A stretch of 40,686 nt of DNA from an uncultured virus (IMG/VR IMGVR_UViG_3300017917_003066) (taxonomy: Duplodnaviria; Heunggongvirae; Uroviricota; Caudoviricetes): IMG/VR virus record IMGVR_UViG_3300017917_003066, one strand, 5' to 3'. Below, one piece after another: positions 1 through 40,686 of this stretch. The position numbers were made by a program, and so were the translations under genes. The notes below the pieces were generated by a model. The model saw nothing but the letters and a program-made list of their open reading frames with translations, was not told where the DNA came from and searched no databases. How positions within the stretch are numbered: the first letter of the stretch is position 1; the number at the start of each line of letters is the position of its first letter.

Positions 1-771
1 CTCTGATATTCTTTCAAGTTCAAAGTCTTCTTTATTTTCGACACCAAAAGAAGAAGCATAGTCTTCTAAACACTTTTTAAAGTATCCACCATATCTGAAA
101 TGATCGGCTCCTTGTATAAAGTCCTGTTCGTTACTCCAGTTCCATCTGATATCTGTTGTGAATACACCTTCAGATATCATTTTATTCAACTCTCTGTCTT
201 TTACATAATTACCATCTATTAATAATAAGTCATATTTATTATTTAGTAATTCTTTTAGTTCTGATATATTATTTGCGATTCCTAAACAATTAGAATTATC
301 AGTTCTTATCTCATCATTTGTTAGTATAATGAACTTATCATTTATTGAACTAAGATAATCTTTATCAAAGATTAAGTTTTTCCAATCACAATGGTCAATA
401 GCTGGTTTGAAAGAAACAAAAAGAGAGTCAGTATCAGCATAAATACTAACTGGCTCATCTTTGCTTATTTGAGTTACATTTTTTATTCCTAAGTTATAGT
501 GTAGTTCATGATCATTATGCCATTGATTGTACCAATAATCTTCGTTAACCTTATCCATTGTTTTTGTAAGGTCTCTTCCTTGTGCTGTGATTGTTCCAGC
601 AACGTGATTATTATATAGAATGAAATATGAGGTCGCAAAGGCACCATATGAGCCGTTAAGAACTAACTTTAACGCAAGTTGAAGAGCGTTATAATAATCT
701 ACTTCTTTTTTAATATCAGAAGCTTGTTTTTTAAGTTGTTCTACCTTTTTTAATTTATCCTCTCTAGTCAT
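1..771 (-). CDS. Family B DNA polymerase, C-terminal (fingers/palm) subunit of a split enzyme; runs off the window edge
   Basis: Not in the ORF track. Manual translation from ATG at 771 is open to position 1 (257 codons): MTREDKLKKVEQLKK...QLALKLVLNGSYG (motif B, 681-643)...TITAQGR...IYADTDSLFV (motif C, 441-424). Confidence 0.9.
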   Translation of the reverse strand, partial: MTREDKLKKVEQLKKQASDIKKEVDYYNALQLALKLVLNGSYGAFATSYFILYNNHVAGTITAQGRDLTKTMDKVNEDYWYNQWHNDHELHYNLGIKNVTQISKDEPVSIYADTDSLFVSFKPAIDHCDWKNLIFDKDYLSSINDKFIILTNDEIRTDNSNCLGIANNISELKELLNNKYDLLLIDGNYVKDRELNKMISEGVFTTDIRWNWSNEQDFIQGADHFRYGGYFKKCLEDYASSFGVENKEDFELERISE

Positions 772-808
772 AGTAGATTTTATATTAAAAAAGAATAATA
801 AAGTTTGT

Positions 809-1336
809 CTATTTTTTATTATTAGACTTAATCATAACTAACCATCTACCACCTTCTAGCTTAGGTAATGATTCTGCTACTCCGAATCCATCTAAGTTAC
901 TAATGTATTTCAGAATAGTTAATTCACCTCTTTCGGGATTGGCTTTTTGTCTTCCTTTTAATTGAAGAACACATTTAATTTTATTACCTTCTTTTAGAAA
1001 TTCAATACTTTTTTTAACTTTTGTATTTAGATCATTATCTGATATTTCGGGACTAAGCTGAATTTCTTTTATTATAGATTTTATTGAGTTTTTCTTTTTC
1101 TCTTTTTCAGCCTTTTCAAAGTTATAAATAAACTTTTTATAATCTTCTATTTTTACAATAGGTGGATTTTGTGACTCATTAATTAGAATTAAGTCTAATC
1201 CTTCTGATTCTGCAATTTTTGAGGCTTCGTATGAACTCATTAATCTAGGTTCATCGTAAAAGCCGATTAGTCTAACTTGTGGAAAGCGAACTTCGCTGTT
1301 AATCTTGTGTTTCTGTCTATTTCTATTAGATTTCAT
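809..1336 (-). CDS. infC: Translation initiation factor IF-3 (phage-encoded)
   Basis: 175 aa with both IF3 domains: KINSEVRFPQVRLIG, EGLDLILI..QNPPIVKIEDY, KEIQLSPEISDNDLNTKVK..EFLKEGNKIK, KGRQ, PKLEGGR. Confidence 0.93.
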   Translation of the reverse strand: MKSNRNRQKHKINSEVRFPQVRLIGFYDEPRLMSSYEASKIAESEGLDLILINESQNPPIVKIEDYKKFIYNFEKAEKEKKKNSIKSIIKEIQLSPEISDNDLNTKVKKSIEFLKEGNKIKCVLQLKGRQKANPERGELTILKYISNLDGFGVAESLPKLEGGRWLVMIKSNNKK

Positions 1337-1377
1337 TTTAAAATTAACTATTGTATAATAGTAGATAAAAAAGTTTA

Positions 1378-1743
1378 TTACTTTATAGAATCTTTCAATA
1401 TTATTTTATTTGATGAATCATTTTTGGCTTTTGAAAAACCAAGAGTGTCTACTTTTGTAGTTTTTGGCTTATACTGTTTTATCGGTTGAACAGTTACAGA
1501 GTCTTTTTTCTCCGTGTAGATTTTTACTATTCTTTGTAAAGAGTCTATTTTTTTATTTTTTAAAATGATCTCGTTGTGATATTGTTTCATCTCAGATAAA
1601 TCATTTTCTATTTGAGTGTGAGATGATTCTGAATTATTATACATATTTACTATAACTGCTAATAGTATAGCAATTATAAGAGACAACCAAGAAACCGCGG
1701 CTCTATTCCTTTTTAAGGATTTTCTATCATTTCTATTTAACAT
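1378..1743 (-). CDS. Single-pass membrane protein with periplasmic coiled coil (possible inner spanin-like protein)
   Basis: Basic N-terminus, hydrophobic WLSLIIAILLAVIV, then a coiled coil with DSL/DSV/DTL/DSI motifs. The function is inference. Confidence 0.5.
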   Translation of the reverse strand: MLNRNDRKSLKRNRAAVSWLSLIIAILLAVIVNMYNNSESSHTQIENDLSEMKQYHNEIILKNKKIDSLQRIVKIYTEKKDSVTVQPIKQYKPKTTKVDTLGFSKAKNDSSNKIILKDSIK

Positions 1744-1763
1744 AGTACAAATATAATAAAAAA

Positions 1764-2543
1764 TTAATCGTCTGAAAAATCTTGCTCAAATGAAAGCATT
1801 AAATTTGAATTTTCATCCTTTACTAACATAAAGTTTTCAAAAATACTGAATTCAATATTTTCCATTTCATTTATACAAGATAAAAACTTCTTATTTAACA
1901 TTAAAGAAGCGTTTCTATCATCATCAAATGATTCTAATTCAAGTTCCCAAGCTGCTTTCTCAGAAAGAACTACTTTACCAGCCACAACACTTATATTGAT
2001 TATTCTATCACTATTAATACTTGATAGTTTTTTTACATCCGAAAATTCAGACTTTTTTATATTGAAGAACCATTTTCTAAATTTTAAATCAAGTCTTTGT
2101 TTAAGAGCACTTTTATTAATATCTCTCATTTCATAATGTTCACCAGCTATCCAATTTACTTTTAATTTTCCACCAACAACTTGTAAGGACCTAGCATCCA
2201 TCACATTATCATCATCTTGAGATTCTTTATATGTTATCTCTAATGTTATTTTTTCTGCACCGTTTATAAAATTCAAATTTTTAACAAACTTCTTAGCATT
2301 TGCGATAATTATATCATAAGAGTGTTCAAGCTCATCACCATAATCTAAATATTCTTTTGTGCTTAAAAGATAATTTTTAAAGGCTAGCATAGTCTGACCA
2401 CTATTCATCATTGAATAGACTAGTATATTTTCACTATCAATTTTCATTTTAATAGTATCATCTATTTTTGTCAGATCATCTAATTTCTCTATAAAGTTTG
2501 AGAACCTATCATTGTTAATCTTGAACTTTACTTTATTTGCCAT
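1764..2543 (-). CDS. Probable DNA sliding clamp (gp45/PCNA fold)
   Basis: 259 aa acidic protein with a twice-repeated strand-helix-strands pattern (KFKINNDRFSNFIEKLDDLTKIDDTIKMKIDSENILVYS / FFNIKKSEFSDVKKLSSINSDRIINISVVAGKVVLS). Lies near polB on the same strand. Confidence 0.6.
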   Translation of the reverse strand: MANKVKFKINNDRFSNFIEKLDDLTKIDDTIKMKIDSENILVYSMMNSGQTMLAFKNYLLSTKEYLDYGDELEHSYDIIIANAKKFVKNLNFINGAEKITLEITYKESQDDDNVMDARSLQVVGGKLKVNWIAGEHYEMRDINKSALKQRLDLKFRKWFFNIKKSEFSDVKKLSSINSDRIINISVVAGKVVLSEKAAWELELESFDDDRNASLMLNKKFLSCINEMENIEFSIFENFMLVKDENSNLMLSFEQDFSDD

Positions 2544-2617
2544 ATTTAAGGTATAATTTACTTACATGATATATTCAAAAATACTTATTTTGTTTATTTG
2601 TTTTTAATATATAAGAT

Positions 2618-3187
2618 ATGATTAAAAATTGGAATCAATTTATTAGAGAGTTTGTAGAAAGTGAAAGCTACATTGATGCAAAAATGCAAGAGCTAAAAGA
2701 TCTTGTTGATGGTGCAACAGAAGGTCAAAATATAATATATGAGTGGGAAAATAAAAATGACCACGAATTGACTGTTAGCTTTTCTTTAGGTGATTTATCT
2801 ATTAAATATGACTTTGATATAGATGATTTACACATAACAAAGACAGCTGGAGATAAAGTTGACTTTCAAACTTCGGTAGAATCTATAGATGAAGGTCTTG
2901 AGATTATTGAAAAAGATATACAGTCTATATTAGGTGTTTCTGAGTCTAGAAAAGGAAGACCTAAATCTCAAAGATACAAAGGTCGTAAGATACCTGGAAA
3001 ATATTTAACTAAGAATCCTAGTAAAATGAAAAAGGAAATAGACACTTTCAGAGGAAAGAATGTTTATAAAAAAGATTGGGATGCTGATTACACAACCGGT
3101 AAAGGCGGTCAGGGTAAAAGAGTTAAGACTAAAAAGTCAGCAGCTACTAAAGCTTATCAACGAATGTTTGGTGATAAAGAAAAATAA
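2618..3187 (+). CDS. Putative virion head protein: acidic N-domain plus basic C-domain resembling the N-half of DUF5824
   Basis: Leader MIKNWNQFIRE; C-terminal KIPGKYL...KTKKSAATKAYQRMFG; upstream TATATA. Confidence 0.55.
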   Translation: MIKNWNQFIREFVESESYIDAKMQELKDLVDGATEGQNIIYEWENKNDHELTVSFSLGDLSIKYDFDIDDLHITKTAGDKVDFQTSVESIDEGLEIIEKDIQSILGVSESRKGRPKSQRYKGRKIPGKYLTKNPSKMKKEIDTFRGKNVYKKDWDADYTTGKGGQGKRVKTKKSAATKAYQRMFGDKEK

Positions 3188-3196
3188 AAAAAATAT

Positions 3197-3613
3197 ATGA
3201 AAAATCTATTAAAATTTGAAGAATTGTTTGAGGACTTTTCACTTTATTTAGAAGGTGAAGATCTTGAATTAGAATATGACCTCACTGAATATGATGAAGA
3301 GTATGATGAAGAGTATGATGAAGAGGATTTACAAGATGATGAAAAATACTATGAAAATAAAAAATCAGGTGTAACTGCTTCATTAAAAAAGAAATCAAAA
3401 GCTTCAGGTATTCCTATGGGTATTTTAAGAAAAGTATTTGCTAAAGGAATGCAAGCTTGGAATGCTGGACACAGACCAGGTGTAGCTCAACACCAATGGG
3501 GAATGGGTAGAGTAAACTCATTTATTACTGGTGCTGGTGGTGCTAGAAAAGCTGATGCTGATTTATGGGCTAAGGCTAAAGCAGCAAAAGCAAGAAAAAA
3601 GAAAAAGAAGTAA
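3197..3613 (+). CDS. DUF5824-like protein (C-half) with acidic propeptide
   Basis: SLKKKSKASGIPMGILRKVFAKGMQAWNAGHRPGVAQHQWGMGRVNSF...ADADL; leader MKNLLKFEELFE followed by a D/E-rich tract. Confidence 0.7.
   Translation: MKNLLKFEELFEDFSLYLEGEDLELEYDLTEYDEEYDEEYDEEDLQDDEKYYENKKSGVTASLKKKSKASGIPMGILRKVFAKGMQAWNAGHRPGVAQHQWGMGRVNSFITGAGGARKADADLWAKAKAAKARKKKKK
3290..3325 (+). repeat. Three tandem copies of 12 bp TATGATGAAGAG (YDEE)
   Basis: Read directly at 3290, 3302, 3314. Confidence 0.9.
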
Positions 3614-4014
3614 TGAAACACTTACAAAAATTTGAAGGATTTATAATTCCAAAATCTGTTCGTAAGTTTCATCCTTGGTGGAAAGACGAAGATATTGCTT
3701 TAGAGATTCTTAAAGATTTGAAAAAACTAAAAGGTAATTCAGAAGATATTGCTAAATTATTAATATCTAAAGAAGGTGGTTGGTATTCATTCACAATAGA
3801 TGGTTTTAATTTCAAAGTTAATTATGGTTTCCATATGTCACCAGGTGGTGGTAGTTATAGTGGTGACATGAAAATGAATGATAAGTATATGAAAGTATCA
3901 TCTGAAGTTTGTAAACAAATTTTTAATTTAGTTGATAGGTTAAAGAATACTGAGAAGATAGAACAAGAAGATGATGATAAAAAAGACTTTAGGATCAATC
4001 GTGGATTGATATAA
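3613..4014 (+). CDS. Hypothetical protein with MKHLQKFE leader (putative head-internal protein)
   Basis: 133 aa ORF coupled (TAATG) to the upstream gene; followed by a terminator. Confidence 0.6.
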   Translation: MKHLQKFEGFIIPKSVRKFHPWWKDEDIALEILKDLKKLKGNSEDIAKLLISKEGGWYSFTIDGFNFKVNYGFHMSPGGGSYSGDMKMNDKYMKVSSEVCKQIFNLVDRLKNTEKIEQEDDDKKDFRINRGLI

Positions 4015-4017
4015 ATA

Positions 4018-4047
4018 AAAAACCCTCTGATTTCTCAGAGGGTTTTT
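4018..4047. terminator. Bidirectional rho-independent terminator
   Basis: AAAAACCCTCTGA-TTTC-TCAGAGGGTTTTT between convergent genes. Confidence 0.9.
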
Positions 4048-4051
4048 AGTT

Positions 4052-5482
4052 TTAAGCCATTTCTTCAATTTGAATTTCAACTTGAGCTCGTTCACGAACT
4101 TCCTCAAACGTCCATTCTTTCATGACTTTACCATTTAAGAATACTTCAACCAATTCGTCTCCATCTTCATCGTGTGAATGTTCAACGGTTTGACCATCTA
4201 CTAATTTCAAACGACCAGCTTTTGACTTTTTGAAAGATTGTACTCTTTCGCCTTTCTCGTTAATCTCAATTGGATTTTTACGAACTTCGGCTTCTTCACC
4301 GTTGATAGTGATAGAAGAACATTTGAAGGCAAATTTTTGAGTATCTCTGTCTACTTTTTGTAGAAGAGCACCACCCATTCCAAATGCGATGTTTTCAATT
4401 GAGAACCCTTCTTCAATCATCATATTACAGATATCTGAGATTGATTCATAATTAACACCATCACCTTGAATTACTCTAACGTGTGGGTCAAGTACCTTGA
4501 ACCCTTTGTCGTTAGTTGTTCCACCAAACTTATTCCATAAAATATGGAAGATTTGTTTTAGCGTTTGTACTGGATCACCTGAGTCAGGACGAATTACTAA
4601 ACGTCCGTCACGAGATAAGATTTTATCTCTTAAAGCTGTTCCCCAATAATCTCTACAAGCACGGATGATATCGAAAGAGTCAGATACACAAGCAACTAAG
4701 CCTGTAGGATAAGAATCTAACATATTTTCCATTGCTTTGACTTCGAATGGTTCGCCCCAAGAAGTCATTGTAGAATGCTCAGAAGCCGGAATTGAGAAAG
4801 CTAGTGGATTCTCAGTATTGTAGAACTCTTGAGCGAACAAGATAGCTGATACAGTGTCAGTTCCCATAAAGTTGATGATATGAGAAGAGCCACCTAAACC
4901 AGATGATTCTACAGAACTTACACCTCGGAAACCGAAATCATGTAACATGAAAGCTACTACACCACTAATTTCTTCTGGGTTGTAAGATGTTGTTTTTTTA
5001 AGATAGTTAATAAGATTTTTCTTAACTTCTCTTGAAAGAGTACCAACTGTAATTGGATACCAAACTTGTAGTAAGATACTTTCTAAGAAGTTAGTTAACC
5101 AAGGAACTTCTGGATCAGTGTTTTCAACTGTAACAAGAACGTTTCCTGTTTTAACCACTGTTCCTTCTGGAACTGCTTTTATGCGAACCGGTAAATATCC
5201 GTTGTGTTTATCTAGAATATGTCTCCAACCAGACTCATTGAATAAGCCAGGTCCTAAGTGAGCATCCCAAAGTTTTTTAGCTTGTTGAATTTTTTCTTCT
5301 GTTACGACTTGACCAGACAAATACTGTTTGATGAAGTATTGTAAACCATAGAACATAGTGTTGTTAAATTTACCACCTCTTGATTCAAGATAAGAGTAAA
5401 CTTTTGTAGATCCTTTCGGATACTGCTTCCAGTGTGTTGCTTTGTAACTGTCGGTCAGTGTTAAAATGTTATTATTATACAT
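4052..5482 (-). CDS. nadV: Nicotinamide phosphoribosyltransferase (NAMPT)
   Basis: TDSYKATHWKQYP, YSYLESRGG, LHDFGFRGVSS, SIPASEHS, VIRPDSGDP, VIQGDG, FGMGGALLQKVDRDTQKFAFK, KKSKAGRL. Confidence 0.97.
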   Translation of the reverse strand: MYNNNILTLTDSYKATHWKQYPKGSTKVYSYLESRGGKFNNTMFYGLQYFIKQYLSGQVVTEEKIQQAKKLWDAHLGPGLFNESGWRHILDKHNGYLPVRIKAVPEGTVVKTGNVLVTVENTDPEVPWLTNFLESILLQVWYPITVGTLSREVKKNLINYLKKTTSYNPEEISGVVAFMLHDFGFRGVSSVESSGLGGSSHIINFMGTDTVSAILFAQEFYNTENPLAFSIPASEHSTMTSWGEPFEVKAMENMLDSYPTGLVACVSDSFDIIRACRDYWGTALRDKILSRDGRLVIRPDSGDPVQTLKQIFHILWNKFGGTTNDKGFKVLDPHVRVIQGDGVNYESISDICNMMIEEGFSIENIAFGMGGALLQKVDRDTQKFAFKCSSITINGEEAEVRKNPIEINEKGERVQSFKKSKAGRLKLVDGQTVEHSHDEDGDELVEVFLNGKVMKEWTFEEVRERAQVEIQIEEMA

Positions 5483-5504
5483 AACTTATAGATTTATTAT
5501 TATA

Positions 5505-5536
5505 CAAATTTACGACTTTTTTATCAATCTATCAAA
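5505..5536 (-). promoter_or_regulatory. Bacteroidota-type primary sigma promoter for nadV
   Basis: Minus strand TTTG (5536-5533)-N20-TAAATTTG (5512-5505), matching the -33/-7 consensus TTTG-N19-21-TAnnTTTG. Confidence 0.7.
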
Positions 5537-6598
5537 ATATTCCACAAATATTTCGTGGTCTACTGATACAGAAATTCTCGATACATTCTTCAACTTTTCT
5601 TCAGTATTTTTGAATGTGAATTTATTCAAAGGAACACTTGAAATTTTAGCTGAAAGTAATTCATCAAATGTTTTATTGATGATAGCAAATGGTCCTGTTG
5701 GAATATCTGTATATTCATCAAATAACAAACCATTATCAGAAAGATATTGAATGTTCTTTGTGATGTGATGTTTTGTTTTCATTCTGTAATTATCAAAAGC
5801 CATCTGACCTTGGTTAGAAGTAAGAAGTTGATTGATAATCTCTTGTGGAACTGTTGAGATAGAGTTATACTTATACAAAGAACGAATCTTCATAGTATCA
5901 TATAATTCTTTATTCTTAGTAGCAATATAACCAATTCTCAATCCTGATAAACCAACTGATTTAGAGAATGAGGAAATAACAATTACGTTGTCTGAATAAA
6001 GTTCATAGATTTTATCAGACATTTCATTGAATAAGTAATAATAAGGTAAGTCTAAGATAAGAGTTTGATTTCTTTCTTTACAAATATCAGCAAATGCTTT
6101 TAAGTCTTCAAACTTAGGAGCATATCCTGTTGGATTTGATGGGTAACATAACATTACAACACCTTCACCAACTTCAGTATTTTTGATATCAAAATCATTA
6201 AATGTTTTGATTTCTTTACCGTGAATAGTAAGAATTTTATTCCAAGAGCCCCAGTGATATTTAGGTACCCAGAATGTTTTATCTGATAGTGAATTAATAA
6301 CAACATCTAATGTAGCCATTCCACCTGGAACGGTCATTACATAATGATTATTAAGATGAAACTTATCTTTTATAGTTTCAATAAGGTTAGCATCACCATC
6401 ATTACCACCATATTGTTGAATTTTCTTTTGATTGAAATCAATGTTTTGAGCAAATGAGTTCAAATCGATTGTTGTAACATCCATGACTCCACGATGAAGT
6501 TTAAGATATTTGTCACCAGTCTCTTTTTCTAGTTTTGCGGCTAATTCACCAATCTCAACGATTGACGAATAAGTTACAGGAGAAGTGTTTACGTTCAT
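5510..6598 (-). CDS. PLP-dependent aminotransferase, class I/II fold
   Basis: YPSNPTG, LILDLPY, SFSKSVGLSGLRIGY (Schiff-base Lys), C-terminal RISVS. Confidence 0.92.
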   Translation of the reverse strand: MNVNTSPVTYSSIVEIGELAAKLEKETGDKYLKLHRGVMDVTTIDLNSFAQNIDFNQKKIQQYGGNDGDANLIETIKDKFHLNNHYVMTVPGGMATLDVVINSLSDKTFWVPKYHWGSWNKILTIHGKEIKTFNDFDIKNTEVGEGVVMLCYPSNPTGYAPKFEDLKAFADICKERNQTLILDLPYYYLFNEMSDKIYELYSDNVIVISSFSKSVGLSGLRIGYIATKNKELYDTMKIRSLYKYNSISTVPQEIINQLLTSNQGQMAFDNYRMKTKHHITKNIQYLSDNGLLFDEYTDIPTGPFAIINKTFDELLSAKISSVPLNKFTFKNTEEKLKNVSRISVSVDHEIFVEYFDRLIKKS

Positions 6599-6604
6599 AT
6601 ATTT

Positions 6605-7504
6605 TTATTTTTTTAAATCTTCTAAAAACATTGTCATTAGAACTTTATGTTCTTTAACAATATCAACTTTTTCTAATTCAGACACATTAAACCATTTTAG
6701 TTCAGAAATATCATCTGATGGTTCTATTCTACCCCAACCTTTAGTTGTTTTGTAAAATATGGTCATTATTTTATCTTCCTCACTTTGATATCTCCAATCA
6801 GGTACTTGAACACTACCAATATATTTTAAATCAGTTATTGACAAGTTTCCACCAGCATCTTCGCTTACTTTTCTACGAGCGGTATGCTCATAACTAGTAT
6901 CTGTTGGTTTAGCAAAACCTCCGATAAATCTCCAAGCATCCTCGTATGGTCTTTTTGCTAAAAGTAGTTTATCATTTTCCATAATAGCAACATCAACACA
7001 TGGGTGTACTTTAGGATATTGATTATAAGATTGATAAATAACACCAGCTCTAAAATCAGTTGAGTCTTTAACCTCAGATGAAACCATCTTTCTAACTTCA
7101 GTACCTGATACAAAAGTATACTGGTCTAACTCTTGACAGTCAAATTGGCCACCACCATTTTTATAGTAAGGAATAAATGAGTCTCTACCACCATACATAA
7201 GAACATCACCAATTGGATAAACTTCTTTAATACGCTTGTCTAACTCATGTGACCATCTTTTATCATCACCAAAGTCCGGTAGAGCAAGAATAACAATTTC
7301 TGGATAATGATGTTGAATCATTTTTTTACGAGATTCAAAATCTAAAGGATTTTTCTTAGTACCAACAACTTTAGGAACGCCAAGAAAAAGAATAACTTTT
7401 TTATGATTTTTAACTACTTGGTCTATTAAGTAGTGATGAGCTTCATGTAGTTCATGAACTTGAAATCTACCAACTAAAGCTCCTATTGTATATGATTTAT
7501 CCAT
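6605..7504 (-). CDS. NMN adenylyltransferase-Nudix fusion (NadM-Nudix/NatV-like) with degenerate Nudix box
   Basis: VGRFQVHELHEAH, KNPLDFESRK, YGGRDSF, VSGTEVRK, DFRAGVIY, then a Nudix fold. Start revised to ATG 7504 because the track's TTG start lies inside the -7 promoter element. Confidence 0.9.
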   Translation of the reverse strand: MDKSYTIGALVGRFQVHELHEAHHYLIDQVVKNHKKVILFLGVPKVVGTKKNPLDFESRKKMIQHHYPEIVILALPDFGDDKRWSHELDKRIKEVYPIGDVLMYGGRDSFIPYYKNGGGQFDCQELDQYTFVSGTEVRKMVSSEVKDSTDFRAGVIYQSYNQYPKVHPCVDVAIMENDKLLLAKRPYEDAWRFIGGFAKPTDTSYEHTARRKVSEDAGGNLSITDLKYIGSVQVPDWRYQSEEDKIMTIFYKTTKGWGRIEPSDDISELKWFNVSELEKVDIVKEHKVLMTMFLEDLKK

Positions 7505-7522
7505 TATAATATAATTAGTATA

Positions 7523-7530
7523 CAAATATA
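7523..7530 (-). promoter_or_regulatory. Bacteroidota -7 promoter element upstream of the NAD cluster
   Basis: TATATTTG (TAnnTTTG) 18 nt upstream of ATG 7504; no clear -33 TTTG. Confidence 0.55.
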
Positions 7531-7537
7531 AGGAAAT

Positions 7538-7864
7538 TTATAACATTTCCTCTAAGGTTTTTCTCATAAAATTTTCAATTTCTCTTAATTTTTTAAGATT
7601 AGTAGTGACATCTAATTGAATTCTGAACTTTTTAACTTCCAATTCTTCATCTTCGGTTATTTCTTTTACATCAAAATTTAATTCTTGTTTTTGTTCAATG
7701 ATTTCTTTAAATCTTTTATCTGTTAATATATTCTCTATAGTTAGAGGACATTTAATTCCATCTTTATCTATGTTATAAACATCATCAACCTCTATAACTT
7801 GGTCTTTCGATAAAACTGTTATGTTGAAAAAAATTACATCTTCTTTTATTAAAAACTTTCTCAT
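7538..7864 (-). CDS. Hypothetical protein
   Basis: 108 aa ORF with genome-typical composition. Confidence 0.6.
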   Translation of the reverse strand: MRKFLIKEDVIFFNITVLSKDQVIEVDDVYNIDKDGIKCPLTIENILTDKRFKEIIEQKQELNFDVKEITEDEELEVKKFRIQLDVTTNLKKLREIENFMRKTLEEML

Positions 7865-7901
7865 ATATTAAAAATGACTTTGAAAAATAATATATACTTA
7901 T

Positions 7902-9035
7902 ATGATAAAAGGTTATAATGGTTTCTTATTACATCAATTAAAAGCTGAGTTATTTTCTTTATGTGAAGATAGTCTTTATGCATCAAGTGAACTTTTAGTA
8001 AAGTTAAAAAAGATGTCTAGTATGGAAGGCAAAGTAGGTGAGATTGCTACTGCAATTGTTGACACTATTGAAGATGAAAGTTGGTTGGATGATAAAGATA
8101 CTAAGCAAAACTTTTTTGATGTTACTGACAAAGAAGATACTATTTCTTTTTTACCATCAAACAAACTTCCAAAAGATTGGGATGAAGATGATGATCCATC
8201 GTTACCATATTCTACAGTTGGTAGAAGTGAAATAAAAATTGGAAGAATGGTAAGAGCTTTATTAAAAATTGCTGAAATATCTGATAAAGTGGACTCTTCT
8301 ATAAAAGATAAAGATTATGAAGAATTTGTAAATGTTTTCAAGTCACTTAAAATTGATACATCTAGAGAGTTTAAATTAGTTAATGGTGATGATATTCACA
8401 AATATTATCAAATGAAAAACTACTACTCATCACATGGTGCTTTAGGTGGATCTTGTATGGCGGATGAAGGAAAAGGAACATTTAAAGTTTATAGTGAAAA
8501 TCCAAAAAAAGTACAATTACTTGTTTTAATGGATGGTAATGGTAAGATTCATGGACGTGCCCTTGTTTGGAAATTAAAAGAATCTCCTTGTGAGTCTAAA
8601 TATTTTATGGATAGAGTTTATACAAACGCGGATTCTGATGTTATTAAGTTTAAAGCATTTGCTGAAGAAAAGGGATTTCTTTATAAACAAAAAAATAACA
8701 GTTATATTGAAGATAATGTTAAGTTCATGTATAAAGGTAAACCATTATTAGGAGAGGTTAAAGTAAAACTGGATGGTGATTTCAAAGAATATCCATTCAT
8801 CGATACTATGTGCTTCTTGAGTAAGAAACTTGGTGACCTATCAAATATACCTTCTAAAGATTGTTACTTTTTACATTCAGTTTCAGGTGATTGTGAAGTT
8901 TGTAACGACTGTGATGGTGAAATACTTGTTTATGATGATACGGAACTTTGTAATAGTTGTGGTTTAGGTATTGACGAATTAGAAAAGGCCGGTATCAAAA
9001 CTAAAATTGGTAAGAAAATAAAGGAAGATAATTGA
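7902..9035 (+). CDS. Conserved phage protein with SCM...GRALVW...FMDRVY motifs and a C-terminal CxxC-x12-CxxC zinc site
   Basis: Motifs visible in the translation (LGGSCM, IHGRALVWKL, YFMDRVYT, YPFIDTM, CNDC...CNSC); TATATA 5 nt upstream. Confidence 0.6.
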   Translation: MIKGYNGFLLHQLKAELFSLCEDSLYASSELLVKLKKMSSMEGKVGEIATAIVDTIEDESWLDDKDTKQNFFDVTDKEDTISFLPSNKLPKDWDEDDDPSLPYSTVGRSEIKIGRMVRALLKIAEISDKVDSSIKDKDYEEFVNVFKSLKIDTSREFKLVNGDDIHKYYQMKNYYSSHGALGGSCMADEGKGTFKVYSENPKKVQLLVLMDGNGKIHGRALVWKLKESPCESKYFMDRVYTNADSDVIKFKAFAEEKGFLYKQKNNSYIEDNVKFMYKGKPLLGEVKVKLDGDFKEYPFIDTMCFLSKKLGDLSNIPSKDCYFLHSVSGDCEVCNDCDGEILVYDDTELCNSCGLGIDELEKAGIKTKIGKKIKEDN

Positions 9036-9530
9036 TTATCTTCCCAAATAATTCATCAACTCAATCATATTCTTAATAGAGAATCCAAATGATTCTAAGT
9101 TTCTAACAGTTTCTCTTAAAAATTCTATATAAGATTCTATTAACTCAATACTTCTGTCATTTTCAGCGATATGACCATCTATAAGAATACCTTTTTCACC
9201 TAAGTTTGTTTTAATACCAAATCCGGTTGCATAAAATACAAACTTTTCTTGTCTAAGTTTTTTAATCTTAGTTGTTTCTTTACTTCTTTTGTTTAAGAAA
9301 AAGTTAATCTGCTCATTTATTTGTTGTCTAAATGTAAGAGCAACAGATTGAGCGTCTAATAAACTTCTTGAATTTGATGGATTACTTAAATCAACTGATA
9401 AAACTTTGAATAAAGGTTCAACATTTTTATTCCACTCGGCTCTTTTATCGTTAAAGAACTCTTCCATTTTATCGTTAGTTTCTTTAGCTTTTGTTATTCT
9501 GTCTATTTCTTCTTGATTATAAAGATTCAT
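9036..9530 (-). CDS. UvsY-like recombination mediator
   Basis: All-helical 164 aa; KKLRQEKFVFYATG...EKGILIDG...IEFLRETVRNLESFGFSIKNMIELMNYLG resembles the T4 UvsY C-terminus. Confidence 0.65.
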   Translation of the reverse strand: MNLYNQEEIDRITKAKETNDKMEEFFNDKRAEWNKNVEPLFKVLSVDLSNPSNSRSLLDAQSVALTFRQQINEQINFFLNKRSKETTKIKKLRQEKFVFYATGFGIKTNLGEKGILIDGHIAENDRSIELIESYIEFLRETVRNLESFGFSIKNMIELMNYLGR

Positions 9531-9957
9531 TGTCTGGTAATATTTTTTTCATTTGATATGTTCTATATAAATTTTTATTATAACAAGAACTTAAAGATTT
9601 TTCTATAATATTTGTTGTTTTTTCTGAAATATTTCTATTTATATATTCTTCTAAAATAGAACTCCATTTTTCTACCAAAGTTTTATCTTCATAAATTATA
9701 TTTTCAGATCCATGCTCATATGTAATTTCTATACAGCTGTTTCTATTATCAATTACTATGTCAATAGATTCTGACATTCTGAATGATCTTAATCGACCAT
9801 AAGACTGATTATTGTTATCTTCTTCTTCTGGCTTTTCATCAATACTGAAAGAAACATAATAATATCTATACCCATATTTCATTTTTTTATATATGTCAAT
9901 TCTTTCATCAGATTCATTCTCTAATAAGAATTGTAAAAATTCATCAATTTCTTTCAT
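9517..9957 (-). CDS. Hypothetical protein
   Basis: 146 aa ORF overlapping the uvsY-like start. Confidence 0.6.
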   Translation of the reverse strand: MKEIDEFLQFLLENESDERIDIYKKMKYGYRYYYVSFSIDEKPEEEDNNNQSYGRLRSFRMSESIDIVIDNRNSCIEITYEHGSENIIYEDKTLVEKWSSILEEYINRNISEKTTNIIEKSLSSCYNKNLYRTYQMKKILPDNESL

Positions 9958-10052
9958 CTTCGATTATTCTTTTTATTTTAAAGTATCTAATATTACTTTA
10001 AGTTCGTTCATATTACTTTTATAAAAAAAGATATTATTTGTTTTTATTGCAT

Positions 10053-10080
10053 AAAAAAACCTCCCTATTTGGGAGGTTTT
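10053..10080 (-). terminator. Rho-independent terminator
   Basis: Minus strand AAAACCTCCC-AAATA-GGGAGGTTTTTTT just after the 10097 stop. Confidence 0.85.
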
Positions 10081-10096
10081 ATATTTTTATTATCTT

Positions 10097-10723
10097 TTAT
10101 TGAAAATCTTCAAAACCTTTTATTTTTGATGGCATTTCATCCTCAATTTCATTTGGTTCTTCAGAAGTATATTCCTCTTCTGATTCTTCATTTCCAACTT
10201 CTTCAACTTCTTCATCGTTAAAATCTTCTTCATCTTCTGAGTAAAATTCTTCACCTTCGGGTGAATTATGACCTGCTAAAAAGTCAAACACTTGCTCTAA
10301 ATTTTCAGTAGCAACTGAAATATGATCAGAAGCCCAATCATGTTCGGTTAAAATCGAATCTATTTTACTATGATCCATATTCATTAATTCATCGATTAAT
10401 CTTTTCATAGTTTCTAAGTTACCAAAAAACATATAGTTAGAATGTTCTTTGTGTTCTTTTAATGAACCTAAAGTTTTAGCTAGGTTAAGTCGTCTGAATT
10501 TAGTTAAGTCTTTTTTAGAAAGACCTTGAACTCCTTTTTTACTAGAGTCTTTATCTTTACCTTTTAATTTAGATAATTCAGCATTAATCTCTGATTTAGA
10601 GATTTTATCACCTTCTTCTTTGCCCATAGATTTCTTCAAAGCACCTGGGTTTTTTATAGCATCTTGAATCCATTTGTCTCCTTTTGCTTCTTCGTTAAAT
10701 GAACTAAATGATTTAATACTCAT
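10097..10723 (-). CDS. Putative head-internal multi-module protein
   Basis: Leader MSIKSFSSFNEE; basic module KWIQDAIKNPGALKKSMG...RLNLAKTL; helical module NYMFFGNLE...HDWASDHIS...QVFDFL; acidic tail. Confidence 0.6.
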   Translation of the reverse strand: MSIKSFSSFNEEAKGDKWIQDAIKNPGALKKSMGKEEGDKISKSEINAELSKLKGKDKDSSKKGVQGLSKKDLTKFRRLNLAKTLGSLKEHKEHSNYMFFGNLETMKRLIDELMNMDHSKIDSILTEHDWASDHISVATENLEQVFDFLAGHNSPEGEEFYSEDEEDFNDEEVEEVGNEESEEEYTSEEPNEIEDEMPSKIKGFEDFQ

Positions 10724-10783
10724 AATCAGTTTTTAATTTTTTAATTTTTATGTTAATTATATATTAAATTATAATATCGTTTT

Positions 10784-11938
10784 TTATTTTAACACGGTGA
10801 CTACCTCTGGATAGTATTTTCCAATCTCTGGATTTTTGTCATCATAGTCTATTGCGTTGATAACATATCTCATAGCGTTTAGTCTTCCTATCTTTTTATC
10901 ATTTGAGTTTATTATAACCCAAGGTGACATCCTACTGGAAGTTTTTGAGAACATTTGATTTTTGAAATTACCTATAATTTCCCATTTGTCTAAAACTTTA
11001 GCATCATTTGGTGAAAATTTCCAATATTTAAGAGGACTTTTTTGTCTAAGTTCAAATCTTTTGATTTGTTTTTCTTGTGTTATTGAGAACCAAAATTTAA
11101 TTAAGATTAGACCATTTGATATTAGACTTTCTTCCCAATCTATTACTTTATTCATGAAATCATTATATTGTTCTTCTGTGCAATAACCCATAGCAGGTTC
11201 TACAACAGCTCTATTATACCAACTTCTATCAAAGAAAACTATTTCTCCTGGTTTTGGTAGATGTTTCTCATATCTTTGAAACCAGTTTTTCTTTTCTTCT
11301 TCTGTTGGTAAACCAAGTGCTACAACTTTGAAGCCTTTAGGATTTAAGTATTCTGTAAATCTTTTAATAGTTGAACCTTTTCCAGCGGCATCTCTACCCT
11401 CAAATACTATAGCTACTCTTTTGCCATTTTTAGCGGCCCATTCTTGTAGTTTAAGTAGCTCTATTTGAATTTGATATTTTTCAGATTCATATTGTTTTCT
11501 AGGTAATATAGATCCTTCACCACCTGGTATCTCAAATTGTTCAGAATTTCCACTTCCAGATACTTTTATATTGGATACTCTATCATCTATCGATCTATAA
11601 TATTCATCAAAAGATTCTCTTACTTTTCTTTTTGTATTTCTTTTTCTTAAATCTAATATTTGATTTAATTTTCTTAAAAATGTTTCAACATTCAACTCTT
11701 TAACAAAGTCTTCTGTGTACTCATTTATTAATTCTCTCATTATAACTTTTATGTCAACTCTATCAAAGTTTTTATATTCTACTTTATTAGTTTTTAAGTT
11801 ATATTCAATATTAGCTAATATATAAGTTCTATATTCGCTTAATCTAAATTTGAAATTATCAACTGTTGCTTTTAGAGTTTTTTCATCTAAGTCAGATATA
11901 CTAACTTCTTCATTAAATTTGTTAAAATTAAGAATCAT
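10784..11938 (-). CDS. ppk2: Polyphosphate kinase 2 (class I-like) with ~135 aa N-terminal extension
   Basis: Walker A IVFEGRDAAGKGSTIKR, WFQRYEKHLP..GEIVFFDRSWYNRAVVE, LKYWKFSPND, PWVIINSNDKK..RLN. Confidence 0.95.
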   Translation of the reverse strand: MILNFNKFNEEVSISDLDEKTLKATVDNFKFRLSEYRTYILANIEYNLKTNKVEYKNFDRVDIKVIMRELINEYTEDFVKELNVETFLRKLNQILDLRKRNTKRKVRESFDEYYRSIDDRVSNIKVSGSGNSEQFEIPGGEGSILPRKQYESEKYQIQIELLKLQEWAAKNGKRVAIVFEGRDAAGKGSTIKRFTEYLNPKGFKVVALGLPTEEEKKNWFQRYEKHLPKPGEIVFFDRSWYNRAVVEPAMGYCTEEQYNDFMNKVIDWEESLISNGLILIKFWFSITQEKQIKRFELRQKSPLKYWKFSPNDAKVLDKWEIIGNFKNQMFSKTSSRMSPWVIINSNDKKIGRLNAMRYVINAIDYDDKNPEIGKYYPEVVTVLK

Positions 11939-11980
11939 AAAATGTTCTATTTTTATGTATATATAAAATATCTAAAAACA

Positions 11981-12004
11981 AAAAACCCACTTAAAAGTGG
12001 GTTT
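11981..12004 (-). terminator. Rho-independent terminator
   Basis: AAACCCACT-TAAA-AGTGGGTTT hairpin with a minus-strand T tract after the WYL gene. Confidence 0.8.
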
Positions 12005-12023
12005 AATATTAATTTTCTATTAA

Positions 12024-12926
12024 TTAGACTTTCTTATCAAAAAGATAAAGATCGTATATAGCATTTCCTTTTACTTTCTTAATATTCTTTAAAACTTGAC
12101 CGGTAGTTGAGTCTAATACTTTATAAACTCCAATATTTATACCTTTATCATCTAAAACTTTAACTGTGTTGCCTGGTTGTCCTAACGCGCCTAAAACAGC
12201 AATATATTTGTTTCCATAGATACTTTTTAAGAACGAAACTTTAGCTGTTGCTATGTCTTTAATATTATTAACATAAGCATTATCTAAAGGATTATTTAAA
12301 TCTAGAACAGTTCCAGTATTTTTTGTTCTTATAGTAACTGACTTTCTTTCTTCATCACCTAAAGTAACTTCTTCTCTATTTTGTATTTTATTCTGACTAA
12401 CTAATGCTTGTTGATTTCTTCTAATTTCATTAAAATCAGCACGAGCTATATAACCACCTCTCATACCTTTATCGTTCATATTATAACCAACTGGCGCTAG
12501 TCTATAAAATGAACCTGTGAAAGTCATTGATAGTATTCTATCTGTTCTGAATAATCTCCATATTTTTTCAGTGTGTCTTTTTTGAGAAACAGACCAACCA
12601 TTTAAGTGCCAAGCTCTTAAAAGAACCTTTCCTTTTGAAGACCTTCCCAGAACCATTGGATATACTGCTCTTTCATGACCAGCAAAGTGATTGTCTTCTT
12701 CACCTTTATAGTTAATAAGAAATATCATACCATACTTAATAGCTTTAATCATTGTCTGATCCGAGTATTTAATAGGTTCGTTTATTGGAATATTAGCAAT
12801 ATCTTTTACATTTTTTAATGTAAATTTAGAAACATACTCTTTGTCCTCTACTAATTCGTAGTTCTCACGAATAACAAACTCAACGGGTTTCTTATTATAG
12901 TAATCTTTTAATTGAGACAAATTCAT
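12024..12926 (-). CDS. WYL-domain protein without HTH
   Basis: AIKYGMIFLINY...ERAVYPMVLG...LLRAWHL...WRLFRTDRILSM matches the WYL pattern. Confidence 0.75.
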   Translation of the reverse strand: MNLSQLKDYYNKKPVEFVIRENYELVEDKEYVSKFTLKNVKDIANIPINEPIKYSDQTMIKAIKYGMIFLINYKGEEDNHFAGHERAVYPMVLGRSSKGKVLLRAWHLNGWSVSQKRHTEKIWRLFRTDRILSMTFTGSFYRLAPVGYNMNDKGMRGGYIARADFNEIRRNQQALVSQNKIQNREEVTLGDEERKSVTIRTKNTGTVLDLNNPLDNAYVNNIKDIATAKVSFLKSIYGNKYIAVLGALGQPGNTVKVLDDKGINIGVYKVLDSTTGQVLKNIKKVKGNAIYDLYLFDKKV

Positions 12927-12951
12927 AAGGTATATATTAAATTGTACCCAC

Positions 12952-13674
12952 CTATTTTAATCTTTCTATCGTTAAGTCTATTGCTCTTTGATTTATGTCA
13001 CAACCTATAAATCTTCTATTTAAGTTTCTACAAGAAACGGCAGTTGTTCCACTTCCTAAATAAAAATCACCAACTAAGTCATTTTCATCTGATGAGGATT
13101 TAATAATTCTTTCAACAAGTGAAAGAGGCTTTTGAGTATCATATCCTACTCTTTCTTTTTTATCATTTTGTCCAAGTATATTTATTTGCCAAACATCACC
13201 AATTACTTTTCCTTCTGGATGATAATATTTTTCTTTTTCATATCCTCTAGGTGCTGTTTCTGAGTAGGGTTCTCTTGGTGGATTGAATTTATAATTATCT
13301 GTTTTAGTATATCTTAAAATAACATCATGTCTTTTACCAAAATCCAATTTTTTTCTTGGAGCGGTGTTATAATACCATATAATTTCATTTCTCATTTTAT
13401 CATATCCAAAAATATCATCCATTATACATCTAATCCAATGATTAATCTTAGTATCCATTTGAAGATAAATAGTTCCTGTGTCTTTAAGAATACGATGCAT
13501 TTCTTTTATTCTTGGAATATAATGTTGTTCGATATCTGACTTAATAGGTTTTAAGTCTTGATAATCAGAAAATTTACGACCAGTTCCGTATAATATATCA
13601 GAATAGATAAGATCAATTGATTTATCTTCAATTGATTTCATGAAATCTAAATTATCTTGACATTCTATTCTCAT
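12952..13674 (-). CDS. N6-adenine/N4-cytosine DNA methyltransferase (beta order) with atypical DILY motif IV
   Basis: IDLIYSDILYGTG, RILKDTGTIY, NEIIWYY, DVWQI, YDTQKPLSLVERII, DFYLGSGTT, RRFIGCDIN. Confidence 0.88.
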   Translation of the reverse strand: MRIECQDNLDFMKSIEDKSIDLIYSDILYGTGRKFSDYQDLKPIKSDIEQHYIPRIKEMHRILKDTGTIYLQMDTKINHWIRCIMDDIFGYDKMRNEIIWYYNTAPRKKLDFGKRHDVILRYTKTDNYKFNPPREPYSETAPRGYEKEKYYHPEGKVIGDVWQINILGQNDKKERVGYDTQKPLSLVERIIKSSSDENDLVGDFYLGSGTTAVSCRNLNRRFIGCDINQRAIDLTIERLK

Positions 13675-13710
13675 ATAAATTTTATTATTAATTATGAATT
13701 TGTTTAAAAC

Positions 13711-13738
13711 AAAAAGAGAGACTGAAAAGTCTCTCTTT
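13711..13738 (-). terminator. Rho-independent terminator
   Basis: AAAGAGAGACT-GAAA-AGTCTCTCTTT just after the lipoprotein stop. Confidence 0.88.
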
Positions 13739-13756
13739 AATCTAACTATTTTTTAC

Positions 13757-13936
13757 TTACTTAACAACAGTAGCAGTGTCAACTGCTGAACCACAAGAAT
13801 CACAAGTGGTAGTTGTTGAGTCAACAGCAGTTGCTGTTGAATCTGTAGTAGATGTTTCTGTTTTTTCTGCTCCGCTGTTACAAGAAGCTAAGAAAATTGT
13901 TGCCGATGCTAAAAGCACAAAAGCGATTTTTTTCAT
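13757..13936 (-). CDS. Small lipoprotein (59 aa, SPII signal)
   Basis: From ATG 13936: MKKIAFVLLASATIFLAS-C lipobox, then a Thr/Ser/Asp-rich mature part. Confidence 0.85.
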   Translation of the reverse strand: MKKIAFVLLASATIFLASCNSGAEKTETSTTDSTATAVDSTTTTCDSCGSAVDTATVVK

Positions 13937-14056
13937 AATTGTTTGTTTTTTTGTTTTTTTGATTTTGTATCGAATATTATATATCAAAATTAAATTATGT
14001 TGTTTTGAAAATTAGAAAAAAAAATTTAATATATAAATAAACATTAAAAACAATAT

Positions 14057-14371
14057 ATGAAGCATATTAAAAAGTTTGAAGGCTTTGATTTTGGTCAGAC
14101 ATTACCTGTTACAACTCAAAATGTTTTAACAAATTTTTATAGTTGTGATGACTGTGATGCTTTATGGAGAGAATTTAATGAGACATCTAAAACTTGTAAA
14201 TACTGTGGTTCTGATGAAGTTGAAGACCTTGGTGAGGATGAATGGTATGAAATAGTTAAAACTAGACTTGAAGAAGATGAAATTGAGGATTTAGAATCTG
14301 AGAGAAAAAAACAAAGTGAAACTTTTATAGATATTCTTTCACTAAAAAATAAAAATAACTATGGCAATTAA
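14057..14371 (+). CDS. Zinc-ribbon protein with MKHIKKFE leader
   Basis: YSCDDCD...TCKYCGS; upstream TATATA. Confidence 0.7.
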   Translation: MKHIKKFEGFDFGQTLPVTTQNVLTNFYSCDDCDALWREFNETSKTCKYCGSDEVEDLGEDEWYEIVKTRLEEDEIEDLESERKKQSETFIDILSLKNKNNYGN

Positions 14372-15071
14372 TAATAGAGAAGACGCTAATAGATACTACC
14401 AAATTGTTAATGAATTAGTTGATGATTATTTAGATAAGTGGAAAATTAGACCTTCTAATCTTAAAAGATATTTACAACCAGGCTCTGAAAGATTTAATAA
14501 GTTTCTAGAAAGAAATAAACTAAAAGATATTAAAGGCGCTGAAAGAATACTTCAAGATGTCATAGAAGATAGATATCACATGGAGAAAGATGGTGTTATT
14601 ACATTTGAGTCATTTAAAATGTTTGAATCTGAAGAATTCAAAATTCACTCTATGAAACAATGTTTATACAAAGGAATTGAAAAGGCTAATCAAAAAATGG
14701 AAAAAATTCTAGCTGACCATTTTGATACTAATTTAGGTGATATTGATATAGTTGATTCTGACAAACACATATTTAAAATAAATGATTGGAATAATCAAGA
14801 CGTTGAAGTTGTTATTTACTCAAAAGAAGAAATGGATATTATTTTAACTAATGTTGTTGATCATTTATATGAAGAACTTTCTAAAAAGAAAATTGAACTA
14901 ACTCAACATATATCAATTGAGTTAACAGATTTAATTAAAAAAGAAGCATTCACTGATAGATTTGAATATATTTTAACAGATGATATGGCTAAAAAGCTAA
15001 TTAGTGATTGTTTAGATGACAACTTTAAATTCAAAGATGAGTTTAATGGTTATTTTATTTGGATTTCTTAA
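14361..15071 (+). CDS. Hypothetical protein (internal VITFESFKMFES leader-like motif)
   Basis: 236 aa ORF overlapping the upstream gene. Confidence 0.6.
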   Translation: MAINNREDANRYYQIVNELVDDYLDKWKIRPSNLKRYLQPGSERFNKFLERNKLKDIKGAERILQDVIEDRYHMEKDGVITFESFKMFESEEFKIHSMKQCLYKGIEKANQKMEKILADHFDTNLGDIDIVDSDKHIFKINDWNNQDVEVVIYSKEEMDIILTNVVDHLYEELSKKKIELTQHISIELTDLIKKEAFTDRFEYILTDDMAKKLISDCLDDNFKFKDEFNGYFIWIS

Positions 15072-15178
15072 ATCATGTAACATCATGATAAACTCTTAAC
15101 ACTAACTAATATAATCTTATAATATTGGATTTTTTTTAAATCTCTATTTAGATATATACTAAAAAAATAGTAAAGATT

Positions 15179-16012
15179 ATGTTATTAAAAGTTGGTTCAA
15201 AAGGAGAAGATGTTAAAAAGCTTCAAGAAAAATTAGGTCTATCATCAGATGGTAGTTTTGGTCCTGGTACTGAAAAAGCTGTTAAAAATTGGCAGTCAGC
15301 TAATGGTTTAACTGCTGATGGTATTGTTGGTCCTGGTACGTGGAGTAAAATGTTTGATGGTAGTTCTGCACCGTCACCTGCACCTGTATCTAATGTTGTT
15401 ATTCCACCTAGTGAATTTAAATTAGAAAAATTAAAAGGTCATATACCAGATTCTGTTATAGCTCAAATCCCTGAGACTGCTGCTAAATTTAATATAACTA
15501 ATGTTTTAAGACTTGCTCACTTTTTAGCTCAATGTGGTCACGAATCAGGTGGATTTAAAGCAGTTTCCGAAAACTTAAATTATTCAGCAAAAGGATTATT
15601 AGGAATTTTCCCTAAGTATTTCAATGCTACAACAGCGGCTCAATATGAAAGAAAACCAGAAATGATTGCTTCTAGAGTTTACGGAAGTAGAATGGGTAAT
15701 GGTGATGAATCTACAAAAGAAGGTTTTAAATTTAGAGGTAGAGGTTATATTCAATTGACCGGAAAATCAAACTATGCTGGTTTTGCTAAATTTATTGGAG
15801 AAGATACAGTTGCTAATCCTGATTTAGTTGCATCTAAATATCCATTAGCTTCAGCTGCTTTTTTCTTTAATAATAATAAACTATGGTCAATTTGTGATAG
15901 AGGTGCGGATGATGCTACAGTAACTGCTGTGACTAAAAGAGTTAATGGTGGTACTATAGGTCTGTCTGATCGTATCAAACACTTTAGAGAGTACTATGAA
16001 TTATTAAAATAA
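15179..16012 (+). CDS. Modular endolysin: PG_binding_1 domain plus GH19 muramidase
   Basis: LKVGSKGEDVKKLQ..LG...DGSFGPGTEKAV..WQ..NGLTADGIVGPGTW; AHFLAQCGHESGGF..ENLNYS, FRGRGYIQLTGK, TKRVNGG. Confidence 0.93.
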   Translation: MLLKVGSKGEDVKKLQEKLGLSSDGSFGPGTEKAVKNWQSANGLTADGIVGPGTWSKMFDGSSAPSPAPVSNVVIPPSEFKLEKLKGHIPDSVIAQIPETAAKFNITNVLRLAHFLAQCGHESGGFKAVSENLNYSAKGLLGIFPKYFNATTAAQYERKPEMIASRVYGSRMGNGDESTKEGFKFRGRGYIQLTGKSNYAGFAKFIGEDTVANPDLVASKYPLASAAFFFNNNKLWSICDRGADDATVTAVTKRVNGGTIGLSDRIKHFREYYELLK

Positions 16013-16026
16013 TAAAATTAAAATAT

Positions 16027-16059
16027 AAAAAAAGGGAAGTCAAAAACTTCCCTTTTTTT
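16027..16059. terminator. Bidirectional rho-independent terminator
   Basis: AAAAAAAGGGAAGT-CAAAA-ACTTCCCTTTTTTT between convergent genes. Confidence 0.9.
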
Positions 16060-16252
16060 ATTTAAATCTTTTTTTAATAAAATCGTGTATAACTTTACAC
16101 TTTTCATAATCTTCTTTACCTTCAAAAAAATCTAAAGTCATTTTTAATTTTTCCTTAGAATAAGGCTTTAATTTTTTATCAAAAGGTTTATTTAAATTAA
16201 TTCTATTATAGACTTCAATCATAACAGAGTCTAAAGTTTTAAGTCTAATCAT
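16058..16252 (-). CDS. Small protein with UVR (UvrB/C)-like motif
   Basis: LDFFEGKEDYEKCKVIHD resembles the E-x-Y-E-x-A-A-x-I-R-D pattern. Confidence 0.5.
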   Translation of the reverse strand: MIRLKTLDSVMIEVYNRINLNKPFDKKLKPYSKEKLKMTLDFFEGKEDYEKCKVIHDFIKKRFK

Positions 16253-16254
16253 GA

Positions 16255-16881
16255 TTATTTATTGTAGTTATTTAAGAATTCTAATTCTTCTTTTGTTAGG
16301 TTTTCAATTCCGACTAGATTTATTTTATCTAAAATATCATCTATATTAAATTTTTTACTATTATTAGATATTATATTTTGAACATCTGAATTATCTTCAG
16401 CCATTTTCATAATTTGACTTGCCTTTTCTTTAATCTCATTTAAGTTTATGTTAAAGTTTTTCTCAAAATCTTCTCTATAGAAAATAAATCCTAATACTTC
16501 AACAATATCATTTATTCTATGATAGTGAGTTTTATATAAGTTATCCATTACTTCATTTAATAGTTCTTTTTTAACATCTTCTGATGTTATTATTAACTTA
16601 TCACCTTTAAAAATTGCAATATCCGGTTTGTCTAGGAAATACAAAATGTCAACCTTACCATAGTCTTCTAATTTAATCCCTATATAAACTGTATTATTTA
16701 CTCTTGTTTTGAATCTTGTTTTCCTTGTTTTAGTTTTTTCTAAAATCTGATTGAATTGATTATTCTTATCAAGAATAGATTTTAATTTTTCATTTTTTTC
16801 AGACAATCTTCTAGACCAATTTGAATAAAAATATCCAAACCAAAATCCTAAACCAATTAAAATTATAGAGTTTAATATCAT
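16255..16881 (-). CDS. Membrane-anchored protein with C-terminal DUF6576-like motif
   Basis: N-terminal TM IILIGLGFWFGYFY; C-terminal IDDILDKINLVGIENLTKEELEFL. Confidence 0.6.
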   Translation of the reverse strand: MILNSIILIGLGFWFGYFYSNWSRRLSEKNEKLKSILDKNNQFNQILEKTKTRKTRFKTRVNNTVYIGIKLEDYGKVDILYFLDKPDIAIFKGDKLIITSEDVKKELLNEVMDNLYKTHYHRINDIVEVLGFIFYREDFEKNFNINLNEIKEKASQIMKMAEDNSDVQNIISNNSKKFNIDDILDKINLVGIENLTKEELEFLNNYNK

Positions 16882-18071
16882 ATTTTATATATTTGTTTTC
16901 TAATCTTTACGATTAAATCATGAATAAATTCAGCATCTACAGTATATGGTAGTGAAGAATTATCAAAAAGTTTATCAATTTCGATAATCTCTTTTTCCAC
17001 GCTATCAATAAGAGTTTGTAAGTCAACCTCACCTTTTCTAATAGAAATTAATTCCTCAGCATTTGGTCTACGAACAATAATTCCTTTACCTTCACCAATT
17101 TCACGAGCCATTTGAATAAGACGTTTGCAGTGCATCATATTTTTACCGTCAATCTTTTGACCATGTGATTTAACATCAACCCATCTAGCCTCATTTCTCT
17201 GTTCCAACCAAGTTTGATAAGACTTATAATCATTACAGTGTTGAGTATAACCATCTTTGTTATAAGTAACAATACAGATAGCTTTTTCTCCTTTTGGAAT
17301 AGAAGAAAGTCTTAGTTGATTTGATTCAGCAGAGTTAACACCTTCTCCGGTTTTAATCAAACCTTTATAGCCAAAACCCATAGGATTTCCAGATTCTTTT
17401 TGAAACTTAATCAGAGTATTTCTAGTTGATTCGGAAACATTTTCAGAAAACATATTTCTAGCAACAACATCATAATAGACAGCATAAATATCTCTAGCAT
17501 TAGGAACATTAACAACTCCAATAAATTTTTCTTCAAATTCTCTTTCACCATCTGAATTCCAAACTTTCCAAGGAATAGATTTCTCACCTTCAATTACATA
17601 AACAAAATCAAGTACATCTTTACGAGTTACTTTATCTTTTTCCCAGTTTTGTTTTTTATTTTGACCTTTTGCTTTAGAGATTTGTTGTTTAGCGTAACCA
17701 CCAAATGACTTAGCACAAATTTTTGTGATAAATTTTTCTCTATTTTCTAAAATTATATCAAAAACAGGATCTTTGTAAATAACACAATCTTCCGGAGTAT
17801 TTAAAAGTTCAAGAACAGTTGGATTATTAGTACCTACAAGTTCAAGAAATCTTCTTACTTCATAAATAACGGTATCATTTGTATCATCATTAATTTGTTC
17901 TTGATATTTATTTCCTAAAATATCATCCATTGATTGGATAAAAACACCAGCATAGTCAGTATCAGATGTTTCAAGATTAGTACCATAAGCGTGTGATCCT
18001 CTTATAACTAAGTATATAGGTTTAGCACCAGGTGACTTTTCTTGAATAAGTTTAATTAGTTCTTCTTTCAT
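16878..18071 (-). CDS. Pol-beta superfamily nucleotidyltransferase (YcgL/RlaP/NrdC.11-like)
   Basis: RGSHAYGTNLETSDTDYAGVF, NNPTVLELL, SFGGYA..QI, DGKNMMHCKRL, ELISIRKG. Confidence 0.88.
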   Translation of the reverse strand: MKEELIKLIQEKSPGAKPIYLVIRGSHAYGTNLETSDTDYAGVFIQSMDDILGNKYQEQINDDTNDTVIYEVRRFLELVGTNNPTVLELLNTPEDCVIYKDPVFDIILENREKFITKICAKSFGGYAKQQISKAKGQNKKQNWEKDKVTRKDVLDFVYVIEGEKSIPWKVWNSDGEREFEEKFIGVVNVPNARDIYAVYYDVVARNMFSENVSESTRNTLIKFQKESGNPMGFGYKGLIKTGEGVNSAESNQLRLSSIPKGEKAICIVTYNKDGYTQHCNDYKSYQTWLEQRNEARWVDVKSHGQKIDGKNMMHCKRLIQMAREIGEGKGIIVRRPNAEELISIRKGEVDLQTLIDSVEKEIIEIDKLFDNSSLPYTVDAEFIHDLIVKIRKQIYKI

Positions 18072-18090
18072 TTTTAAGAATTATGAACTA

Positions 18091-18121
18091 CAAAGATAAA
18101 TATAATTTACCAAATATCAAA
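18091..18121 (-). promoter_or_regulatory. Bacteroidota-type primary sigma promoter for the nucleotidyltransferase operon
   Basis: Minus strand TTTG (18121-18118)-N19-TATCTTTG (18098-18091). Confidence 0.75.
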
Positions 18122-18141
18122 TAAAGATTTATTGAATTTAA

Positions 18142-18147
18142 TATATA
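18142..18147 (+). promoter_or_regulatory. Putative late promoter TATATA heading the structural cluster (one of about 13 copies)
   Basis: The same hexamer, mostly in an AATATATA context, also lies at 2608, 7891, 10758, 11958, 12931, 13978, 14030, 15153, 23239, 27139, 27159 and 35063, each intergenic and upstream of a gene start. Analogous to the T4 late promoter TATAAATA. Confidence 0.65.
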
Positions 18148-18166
18148 AGAAAAATAGAAGATTTAA

Positions 18167-19096
18167 ATGATAATAGGTACATATAGTGGTGGTAGTGCAT
18201 CTGCGTACGAATATACGACTGTTGATGAATTATTACAGCAAATACCGGATAATACTGCTAATCAAATCGATGCTATTAATATAAGAAATTCTGTCTATAC
18301 TTTATGGGAAAGAATTTCAGACGTTCAAGTTATAGCTAGTCAATCTGCTTCAGCATCTGTTATTTATACCAATTTAACACCAACTCCTATATCAGTTGGT
18401 GGTATTGGAAAAGGTTCTACATTTAGTAATAGAACTATGCAACAAATGTGGGATGCTTTATTGTATCCTTACATAGCACCTTCTTCTTCACTTAGTGTAA
18501 ATCCTTCTGTTAAAGAGCTTGGTGATTCAACCGCTGTAACATTATCTTGGTCAGCTATTAAAAATTCTAATTCAATTACTAGTATAGTTGTTGATGGTTT
18601 AACAATAGCACCAGTTACAGGTAATAATCAATCTGGTACTAAACCTGGAAATGCAACACAGAATGTTAACACTTCATTTAGTATGTCAGTTAGTGATGGT
18701 ACAAATACTGTTTCTAGTTCAGCCGTAACTTCCTGGTTCAATGCTATTTATTGGGGAAGAACTCCAACATTTGCTCAGCCTAGTATGTCTATAGTTGGTA
18801 GTGCTCCTGCTTGGGCTAATGGTGCTGGAGTTGGTAGTGGTAAATCATTAACAACTACTAAAAATGGATCTTACAATGGTATAAATGGCGCTGGTCAGTA
18901 TTTAGTTTTTGCTTGGCCTGCTACTTTTGGTACACCTGCTTTTACAATTAATGGCTTACCAAATACAGCATTTACTAAAATAGGTACAGCAGTACCTCAT
19001 ACAAATATGCATGGTTTCACTAACCCAGCTGGTTATGATATCTGGATATCAAATACTGCTCAAAATTCACCAATTGCAAGTTTTGTAATAAGTTAA
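18167..19096 (+). CDS. Virion structural protein (beta-rich, fibre/decoration-like)
   Basis: S/T/G/N-rich; VGGI.KGSTF..TMQQMWDALLYPY.AP, an Ig-like segment, GQYLVFAWP..FG.P.F. Confidence 0.6.
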   Translation: MIIGTYSGGSASAYEYTTVDELLQQIPDNTANQIDAINIRNSVYTLWERISDVQVIASQSASASVIYTNLTPTPISVGGIGKGSTFSNRTMQQMWDALLYPYIAPSSSLSVNPSVKELGDSTAVTLSWSAIKNSNSITSIVVDGLTIAPVTGNNQSGTKPGNATQNVNTSFSMSVSDGTNTVSSSAVTSWFNAIYWGRTPTFAQPSMSIVGSAPAWANGAGVGSGKSLTTTKNGSYNGINGAGQYLVFAWPATFGTPAFTINGLPNTAFTKIGTAVPHTNMHGFTNPAGYDIWISNTAQNSPIASFVIS

Positions 19097-19111
19097 AATT
19101 AGAATAAAAAT

Positions 19112-20593
19112 ATGGCACAAAATATAGGAACATTAGTAACAGCAGCGATTAGACCAAATGACTCATTGGACTTAATTGCATCCGCATTCGCCAATGAAAT
19201 AAAGGGTGGTGTACATTCTGTTACGGCTAGTTCAGACAGAAATGCTATTTTTGAGGTAAGAAGAGAATGGGGTATGTTATGTCACGTTTTGAATGATAGT
19301 AAGACATACCAACTTACTTATAATTATAGCTCCGGTAATATAATGGATAATGCCAACTGGAAAGAATTTAGCGGTTCTGGTGGATCTAGTGGTGAGTGGG
19401 TAAATTCAGTAATATCTGTTTTGTTGACAGAACCATCTACACCATCTGATGGTGATAGATATCTTGTTGGTACCGATCCATCTGATATAATAACTGGAAC
19501 CAATTGGTCATCTCAGTCTCCTGGTGTTATCGCACAATGGAGTCTAGGTTTATCAGCTTGGAATTATACTACACCTACAAATGGTATGTCTGTTAGAGTT
19601 GATAATCAAGATAATTCTGTGTACAGATATGAAGGTACTCATCCTACAGGTACTTGGGAAAAAGAAAAAGAAAATCAAGTTAGATATATTGGCGCCACTT
19701 TAATTTCAGGTGCTAGTTATTCAGCAACAAGTGATCCGTACTTATCTGATTATGATAATGAGATACTTTATATTGTTAAATTTGATGCTCAAAATACTGG
19801 ACTTAGTGCTTCTTTGAGTATAAATGGATTACCACATAAGATTATTAAGAGAACTAATGGTCAGTCACTAACAGACATAATAACAAATGAGTTAACAATA
19901 AATTATCAATATCTTGTTACTTATAATGGTAGTGAGTTTGAATTACAAGATCCTTCAGCAACTGGTGGATCTGGTTTATCTAATAAATATTACATTTCAA
20001 ATAGTGAGACAGTCACAGTTCCTTTATCAACACAATATTGGATATATGGTGATTTAACTATTGATGGTACTTTAGATAATTATGGTCAAGTTGTAGTTGC
20101 TAACGGTGGTTTGAATGTTGGATTTGGAACTTTTAATAACTATGGTACATATTCAAATGTTTATTTTGCTGAAATAAATGGTTTAGGTCAAACAAATTAT
20201 GTACCTAGATGGCAAACACCTTATATACTTACTGCTAGCTCATCAATATATGATGATGGTTCTCAGGTTAGTATATCATCACCTACTTTTTCAGTAGGTG
20301 GTAGCTTTGTTTTACCAACTGGTGCTTCTAGTGGTTATGTTTTAATGTCTGATTCAAATGGAGTCGCGACTTGGCAGAAAGGTATAACAAAGTATACTAT
20401 TGTTCAACCATTTGGAGCTAACGTTACTTATTCTATAACACATAACTTAAATTCTAGTGCTATCTTGTTTAATTTTTGGAATGAAGATACAGGTGAACCT
20501 CTTGTAGTTAGTGTTAGTAAAACAGGATTGAATACAATAGATGTTATGTCAACTAATGCCATTTCCAATGGTAGAGTTGTGATAATATCATAA
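19112..20593 (+). CDS. Virion fibre-associated protein with DUF2793-like module
   Basis: PSTPSDGDRYLVG...W...IAQW...WNYTTPTNGMSVRV; GASSGYVLMSDSNGVATW; C-terminal YSITHNLNS module. Confidence 0.65.
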   Translation: MAQNIGTLVTAAIRPNDSLDLIASAFANEIKGGVHSVTASSDRNAIFEVRREWGMLCHVLNDSKTYQLTYNYSSGNIMDNANWKEFSGSGGSSGEWVNSVISVLLTEPSTPSDGDRYLVGTDPSDIITGTNWSSQSPGVIAQWSLGLSAWNYTTPTNGMSVRVDNQDNSVYRYEGTHPTGTWEKEKENQVRYIGATLISGASYSATSDPYLSDYDNEILYIVKFDAQNTGLSASLSINGLPHKIIKRTNGQSLTDIITNELTINYQYLVTYNGSEFELQDPSATGGSGLSNKYYISNSETVTVPLSTQYWIYGDLTIDGTLDNYGQVVVANGGLNVGFGTFNNYGTYSNVYFAEINGLGQTNYVPRWQTPYILTASSSIYDDGSQVSISSPTFSVGGSFVLPTGASSGYVLMSDSNGVATWQKGITKYTIVQPFGANVTYSITHNLNSSAILFNFWNEDTGEPLVVSVSKTGLNTIDVMSTNAISNGRVVIIS

Positions 20594-20608
20594 AAATAAA
20601 AATATAGG

Positions 20609-23014
20609 ATGTCTCAAAAGATATTTACTAGTATTGTCATAAAAGGTGAACAATCATTACCACCGTTTAAGGTTCAAACTAATAATGGTTTGGATGCCTT
20701 TGCTGTGGGTTCTGATGGTTATGTTTATCTATATAACATACAACAGGCTCCGGTATCTCCTACTTTTAGTTATCTAGTTTTAGGTAGTAGTGGTAGAATA
20801 GAATTTACTGATGTTGTTGGTGCTACTGGTGCTTCTGGTTCATCAGGTACTTCTGGTTCATCAGGCACTTCTGGTATCTCTGGTTCATCAGGCACTTCAG
20901 GAATTAATGGTACATCCGGAACTTCCGGAGTTGATGGTACTTCTGGTGAAAGTCCTATTGTATATTTTAATTCAACTGACACTATAACATTTGCAACTCA
21001 AAGTGTAATTGGTGGTATTTCATTTTCTGCATATATTCCTCAGGGAAGTATAACATCTTCTTTATTGAATACTGGTACAAGTGGTGGTCCTACTGCTGGC
21101 TATGTATTATCTACTGATAGTAATGGTGATTTTCAATGGATACAAGGTGGTGGAGGCTCAATTGCGGTTGCTGATTATTTAACTGGTACTACATTTAGTA
21201 ATGTTCAAAATATAATATTTAGAGGTGGTGTTGTTAATGTTCCTATTGGAACTACAGCAACTGCTGTTAACGTAACCGGTCCATCTCCTACTGTAACTGT
21301 TTGGATACCAGCACCTAATTATGTTACTTATTTTAGTCCTTCTTTAGGTGGTGGAACATCTAGATATATTTCACAGCCAACTACTAGTACTTATAATAAT
21401 ATTCCTGGTAATTCCGGTCAATATGGTATTGGTTCTTGGTCACCTTCTTCTAACTTTTCATCAAACACTACAAGAAGTGCTATAAATTCATCTAGTAGTT
21501 TTACAGCTTTTTCAGAGTCTGAATTTGCTTGCTATAATACTGGTACAACAATGAGTTTTACTTTATATAACCATGATGGATCTATATTAAGTTCTATAAA
21601 TAATTATGTAATTAACGGTGCTGGTTCTACTACATCAAATGGAATAACTATTACAGTTAATAGCTTTTTACCTGATAGTGATAGATATAAGGCTAGTGTT
21701 GTTGGAACAATAGCTATTGGTACTTTATTTCCAAATGGTGGTAGATTCAGTTGGAATGTAACACATTATAATAGTGATGGTGCTGGTAATGCAGGATATG
21801 GTATTTATTCTTTTACCAGTACTGATTTATTCTATGATAGTGATGGTTCTTTATCAAGTGCTAATATAGCAAATGGTACTGATTTTGATGAATTAACACC
21901 AACAACTGTTCAATATTCTGGTGTTAGATTTTACGCACTTAGTTCTACTTTTGCCTTAACCGCATCTAATATAAACTTACTTAATGATATAACATTTCCT
22001 ACTAGTAAGCAAATAGATTTTGTTTGTTATTCAATGGCTACAAGTGGATCTTTAGATGGTTATGCTGATGGTACTAAAGGTGCAGGAAGTGCAATAACTG
22101 GTTGGAATATAAATTGGAACAATTCCGGTTTGACATATTCTAGAACAGCTACCGTTAACTCATCATCTAATTATATACCTGGATTTTCTACTAATAATAC
22201 AATTAGTAGCACACCTGCTTCATATATTAGATCGACAATATATGACTGGAGTACAGTAGGTTTTAGTCAGTCCGTTTCAAGAACTATGTTGTTTGATACT
22301 TACTCACCTAGTTCTGTTTCACATAATAATAATCCAATAGATAGTGAGAATGGTAGGTTATCAGCTAGTGGTGTTATGAGTAATGGTGGTTCGGCTTTCA
22401 ATTCAGCACTTTCTTTAAGTTCAACTAACACAGATGAACTTCAGTATATTTTTGGTAGAGTCATTTATCCACAAACTAACTTTACTCTTTTTTATCCAAA
22501 ATCAAACTGGATAGCTTCTGTTGATTATTCATCTTTATCGGGTGTTAATAAATCATTTACTGTTTATACAAACATAAATACCGGTACTACAACAACTGTT
22601 ACTTTTAATGATTATAGATGGCATGTTACCTCTTACGGTAAAGATGCTTCTTATGCTACATCATTCTCAAATGGTATATTCACTTTGAATAGTAATTTTA
22701 GTGAGTCCGTTTTACATTATGATGGAGTTGCTAATGGTTCAGGTACTGCTGATTTAGTTATAATAGTTGGCATTGATGATACAAGTTCGAATTCAACGCC
22801 AAATAAGTTTTTATTTGTTTCTGGTGACCCTGTTACATATGGTACTAGACAAAATCCTAGTACTTACAACTTAAATAAATCAGCAGCATCTAAAGATATT
22901 CAATGGTCTAAAGGAACTTTAAGTCCAGTTGTTAAAAAAGTATGGCTATTTATAGGTTATAAAAACTCTTCAACTGGTAAAAATTTAAATATGACAAATA
23001 TAGCTTTTAGTTAA
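20609..23014 (+). CDS. Fibre-like virion protein with short G-(S/T)-S tract
   Basis: 801 aa; GXX tract at about 20819-20946; modules shared with downstream paralogues. Confidence 0.7.
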   Translation: MSQKIFTSIVIKGEQSLPPFKVQTNNGLDAFAVGSDGYVYLYNIQQAPVSPTFSYLVLGSSGRIEFTDVVGATGASGSSGTSGSSGTSGISGSSGTSGINGTSGTSGVDGTSGESPIVYFNSTDTITFATQSVIGGISFSAYIPQGSITSSLLNTGTSGGPTAGYVLSTDSNGDFQWIQGGGGSIAVADYLTGTTFSNVQNIIFRGGVVNVPIGTTATAVNVTGPSPTVTVWIPAPNYVTYFSPSLGGGTSRYISQPTTSTYNNIPGNSGQYGIGSWSPSSNFSSNTTRSAINSSSSFTAFSESEFACYNTGTTMSFTLYNHDGSILSSINNYVINGAGSTTSNGITITVNSFLPDSDRYKASVVGTIAIGTLFPNGGRFSWNVTHYNSDGAGNAGYGIYSFTSTDLFYDSDGSLSSANIANGTDFDELTPTTVQYSGVRFYALSSTFALTASNINLLNDITFPTSKQIDFVCYSMATSGSLDGYADGTKGAGSAITGWNINWNNSGLTYSRTATVNSSSNYIPGFSTNNTISSTPASYIRSTIYDWSTVGFSQSVSRTMLFDTYSPSSVSHNNNPIDSENGRLSASGVMSNGGSAFNSALSLSSTNTDELQYIFGRVIYPQTNFTLFYPKSNWIASVDYSSLSGVNKSFTVYTNINTGTTTTVTFNDYRWHVTSYGKDASYATSFSNGIFTLNSNFSESVLHYDGVANGSGTADLVIIVGIDDTSSNSTPNKFLFVSGDPVTYGTRQNPSTYNLNKSAASKDIQWSKGTLSPVVKKVWLFIGYKNSSTGKNLNMTNIAFS

Positions 23015-23032
23015 AAAAAATAAAATATAAAA

Positions 23033-23206
23033 ATGTTTGATATAAAGATTAACAAAGTTTTCGTGGATCCAAGAAGTGGACAAGACATGTATGTTTTATC
23101 TATTCAGTTAGGTGAAGTTTATTATAACTTAAATGTTACGAAAGAGCAATTTGAAAAAATTGCTATTAGATTAAAATCAATTTACGATAATAATGAACTA
23201 AACTAA
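23033..23206 (+). CDS. Small protein (57 aa), possible fibre chaperone/adaptor
   Basis: Below the ORF-track cutoff; manual translation MFDIKINKVFVDPRSGQDMYVLSIQLGEVYYNLNVTKEQFEKIAIRLKSIYDNNELN; A-rich start context. Confidence 0.7.
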   Translation: MFDIKINKVFVDPRSGQDMYVLSIQLGEVYYNLNVTKEQFEKIAIRLKSIYDNNELN

Positions 23207-23248
23207 ATATAGTTCAAATTGTCGAATGGTGGATAAAATATATAGATT

Positions 23249-26200
23249 ATGCCTAATAGTATACAAAATACAAAAATAAATGCAGCATTTTACCATTCAC
23301 TTGGTAAAGTATTAACAGAATCAACTAATCTTGTTGGTAATGAAAAGTATAAGAGTGCTCACAATGTTAGATCATCCGAGGTTTGGATGGACTCAATAAA
23401 TTACGCACCTACTTTTGCCTCTGCTTCGCAGTATTCTGATAATATTATTGTAAGACAGATTGGTACTACTTCTAATCCTTCTTATTTATATCCATTAACT
23501 AATACAAATTATCAAACATGGTTTATAGATACTGGTACTCCTACTCCAGCTGCTGATGGTTTCGTTCCTTCTGAGAACTGGATTAAGTCTTTAATAAATC
23601 CTTCTGATGTTCCTAACAATGAAGGTGCTCCTTCTTTTGGTTATGAACTTCAGATGTATAGAAAAGACGGTACTACGGCTATATCTTATGGTAGTGCTTT
23701 TTATGACGTTGATTACTTTTCTGGTTTAATAAGATTTGATATTGGATATACACCAGTTGAGGGTACTGGATTAGGTTTTACTTTTGATAAAACAACATTT
23801 GAGTCTACTCCTAATGGTTCTAAACAAGCCTATATACAAAGTACATCAACTGGCGGTCCTCGTGTAATAGCTTGGCAGTATGTTGGTCAAAGATTAAACA
23901 ACTATACTTTTACAGGTGGTGGTGGAACTGTTTCTTTTTCAGATTCCGCTACTATAGGTTTTACACAAAGTGGTGTTACTTATTCTGCTTATGTTATAGA
24001 TGGTAGTTTAACGGCTTCATCTCTTAATACGGGATTGAATGGTGGTGCCACAGCAGGTTATGTTTTATCTGTTGATAGTAATGGAAATTTTGTATGGACT
24101 CAATCAACTATTAGTGGATCTTCTGGAACAAGTGGATTTGATGGTTCAAGTGGAACAAGTGGATTCGACGGATCTTCCGGTACGTCAGGATCTTCCGGAA
24201 CAAGCGGATCAGACGGTTCAAGTGGAACAAGTGGATTTGACGGATCTTCTGGAACAAGTGGATTTGACGGTTCAAGTGGAACAAGTGGGTTCGACGGATC
24301 TTCTGGTACAAGCGGATTCGACGGATCTTCTGGTACATCAGGATCTTCCGGAACAAGCGGATTCGACGGTTCAAGTGGAACAAGCGGAATTGACGGCACA
24401 TCTGGTACATCTGGTTTAAGTTTTAATTGGTTAGGTAATTGGTATGGTAATATACCGTACGGTGTTAATGATGTTGTTAGATATGGCACACCTTCTAATG
24501 TTTATATAGCCACTTCTAATATATTAATAGGAGCAACAGCTCCTGACTCAAATCCAAATTGGTCTTTAATGGTCACTTCCGGTTTAGAAGGAACTTCAGG
24601 TACCTCTGGGTCTTCTGGGTCTTCTGGAACAAGCGGAATTGATGGTTCAAGTGGTACATCAGGATCTTCCGGAACAAGCGGAATTGACGGTTCAAGTGGA
24701 ACATCTGGTAGTACTACTGAGTTAGAGTTATATAATACTGATACTATAACCTTTGTAACTCAAAGTACAGTTAATGGTTTATCTGCCTCAGCTTTTATAG
24801 CTACCGCTTCTATTACAACAGCTCTAATAGCAACTGGTTCTAACGGAGGTGCTACTGCTGGTTATGTACTTTCAAATACAGGTGATGGTTACTTTGAATG
24901 GATTCCTCAATCGACCGGCGGCGCATTATCAGTAGCTGATTACGACACAGGTATTACATTTAGTAATGTAGAAAATATAATATTTAGAGGTGGTCTTGTT
25001 AGTACACCAACAGGTGGTGGAACAGCTATGGGTGTTTTAGCTACAGGTCCAACACCAACTGTTACAGTTTGGATACCTGCTCCACCTCAAGCAGTTTATG
25101 CTTCACATTTCAACACAACTGATGGTAATACAACTGGAACGGTATTTAGATCTTTAACAACCGCTTCGGTTAGAATAAGTGATCCGGTTACTGAAGGTAA
25201 TCCTTTTGAGACAAATGGATGGGCCGGTCAAACTCAACCAGCAACTATTAATTCAACTCCTACTATATACACAAGTGGGTTAGTTACCGGTTTTAGTGGA
25301 ACATCAAGTGGAGACTCTACTGTCACTGTTAATGTTTTTAGAGCTGATGGTACTACTCAATTTACGACATACACAACTCCCGTTTTATACCAAAACGGAA
25401 CACATACAAATGGTGCTGGTATTTCAGTTACTATTTCAGGTTATTCTTTAGACGATAGTGGATTTCCAGCTATCTACACAACTAAATATAAAGCATCTAT
25501 CAGTGTATCTGTTAATATGGCAACTATATTTTCTGCTAATTCTCTAGATGGTGGTAGATATAAAATAAGTGTTCAACATTTTACTGATACTTTAACAGAT
25601 GGTGGAGTAACTTACTCTGCTACTGCTAGTGATGTTTTTTATGATACTAACTTATCTACTCCTTCCATTAGTGGAACATCAACTATAATTGAATCTACAA
25701 ATTCATCTAATATAGTTACTAAACATATAAGTGGTGTTGAGTATTACACAACAGGTTCTCAGTTTGAGATAACAACTACTGGGATTAATAATTTAAATCA
25801 AAATACACAAGGTTTTAGTAGTGGTGTTACAAAGAACTTTACAATAACTGCGCCTAATTATAACCTATCATCATACAATTTACAGGCTTGGTCTCCATCT
25901 GTTGGTACATTTGTAGGTTGGTCTAATATCTATACATTGACTGGTGTGACCTATTCCTATACAAGTTGGACTATACCTTCTTCATCTACTTTTAGATATA
26001 GAGGTAGTGGCGCTAAAGCTACCGCTCAGGATTTTGATCCATGGGGTAGTGGTGCTATTTCAAATTCGGCAACCTCTTCTATTCTAATAGATCAGGTTTC
26101 TGATAATTCATCTAGATTGGGTGAGAGTTTCAATGGTGAAGTTGAAAGACTTGAAAGAGGCGCTTCATCATATTCATCTTGGAACGCAACAGCTTCATTA

Positions 26201-26839
26201 CAGACTAGTATATCAAATCAAACAGGTACAGGTCCTTTCTGTGATGCTTGTGTTGTTGGTGGTCAGTTAATTAGACCAGATAAGTACTTTTTAACAGATC
26301 CTAGTGTTAGTACAATATATTCAAATCTGACATCATTTAAACCTGATAAGAATGGTCCTAATCCTAATTATTCTTCATATAATCAGACTGCTACATACCA
26401 TAGAAAGTTTTATACAACCTCTGTTAAGAATATATCTTCATTTTTAATAGCATTTAGTGGTAGTTTTGGTTCATCTGCTAATGCCACAACAGCTTTGGCT
26501 AACTCACAATTAAAAATATACATAAGAAGAGTTGATTGTGTTACTGGTGGTAGTTTTGGATTCAGTGCTAATCCACTTGCTTTACATGGTGGATTATATA
26601 ATTCTGGTGCTCCTTCTAATCCTTTTGATGATGGTGCTAGTGGTGTTGATACGCCTGGTTCTTTAATAAGAACAGGTAGTAGTTCTGGTAATAATGTTAC
26701 TGCTACATTTGGTACTTATGCTGCTAAGACCGGTTTTTGGGTAGAAATACAAATAGTAGACCCTGATATTAAATTGGACACTATTAATGTTACATTAACA
26801 TTTGCTGATAGTACAACAGATTCTGCTCCTGTTACATAA
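23249..26839 (+). CDS. Large fibre-like virion protein with GXX tracts and a CBM5/12-like module
   Basis: 1196 aa; (GTSGFDGSS)n; FNWLGNW...YGVNDVVRY...VYIA....P...PNWSLM; beta-rich C-terminal region paralogous to 20609. Confidence 0.7.
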   Translation: MPNSIQNTKINAAFYHSLGKVLTESTNLVGNEKYKSAHNVRSSEVWMDSINYAPTFASASQYSDNIIVRQIGTTSNPSYLYPLTNTNYQTWFIDTGTPTPAADGFVPSENWIKSLINPSDVPNNEGAPSFGYELQMYRKDGTTAISYGSAFYDVDYFSGLIRFDIGYTPVEGTGLGFTFDKTTFESTPNGSKQAYIQSTSTGGPRVIAWQYVGQRLNNYTFTGGGGTVSFSDSATIGFTQSGVTYSAYVIDGSLTASSLNTGLNGGATAGYVLSVDSNGNFVWTQSTISGSSGTSGFDGSSGTSGFDGSSGTSGSSGTSGSDGSSGTSGFDGSSGTSGFDGSSGTSGFDGSSGTSGFDGSSGTSGSSGTSGFDGSSGTSGIDGTSGTSGLSFNWLGNWYGNIPYGVNDVVRYGTPSNVYIATSNILIGATAPDSNPNWSLMVTSGLEGTSGTSGSSGSSGTSGIDGSSGTSGSSGTSGIDGSSGTSGSTTELELYNTDTITFVTQSTVNGLSASAFIATASITTALIATGSNGGATAGYVLSNTGDGYFEWIPQSTGGALSVADYDTGITFSNVENIIFRGGLVSTPTGGGTAMGVLATGPTPTVTVWIPAPPQAVYASHFNTTDGNTTGTVFRSLTTASVRISDPVTEGNPFETNGWAGQTQPATINSTPTIYTSGLVTGFSGTSSGDSTVTVNVFRADGTTQFTTYTTPVLYQNGTHTNGAGISVTISGYSLDDSGFPAIYTTKYKASISVSVNMATIFSANSLDGGRYKISVQHFTDTLTDGGVTYSATASDVFYDTNLSTPSISGTSTIIESTNSSNIVTKHISGVEYYTTGSQFEITTTGINNLNQNTQGFSSGVTKNFTITAPNYNLSSYNLQAWSPSVGTFVGWSNIYTLTGVTYSYTSWTIPSSSTFRYRGSGAKATAQDFDPWGSGAISNSATSSILIDQVSDNSSRLGESFNGEVERLERGASSYSSWNATASLQTSISNQTGTGPFCDACVVGGQLIRPDKYFLTDPSVSTIYSNLTSFKPDKNGPNPNYSSYNQTATYHRKFYTTSVKNISSFLIAFSGSFGSSANATTALANSQLKIYIRRVDCVTGGSFGFSANPLALHGGLYNSGAPSNPFDDGASGVDTPGSLIRTGSSSGNNVTATFGTYAAKTGFWVEIQIVDPDIKLDTINVTLTFADSTTDSAPVT
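24115..24417 (+). repeat. Coding tandem repeat, mostly 27 bp GSS-GTS-GFD units
   Basis: Repeated GGA TCT TCT / GGA ACA AGT / GGA TTC GAC variants. Confidence 0.9.
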
Positions 26840-26856
26840 AAATAAAGATAAATAAA

Positions 26857-27132
26857 ATGGATAATACATTTAAAAATTCGGTAATGTTAAAGTTGGATAA
26901 AAAGTCTGGACTAGCTCACCTTTCTGTTAGAACCTCGGAATATAAAGTTGAGGTTTTTAAATTAAAAATATCAGATATAGGTAGTGTTTTAATGCAATTT
27001 TCTGACGCAATGAGAGACCAAGATGGTCCAGATGAAGTAACAATTGAACCTGAAAATTTTGATCAAAATTTTGATCAAAATAACCAAAAAAATGACGATA
27101 ATACTCAAGAAGATACAGGAATGGAAATCTGA
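26857..27132 (+). CDS. Small protein with acidic tail, possible fibre chaperone/adaptor
   Basis: 91 aa ORF between two large fibre genes. Confidence 0.65.
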   Translation: MDNTFKNSVMLKLDKKSGLAHLSVRTSEYKVEVFKLKISDIGSVLMQFSDAMRDQDGPDEVTIEPENFDQNFDQNNQKNDDNTQEDTGMEI

Positions 27133-27168
27133 ATTAAATATATAGATTAATAAAATAATATATAGTTA

Positions 27169-30100
27169 ATGGGATTTTCATCAGCTGAGGTTAATAAACT
27201 CACCTTTAAAGTACAAGCCGGAAATGTTATAGATGCTTCATCAGGTAAATATTGGTATGAATCAGTATTTCCTTATAATCCGGCATTATTGTCAAATAGA
27301 GTTCTTACTCAGTTTGAACAAGTTAAATTAAACCCCGCTTCAAACTTAGCAGCTGCACAAGCAGCAGCAGCAGCAATACCTACAATATTAGAAGATAGAT
27401 CTACATCATCTGTTAGACTAACACAGGCTGTTTCAGGTGAGAATAATACTTGGGTTTCTTATAATACATACAACACACCTTCTTCGGGCTTACTAGACCT
27501 TTGGATTCAACCACAAAGAGTTCCACAGGCTAATGGTTTGCCAAGTTCTGGTTATGAAATTGCTTTATATAGTGGAAATCCAGCTTCTGGTGGTGTTTAT
27601 ATTTCAACAACTATTGGTCAATCTGGTGGTGAAGTTGGTTGGGTTTTTAACTATGATATGGGTTTGCTTTTTTTAGCAAATGATTTAATCACAACTATAC
27701 AAAGTAACCCATCTACATATCCAGCTGGTTTAGATTTTTATATAAGAGGTTTTAGATATATTGGTCAAACTTTGGCTGATGGTGCTTTAAGTGCTTTTGG
27801 TACAAGTAGTACAATAGGTTATACACAAAGTGGTGTAACATATTCATTTTATGTAAATCAAGGTAGTTTAACGGCTTCTTTATTAAATACCGGAACAAAT
27901 GGTGGTGCTACTGCTGGTTATTTATTATCAGTTGATAATGATGGTAACTTTGTTTGGTCTAATTTAGGATCTTCCGGATCTTCTGGTACATCAGGATCAA
28001 GCGGAACATCAGGAACAAGTGGTACAAGTGGATCAGATGGCTCAAGTGGTACTTCAGGATCAAGTGGTACGAGTGGATCAGATGGCTCAAGTGGAACATC
28101 TGGTTCAGATGGATCATCAGGAACTTCAGGATCTAGCGGATCTTCAGGATCTAGCGGATCTTCAGGATCAAGTGGTACAAGTGGATCAGATGGATCATCA
28201 GGAACTTCAGGCTCAGATGGATCATCAGGAACTTCAGGCTCAGATGGATCATCAGGAACTTCAGGATCAAGTGGTACGAGTGGATCAGATGGCTCAAGTG
28301 GAACATCTGGTTCAGATGGATCATCAGGAACTTCAGGATCTGACGGATCAAGCGGTACAAGTGGATCTGATGGCTCAAGCGGTACAAGCGGCACAAGTGG
28401 TACTTCAGGATCATCTGGATCAGATGGCTCAAGTGGAACATCAGGATCAAGTGGTACAAGTGGTACTTCAGGATCATCAGGATCAGATGGATCATCAGGA
28501 ACTTCAGGCTCAGATGGCTCAAGTGGAACATCTGGCTCAGATGGATCATCAGGAACTTCCGGATCAAGTGGTACAAGCGGATCTGATGGCTCAAGTGGTA
28601 CGTCAGGATCAAGTGGTACATCCGGATCATCAGGATCAAGTGGCTCTGATGGATCAAGCGGTACATCTGGATCAAGTGGTACATCCGGAACATCAGGATC
28701 TTCAGGCTCAAGTGGATCGAGCGGAACATCCGGCTCATCCGGTTCAAGTGGATCATCAGGATCAAGTGGTACAAGCGGATCAGATGGCTCAAGTGGATCA
28801 TCAGGAACTTCAGGATCAGATGGCTCAAGTGGTACAAGCGGATCAGATGGATCAAGCGGTACGAGTGGTTCAGATGGATCATCAGGAACCTCAGGATCTA
28901 GTGGTACGAGTGGTTCAGATGGATCATCAGGAACTTCAGGATCGAGTGGTACAAGCGGATCTGATGGTTCAAGTGGTACAAGTGGATCATCAGGAACTTC
29001 AGGATCAGATGGATCATCAGGAACTTCAGGATCGAGTGGTACAAGCGGATCTGATGGTTCAAGTGGTACAAGCGGAAAAAGAGGAACAATTTGGTTTGAA
29101 GGTTCTGGATTTCCCAGTTCAACCCCAGGTGCTCAAGAAGGTGACTTGTATCTCGATTTAGATACTGGAGATGTTTGGGTTTATTCAGGATCTATTTGGG
29201 GATTAATAGGTAATATAAAAGGATCAGATGGATCAAGTGGTACGTCAGGATCAAGTGGTACATCCGGATCATCAGGATCAAGTGGTTCTGATGGATCAAG
29301 CGGTACGTCTGGATCAAGCGGTACATCCGGATCATCAGGATCAAGTGGTACATCTGGATCAAGTGGTACAAGCGGATCAAGCGGATCTTCCGGCTCATCT
29401 GGTACATCCGGCTCATCAGGATTCGACGGTATAAATGGTGTTGATGGTACATCTGGTACATCAGGATCATCCGGATCAAGTGGTACATCAGGATCATCCG
29501 GATCAAGTGGATCAAGTGGCACAAGCGGATTAAGCGGATCAAGTGGTACATCTGGATCAAGCGGTTCTAGTGGAACATCAGGATCATCTGGCTCTAGTGG
29601 AACATCAGGATCATCCGGATCAAGTGGATCAAGTGGATCAAGTGGCACAAGCGGATCAAGCGGATCAAGTGGAACATCAGGATCAAGTGGATCAAGTGGT
29701 ACATCAGGTTCTTCTGGTTCTAGCGGATCTTCTGGATCAAGTGGTACAAGTGGATCATCAGGAACGTCAGGCTCAGATGGAACATCAGGAACTTCAGGAT
29801 CAAGTGGATCAAGTGGAACATCTGGATCAAGCGGTTCTAGTGGCTCTAGTGGAACATCAGGTTCATCTGGTTCTAGTGGTACATCTGGATCAAGCGGTTC
29901 TAGTGGCTCTAGTGGAACATCAGGATCATCTGGCTCAAGTGGATCTTCTGGATCAAGTGGATCTTCAGGTACAAGCGGATCATCTGGTTCTTCAGGTTCA
30001 AGTGGAACATCTGGTTCTTCTGGCTCAAGTGGTACATCTGGCTCAAGTGGATCAAGTGGTACATCTGGCTCAAGTGGATCAAGTGGTACATCAGGATCAA

Positions 30101-33100
30101 GTGGATCAAGTGGTACATCTGGATCAAGCGGTTCTAGTGGCTCTAGTGGAACATCAGGATCATCTGGCACATCTGGATCAAGCGGTTCTTCAGGATCAAG
30201 TGGTACATCAGGTTCTTCAGGATCAAGTGGTACATCAGGTTCTTCTGGCTCAAGTGGTACATCTGGTTCTTCTGGCTCAAGTGGAACTTCTGGTACATCA
30301 GGATCAAGTGGATCAAGTGGTACATCTGGATCAAGTGGATCAAGTGGTACATCTGGTTATTCAGGTCTTGATGGTACAAGTGGAACTTCCGGTTCTAGTG
30401 GAACTTCTGGAACTTCTGGAACTTCTGGCTCAAGTGGAACATCAGGATCAAGTGGATCAAGTGGTACATCAGGATCAAGCGGATCAAGTGGTACATCTGG
30501 TTCTTCTGGATCAAGCGGAACATCAGGATCAAGCGGTTCATCAGGATCTTCGGGTACATCCGGTTCAAGTGGAACATCCGGTTCTAGTGGTTCATCAGGA
30601 TCTTCGGGTACATCCGGTTCAAGTGGATCAAGTGGATCATCAGGATCTTCGGGAACATCAGGATCATCAGGATCAAGTGGATCAAGTGGTACATCAGGAT
30701 CTTCCGGATCAAGCGGTTCATCAGGATCAAGCGGATCTTCAGGCACAAGCGGTTCATCAGGATCTTCAGGATCAAGTGGATCTTCAGGCACAAGCGGTTC
30801 ATCAGGATCTTCCGGTTCTAGTGGATCTTCGGGTACATCAGGATTATCCGGATCAAGTGGTACATCTGGTACAAGTGGATCAAGTGGTAGCTCAGGGTCA
30901 AGTGGATCATCTGGTTCATCAGGTTCAAGTGGATCATCTGGTACATCTGGTTCAAGCGGTTCAAGTGGAACATCCGGCTCTAGCGGTTCATCTGGAACTT
31001 CAGGATCAAGTGGATCATCAGGTACATCTGGTTCAAGCGGTTCAAGTGGTACATCGGGTTCTAGTGGTTCTAGTGGAAGTAGTGGTACTTCAGGATCAAG
31101 TGGATCATCGGGAACATCAGGGTCAAGTGGTAGTAGCGGAACAAGTGGTTCATCAGGCACTAGTGGAACGTCAGGCTCATCTGGATCAAGTGGTTCAAGC
31201 GGTTCAAGTGGTACATCGGGTTCTAGTGGTTCTAGTGGAAGTAGTGGTACTTCAGGTACATCCGGCTCTAGTGGTTCATCTGGATCAAGTGGAACATCCG
31301 GATCAAGTGGTTCGTCAGGATCAAGCGGTACAAGTGGATCATCAGGATCAAGTGGTACAAGTGGATCATCAGGATCAAGTGGTACAAGTGGATCATCAGG
31401 ATCAAGTGGATCAAGTGGATCATCAGGATCAAGTGGTACAAGTGGATCATCAGGATCAAGTGGATCAAGTGGATCAAGTGGATCATCAGGATCTTCGGGT
31501 ACATCCGGATCAAGTGGTTCAAGTGGAACATCCGGTTCTTCAGGATCAAGTGGATCATCTGGTAGCTCAGGATCTAGTGGTACATCAGGATCTTCTGGAT
31601 CAAGTGGAACATCCGGCTCAAGCGGTACGTCTGGATCAAGCGGTTCTTCAGGTACATCCGGTTCTAGTGGCTCATCTGGATCAAGCGGTTCTTCAGGTAC
31701 ATCCGGTTCAAGTGGTTCAAGTGGCTCATCAGGAACTTCAGGTTCTAGCGGATCTTCAGGTTCAAGTGGTACATCTGGATCAAGTGGAACTTCAGGTTCA
31801 AGTGGTTCTAGCGGATCTTCAGGTTCAAGTGGTTCTAGCGGATCTTCAGGTTCAAGTGGTACGTCTGGATCAAGTGGAACTTCAGGTTCAAGTGGTTCTA
31901 GCGGATCTTCAGGTTCAAGTGGTACATCTGGATCAAGCGGCTCAAGTGGTACATCAGGTTCAAGCGGTTCATCAGGTACATCTGGATCAAGTGGTTCAAG
32001 TGGCTCATCTGGATCAAGCGGTACATCCGGTACATCCGGATCTTCGGGTACATCCGGTTCTAGTGGATCATCTGGTACATCAGGATCAAGCGGTTCATCC
32101 GGATCAAGTGGTTCAAGTGGTAGCTCAGGTTCAAGTGGTTCTTCGGGTACATCCGGATCAAGTGGTTCAAGTGGATCATCTGGTACATCAGGATCAAGTG
32201 GTACATCCGGATCTAGTGGAACATCTGGATTATCTGGATCTTCAGGTACATCGGGTTCAAGTGGTTCTTCGGGTACATCTGGATCAAGTGGTTCATCTGG
32301 ATCAAGTGGATCAAGTGGATCAAGTGGAACATCTGGATCAAGTGGATCATCCGGCTCTAGCGGATCTTCTGGATCAAGCGGTTCATCAGGTACATCTGGA
32401 TCAAGTGGAACATCAGGCTCATCCGGATCAAGTGGATCAAGTGGAACATCAGGTTCAAGTGGAACATCTGGATCATCCGGATCAAGCGGATCTTCAGGGT
32501 CAAGTGGCTCATCTGGTACATCCGGATCAAGCGGCTCATCTGGTACATCCGGATCAAGTGGCTCATCCGGATCAAGTGGAACATCAGGTTCATCTGGATC
32601 AAGTGGATCAAGTGGATCAAGTGGAACATCTGGATCAAGTGGATCGAGTGGAACATCAGGCTCAAGTGGAACATCTGGATCAAGTGGATCAAGTGGATCA
32701 AGTGGAACATCTGGATCAAGTGGATCAAGTGGAACATCAGGCTCAAGTGGAACATCTGGATCAAGTGGATCAAGTGGCTCATCTGGTACATCAGGTAGCT
32801 CAGGATCAAGTGGTACATCAGGATCAAGTGGATCTTCAGGAACATCTGGTTCTTCTGGATCAAGTGGCACATCTGGATCAAGTGGATCTTCAGGTACAAG
32901 CGGTTCATCCGGATCAAGTGGTACATCAGGTAGTTCAGGATCTAGTGGATCTTCTGGTACATCAGGATCAAGTGGTTCATCTGGATCAAGTGGATCAAGT
33001 GGAACATCAGGATCAAGTGGTACGAGAGGAACTTCAGGAACAAGCGGATCAAGTGGAACATCTGGCTCATCAGGATCAAGTGGATCAAGTGGTACATCCG

Positions 33101-35004
33101 GATCAAGTGGTACATCGGGTTCTAGTGGATCTTCTGGATCAAGCGGTTCTTCGGGTACATCGGGTTCAAGTGGTACATCAGGCTCATCTGGATCAAGCGG
33201 TAGCTCAGGATCAAGTGGAACATCAGGTAGTTCAGGTTCTTCTGGATCAAGTGGATCAAGTGGCACATCCGGTTCGAGTGGAACATCTGGATCATCCGGA
33301 TCAAGCGGATCTTCAGGATCAAGCGGATCTTCAGGGTCAAGTGGAACATCCGGATCATCTGGTTCAAGCGGATCAAGTGGAACATCCGGATCATCTGGTT
33401 CAAGCGGATCAAGTGGAACATCCGGATCGAGTGGATCATCTGGCTCAAGTGGATCATCTGGCTCATCAGGATCAAGCGGTACATCGGGTTCTAGCGGATC
33501 ATCTGGATCAAGCGGTTCTTCTGGAACATCTGGATCAAGCGGATCATCGGGATCAAGCGGTTCTTCTGGATCAAGCGGTTCTTCTGGATCAAGTGGCACA
33601 TCAGGATCAAGCGGTACAAGAGGTACTTCAGGTACATCCGGATCAAGTGGAACATCCGGATCAAGTGGAACATCCGGATCAAGTGGTTCAAGTGGAACAT
33701 CCGGATCAAGTGGGACATCAGGTTCAAGTGGATCAAGTGGTAGCTCAGGCTCAAGTGGAACATCCGGATCATCTGGATCAAGTGGTACATCTGGATCAAG
33801 TGGATCAAGTGGTACATCTGGATCAAGTGGATCTTCAGGTACATCCGGCTCAAGCGGTTCATCCGGATCAAGTGGCACATCTGGATCAAGTGGCTCAAGT
33901 GGAACTTCAGGATCAAGTGGTACATCTGGTTCTTCTGGTTCAAGTGGAACATCCGGATCAAGTGGTACGAGAGGAACTTCAGGAACAAGCGGATCAAGTG
34001 GTACATCTGGCTCATCAGGATCAAGTGGTTCTTCGGGTACATCAGGTTCAAGCGGTTCTTCGGGTACATCAGGTTCAAGTGGTAGCTCAGGCTCAAGTGG
34101 ATCATCTGGCACATCTGGTACAAGCGGTTCTTCAGGATCAAGTGGATCAAGTGGAACATCAGGATCAAGCGGATCTTCAGGGTCAAGTGGCTCATCTGGA
34201 ACATCTGGCTCAAGCGGCTCATCTGGTACATCAGGATCAAGTGGATCATCTGGATCAAGTGGTACAAGCGGATCTTCAGGATCAAGTGGAACATCAGGCT
34301 CAAGTGGAACATCAGGTACTTCAGGATCAAGCGGATCTTCAGGATCAAGCGGATCTTCAGGATCAAGCGGAACATCTGGATCAAGCGGAACATCTGGATC
34401 AAGCGGATCATCAGGTACATCAGGATCAAGTGGTACATCAGGTTCTAGTGGTACAAGAGGTACATCTGGAACATCAGGCTCATCTGGTACAAGTGGATCT
34501 GCTGGTACATCCGGAACAGGATTTAATACAATATTAAATCCAGCTGACTATAGAGTTATAACAGCTACAGGTTCTTCTACAAATCAAGCTTATGCTAATA
34601 CTGACTTTACTTATGATGCTCAAGGCGTAGTTACTGGCTCTAATCACGGTGTTATGAGTTTAGATAACTCATTAATTAGAATAAACACTTATTCAGCAAC
34701 TGCTCTGCCTCCAGGTACCACAATCGTTGGTACATTTAGTACTTCAGCAGGAGTTGGTTGTTATTTTGATTATTATATAGTTAATTCAGGTAGCGGATCC
34801 TTTGAATCAAGAGTTGGAGTTGTTATGGCTGTTTGGGATAGCTCTGGTAATTGTTCGTTTACAGATTCTTCTACACCTGACTTAAATGGTCCTACTAACG
34901 ACTTTAAATGGAGAGTCATAATTTTATCTTCTGATGTTACTTTAATGTCTACTATTGCTGGCGGTTCTTGGGACACAAAAGTTTCTGTTAGAATAATTAG
35001 CTAA
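27169..35004 (+). CDS. Giant Gly-Ser/Thr-Ser repeat (collagen-like/polyglycine II) virion fibre protein
   Basis: 2611 aa: ~265 aa N-domain, about 700 GXX triplets interrupted once by a knob module, ~160 aa C-domain. Confidence 0.85.
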   Translation: MGFSSAEVNKLTFKVQAGNVIDASSGKYWYESVFPYNPALLSNRVLTQFEQVKLNPASNLAAAQAAAAAIPTILEDRSTSSVRLTQAVSGENNTWVSYNTYNTPSSGLLDLWIQPQRVPQANGLPSSGYEIALYSGNPASGGVYISTTIGQSGGEVGWVFNYDMGLLFLANDLITTIQSNPSTYPAGLDFYIRGFRYIGQTLADGALSAFGTSSTIGYTQSGVTYSFYVNQGSLTASLLNTGTNGGATAGYLLSVDNDGNFVWSNLGSSGSSGTSGSSGTSGTSGTSGSDGSSGTSGSSGTSGSDGSSGTSGSDGSSGTSGSSGSSGSSGSSGSSGTSGSDGSSGTSGSDGSSGTSGSDGSSGTSGSSGTSGSDGSSGTSGSDGSSGTSGSDGSSGTSGSDGSSGTSGTSGTSGSSGSDGSSGTSGSSGTSGTSGSSGSDGSSGTSGSDGSSGTSGSDGSSGTSGSSGTSGSDGSSGTSGSSGTSGSSGSSGSDGSSGTSGSSGTSGTSGSSGSSGSSGTSGSSGSSGSSGSSGTSGSDGSSGSSGTSGSDGSSGTSGSDGSSGTSGSDGSSGTSGSSGTSGSDGSSGTSGSSGTSGSDGSSGTSGSSGTSGSDGSSGTSGSSGTSGSDGSSGTSGKRGTIWFEGSGFPSSTPGAQEGDLYLDLDTGDVWVYSGSIWGLIGNIKGSDGSSGTSGSSGTSGSSGSSGSDGSSGTSGSSGTSGSSGSSGTSGSSGTSGSSGSSGSSGTSGSSGFDGINGVDGTSGTSGSSGSSGTSGSSGSSGSSGTSGLSGSSGTSGSSGSSGTSGSSGSSGTSGSSGSSGSSGSSGTSGSSGSSGTSGSSGSSGTSGSSGSSGSSGSSGTSGSSGTSGSDGTSGTSGSSGSSGTSGSSGSSGSSGTSGSSGSSGTSGSSGSSGSSGTSGSSGSSGSSGSSGSSGTSGSSGSSGSSGTSGSSGSSGTSGSSGSSGTSGSSGSSGTSGSSGSSGTSGSSGSSGSSGTSGSSGTSGSSGSSGSSGTSGSSGSSGTSGSSGSSGTSGSSGSSGTSGTSGSSGSSGTSGSSGSSGTSGYSGLDGTSGTSGSSGTSGTSGTSGSSGTSGSSGSSGTSGSSGSSGTSGSSGSSGTSGSSGSSGSSGTSGSSGTSGSSGSSGSSGTSGSSGSSGSSGSSGTSGSSGSSGSSGTSGSSGSSGSSGSSGSSGTSGSSGSSGSSGSSGTSGSSGSSGSSGSSGTSGLSGSSGTSGTSGSSGSSGSSGSSGSSGSSGSSGTSGSSGSSGTSGSSGSSGTSGSSGSSGTSGSSGSSGTSGSSGSSGSSGTSGSSGSSGTSGSSGSSGTSGSSGTSGTSGSSGSSGSSGSSGTSGSSGSSGSSGTSGTSGSSGSSGSSGTSGSSGSSGSSGTSGSSGSSGTSGSSGSSGTSGSSGSSGSSGSSGSSGTSGSSGSSGSSGSSGSSGSSGTSGSSGSSGTSGSSGSSGSSGSSGSSGTSGSSGSSGTSGSSGTSGSSGSSGTSGSSGSSGSSGSSGTSGSSGSSGSSGTSGSSGSSGSSGTSGSSGTSGSSGSSGSSGSSGSSGSSGSSGTSGSSGTSGSSGSSGSSGSSGTSGSSGSSGTSGSSGSSGTSGSSGSSGSSGSSGTSGTSGSSGTSGSSGSSGTSGSSGSSGSSGSSGSSGSSGSSGTSGSSGSSGSSGTSGSSGTSGSSGTSGLSGSSGTSGSSGSSGTSGSSGSSGSSGSSGSSGTSGSSGSSGSSGSSGSSGSSGTSGSSGTSGSSGSSGSSGTSGSSGTSGSSGSSGSSGSSGSSGTSGSSGSSGTSGSSGSSGSSGTSGSSGSSGSSGSSGTSGSSGSSGTSGSSGTSGSSGSSGSSGTSGSSGSSGTSGSSGTSGSSGSSGSSGTSGSSGSSGTSGSSGSSGTSGSSGSSGTSGSSGSSGTSGSSGSSGTSGSSGSSGSSGTSGSSGSSGSSGSSGTSGSSGTRGTSGTSGSSGTSGSSGSSGSSGTSGSSGTSGSSGSSGSSGSSGTSGSSGTSGSSGSSGSSGSSGTSGSSGSSGSSGSSGTSGSSGTSGSSGSSGSSGSSGSSGSSGTSGSSGSSGSSGTSGSSGSSGSSGTSGSSGSSGSSGSSGSSGSSGTSGSSGSSGSSGSSGTSGSSGSSGSSGSSGSSGSSGSSGTSGSSGTRGTSGTSGSSGTSGSSGTSGSSGSSGTSGSSGTSGSSGSSGSSGSSGTSGSSGSSGTSGSSGSSGTSGSSGSSGTSGSSGSSGSSGTSGSSGSSGTSGSSGTSGSSGSSGTSGSSGTRGTSGTSGSSGTSGSSGSSGSSGTSGSSGSSGTSGSSGSSGSSGSSGTSGTSGSSGSSGSSGTSGSSGSSGSSGSSGTSGSSGSSGTSGSSGSSGSSGTSGSSGSSGTSGSSGTSGTSGSSGSSGSSGSSGSSGTSGSSGTSGSSGSSGTSGSSGTSGSSGTRGTSGTSGSSGTSGSAGTSGTGFNTILNPADYRVITATGSSTNQAYANTDFTYDAQGVVTGSNHGVMSLDNSLIRINTYSATALPPGTTIVGTFSTSAGVGCYFDYYIVNSGSGSFESRVGVVMAVWDSSGNCSFTDSSTPDLNGPTNDFKWRVIILSSDVTLMSTIAGGSWDTKVSVRIIS
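27967..34521 (+). repeat. 9 bp-period coding array GGN-(TCN/ACN)-(AGY/TCN/GAY), interrupted at 29077-29220
   Basis: Read directly; frame kept throughout; synonymous positions diversified. Confidence 0.97.
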
Positions 35005-35027
35005 TTGATATAATTTTTTTTAATAAA

Positions 35028-35083
35028 ATCCACCATTTGACTAAATATGAATTGTAAAGATTTATATATAGTAAATGGTGGAT
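35028..35083. repeat. 11 bp inverted repeat flanking a TATATA promoter
   Basis: ATCCACCATTT (35028-35038) ... AAATGGTGGAT (35073-35083). Confidence 0.8.
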
Positions 35084-35136
35084 AATACCACTATGACTTT
35101 TCTTTTGGAGAGTGAAAAAAGAAAAAATTAAAATAA

Positions 35137-38100
35137 ATGGCTAATCAAGAATTCGTCACTAGACGCGGATTAATATCTTTTGGTGGAATAACTTTCCCAT
35201 ATTTATCTACAAATGCATCATATTCTATTACAGCTGATGATTATTTTATAGATGTTCAGACATCAGGTTCTACAATAACATTATTGGGAGCTTCTACAAC
35301 AGGATCGGGTAAAATATATGTTATAAAAAACTCTTCAGGAGGTAGTATAACTATAAATGCATTATCTGGTTCAAATGTAAATGGTTCTTCTAGTTATACA
35401 CTAAGTAGTGGATTAGCAATCACTCTCACAAGTAATGGTAGCGCAAATTGGACTATAGGTGGATTTTCGGGAACATCAGGAACATCAGGATCAAGTGGTA
35501 CAAGAGGTACATCTGGAACATCAGGTAGTTCAGGAACATCAGGAACTGGATTTGATACAATACAAAATCCTGCTGATTATAGAATATTAACTGCTACTGG
35601 TAGTAATGTTAATAAAGCTTATGCTCTTTCTAATTTAACATTTAATCCAAATACCTCAATTTTAGGAATAACAGGTTCTATAAAATTTGATACATCATGG
35701 ACCTATTCTACTGCACCAGCTCAACAAGCAGGTGAGTTTAGATGGGATGATGGCAATGGTGTTCCTTCTGTTGTACTAAAAGGTGGTAATGTTAATCTTC
35801 AAATAGGCGCTGAGAATGTTGTTTTAGTTTATAATGCTTCAGGTTCTGCACTTACAGAAGGTCAGTTAGTTTATGTTAGTGGTTCTCAAGGCAACAGACC
35901 TGCTGTTAAATTAGCTAGTGCTGCTAGTGAATTGACTCAAAATGTACTTGGTATGGTTACTGAACCTATAGGAATAGGCGCTGAAGGATTTATAACTACA
36001 TTTGGTTTGGTTAATAATCTAGATACACTTTCTATACCTGCTGGTACCCCTATATGGTTATCAAGTACACCAGGTGATTATTCAACAACTCAATTAGATG
36101 CTCCTTATCACTCAACATTTGTTGGTTGGGTTGTTAGATCCAATGCTACAGTTGGTAGTATTTTTGTTAAACCTGAAATAGTATTTGAATTAGGTGAATT
36201 ACATGACGTTAAGAATTATGTTACGTCTAGTATAGCTGATATGTCCTATTTAGGATGGTCAGCTTCTGGTGCTTATTGGCAAGTTATGCCAGCACCTATA
36301 GGTTCATCAGGTACTTCAGGGTCTAGTGGTTCATCAGGATCAAGTGGTACAAGAGGTACGTCCGGTACATCAGGATCTTCGGGCTCAAGTGGATCGAGCG
36401 GAACATCCGGTAGTTCAGGCTCAAGTGGATCATCAGGATCTTCAGGAACAAGTGGTTCTTCTGGATCAAGCGGTACATCAGGATCTTCAGGATCAAGTGG
36501 AACATCTGGATCGTCCGGATCTAGTGGATCAAGCGGTTCATCCGGTTCATCGGGAACATCAGGTTCTTCTGGATCAAGCGGATCTTCAGGAACGTCAGGA
36601 TCAAGCGGTTCTAGTGGTACATCAGGATCATCAGGCTCAAGTGGATCATCAGGATCAAGTGGTTCTTCAGGTACATCCGGCTCAAGTGGATCAAGCGGAA
36701 CAAGAGGTACTTCAGGAACATCAGGATCAAGTGGATCAAGTGGATCATCAGGATCATCAGGAACAAGTGGATCAAGTGGTACAAGCGGTTCATCTGGTTC
36801 TAGTGGATCATCAGGATCAAGCGGTTCATCTGGATCAAGTGGAACATCAGGCTCTAGTGGTAGTTCAGGATCTTCGGGTTCTAGTGGTTCAAGTGGTACA
36901 TCAGGATCGAGTGGAACAAGCGGATCATCAGGATCAAGCGGATCATCAGGATCAAGTGGTAGTTCAGGTACTTCGGGATCAAGCGGAACATCTGGATCAT
37001 CAGGCTCTTCCGGTTCTAGTGGTACATCAGGTTCAAGCGGTTCTTCTGGTTCTAGTGGATCAAGTGGATCATCTGGTACATCAGGTTCAAGCGGTTCTTC
37101 TGGTTCTAGTGGATCAAGTGGATCATCTGGTACATCAGGATCAAGTGGATCGTCAGGATCAAGTGGATCGTCAGGATCAAGCGGAACATCAGGTTCATCT
37201 GGATCAAGTGGATCTTCAGGATCAAGTGGATCATCAGGTAGTTCAGGATCAAGTGGAACAAGAGGTACTTCAGGAACATCAGGATCAAGCGGTTCATCAG
37301 GTTCTAGTGGTTCTTCAGGAACATCAGGATCAAGCGGTACATCAGGAACTTCAGGTACATCAGGTTCTAGTGGTTCTAGTGGATCATCAGGAACAAGTGG
37401 ATCATCAGGCTCTTCAGGATCAAGCGGATCAAGTGGTTCTTCGGGTACATCAGGATCAAGCGGTTCATCAGGATCAAGCGGTTCTAGTGGTTCATCAGGA
37501 ACTTCCGGTTCTTCCGGTTCAAGCGGAACCTCAGGCTCATCTGGATCAAGTGGATCATCAGGATCAAGTGGTTCTTCGGGTACATCAGGATCAAGCGGTT
37601 CTAGTGGTACATCAGGATCATCAGGCTCAAGTGGATCATCAGGATCAAGTGGTTCTTCAGGTACATCCGGCTCAAGTGGTTCATCAGGGTCAAGTGGCTC
37701 AAGTGGAACTTCGGGATCAAGTGGATCAAGTGGTACATCTGGTTCTTCGGGTACATCAGGTTCATCCGGTTCTAGTGGCTCAAGTGGTACGGCAGGATCG
37801 AGCGGTACAAGAGGTACATCTGGAACATCAGGGTCCAGTGGTTCATCCGGTTCTTCTGGATCGAGTGGATCTTCAGGAACATCAGGATCTAGTGGATCAT
37901 CAGGATCGAGTGGATCAAGCGGATCATCAGGAACAAGTGGATCATCAGGATCGAGTGGATCTTCAGGAACATCAGGGTCTAGTGGTAGTTCAGGATCGAG
38001 TGGATCAAGTGGCTCTTCAGGAACATCAGGATCAAGTGGTACATCTGGATCAAGTGGATCAAGCGGATCATCAGGTTCTTCTGGATCAAGTGGCTCTTCG

Positions 38101-40686
38101 GGTACATCAGGATCGAGTGGTTCAAGTGGCTCTTCTGGATCAAGTGGAACATCAGGATCAAGCGGATCATCAGGATCTAGTGGTTCTTCCGGAACATCAG
38201 GTAGTTCAGGATCTTCGGGTTCAAGTGGTACAAGAGGTACATCCGGAACATCAGGCTCTAGTGGCAGTTCAGGTTCATCAGGATCAAGTGGAACATCCGG
38301 ATCATCAGGATCAAGTGGCTCATCAGGAACTTCCGGTTCTTCCGGTTCAAGCGGATCATCAGGCTCATCTGGATCTAGTGGTACATCAGGATCAAGTGGT
38401 TCTAGTGGATCATCAGGCTCAAGTGGATCATCAGGAACAAGTGGATCATCAGGCTCATCAGGCTCAAGTGGATCAAGTGGTTCTTCGGGTACATCAGGTT
38501 CAAGTGGATCATCAGGATCATCAGGATCAAGTGGATCAAGTGGTTCTTCGGGTACATCAGGATCAAGTGGTACTTCTGGTTCTTCCGGCACAAGAGGTAC
38601 ATCCGGAACATCAGGATCAAGTGGTTCTAGTGGATCATCAGGAACTTCTGGTTCAAGCGGATCATCAGGATCAAGTGGTTCAAGCGGATCATCAGGATCT
38701 AGTGGTACATCTGGATCTAGTGGGACAAGCGGATCATCTGGTTCATCGGGATCAAGTGGCTCTTCAGGAACGTCCGGATCAAGTGGCTCTTCAGGAACGT
38801 CCGGATCAAGTGGATCATCTGGATCATCTGGATCAAGTGGCTCTTCAGGAACGTCCGGATCAAGTGGATCATCTGGATCATCTGGATCAAGTGGCTCAAG
38901 TGGTACTTCAGGATCAAGTGGATCTTCAGGATCAAGTGGATCATCAGGCTCTAGTGGATCATCAGGAACATCAGGATCAAGTGGTTCTAGTGGATCAAGC
39001 GGTACATCTGGATCTAGTGGATCATCTGGTTCAAGTGGATCTTCGGGTTCAAGTGGTACATCCGGAACATCAGGATCAAGTGGTAGTTCAGGATCATCAG
39101 GATCAAGTGGTTCTTCCGGAACTTCCGGTTCATCAGGCACAAGAGGTACATCAGGTACATCCGGATCAAGTGGAACATCAGGATCTTCTGGATCAAGTGG
39201 CTCATCAGGTTCAAGTGGCTCATCAGGTACATCCGGCTCAAGTGGCTCAAGTGGTACATCAGGATCATCTGGCTCAAGTGGCTCATCAGGTTCAAGTGGA
39301 TCAAGTGGTACATCAGGATCGAGTGGTTCTAGTGGTTCTTCTGGTTCTTCTGGATCTTCTGGTTCAAGTGGAACATCCGGCTCTAGTGGTTCAAGTGGAA
39401 CATCTGGATCATCAGGATCTAGCGGCTCTAGTGGCACATCAGGATCAAGTGGTTCTTCTGGATCAAGTGGTTCATCTGGATCAAGTGGAACATCTGGCTC
39501 TAGTGGCACATCAGGATCAAGTGGCTCTAGTGGTTCTTCTGGATCAAGTGGTTCATCTGGATCAAGTGGAACATCAGGATCAAGTGGTTCATCCGGCACA
39601 AGAGGTACATCAGGCACATCTGGCTCAAGTGGATCTTCAGGATCTTCTGGATCAAGTGGTACATCGGGATCAAGTGGCTCTAGCGGAACATCAGGATCAT
39701 CTGGCTCAAGTGGATCTTCAGGATCTTCAGGATCAAGTGGTACATCAGGATCAAGTGGTACATCAGGATCAAGTGGTACATCAGGATCAAGTGGATCAAG
39801 TGGATCTTCAGGATCTTCTGGATCAAGTGGGTCTTCTGGGTCTTCTGGATCAAGTGGTACATCTGGATCATCTGGATCTTCTGGATCTTCTGGATCAAGT
39901 GGAACATCTGGTTCAAGTGGTTCTAGTGGATCAAGCGGTTCTAGTGGAACATCCGGTTCAAGTGGTTCATCCGGTACAAGAGGTACATCAGGTACATCAG
40001 GATCAAGCGGAACATCTGGATCTTCTGGTTCAAGTGGCTCTTCCGGTTCAAGTGGCTCTTCCGGTTCAAGCGGGACATCAGGATCAAGCGGTTCAAGTGG
40101 CTCTTCCGGTACATCCGGCTCATCCGGCTCAAGTGGATCAAGCGGTTCTTCAGGATCCTCTGGTTCTAGTGGAACATCTGGCTCAAGTGGATCAAGCGGT
40201 TCTTCAGGATCCTCTGGTTCTAGTGGAACATCTGGCTCAAGTGGAACATCTGGCTCAAGTGGAACATCTGGCTCAAGTGGCTCATCAGGCACAAGAGGTA
40301 CATCAGGAACATCTGGATCTTCTGGATCAAGCGGATCTTCTGGTTCAAGTGGTACATCAGGATCAAGCGGTTCAAGTGGATCTAGTGGTTCATCTGGCTC
40401 TTCTGGTACTTCAGGATCGAGTGGATCTTCAGGATCGAGTGGAACATCTGGCTCAAGCGGATCTTCTGGCTCAAGCGGATCTTCTGGATCAAGCGGATCA
40501 TCGGGTACTTCAGGATCTTCAGGATCAAGCGGTTCTTCAGGATCAAGCGGAACATCCGGATCAAGCGGATCATCCGGTTCAAGCGGATCATCGGGATCTT
40601 CAGGTACTTCAGGCTCAAGCGGATCGAGTGGATCATCTGGTTCTAGTGGATCAAGCGGATCTTCCGGTACAAGTGGTTCAAGCGGA
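35137..40686 (+). CDS. Second giant GXX-repeat fibre protein; runs off the window edge (>1850 aa)
   Basis: Not in the ORF track (no stop). ATG 35137: MANQEFVTRRGLISFGGITFPY...GKIYVIKNSSGG...NPADYRILTATG...NLQIGAENVVLVYN...GQLVYVSGSQGNRP...LGELHDV...WQVMPAPI, then GSS/GTS repeats in frame to the end. Confidence 0.88.
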   Translation, partial: MANQEFVTRRGLISFGGITFPYLSTNASYSITADDYFIDVQTSGSTITLLGASTTGSGKIYVIKNSSGGSITINALSGSNVNGSSSYTLSSGLAITLTSNGSANWTIGGFSGTSGTSGSSGTRGTSGTSGSSGTSGTGFDTIQNPADYRILTATGSNVNKAYALSNLTFNPNTSILGITGSIKFDTSWTYSTAPAQQAGEFRWDDGNGVPSVVLKGGNVNLQIGAENVVLVYNASGSALTEGQLVYVSGSQGNRPAVKLASAASELTQNVLGMVTEPIGIGAEGFITTFGLVNNLDTLSIPAGTPIWLSSTPGDYSTTQLDAPYHSTFVGWVVRSNATVGSIFVKPEIVFELGELHDVKNYVTSSIADMSYLGWSASGAYWQVMPAPIGSSGTSGSSGSSGSSGTRGTSGTSGSSGSSGSSGTSGSSGSSGSSGSSGTSGSSGSSGTSGSSGSSGTSGSSGSSGSSGSSGSSGTSGSSGSSGSSGTSGSSGSSGTSGSSGSSGSSGSSGSSGTSGSSGSSGTRGTSGTSGSSGSSGSSGSSGTSGSSGTSGSSGSSGSSGSSGSSGSSGTSGSSGSSGSSGSSGSSGTSGSSGTSGSSGSSGSSGSSGSSGTSGSSGTSGSSGSSGSSGTSGSSGSSGSSGSSGSSGTSGSSGSSGSSGSSGSSGTSGSSGSSGSSGSSGSSGTSGSSGSSGSSGSSGSSGSSGSSGTRGTSGTSGSSGSSGSSGSSGTSGSSGTSGTSGTSGSSGSSGSSGTSGSSGSSGSSGSSGSSGTSGSSGSSGSSGSSGSSGTSGSSGSSGTSGSSGSSGSSGSSGSSGTSGSSGSSGTSGSSGSSGSSGSSGSSGTSGSSGSSGSSGSSGTSGSSGSSGTSGSSGTSGSSGSSGSSGTAGSSGTRGTSGTSGSSGSSGSSGSSGSSGTSGSSGSSGSSGSSGSSGTSGSSGSSGSSGTSGSSGSSGSSGSSGSSGTSGSSGTSGSSGSSGSSGSSGSSGSSGTSGSSGSSGSSGSSGTSGSSGSSGSSGSSGTSGSSGSSGSSGTRGTSGTSGSSGSSGSSGSSGTSGSSGSSGSSGTSGSSGSSGSSGSSGSSGTSGSSGSSGSSGSSGSSGTSGSSGSSGSSGSSGSSGTSGSSGSSGSSGSSGSSGSSGTSGSSGTSGSSGTRGTSGTSGSSGSSGSSGTSGSSGSSGSSGSSGSSGSSGTSGSSGTSGSSGSSGSSGSSGTSGSSGSSGTSGSSGSSGSSGSSGSSGTSGSSGSSGSSGSSGSSGTSGSSGSSGSSGSSGSSGSSGTSGSSGSSGSSGTSGSSGSSGSSGSSGSSGTSGTSGSSGSSGSSGSSGSSGTSGSSGTRGTSGTSGSSGTSGSSGSSGSSGSSGSSGTSGSSGSSGTSGSSGSSGSSGSSGSSGTSGSSGSSGSSGSSGSSGSSGTSGSSGSSGTSGSSGSSGSSGTSGSSGSSGSSGSSGSSGTSGSSGTSGSSGSSGSSGSSGSSGSSGTSGSSGSSGTRGTSGTSGSSGSSGSSGSSGTSGSSGSSGTSGSSGSSGSSGSSGSSGTSGSSGTSGSSGTSGSSGSSGSSGSSGSSGSSGSSGSSGTSGSSGSSGSSGSSGTSGSSGSSGSSGSSGTSGSSGSSGTRGTSGTSGSSGTSGSSGSSGSSGSSGSSGSSGTSGSSGSSGSSGTSGSSGSSGSSGSSGSSGSSGTSGSSGSSGSSGSSGSSGTSGSSGTSGSSGTSGSSGSSGTRGTSGTSGSSGSSGSSGSSGTSGSSGSSGSSGSSGSSGTSGSSGSSGSSGTSGSSGSSGSSGSSGSSGSSGTSGSSGSSGSSGSSGTSGSSGSSGSSGSSGSSGTSGSSGSSGSSGSSGSSGSSGTSGSSG
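36301..40686 (+). repeat. 9 bp-period coding array, about 487 GXX triplets, open-ended
   Basis: Read directly. Confidence 0.97.

Follow-up and report, generated by a model that had tools for sequence, protein, structure and literature searches.

The DNA analysed here (the window) is the whole 40,686-nucleotide stretch of the IMG/VR record IMGVR_UViG_3300017917_003066. Its source is a large uncultured T4-related phage, and the host phylum is likely Bacteroidota. A giant eukaryotic virus was considered as the source and rejected, given an endolysin with a peptidoglycan-binding domain, phage NAD-salvage genes, and Gp23-type capsids in relatives. The start of the window holds the following features:

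1..771, minus strand: polB, encoding a family B DNA polymerase (PF00136, 3.8e-14); only its 5' part is inside the window, and IF3 lies upstream of it
809..1336, minus strand: infC, encoding an IF3 of 175 aa with an ATG start, an N domain, a Lys-rich linker, and a C domain (phrog_9787, 1.2e-37)
1378..1743, minus strand: gene of unknown function (121 aa), upstream of IF3
1748..1755, minus strand: TATATTTG, matching the -7 box of Bacteroidota (TAHHTTTG); TACT separates it from the ATG at 1743

The 121-aa gene is probably the first cistron of a unit that contains IF3 and polB. The polB fragment was 70.9% identical to LR745206.1 and 70.4% identical to LR756502.1. IF3 lies directly upstream of it, outside any infC-rpmI-rplT operon context, and its neighbors are replication genes, not genes driven by the box described below.

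The IF3 open reading frame was matched by Pfam domains IF3_N (1.3e-17; residues 12 to 80) and IF3_C (1.6e-21; residues 89 to 169), with the Lys-rich linker between them, and scored 129.7 bits against TIGR00168 (infC), above the curated equivalog cut-off of 60 and at full length (residues 7 to 170 on model positions 2 to 166 of 170). Comparison with ribosome-bound IF3s was by sequence alignment to solved structures (PDB 8jsg_A, 5me0_Y, and 5lmn_X); domains and linker length were identical, the linker KAEKEKKKNSIKS aligned without gaps to E. coli IF3 and to a second solved IF3, and alignment extended to the Y of KF(I/L)Y, to the G-R in the loop of the C domain, and to most of the core, at approximately 35 to 39% identity overall. 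Judged by its sequence, the protein is a conventional full-length two-domain IF3, and family membership predicts that it would bind the 30S platform and proofread the start codon and initiator tRNA.

An earlier sequence-only reading had described this IF3 as non-autoregulated and divergent. The ATG start was confirmed and places the gene outside AUU/AUA-type autoregulation; none of the near-cognate starts (AUU, AUA, or AUC) of autoregulated infC genes is used. In E. coli, infC starts with AUU. In Flavobacterium johnsoniae, it starts with ATA (PMC7797042). All five phage IF3 genes inspected, that of Serratia phage BF among them, start with ATG. The two motifs cited for divergence, DYKKF and LKGRQ, are both in the translation; the forms said to be usual in bacteria (DYGK and FRGRE) hold for E. 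coli, but solved bacterial IF3s also have DYSKW, DYNKF, and FKGRA. Within the phage family, the DYKKF position varies among K, N, G, and S, and LKGRQ retains the G-R core, with its first-position K also found in the solved FKGRA. The residues called divergent vary, then, both among solved bacterial IF3s and inside the phage family.

Homologues of the window IF3 numbered 599 at E values of ≤1e-10, the best 120 of which were 61 to 88% identical. Across 28 members, mean column identity was 69%, with no alignment gap in the linker. A relative was found in 60 phage records, and the window copy was only 31 to 39% identical to those listed. When 185,579 species genomes were scanned with the family alignment, none of the 50 pattern matches was a relative, so this identified no bacterial donor or host, and megablast of window positions 1 to 8000 against the phage collection gave no match. 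IF3 in huge phages has already been published, in a study proposing that host translation is intercepted and redirected by IF1, IF3, S1, and S21 (Al-Shayeb et al. 2020; PMC7162821). The known huge- and jumbo-phage IF3s (PHROG 9787; Serratia phage BF, Yersinia phage fHe-Yen9-04, and Vibrio phages) are likewise full-length two-domain proteins on large phages, from which the window copy differs as a separate, well-populated lineage in a cassette upstream of polB.

The second feature of the window is a short box, AATATATA, close to gene starts. The sequence-only reading had listed eight starts a few nucleotides after a candidate promoter element, and all eight were as described once strand was considered (771, 1743, 12926, and 13674 being minus-strand starts). 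Five of them (2618, 12926, 23249, and 27169 at N4 and 7902 at N5) carry AATATATA, a sixth and unlisted copy stands before 16881 (minus strand, N4), and site 1743 is TATATTTG-N4-ATG, an exact match to the TAHHTTTG consensus. Sites 771 and 13674 were dropped as promoter-fused starts, having no recurring box and an upstream sequence unconserved in orthologues. The copies of the box were as follows:

2606..2613, plus strand: AATATATA, N4 to ATG 2618 of a 189-aa gene; box-N4-ATG in two of three orthologues, N21 in the third
7889..7896, plus strand: AATATATA, N5 to ATG 7902 of a 377-aa gene; box fused to ATG in both orthologues
12931..12938, minus strand: AATATATA, N4 to ATG 12926 of a 300-aa gene; box-N4-ATG also in the L002 orthologue
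16886..16893, minus strand: AATATATA, N4 to ATG 16881 of a 208-aa gene; box inside the end of the upstream gene
23237..23244, plus strand: AATATATA, N4 to ATG 23249 of a 1196-aa collagen-like tail fibre protein gene
27157..27164, plus strand: AATATATA, N4 to ATG 27169 of a 2611-aa collagen-repeat protein gene; second box at 27137-27144, 20 nt upstream
14028..14035, plus strand: box of the leadered class, 21 nt to ATG 14057, with A as the 5th nucleotide after the box; the orthologue in L002 carries a variant box at N4
18140..18147, plus strand: box of the leadered class, 19 nt to ATG 18167
10758..10765, minus strand: box of the leadered class, 34 nt to ATG 10723

Gene starts were set not by a trained gene finder but by a simple procedure that took the first ATG of each ORF with a minimum length of 75 or 80 codons. 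TATATA-N4/5-ATG occurred 9 times in the window against 1.94 expected (0 of 100 shuffles reached 9), and AATATATA-N4-ATG occurred 5 times against 0.10. On both strands of the window, 10 of 12 copies of AATATATA lay within 35 nt upstream of a correctly oriented ORF of at least 80 codons, compared with 1 of 12 for the reverse complement; the 10 gene-start copies comprised 6 at 4 to 5 nt and 4 at 19 to 34 nt. A scan of positions 1 to 20000 for sigma-70-type promoters gave no signal (118 sites; 114.8 expected).

The same box was present in five related phage records, for which the counts below cover the first 400 kb of each 634- to 735-kb record in the case of W01 to W04. Each line gives the number of boxes at 3-6, 8-15, and 16-29 nt from an ATG, the total number of boxes (n), and the reverse-complement control at 3-6 nt:

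G001 (155 kb, has IF3): 33, 2, and 16; n = 72; control, 0
W01 (LR745206.1, no IF3): 51, 6, and 57; n = 213; control, 3
W02 (LR756502.1, no IF3): 74, 10, and 59; n = 248; control, 10
W03 (has IF3): 22, 3, and 37; n = 138; control, 0
W04 (has IF3): 11, 10, and 40; n = 165; control, 1

Spacing in these records was bimodal, with peaks at 4 to 6 nt and 16 to 29 nt and a gap at 8 to 15 nt (2 to 10 boxes per record, versus 11 to 74 at 3 to 6 nt). The box was fused to ATG in 14 to 23% of called genes. TAHHTTTG also peaked 4 nt from ATG (10 in G001, 13 in W01, and 15 in W03). The nucleotides TT preceded 59 to 73% of functional boxes and 7 to 23% of copies without a nearby start; these percentages are for the five records, the 12 boxes of the window being too few. 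Orthologues at 50 to 89% protein identity retained box-N4/5-ATG, and the same gene alternated between N4 and approximately N21 spacing across relatives, as would be expected of a promoter more than of a translation signal at a set distance.

When the long-spacing class of the window and the five records was aligned on the box, the 5th nucleotide after it was A in 194 of 236 cases, compared with 154 of 364 copies without a nearby gene start (Fisher, 3.9e-23); in the window, G001, and W01 alone, the value was 85% (n = 86). This conserved A occupies the position of the A of ATG in the N4 class. Because spacing is bimodal and the A is conserved at the 5th nucleotide, the (TT)AATATATA box is most likely a promoter and the short-spacing class most likely yields leaderless mRNA. 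The position of the transcription start is deduced from geometry, the conserved A, and analogy. The T4 late box lies at -13 to -6, and a start 1 to 2 nt further downstream, as in that geometry, would leave N4 messages without an intact AUG. The -7 box of F. johnsoniae spans -12 to -5 (T-12 to G-5), with transcription starting 4 to 5 nt after it (PMC6847099).

The start codons agree with this. Pooled over the window and the five records, the codon after a box at N4-6 was ATG in 196 cases, GTG in 7, and TTG in none. This strong preference for ATG and the spacing gap at 8 to 15 nt both fit leaderless initiation, in which AUG is preferred and short leaders are inhibitory (PMC8459731). The proposal that many of the phage transcripts are leaderless was in this way upheld as probable, with the start at or beside the ATG, on sequence evidence (box geometry and the conserved A). 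The reported lack of SD sequences was likewise borne out, G making up only 4 to 11% at -15 to -5 in two relatives, with 199 and 482 called genes. A missing SD is the norm in Bacteroidota.

Upstream regions in these phages are rich in A from -17 to -9 and again at -3, a pattern which could also mean that the box is an AU-rich translation signal, acting through protein S1 or an unstructured start, in messages that begin further upstream and carry leaders. Bacteroidota initiation does use A-rich, unstructured upstream sequence in place of SD (PMC6847099), and the box at 16886-16893 falls within the gene before it and must therefore be present in read-through transcripts. A translation signal should, however, have one preferred distance, but spacing is bimodal with a gap at 8 to 15 nt and shifts for the same gene between relatives; moreover, the A 5 nt after the long-class box fits a start site and not a ribosome contact, and the host -7 promoter box has an identical N4 peak. 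We consider a translation signal unlikely.

The box is also TATA-like, and in archaea the distance from the TATA box to the start is close to the long-spacing peak of 19 to 22 nt. An archaeal- or eukaryotic-type TATA box approximately 25 nt before the start would make the 16- to 29-nt class leaderless and the N4 class unrelated, and TFIIB is among the huge-phage genes in a figure legend of PMC7162821. Such a box would leave unexplained both the sharpest feature, the N4 peak with its 0 to 10 reverse-complement controls, and the conserved A 5 nt after the long-class box, and the relatives encode bacterial-type sigma factors; we regard it as highly improbable.

The sigma factors of the relatives bear on what might read the box. 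The PHROG family phrog_234 ("late sigma transcription factor") matched three of the five records (W01, 1.6e-6; W02, 1.9e-5; W03, 1.3e-9), with no match in G001 or W04 and none in the 40-kb window; the window and G001, both of them fragments, yielded no sigma factor gene. An ECF-like sigma ORF and a T4 Gp23-type capsid protein were each present in four of the five records. Among the box-driven genes of G001, 5 of the 33 short-class proteins and 8 of the 19 long-class ones matched a PHROG at 1e-6 (13 of 52; 3 of the 55 genes crossed chunk borders and were left out). These few matches range from tail fibre, virion, and endolysin proteins to primase-like and nuclease families, so "late" timing of the box-driven genes is not established.

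T4 late promoters (TATAAATA, recognized by gp55 together with gp33 and the gp45 clamp) resemble the box in having an 8- to 10-bp TATA-type element near -10 and no clear -35 element, and a gp55-like protein and a Gp23-type capsid are found in the three and four records noted above. They differ in that the window box is (TT)AATATATA, not the TATAAATA octamer, and ends 4, not 5, nt before its predicted start. T4 late messages carry SD leaders, and here approximately half of the boxes near genes are fused to the start codon. Leaderless messages are known from phage lambda, that of cI being one.

Bacteroidota primary promoters (-33 TTTG/-7 TAHHTTTG, read by sigma ABfr; PMC6847099) share the register of the phage box, ending at -5, and the phylum shares the missing SD and the A-rich leaders; site 1743 is an exact -7 consensus. 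The phage box differs in lacking TTTG, only 1748-1755 matching TAHHTTTG, with the N4 register common to both. Leaders exceed 10 nt in 87% of the predicted F. johnsoniae transcripts (PMC6847099), versus the 14 to 23% of genes fused here. A TANNNT box approximately 12 bp before the start codon has been used to infer leaderless genes (Zheng et al. 2011; PMC3160421), and the logic and geometry are the same, with a -10-type box abutting the start codon and no 5' UTR. Only one of the 37 Bacteroidetes/Chlorobi genomes in that survey had such genes, which made up 2.4%, whereas here a phage of that host phylum uses the design with its own box. Among jumbo phages with mapped 5' ends, phiKZ is reported to have no leaderless transcript (PMC8244752), and UTRs in AR9 are given as 26 to 491 nt (PMC5312081). 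The word "leaderless" does not occur in the main text of PMC7162821. A literature search at the level of listings and of the passages cited here found no prior report of the leaderless design in this clade; bioRxiv supplements and the ribosome-binding motifs predicted for each genome in the supplementary tables of PMC7162821 may bear on this.

The reading that we hold to be reasonably probable is that the window carries two real and independent features, a promoter box and an accessory IF3, of a large T4-related phage with a Bacteroidota host. The (TT)AATATATA element would be a phage promoter box at the host -7 position, ending 4 nt before an A start. In approximately half of its near-gene occurrences, the start A would be the A of ATG, giving a leaderless message that begins with AUG and would be translated without an upstream ribosome-binding sequence. 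In the other half, with ATG 16 to 29 nt downstream, the message would have a short A-rich leader without an SD, and leaders of approximately 3 to 10 nt would be avoided as poor for both initiation modes. Some host-type boxes (TAHHTTTG-N4-ATG, e.g., at 1743) are similarly fused to start codons. As to the polymerase and its sigma factor, we infer that the box is most likely recognized by a small phage-encoded sigma factor similar to T4 gp55.

The IF3 gene would be an accessory cassette, inserted just upstream of polB in one sub-lineage. Its ATG start would free it from the feedback that restrains the host's own IF3 production, and the protein would probably add to or replace host IF3 in 30S subunit supply, anti-association, and start-site fidelity, with no specific tuning to leaderless messages.

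The sequence-only reading had joined the two features, proposing that a non-autoregulated, divergent IF3 may retune host ribosomes toward leaderless messages. In such a model, the phage IF3 would tolerate or even favor 5'-terminal AUGs and, free of autoregulation, accumulate. IF3 and promoter-fused ATGs do stand together in the window, G001, G002, and G006; the phage ATG contrasts with the ATA of F. johnsoniae infC; the family is conserved, at the 69% mean column identity given above, and far (31 to 39% identical) from other phage IF3s; and in E. coli, IF3 can inhibit leaderless translation (PMC8459731), which would be a motive to change it. The predicted co-occurrence of IF3 with short spacing failed, however, as IF3-free relatives show the same architecture at equal strength. 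IF3 is absent from W01 and W02 (634 to 642 kb; none by TIGR00168 or PF00707), from G003 (a 483-kb contig rated 98% complete), and from G004, yet short-spacing boxes made up 51 of 213 in W01, 74 of 248 in W02, and 5 of 11 (at 3 to 6 nt) in a 20-kb locus of G003. All 10 IMG/VR loci had 3 to 6 short-spacing boxes per 20 kb, with IF3 at the syntenic site (6 loci) or without it (4 loci), and the short-spacing share of functional boxes was 21 to 63% with IF3 and 46 to 58% without. Serratia phage BF, which has IF3, had 0 of 7 boxes at 3 to 6 nt from ATG in a 40-kb stretch. The variable DYKKF position (G, S, and N in solved bacterial IF3s), the retained G-R core of LKGRQ with its K shared by FKGRA, and the location of IF3 beside replication genes rather than box-driven ones also count against retuning, which we judge quite unlikely.

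IF3 and the leaderless design thus look unrelated, with no comparative support for tuning. The missing co-occurrence, over approximately 10 genomes, may be compatible with a modulating role of IF3 where it is present. The IF3-free relatives all encode bS21, so another phage translation factor could fill the role proposed for IF3. On these lines, an AUG-started phage IF3 that kept its fidelity activity might shut off host infC (AUA start in F. johnsoniae) through the host's autoregulation and replace the host factor on 30S subunits, and, if it also tolerated a 5'-terminal AUG better than that factor does, might boost the leaderless regulon of its sub-lineage, with IF3-free relatives doing so through, e.g., bS21; this extension is very doubtful.

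The IF3 is real and conserved but an accessory cassette, and the story of its tuning to leaderless messages is without comparative support. If 5' ends confirm the predicted starts, a clade of very large Bacteroidota phages would express approximately 1 in 5 to 7 of its genes as leaderless mRNA from a dedicated box, within a host phylum that rarely uses such messages; the published 5'-end maps of the jumbo phages phiKZ and AR9 report none. The box-N4-ATG arrangement would then be a simple rule for locating the starts of genes and the limits of transcription units in these poorly annotated genomes, and the clade would be a natural system for studying how 5'-terminal AUGs are handled by ribosomes that ignore the SD.

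In the window, a short element, AATATATA, recurs in the 60 nt upstream of called genes, as seen when these regions were printed for all called genes. It occurs in 12 copies on both strands, 10 of them correctly oriented and no more than 35 nt ahead of an ORF with 80 codons or more (reverse complement, 1 of 12). Six copies lie 4 to 5 nt before the starts at 2618, 7902, 12926 (−), 16881 (−), 23249, and 27169, and four lie 19 to 34 nt before starts. A promoter-like element 4 to 6 nt ahead of many ATGs had been noticed in the sequence-only reading; the pattern was confirmed and extended against shuffled sequence, with TATATA-N4/5-ATG found 9 times (1.94 expected) and AATATATA-N4-ATG 5 times (0.10 expected). 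Each of the six box-fused ATGs is the earliest possible start of its ORF, and tblastn alignments of these genes to relatives begin at residue 1. The start at 1743, of a 121-aa gene, follows an exact TATATTTG-N4-ATG of the host type (the Bacteroidota −7 box, TAHHTTTG). Sigma-70-type promoters were not enriched (118 versus 114.8 expected). The reported lack of Shine-Dalgarno (SD) sequences was borne out, with G at only 4 to 11% at positions −15 to −5; such a lack is described as the norm in Bacteroidota (PMC6847099).

Related sequences were the closest IMG/VR contig, G001, taken in full (155,228 bases; IF3 76% identical), together with the initial 400 kb of each of four huge phage records (W01 to W04). 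Spacing was measured from each box copy to the earliest ATG opening at least 80 codons, with the reverse-complement box (3- to 6-nt count, same n) as the control.

Spacing from box to ATG in related records (copies at 3-6 nt; at 8-15 nt; at 16-29 nt; n; control)
G001: 33; 2; 16; n=72; control 0
W01 (LR745206.1): 51; 6; 57; n=213; control 3
W02 (LR756502.1): 74; 10; 59; n=248; control 10
W03 (LR756504.1): 22; 3; 37; n=138; control 0
W04 (LR756501.1): 11; 10; 40; n=165; control 1

The distribution was bimodal in 5 of 5 records, with controls of 0 to 10. In a 40-kb stretch of the IF3-bearing Serratia phage BF, 0 of 7 boxes lay at 3 to 6 nt. Box-N4/5-ATG is kept in orthologous genes at 50 to 89% protein identity, and one gene may show either spacing (N4 versus about N21) among genomes, as do the 2618 gene in W02 and the 14057 gene in W01. 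With simple gene calls, an exact box stood at 4 to 6 nt in 30 of the 198 genes of G001 and 47 of the 482 of W01, and a host-type box at 3 to 5 nt added 12 and 21 genes, respectively; the window count in the same tally was 7 of 31.

When the long-spacing class was aligned on the box (window and five records pooled, n=236), the fifth nucleotide after it was A in 194 of 236 cases (neighboring positions averaged 59% A), versus 154 of 364 for copies without a nearby gene start (Fisher, 3.9e-23); in the subset of the window, G001, and W01, it was A in 85% (n=86). This is exactly where the A of the ATG stands in the N4 class, and a preferred A common to both classes is as expected of an initiating nucleotide. 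The register matches that of the Flavobacterium johnsoniae −7 box, which is reported to run from T−12 to G−5 with transcription starting 4 to 5 nt past it (PMC6847099). TAHHTTTG likewise peaks 4 nt before ATG (10 in G001, 13 in W01, and 15 in W03). A TT extension marks functional boxes and is mostly missing from copies without a nearby start. After boxes at N4 to N6, ATG followed in 196 cases, GTG in 7, and TTG in none; this near-exclusive ATG and the scarcity of 8- to 15-nt spacings are consistent with known rules of leaderless initiation, in which AUG is preferred and even a few leader nucleotides are described as inhibitory (PMC8459731). Four lines of sequence evidence (the conserved A, the host register, the spacing together with ATG preference, and the TT extension) thus support well the earlier proposal of many leaderless phage transcripts: the box would be a promoter, and box-fused genes would give leaderless messages.

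The window carries one IF3 gene, identified by translation and profile matches.

809..1336, minus strand: IF3 (infC) ORF, 175 aa, ATG start

It matches IF3_N (1.3e-17), IF3_C (1.6e-21), the equivalog model TIGR00168 (129.7 bits; cutoff, 60), PHROG 9787 “translation initiation factor” (1.2e-37), and solved IF3 chains (best, 8jsg_A, 8.7e-27), with the Lys-rich linker aligned gap-free. Its neighbors on the same strand are the 121-aa gene on one side and polB on the other; an infC-rpmI-rplT arrangement was not found around it. Homologues numbered 599 proteins at E of ≤1e-10, the best 120 of which were 61 to 88% identical and came from contigs as long as 471,672 bases, making the lineage populous; 28 of the best 120 aligned with a mean column identity of 69%. 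The window’s IF3 is itself recorded from a contig of 164,686 bases. Both motifs on which the protein had been called divergent, DYKKF and LKGRQ, are in the translation, but they do not discriminate: the first varies within the phage family (K, N, G, or S), and solved bacterial IF3s have DYGKF, DYSKW, or DYNKF there and FRGRE or FKGRA at the second. The ATG start was confirmed and is shared by all five phage IF3 genes inspected (window, G001, W03, W04, and Serratia phage BF). Since infC of F. johnsoniae, from the likely host phylum, has an ATA start and is presumably under autoregulation (PMC7797042), the suggestion that an ATG-started phage infC escapes such a loop is reasonable. The protein is a new copy of a known type, and phage IF3 and the idea of redirecting host translation are already in print (PMC7162821).

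A functional tie between IF3 and the leaderless design was unsupported, because IF3-free relatives have the same architecture. W01 and W02 gave no IF3 with TIGR00168 or PF00707, in searches that were positive in G001, W03, W04, and control genomes. At ten IMG/VR loci chosen by a conserved neighbor gene, several of them near-duplicates, 6 had IF3 between the neighbor and polB and 4 lacked it there; all 10 carried 3 to 6 short-spacing boxes per 20 kb, with 0 to 1 in the 8- to 15-nt gap. Among five parent contigs searched, IF3 was found in G002 (436 kb) and G006 and not in G003 (483 kb, 98% complete), G004, or G005 (154 kb, with an estimated completeness of just 27%). Short spacings made up 21 to 63% of functional boxes in IF3-bearing records and 46 to 58% in IF3-free ones, and the proposed co-occurrence check thus found the design with or without infC. 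On these sequence comparisons, IF3 is evidently an accessory cassette of the lineage. What precedes polB differs between genomes, with IF3 and a small gene in the window’s sublineage and 6 to 10 kb of other DNA in relatives lacking IF3 there (W01 and W02, between the 1764-2543 homologue and polB, and loci L112 to L115). All four huge records, IF3 bearing or not, encode bS21 (E, 3e-12 to 6e-17), which in Bacteroidota is reported to help hide the anti-SD sequence (PMC7797042).

The window is AT rich (G+C, 26 to 34% across the first 24 kb, climbing to 48% only in two giant collagen-repeat genes), and its functions are phage type: the 5′ part of a family B DNA polymerase (polB), nicotinamide phosphoribosyltransferase (NAMPT), a cytidylyltransferase-like/NUDIX protein (weak phrog_395 match plus NUDIX), PPK2, an N6/N4 DNA methylase, an endolysin with a peptidoglycan-binding domain, and collagen-like tail fibers. 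NAMPT and the cytidylyltransferase-like/NUDIX protein form an NAD salvage module, with a class I/II aminotransferase alongside and PPK2 polyphosphate kinase near (4052-7525 and 10784-11938, both minus). The cytidylyltransferase-like/NUDIX protein could be the module’s NMNAT, an identity that we assume by analogy to KVP40 NatV. NAMPT is 99% identical between the window and G001, and IF3 only 76%. Terminator-like hairpins, such as those at 4018-4047, 10056-10080, 11983-12004, 13713-13738, and 16025-16061, are enriched in 1-20000 (14 versus 5.3 expected). Several stand between convergent or tandem genes, and the 11983-12004 hairpin could serve as a terminator in either direction. The two giant genes have a G+C content of 47 to 49%, compared with about 28% in the rest, and their other frames contain long ORFs that are spurious.

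27169-35004, plus strand: giant collagen-triple-helix repeat protein, 2611 aa (Pfam Collagen, E 3.8e-286)
35137-40686, plus strand, exits window: second giant collagen-triple-helix repeat protein, at least 1850 aa (Pfam Collagen, E 1.2e-202)

At 35063-35131 (+), a variant box, TTTATATATA, is followed by GTAA and the ATG of an 18-codon ORF ending 5 nt before the ATG at 35137; this may represent an upstream ORF that is leaderless, or else simply where a 62-nt leader begins. Two fiber genes are closely preceded by ATGGTGGATAA (23225-23248 and 35075-35085), and AATATATAGATT occurs at 23237 (ATG fused) and at 27137-27148 (20 nt before a second box), a recurrence that suggests duplicated promoter modules before fiber genes.

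The polymerase fragment is 70.9% identical to that of LR745206.1 (634,780 bases) and 70.4% to that of LR756502.1 (642,428 bases), both from uncultured phages; Al-Shayeb et al. (2020) placed all their genomes of >634 kb in the “Mahaphage” clade, with predicted Bacteroidetes hosts (PMC7162821). Gp23-type capsid proteins in 4 of the 5 related records make the lineage distantly T4 related. The huge relatives encode an ECF-like sigma factor with regions 2 and 4, and 3 of the 5 records encode a small protein with a hit to PHROG 234 “late sigma transcription factor”; either phage-encoded sigma type may read the box. The box is similar, and not identical, to the T4 late octamer, which we take to be TATAAATA. 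Annotated box-driven genes include tail fiber, virion protein, endolysin, and endonuclease VII, as well as primase-like and nuclease families, but just 13 of 52 box-driven proteins had a family match, with mixed functions and too few to assign a timing class. Relatives of 436 to 735 kb carry Gp23-type capsid, sigma factor, and bS21. A search of G001 (155,228 bases) found no ECF-like sigma, PHROG 234 match, Gp23-type capsid, or bS21; since sigma and capsid genes are missing, G001 is a fragment despite its completeness estimate of 83%, which is probably far too high for the clade.

Leaderless genes have been inferred in bacteria from a −10-type box abutting ATG, although in only 1 of the 37 Bacteroidetes/Chlorobi genomes surveyed (PMC3160421), and leaders exceed 10 nt in a reported 87% of F. 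johnsoniae transcripts (PMC6847099). The jumbo phages phiKZ (PMC8244752) and AR9 (PMC5312081), whose 5′ ends were mapped, are reported to show no leaderless messages. Our literature search returned no report of the box-fused-ATG design for this clade. The early observation of IF3 together with promoter-fused ATGs is confirmed and extended, and the way in which huge phages of Bacteroidota systematically fuse a box of their own to start codons is a new variation on known elements.

Follow-up and report, generated by a model that had tools for sequence, protein, structure and literature searches.

A class I polyphosphate kinase 2 with an N-terminal tag and a helical accessory domain, probably expressed late, in an uncultured phage

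The stretch of DNA analysed here (the window, 40,686 nucleotides) encodes a polyphosphate kinase 2 (PPK2) that carries a short N-terminal tag and a helical domain in front of its catalytic core and that is probably produced together with virion proteins. The product is predicted to be a polyphosphate:NDP phosphotransferase with an intact catalytic domain. This assignment and the late timing, each taken by itself, are far more secure than the whole chain of late synthesis, T4-type tagging, packaging and injection, to which we give a likelihood close to, though below, even. The features of the locus are as follows.

10056..10080, minus strand (palindromic stem, listed on the plus strand): two-way hairpin, probably ending the PPK2-orf208 transcription unit
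10097..10723, minus strand: orf208, downstream neighbour with the N-terminal tag MSIKSFSSFNEE, a conserved core, an acidic tail and the C-terminal sequence IKGFEDFQ
10784..11938, minus strand: whole PPK2 ORF, 384 aa plus stop, with tag, N-domain, linker and PPK2 core; a single ORF with the start MILNFNKFNEE
10787..11500, minus strand: class I PPK2 catalytic domain, aa 147-384 (Pfam, NCBIfam and PDB matches)
11501..11551, minus strand: flexible, variable acidic linker, aa 130-146 (pLDDT about 40; variable alignment columns)
11552..11905, minus strand: helical N-domain, aa 12-129, with one beta-hairpin and a conserved basic patch (AlphaFold2 models)
11906..11938, minus strand: unstructured N-terminal tag, aa 1-11 MILNFNKFNEE, of the aromatic-x-x-aromatic...E class (models and invariant residues)
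11958..11965, minus strand: TATATATA (core ATATATA), late-promoter-like element 26 nt before the PPK2 ATG
11983..12004, minus strand: hairpin with T-run, intrinsic-terminator-like, after orf300 and before the promoter motif (scan for terminator-like sites)
12024..12926, minus strand: orf300, conserved upstream neighbour with weak WYL-like signals and its own ATATATA 11 nt before the ATG

An earlier note on this DNA had drawn the gene from 10784 to 11965. The ORF itself stands, at 10784..11938 on the minus strand and 384 aa long; the end at 11965 does not, since it takes in the promoter-like motif. The same note had described everything before the core as a single leader of about 135 aa, which has to be replaced by three parts: an 11-aa tag, a folded domain that also occurs alone, and a linker. 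Two AlphaFold2 models, one of aa 1-146 (31 sequences, pLDDT 85.1) and one of the full-length protein (18 sequences, pLDDT 80.2, pTM 0.82), agree that aa 1-10 are unstructured (pLDDT 47-49). Residues from about 13 to 129 form a confident helical domain with one hairpin (pLDDT 82-97), followed by the low-confidence linker at aa 130-146 (pLDDT about 40). Two other elements of the earlier description are present where it had placed them: a terminator separating PPK2 from the upstream gene, found in the window as the hairpin with T-run at 12004-11983, and a promoter element, found as TATATATA on the coding strand 26 nt before the ATG. The region 9000-14500 holds 8 terminator-like sites against 1.0 expected. 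Inspection by eye of the 120 nt before PPK2 in LR745206, L001, L002 and L003 revealed no upstream hairpin.

The catalytic core is that of a class I PPK2, as proposed before, and it is intact. Pfam PF03976 matches aa 147-369 with E 1e-80 (271 bits, cut-off 22.3). The NCBIfam class I equivalog TIGR03707 scores 316.2 bits, above its cut-off of 301.8, whereas the class II and class III-type models stay under theirs (211.9 vs 547.65, 149.4 vs 247.2 and 109 vs 450) and the two-domain and AMP-type PPK2 models fall far under theirs. The best PDB matches are the Francisella PPK2 structures 5LLB, 5LL0 and 4YEG, whose chains we take to be class I enzymes (E about 3e-81, aa 145-373 against chain residues 24-253). 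There is a single catalytic domain with all three expected stretches, which presumably correspond to the P-loop or Walker A motif (GxxxxGK), a Walker B-like motif (DRS) and the lid (WKFSPND). The P-loop GRDAAGKGS (G181-S189), D237-R238-S239 within the DRSWYNR stretch and W306-D312 of the WKFSPND stretch are invariant in 16-18 relatives and align with 5LLB. Because the profile and PDB matches and these invariant stretches concur, an intact polyphosphate:NDP phosphotransferase is predicted. The protein thus shares with Francisella tularensis PPK2 and the TIGR03707 family one PPK2 domain, a score above the equivalog cut-off and the conserved P-loop, DRS and lid stretches. The difference lies in front of the core, where the solved Francisella chain has about 23 residues and the phage protein 146 (tag, helical domain and linker). 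A PADLOC search of PPK2 gave no family.

Might the extension reflect a wrongly chosen start codon or, in this single contig, two genes fused by chance? Apart from the general risk of picking a start by the longest ORF, nothing speaks for this, and we consider it refuted and next to impossible. At E <=0.001, 406 proteins match aa 1-146, and all 120 of those listed are PPK2 proteins (PF03976) of about 384 aa. Moreover, the N-terminal part is about as conserved as the core, and the promoter motif sits just upstream of the chosen ATG.

The extension is also missing from cellular PPK2s; its presence there would have refuted the earlier note by that note's own criterion, and the check thus comes out in the note's favour. 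In a scan with the full-length alignment, 78 of the matches among the best 80 cellular loci started at aa 131 or later. One of the two exceptions (L080) is spurious, being an ordinary 277-aa PPK2; the other (L081), a PPK2 of 360 aa encoded on a 4.7-kb phage-like contig, has an extension of another kind. The closest cellular relatives, from Bacteroidota, Verrucomicrobiota and Marinimicrobia assemblies, reach up to 62% identity in the core only, and a search of aa 1-146 against one genome per species gave no relative. A cellular origin of the extension was rejected on these grounds, namely the lack of a relative of aa 1-146 and the restriction of the best cellular matches to the core.

Among the sequences found, the N-domain is present only in phage-like ones. 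An exhaustive search of 1.84 billion representatives gave 66 matches to it. A metagenome scan yielded 60 loci, of which 51 are fused forms, 7 are cut ORFs and 2 are others. The domain also makes up complete proteins of 116-125 aa, on contigs of 3-44 kb. In P0172 a further domain precedes it, and in P0125 it is fused to a relative of the downstream gene orf208. Scans of viral contigs with the stand-alone forms P0140, P0137 and P0152 gave no relative, and tblastn of the N-domain against phage records returned fused genes only and no stand-alone forms. The domain has a computed pI of 9.05 and a conserved basic patch (K99, R100, N101, T102, K103 and R107). Foldseek found no match to its fold in PDB or BFVD at E 0.001 or better, a wide VIA-align search returned generic helical bundles only (best Z 7.6), the ESM Atlas gave no usable match, and Pfam at E up to 10 gave noise only. 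An alignment of the N-domain contained no stretch of sufficient conservation for a scan.

The window is AT-rich phage DNA (35.7% GC). It encodes a piece of a family B DNA polymerase, an IF3 homologue, NAMPT, an NMNAT-Nudix protein, a UvsY-like protein, a DNA methylase, an endolysin and collagen-repeat tail-fibre genes of up to 2611 aa. The closest matches among phage records come from uncultured huge phages, namely LR745206 (635 kb), LR756502 (642 kb) and LR756501/LR756503 (735 kb). In the accessible part of the report concerned, genomes >634 kb are placed in the "Mahaphage" clade with predicted Bacteroidetes hosts (PMC7162821). The best explanation is that the PPK2 gene belongs to a Mahaphage-type huge phage infecting Bacteroidota-like hosts. 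The evidence on scaffold, protease and sigma factor given below comes from relatives, the PPK2 of LR745206 being 70% identical to that of the window. The 920 ORFs of LR745206 are those of a crude caller and some of their starts are wrong, including that of its own PPK2.

The motif in front of PPK2 recurs in the window. Of 19 matches to ATATATA, 14 sit 11-74 nt before ORF starts in the right orientation, and the genes concerned include the tail-fibre genes at 23249, 27169 and 35137, the endolysin gene at 15179, orf300, orf208 and PPK2 (26 nt). Intergenic copies number 10, against 2.95 +/- 1.80 in 500 dinucleotide shuffles (shuffle maximum 10). The genes for NAMPT (4052), the NMNAT-Nudix protein (6605), an RlaP-type nucleotidyltransferase and two others carry instead TAnnTTTG, which we take to be the Bacteroidetes -7 element, 12-40 nt upstream. 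The proposal that PPK2 is regulated unlike the NAD genes agrees with these two promoter classes; the suggestion in the earlier note that it supplies ATP for NMNAT fits them poorly. In LR745206, ATATATA lies within 80 nt upstream of 256 of the 920 ORFs, and its distances to the start cluster sharply at 11-12 nt (95 sites) and 26-31 nt (70 sites). It stands in front of the terminase, portal, head maturation protease, major head protein, head closure and baseplate wedge genes, and a gp55-like late sigma factor is encoded in the same region (phrog_234, E 1.9e-7). The motif stands before PPK2 in all seven named loci (the window, LR745206, LR756502, LR756501, L001, L002 and L003) and in 34 of 39 distinct metagenome N-termini/loci.

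A similar arrangement is known in T4, where the late promoter is TATAAATA, read by gp55 (PMC1524935). Both systems have a short AT-rich -10-type element, which in T4-type late promoters needs no -35 element, before virion genes and, in LR745206, a gp55 homologue. We infer, with good support, that ATATATA is the late promoter of this phage group and the counterpart of T4 TATAAATA; PPK2 would therefore be made alongside virion proteins. Late expression of PPK2, put forward by the earlier note and predicted here from sequence, is likewise well supported, by the placement of the motif before tail-fibre and endolysin genes in the window and before head genes in LR745206.

The first 11 residues of PPK2 belong to a class of N-termini. 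In 16 relatives residues F5, F8, N9, E10 and E11 do not vary; where the family has the consensus FINEE, the window copy has F-NEE, with F-N-E in place of I-N-E. Among 39 distinct PPK2 N-termini from metagenome loci, 10 lack the aromatic pair. We defined the tag as M, 2-6 residues, aromatic-x-x-aromatic and a Glu within three residues, with regular expressions written after the motif had been seen. By this definition, 72 of 920 ORFs in LR745206 are tagged, against about 12 expected from internal positions, and the share is about 8% with the strict and 15% with the loose pattern. A tag on about 8% of a relative's ORFs means that PPK2 is not singled out by it. After removal of the first 20 aa, BLAST sorts the 72 tagged ORFs into 64 clusters, from which we conclude that the tag is portable; a single paralogue family as the source of the tagged proteins was rejected. 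Three registers occur in LR745206, MIKK(Y/W/F)NQFIxE, M(I/K)(I/L)KKYxxF(I/L)xE and MK(Y/H)(L/I)Kx(Y/F)(K/E)(I/L)FES. Within one register the aromatic position varies between Y, W and F (7, 6 and 5 cases). The window has three ORFs with the strict pattern (2618, 10097 and 10784) and three with the loose one (3613, 7902 and 14057). The tag keeps the extreme N-terminus despite inserted domains: in P0172 it is found on the added front domain, and in orf208 homologues a Cys-rich insert lies directly behind it.

In T4 the site of the head protease is (L/I)-x-E; an [IL]xE at residues 7-15 is found in 44 of the 72 tagged ORFs of LR745206 and in 99 of the 848 others. Pfam gave no family for 58 of the 71 tagged proteins scanned. 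Those with a match include a GH108 lysozyme-type domain, the head domain of a poly(A)/CCA polymerase, a methyltransferase, a SMODS-associated Nudix protein and an RNA ligase of the Rnl1 type. One tagged protein is a 2H-phosphoesterase (weak Acb1 match) fused to an RNase T-type exonuclease.

The earlier note had called the leader capsid-targeting-like, and its first 11 residues do resemble the T4 capsid-targeting sequence. That sequence, MKTYQEFIAE, is cut once by the head protease (PMC8442874, in the part available to us). Cleavage by the T4 protease gp21 follows a Glu, as at ITE-6 and LTE-619 of Alt, and every T4 internal head protein is described as entering the core via such a targeting sequence (available portion of PMC5694885). 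The likeness to the targeting sequence of IPI-III, which gp21 removes, consists in about 10 N-terminal residues of the form aromatic-x-x-aromatic-(I)-x-E on unrelated proteins, together with a gp21-type protease and a gp55-type late sigma factor in relatives of the window phage. Unlike T4, LR745206 has at least 72 tagged ORFs, mostly acidic and in some cases enzymes, all predicted from sequence; the scaffold of the relatives is fused to the protease and made of 14-residue repeats of the tag pattern; and the tag of the window has F, not I/L, three residues before the presumed cut.

The head protease ORF of LR745206 is a 707-aa protease-scaffold fusion (phrog_207, E 4e-30; the match to PF03420, E 1.1e-4, is below the cut-off). 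Its middle part contains 10 regular 14-residue repeats, NIxYSEY(I/L)AEN(L/V)DK, with one related unit before them. LR756502, LR756501 and LR756504 have 10-12 scaffold repeats each, and LR756500 has degenerate repeats. The repeat core, Y-x-E-Y-(I/L)-A-E, follows the same pattern as the tags and the T4 sequence. Distant tblastn matches of the protease come mostly from Synechococcus/Prochlorococcus phage and cyanophage records, and in 121Q-type phages the protease-scaffold match spans genes annotated as protease and scaffolding protein. The pattern [FYW]xx[FYW][ILV]xE starting at residues 2-9 occurs in 21 of 547 proteins, against 0, 2, 0, 1 and 2 in five internal control windows. A profile made from the scaffold repeats only parts N-termini from controls weakly (5 vs 0 and 1 at threshold 4, p 0.007), and it was dropped as a tag finder as too narrow.

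Processing after Glu by a gp21-like protease is also a feature of the ejection or inner-body proteins of the giant phages phiKZ and SPN3US, which have many head-internal proteins, some of them enzymes such as the virion RNA polymerase. Their sites differ, being S/A/G-x-E or A-x-E, their propeptides are longer, and no PPK2 is among the head-internal proteins named in the available portion of the source for these phages (PMC5694885).

The two neighbours of PPK2 are conserved with it. At metagenome loci with the N-domain, orf300 is found in at least 48 of 60 and orf208 in at least 32 of 60, both being minimum counts, since many of the loci are short. Linkage of the three genes persists in the rearranged loci L125, L129, L132, L158, L160 and L161. 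The WYL signals of orf300 are all weak (Pfam E 0.096; PADLOC E 0.0022; an Atlas neighbour cluster with WYL in 15% of its members). Orf208 has a computed pI of 4.63. Its basic module resembles the fusellovirus VP2 family weakly and below threshold (E 0.019), and 20 of 22 relatives share the C-terminal motif IK(G/S)Fx(D/N)F. One reading of these data is that the N-extension is chiefly a docking or regulatory module. The N-domain would serve as a binding site for the acidic orf208, and perhaps also for the WYL-like orf300, giving a three-gene polyphosphate module, or the basic patch at aa 99-107 could bind polyphosphate or nucleic acid instead. The linkage just described is consistent with such docking, as are the joining of the N-domain to an orf208-type protein in P0125, its occurrence as a complete small protein and the opposite charges of the two partners; against it, the structure and profile searches produced no fold or family match that would give the N-domain a function. 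We consider this reading unlikely as the chief role of the extension, and it is compatible with packaging as well as with a cytoplasmic enzyme.

Packaging may be pictured as follows. The tag would be a short helix with aromatic-x-x-aromatic-(I/L)-x-E, imitating a single repeat of the protease-scaffold protein; it would co-assemble with the prohead scaffold core, and the gp21-type head protease would clip it after Glu. The basic mature PPK2 (pI 9.2) would remain in the head and then enter the next cell with the DNA, where it would make ATP/GTP from host polyphosphate before phage gene expression; the N-domain may dock the neighbour protein orf208. By analogy with T4, the identification of the tag as a capsid-targeting sequence is moderately supported, and the presence of PPK2 in the virion is possible, somewhat short of probable. 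In favour of such a tag count the excess of tagged ORFs over expectation, their spread over 64 clusters, the frequency of [IL]xE, the constant position at the extreme N-terminus, and the pattern shared with the T4 sequence and the scaffold repeats. Several observations argue against packaging. A tag on 8-15% of ORFs would mean far more cargo species than T4 carries. The internal proteins of T4 are basic, and the tagged set is more acidic than the other proteins, with a median pI of 4.96 vs 5.54. ATATATA is found upstream of 40 of 72 tagged ORFs vs 216 of 848 others (odds ratio 3.7, p 3e-7), which in itself speaks for the tag reading, but the enrichment is confined to the 8-16 nt class, in which the motif lies 4-5 nt from the ATG (31/72 vs 84/848); the 21-40 nt class, to which the head genes and PPK2 belong, shows none (9/72 vs 99/848). 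With the scaffold-repeat profile the PPK2 N-terminus reaches a poor -14.6 (rank 95 of 547), and an internal segment scores higher, at -9.0. Finally, the F-N-E of the window in place of the family's I-N-E, and the PPK2 N-termini without the aromatic pair, also count against it.

A rival reading is that PPK2 acts late in the cytoplasm of the producing cell and is no virion cargo. From host polyphosphate it would then make the ATP/GTP needed to package a genome of roughly 0.6 Mb and to sustain late translation, and the tag would do something else, for example aid the translation of late mRNAs starting at or near the AUG, or recruit a chaperone or assembly factor. A late-type promoter is what such an enzyme would have. 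The enrichment of the tag only where ATATATA stands 4-5 nt before the ATG, its presence on 72 of 920 ORFs, the acidity of the tagged proteins and the failure of the scaffold-repeat profile to recover the PPK2 N-terminus point the same way. The tagged enzymes include some able to act there (Rnl1-type RNA ligase, CCA-adding-type nucleotidyltransferase and methyltransferase), and viral ppk2 has already been reported as an auxiliary metabolic gene (PMC13188868, accessible part). However, the variation between Y, W and F at the aromatic position argues for selection on the peptide rather than on RNA. The tag pattern equals that of the T4 targeting sequence and of the scaffold repeat, and it often ends in (I/L)-x-E. 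Moreover, PPK2 is in the 26-nt promoter class, and a role in leaderless mRNAs would therefore not explain its conserved tag. A purely cytoplasmic late role is plausible, yet falls short of probable; we regard it and packaging as about equally likely.

Phage ppk2 is a known auxiliary metabolic gene in metagenome surveys. The surveyed viral genes resemble the present one in being PPK2 genes carried by phage; they differ in that no N-terminal tag, extra domain, late timing or packaging is described for them in the available part of the survey (PMC13188868). The word "polyphosphate" is absent from the main text of PMC7162821. In the literature as far as accessible, neither a PPK2 that is tagged or carried in virions nor a tag system of this kind in these phages was found described. 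Within these bounds, a late polyphosphate-to-NTP enzyme with a phage-only accessory domain appears to be undescribed, packaged or not, and the same appears to hold for the two conserved partner genes of phage PPK2 and for ATATATA as the late promoter of this phage group.

A broader and more tentative reading, which we consider rather doubtful, is that Mahaphage-type phages load dozens of enzymes into the head via an 11-residue tag, the T4 targeting principle being scaled to about one ORF in twelve, and that injected PPK2 makes ATP/GTP before the phage genes are read. The tagged set includes, besides PPK2, the Acb1-like phosphodiesterase-exonuclease, the SMODS-associated Nudix protein, the RNA ligase and the CCA-adding-type enzyme. 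Should the tag act as a head-loading signal, then the enzyme cargo of the largest known phages is large and diverse, with an energy-regenerating kinase among it. If this is true, it would change the view of early infection and counter-defence in these phages, and it would provide a simple sequence rule for predicting the virion cargo of uncultured phages.

A start peptide similar to the N-terminal tag of the polyphosphate kinase PPK2 is common to many unrelated ORFs, both in the window and throughout LR745206, the related 635-kb huge phage record.

Window ORF starts 2618, 3197, 3613, 7902, 10097, 14057: tag-like starts

Examples are MIKNWNQFIREF, MKHLQKFEGF, MKHIKKFEGF and MSIKSFSSFNEE. Among the 920 ORFs of LR745206, 72 carry the strict tag pattern and 155 have an aromatic pair within the first 14 residues. 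The tagged proteins of LR745206 include several enzymes.

LR745206 ORFs 448257-449573, 340824-341435, 470485-471747, 516201-517373: tagged proteins of note

One of them is a fusion of an Acb1-like 2H phosphoesterase with an RNase T-type exonuclease; another is a SMODS-associated Nudix protein. An Rnl1-type RNA ligase is tagged too, as is a CCA-adding-type nucleotidyltransferase. All four are candidate counter-defence or RNA-repair enzymes.

PPK2 itself is flanked by two genes.

Window 12024-12926 (-): orf300, upstream, with three weak WYL-domain signals
Window 10097-10723 (-): orf208, downstream, with a tag at its N-terminus and IKGFEDFQ at its C-terminus

The most constant neighbour of PPK2 is orf300; its WYL signals, all weak, lie at about residues 58-140, and it may be a ligand-sensing partner. 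The C-terminal IKGFEDFQ of orf208 resembles the tag at its own N-terminus and is kept in 20 of 22 relatives, and its basic module (residues 16-90) weakly matches the fusellovirus VP2 virion protein family at a sub-cut-off E-value (0.019). In related phages, a single protein joins the head maturation protease with a scaffold-like region.

L119 (LR745206 198546-200669), L181, L182, L183: head maturation protease with scaffold-like region

This region consists of 10-12 tandem 14-residue repeats of the unit NIxYSEY(I/L)AEN(L/V)DK, followed by an acidic stretch.

Other genes of the window are the following.

809-1336 (-): translation initiation factor IF3 homologue, full-length, with both IF3_N and IF3_C domains
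4052-7525 (-): NAD-salvage block, made up of the NAMPT gene, one resembling class I/II aminotransferases and one for an NMNAT-Nudix fusion
27169-35004 and 35137-40686 (+): collagen-repeat tail-fibre-like genes

The tail-fibre-like products are very long (2611 and at least 1850 aa, the second gene leaving the window), and their G+C-rich repeats give long spurious ORFs in alternative frames. Promoters of the NAD-salvage block are of the TAnnTTTG type, from which the PPK2 module differs.

Window 2607, 7890, 12937, 16892, 23238, 27158, and genome-wide in LR745206: ATATATA (late-promoter-like) near a start codon

The end of ATATATA is frequently just 4-5 nt upstream of the ATG. In LR745206, 95 ATATATA sites lie at a distance of 11-12, and TAnnTTTG has a comparable peak at 12-13. 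Each of the two suggests that many mRNAs start on or beside the start codon.
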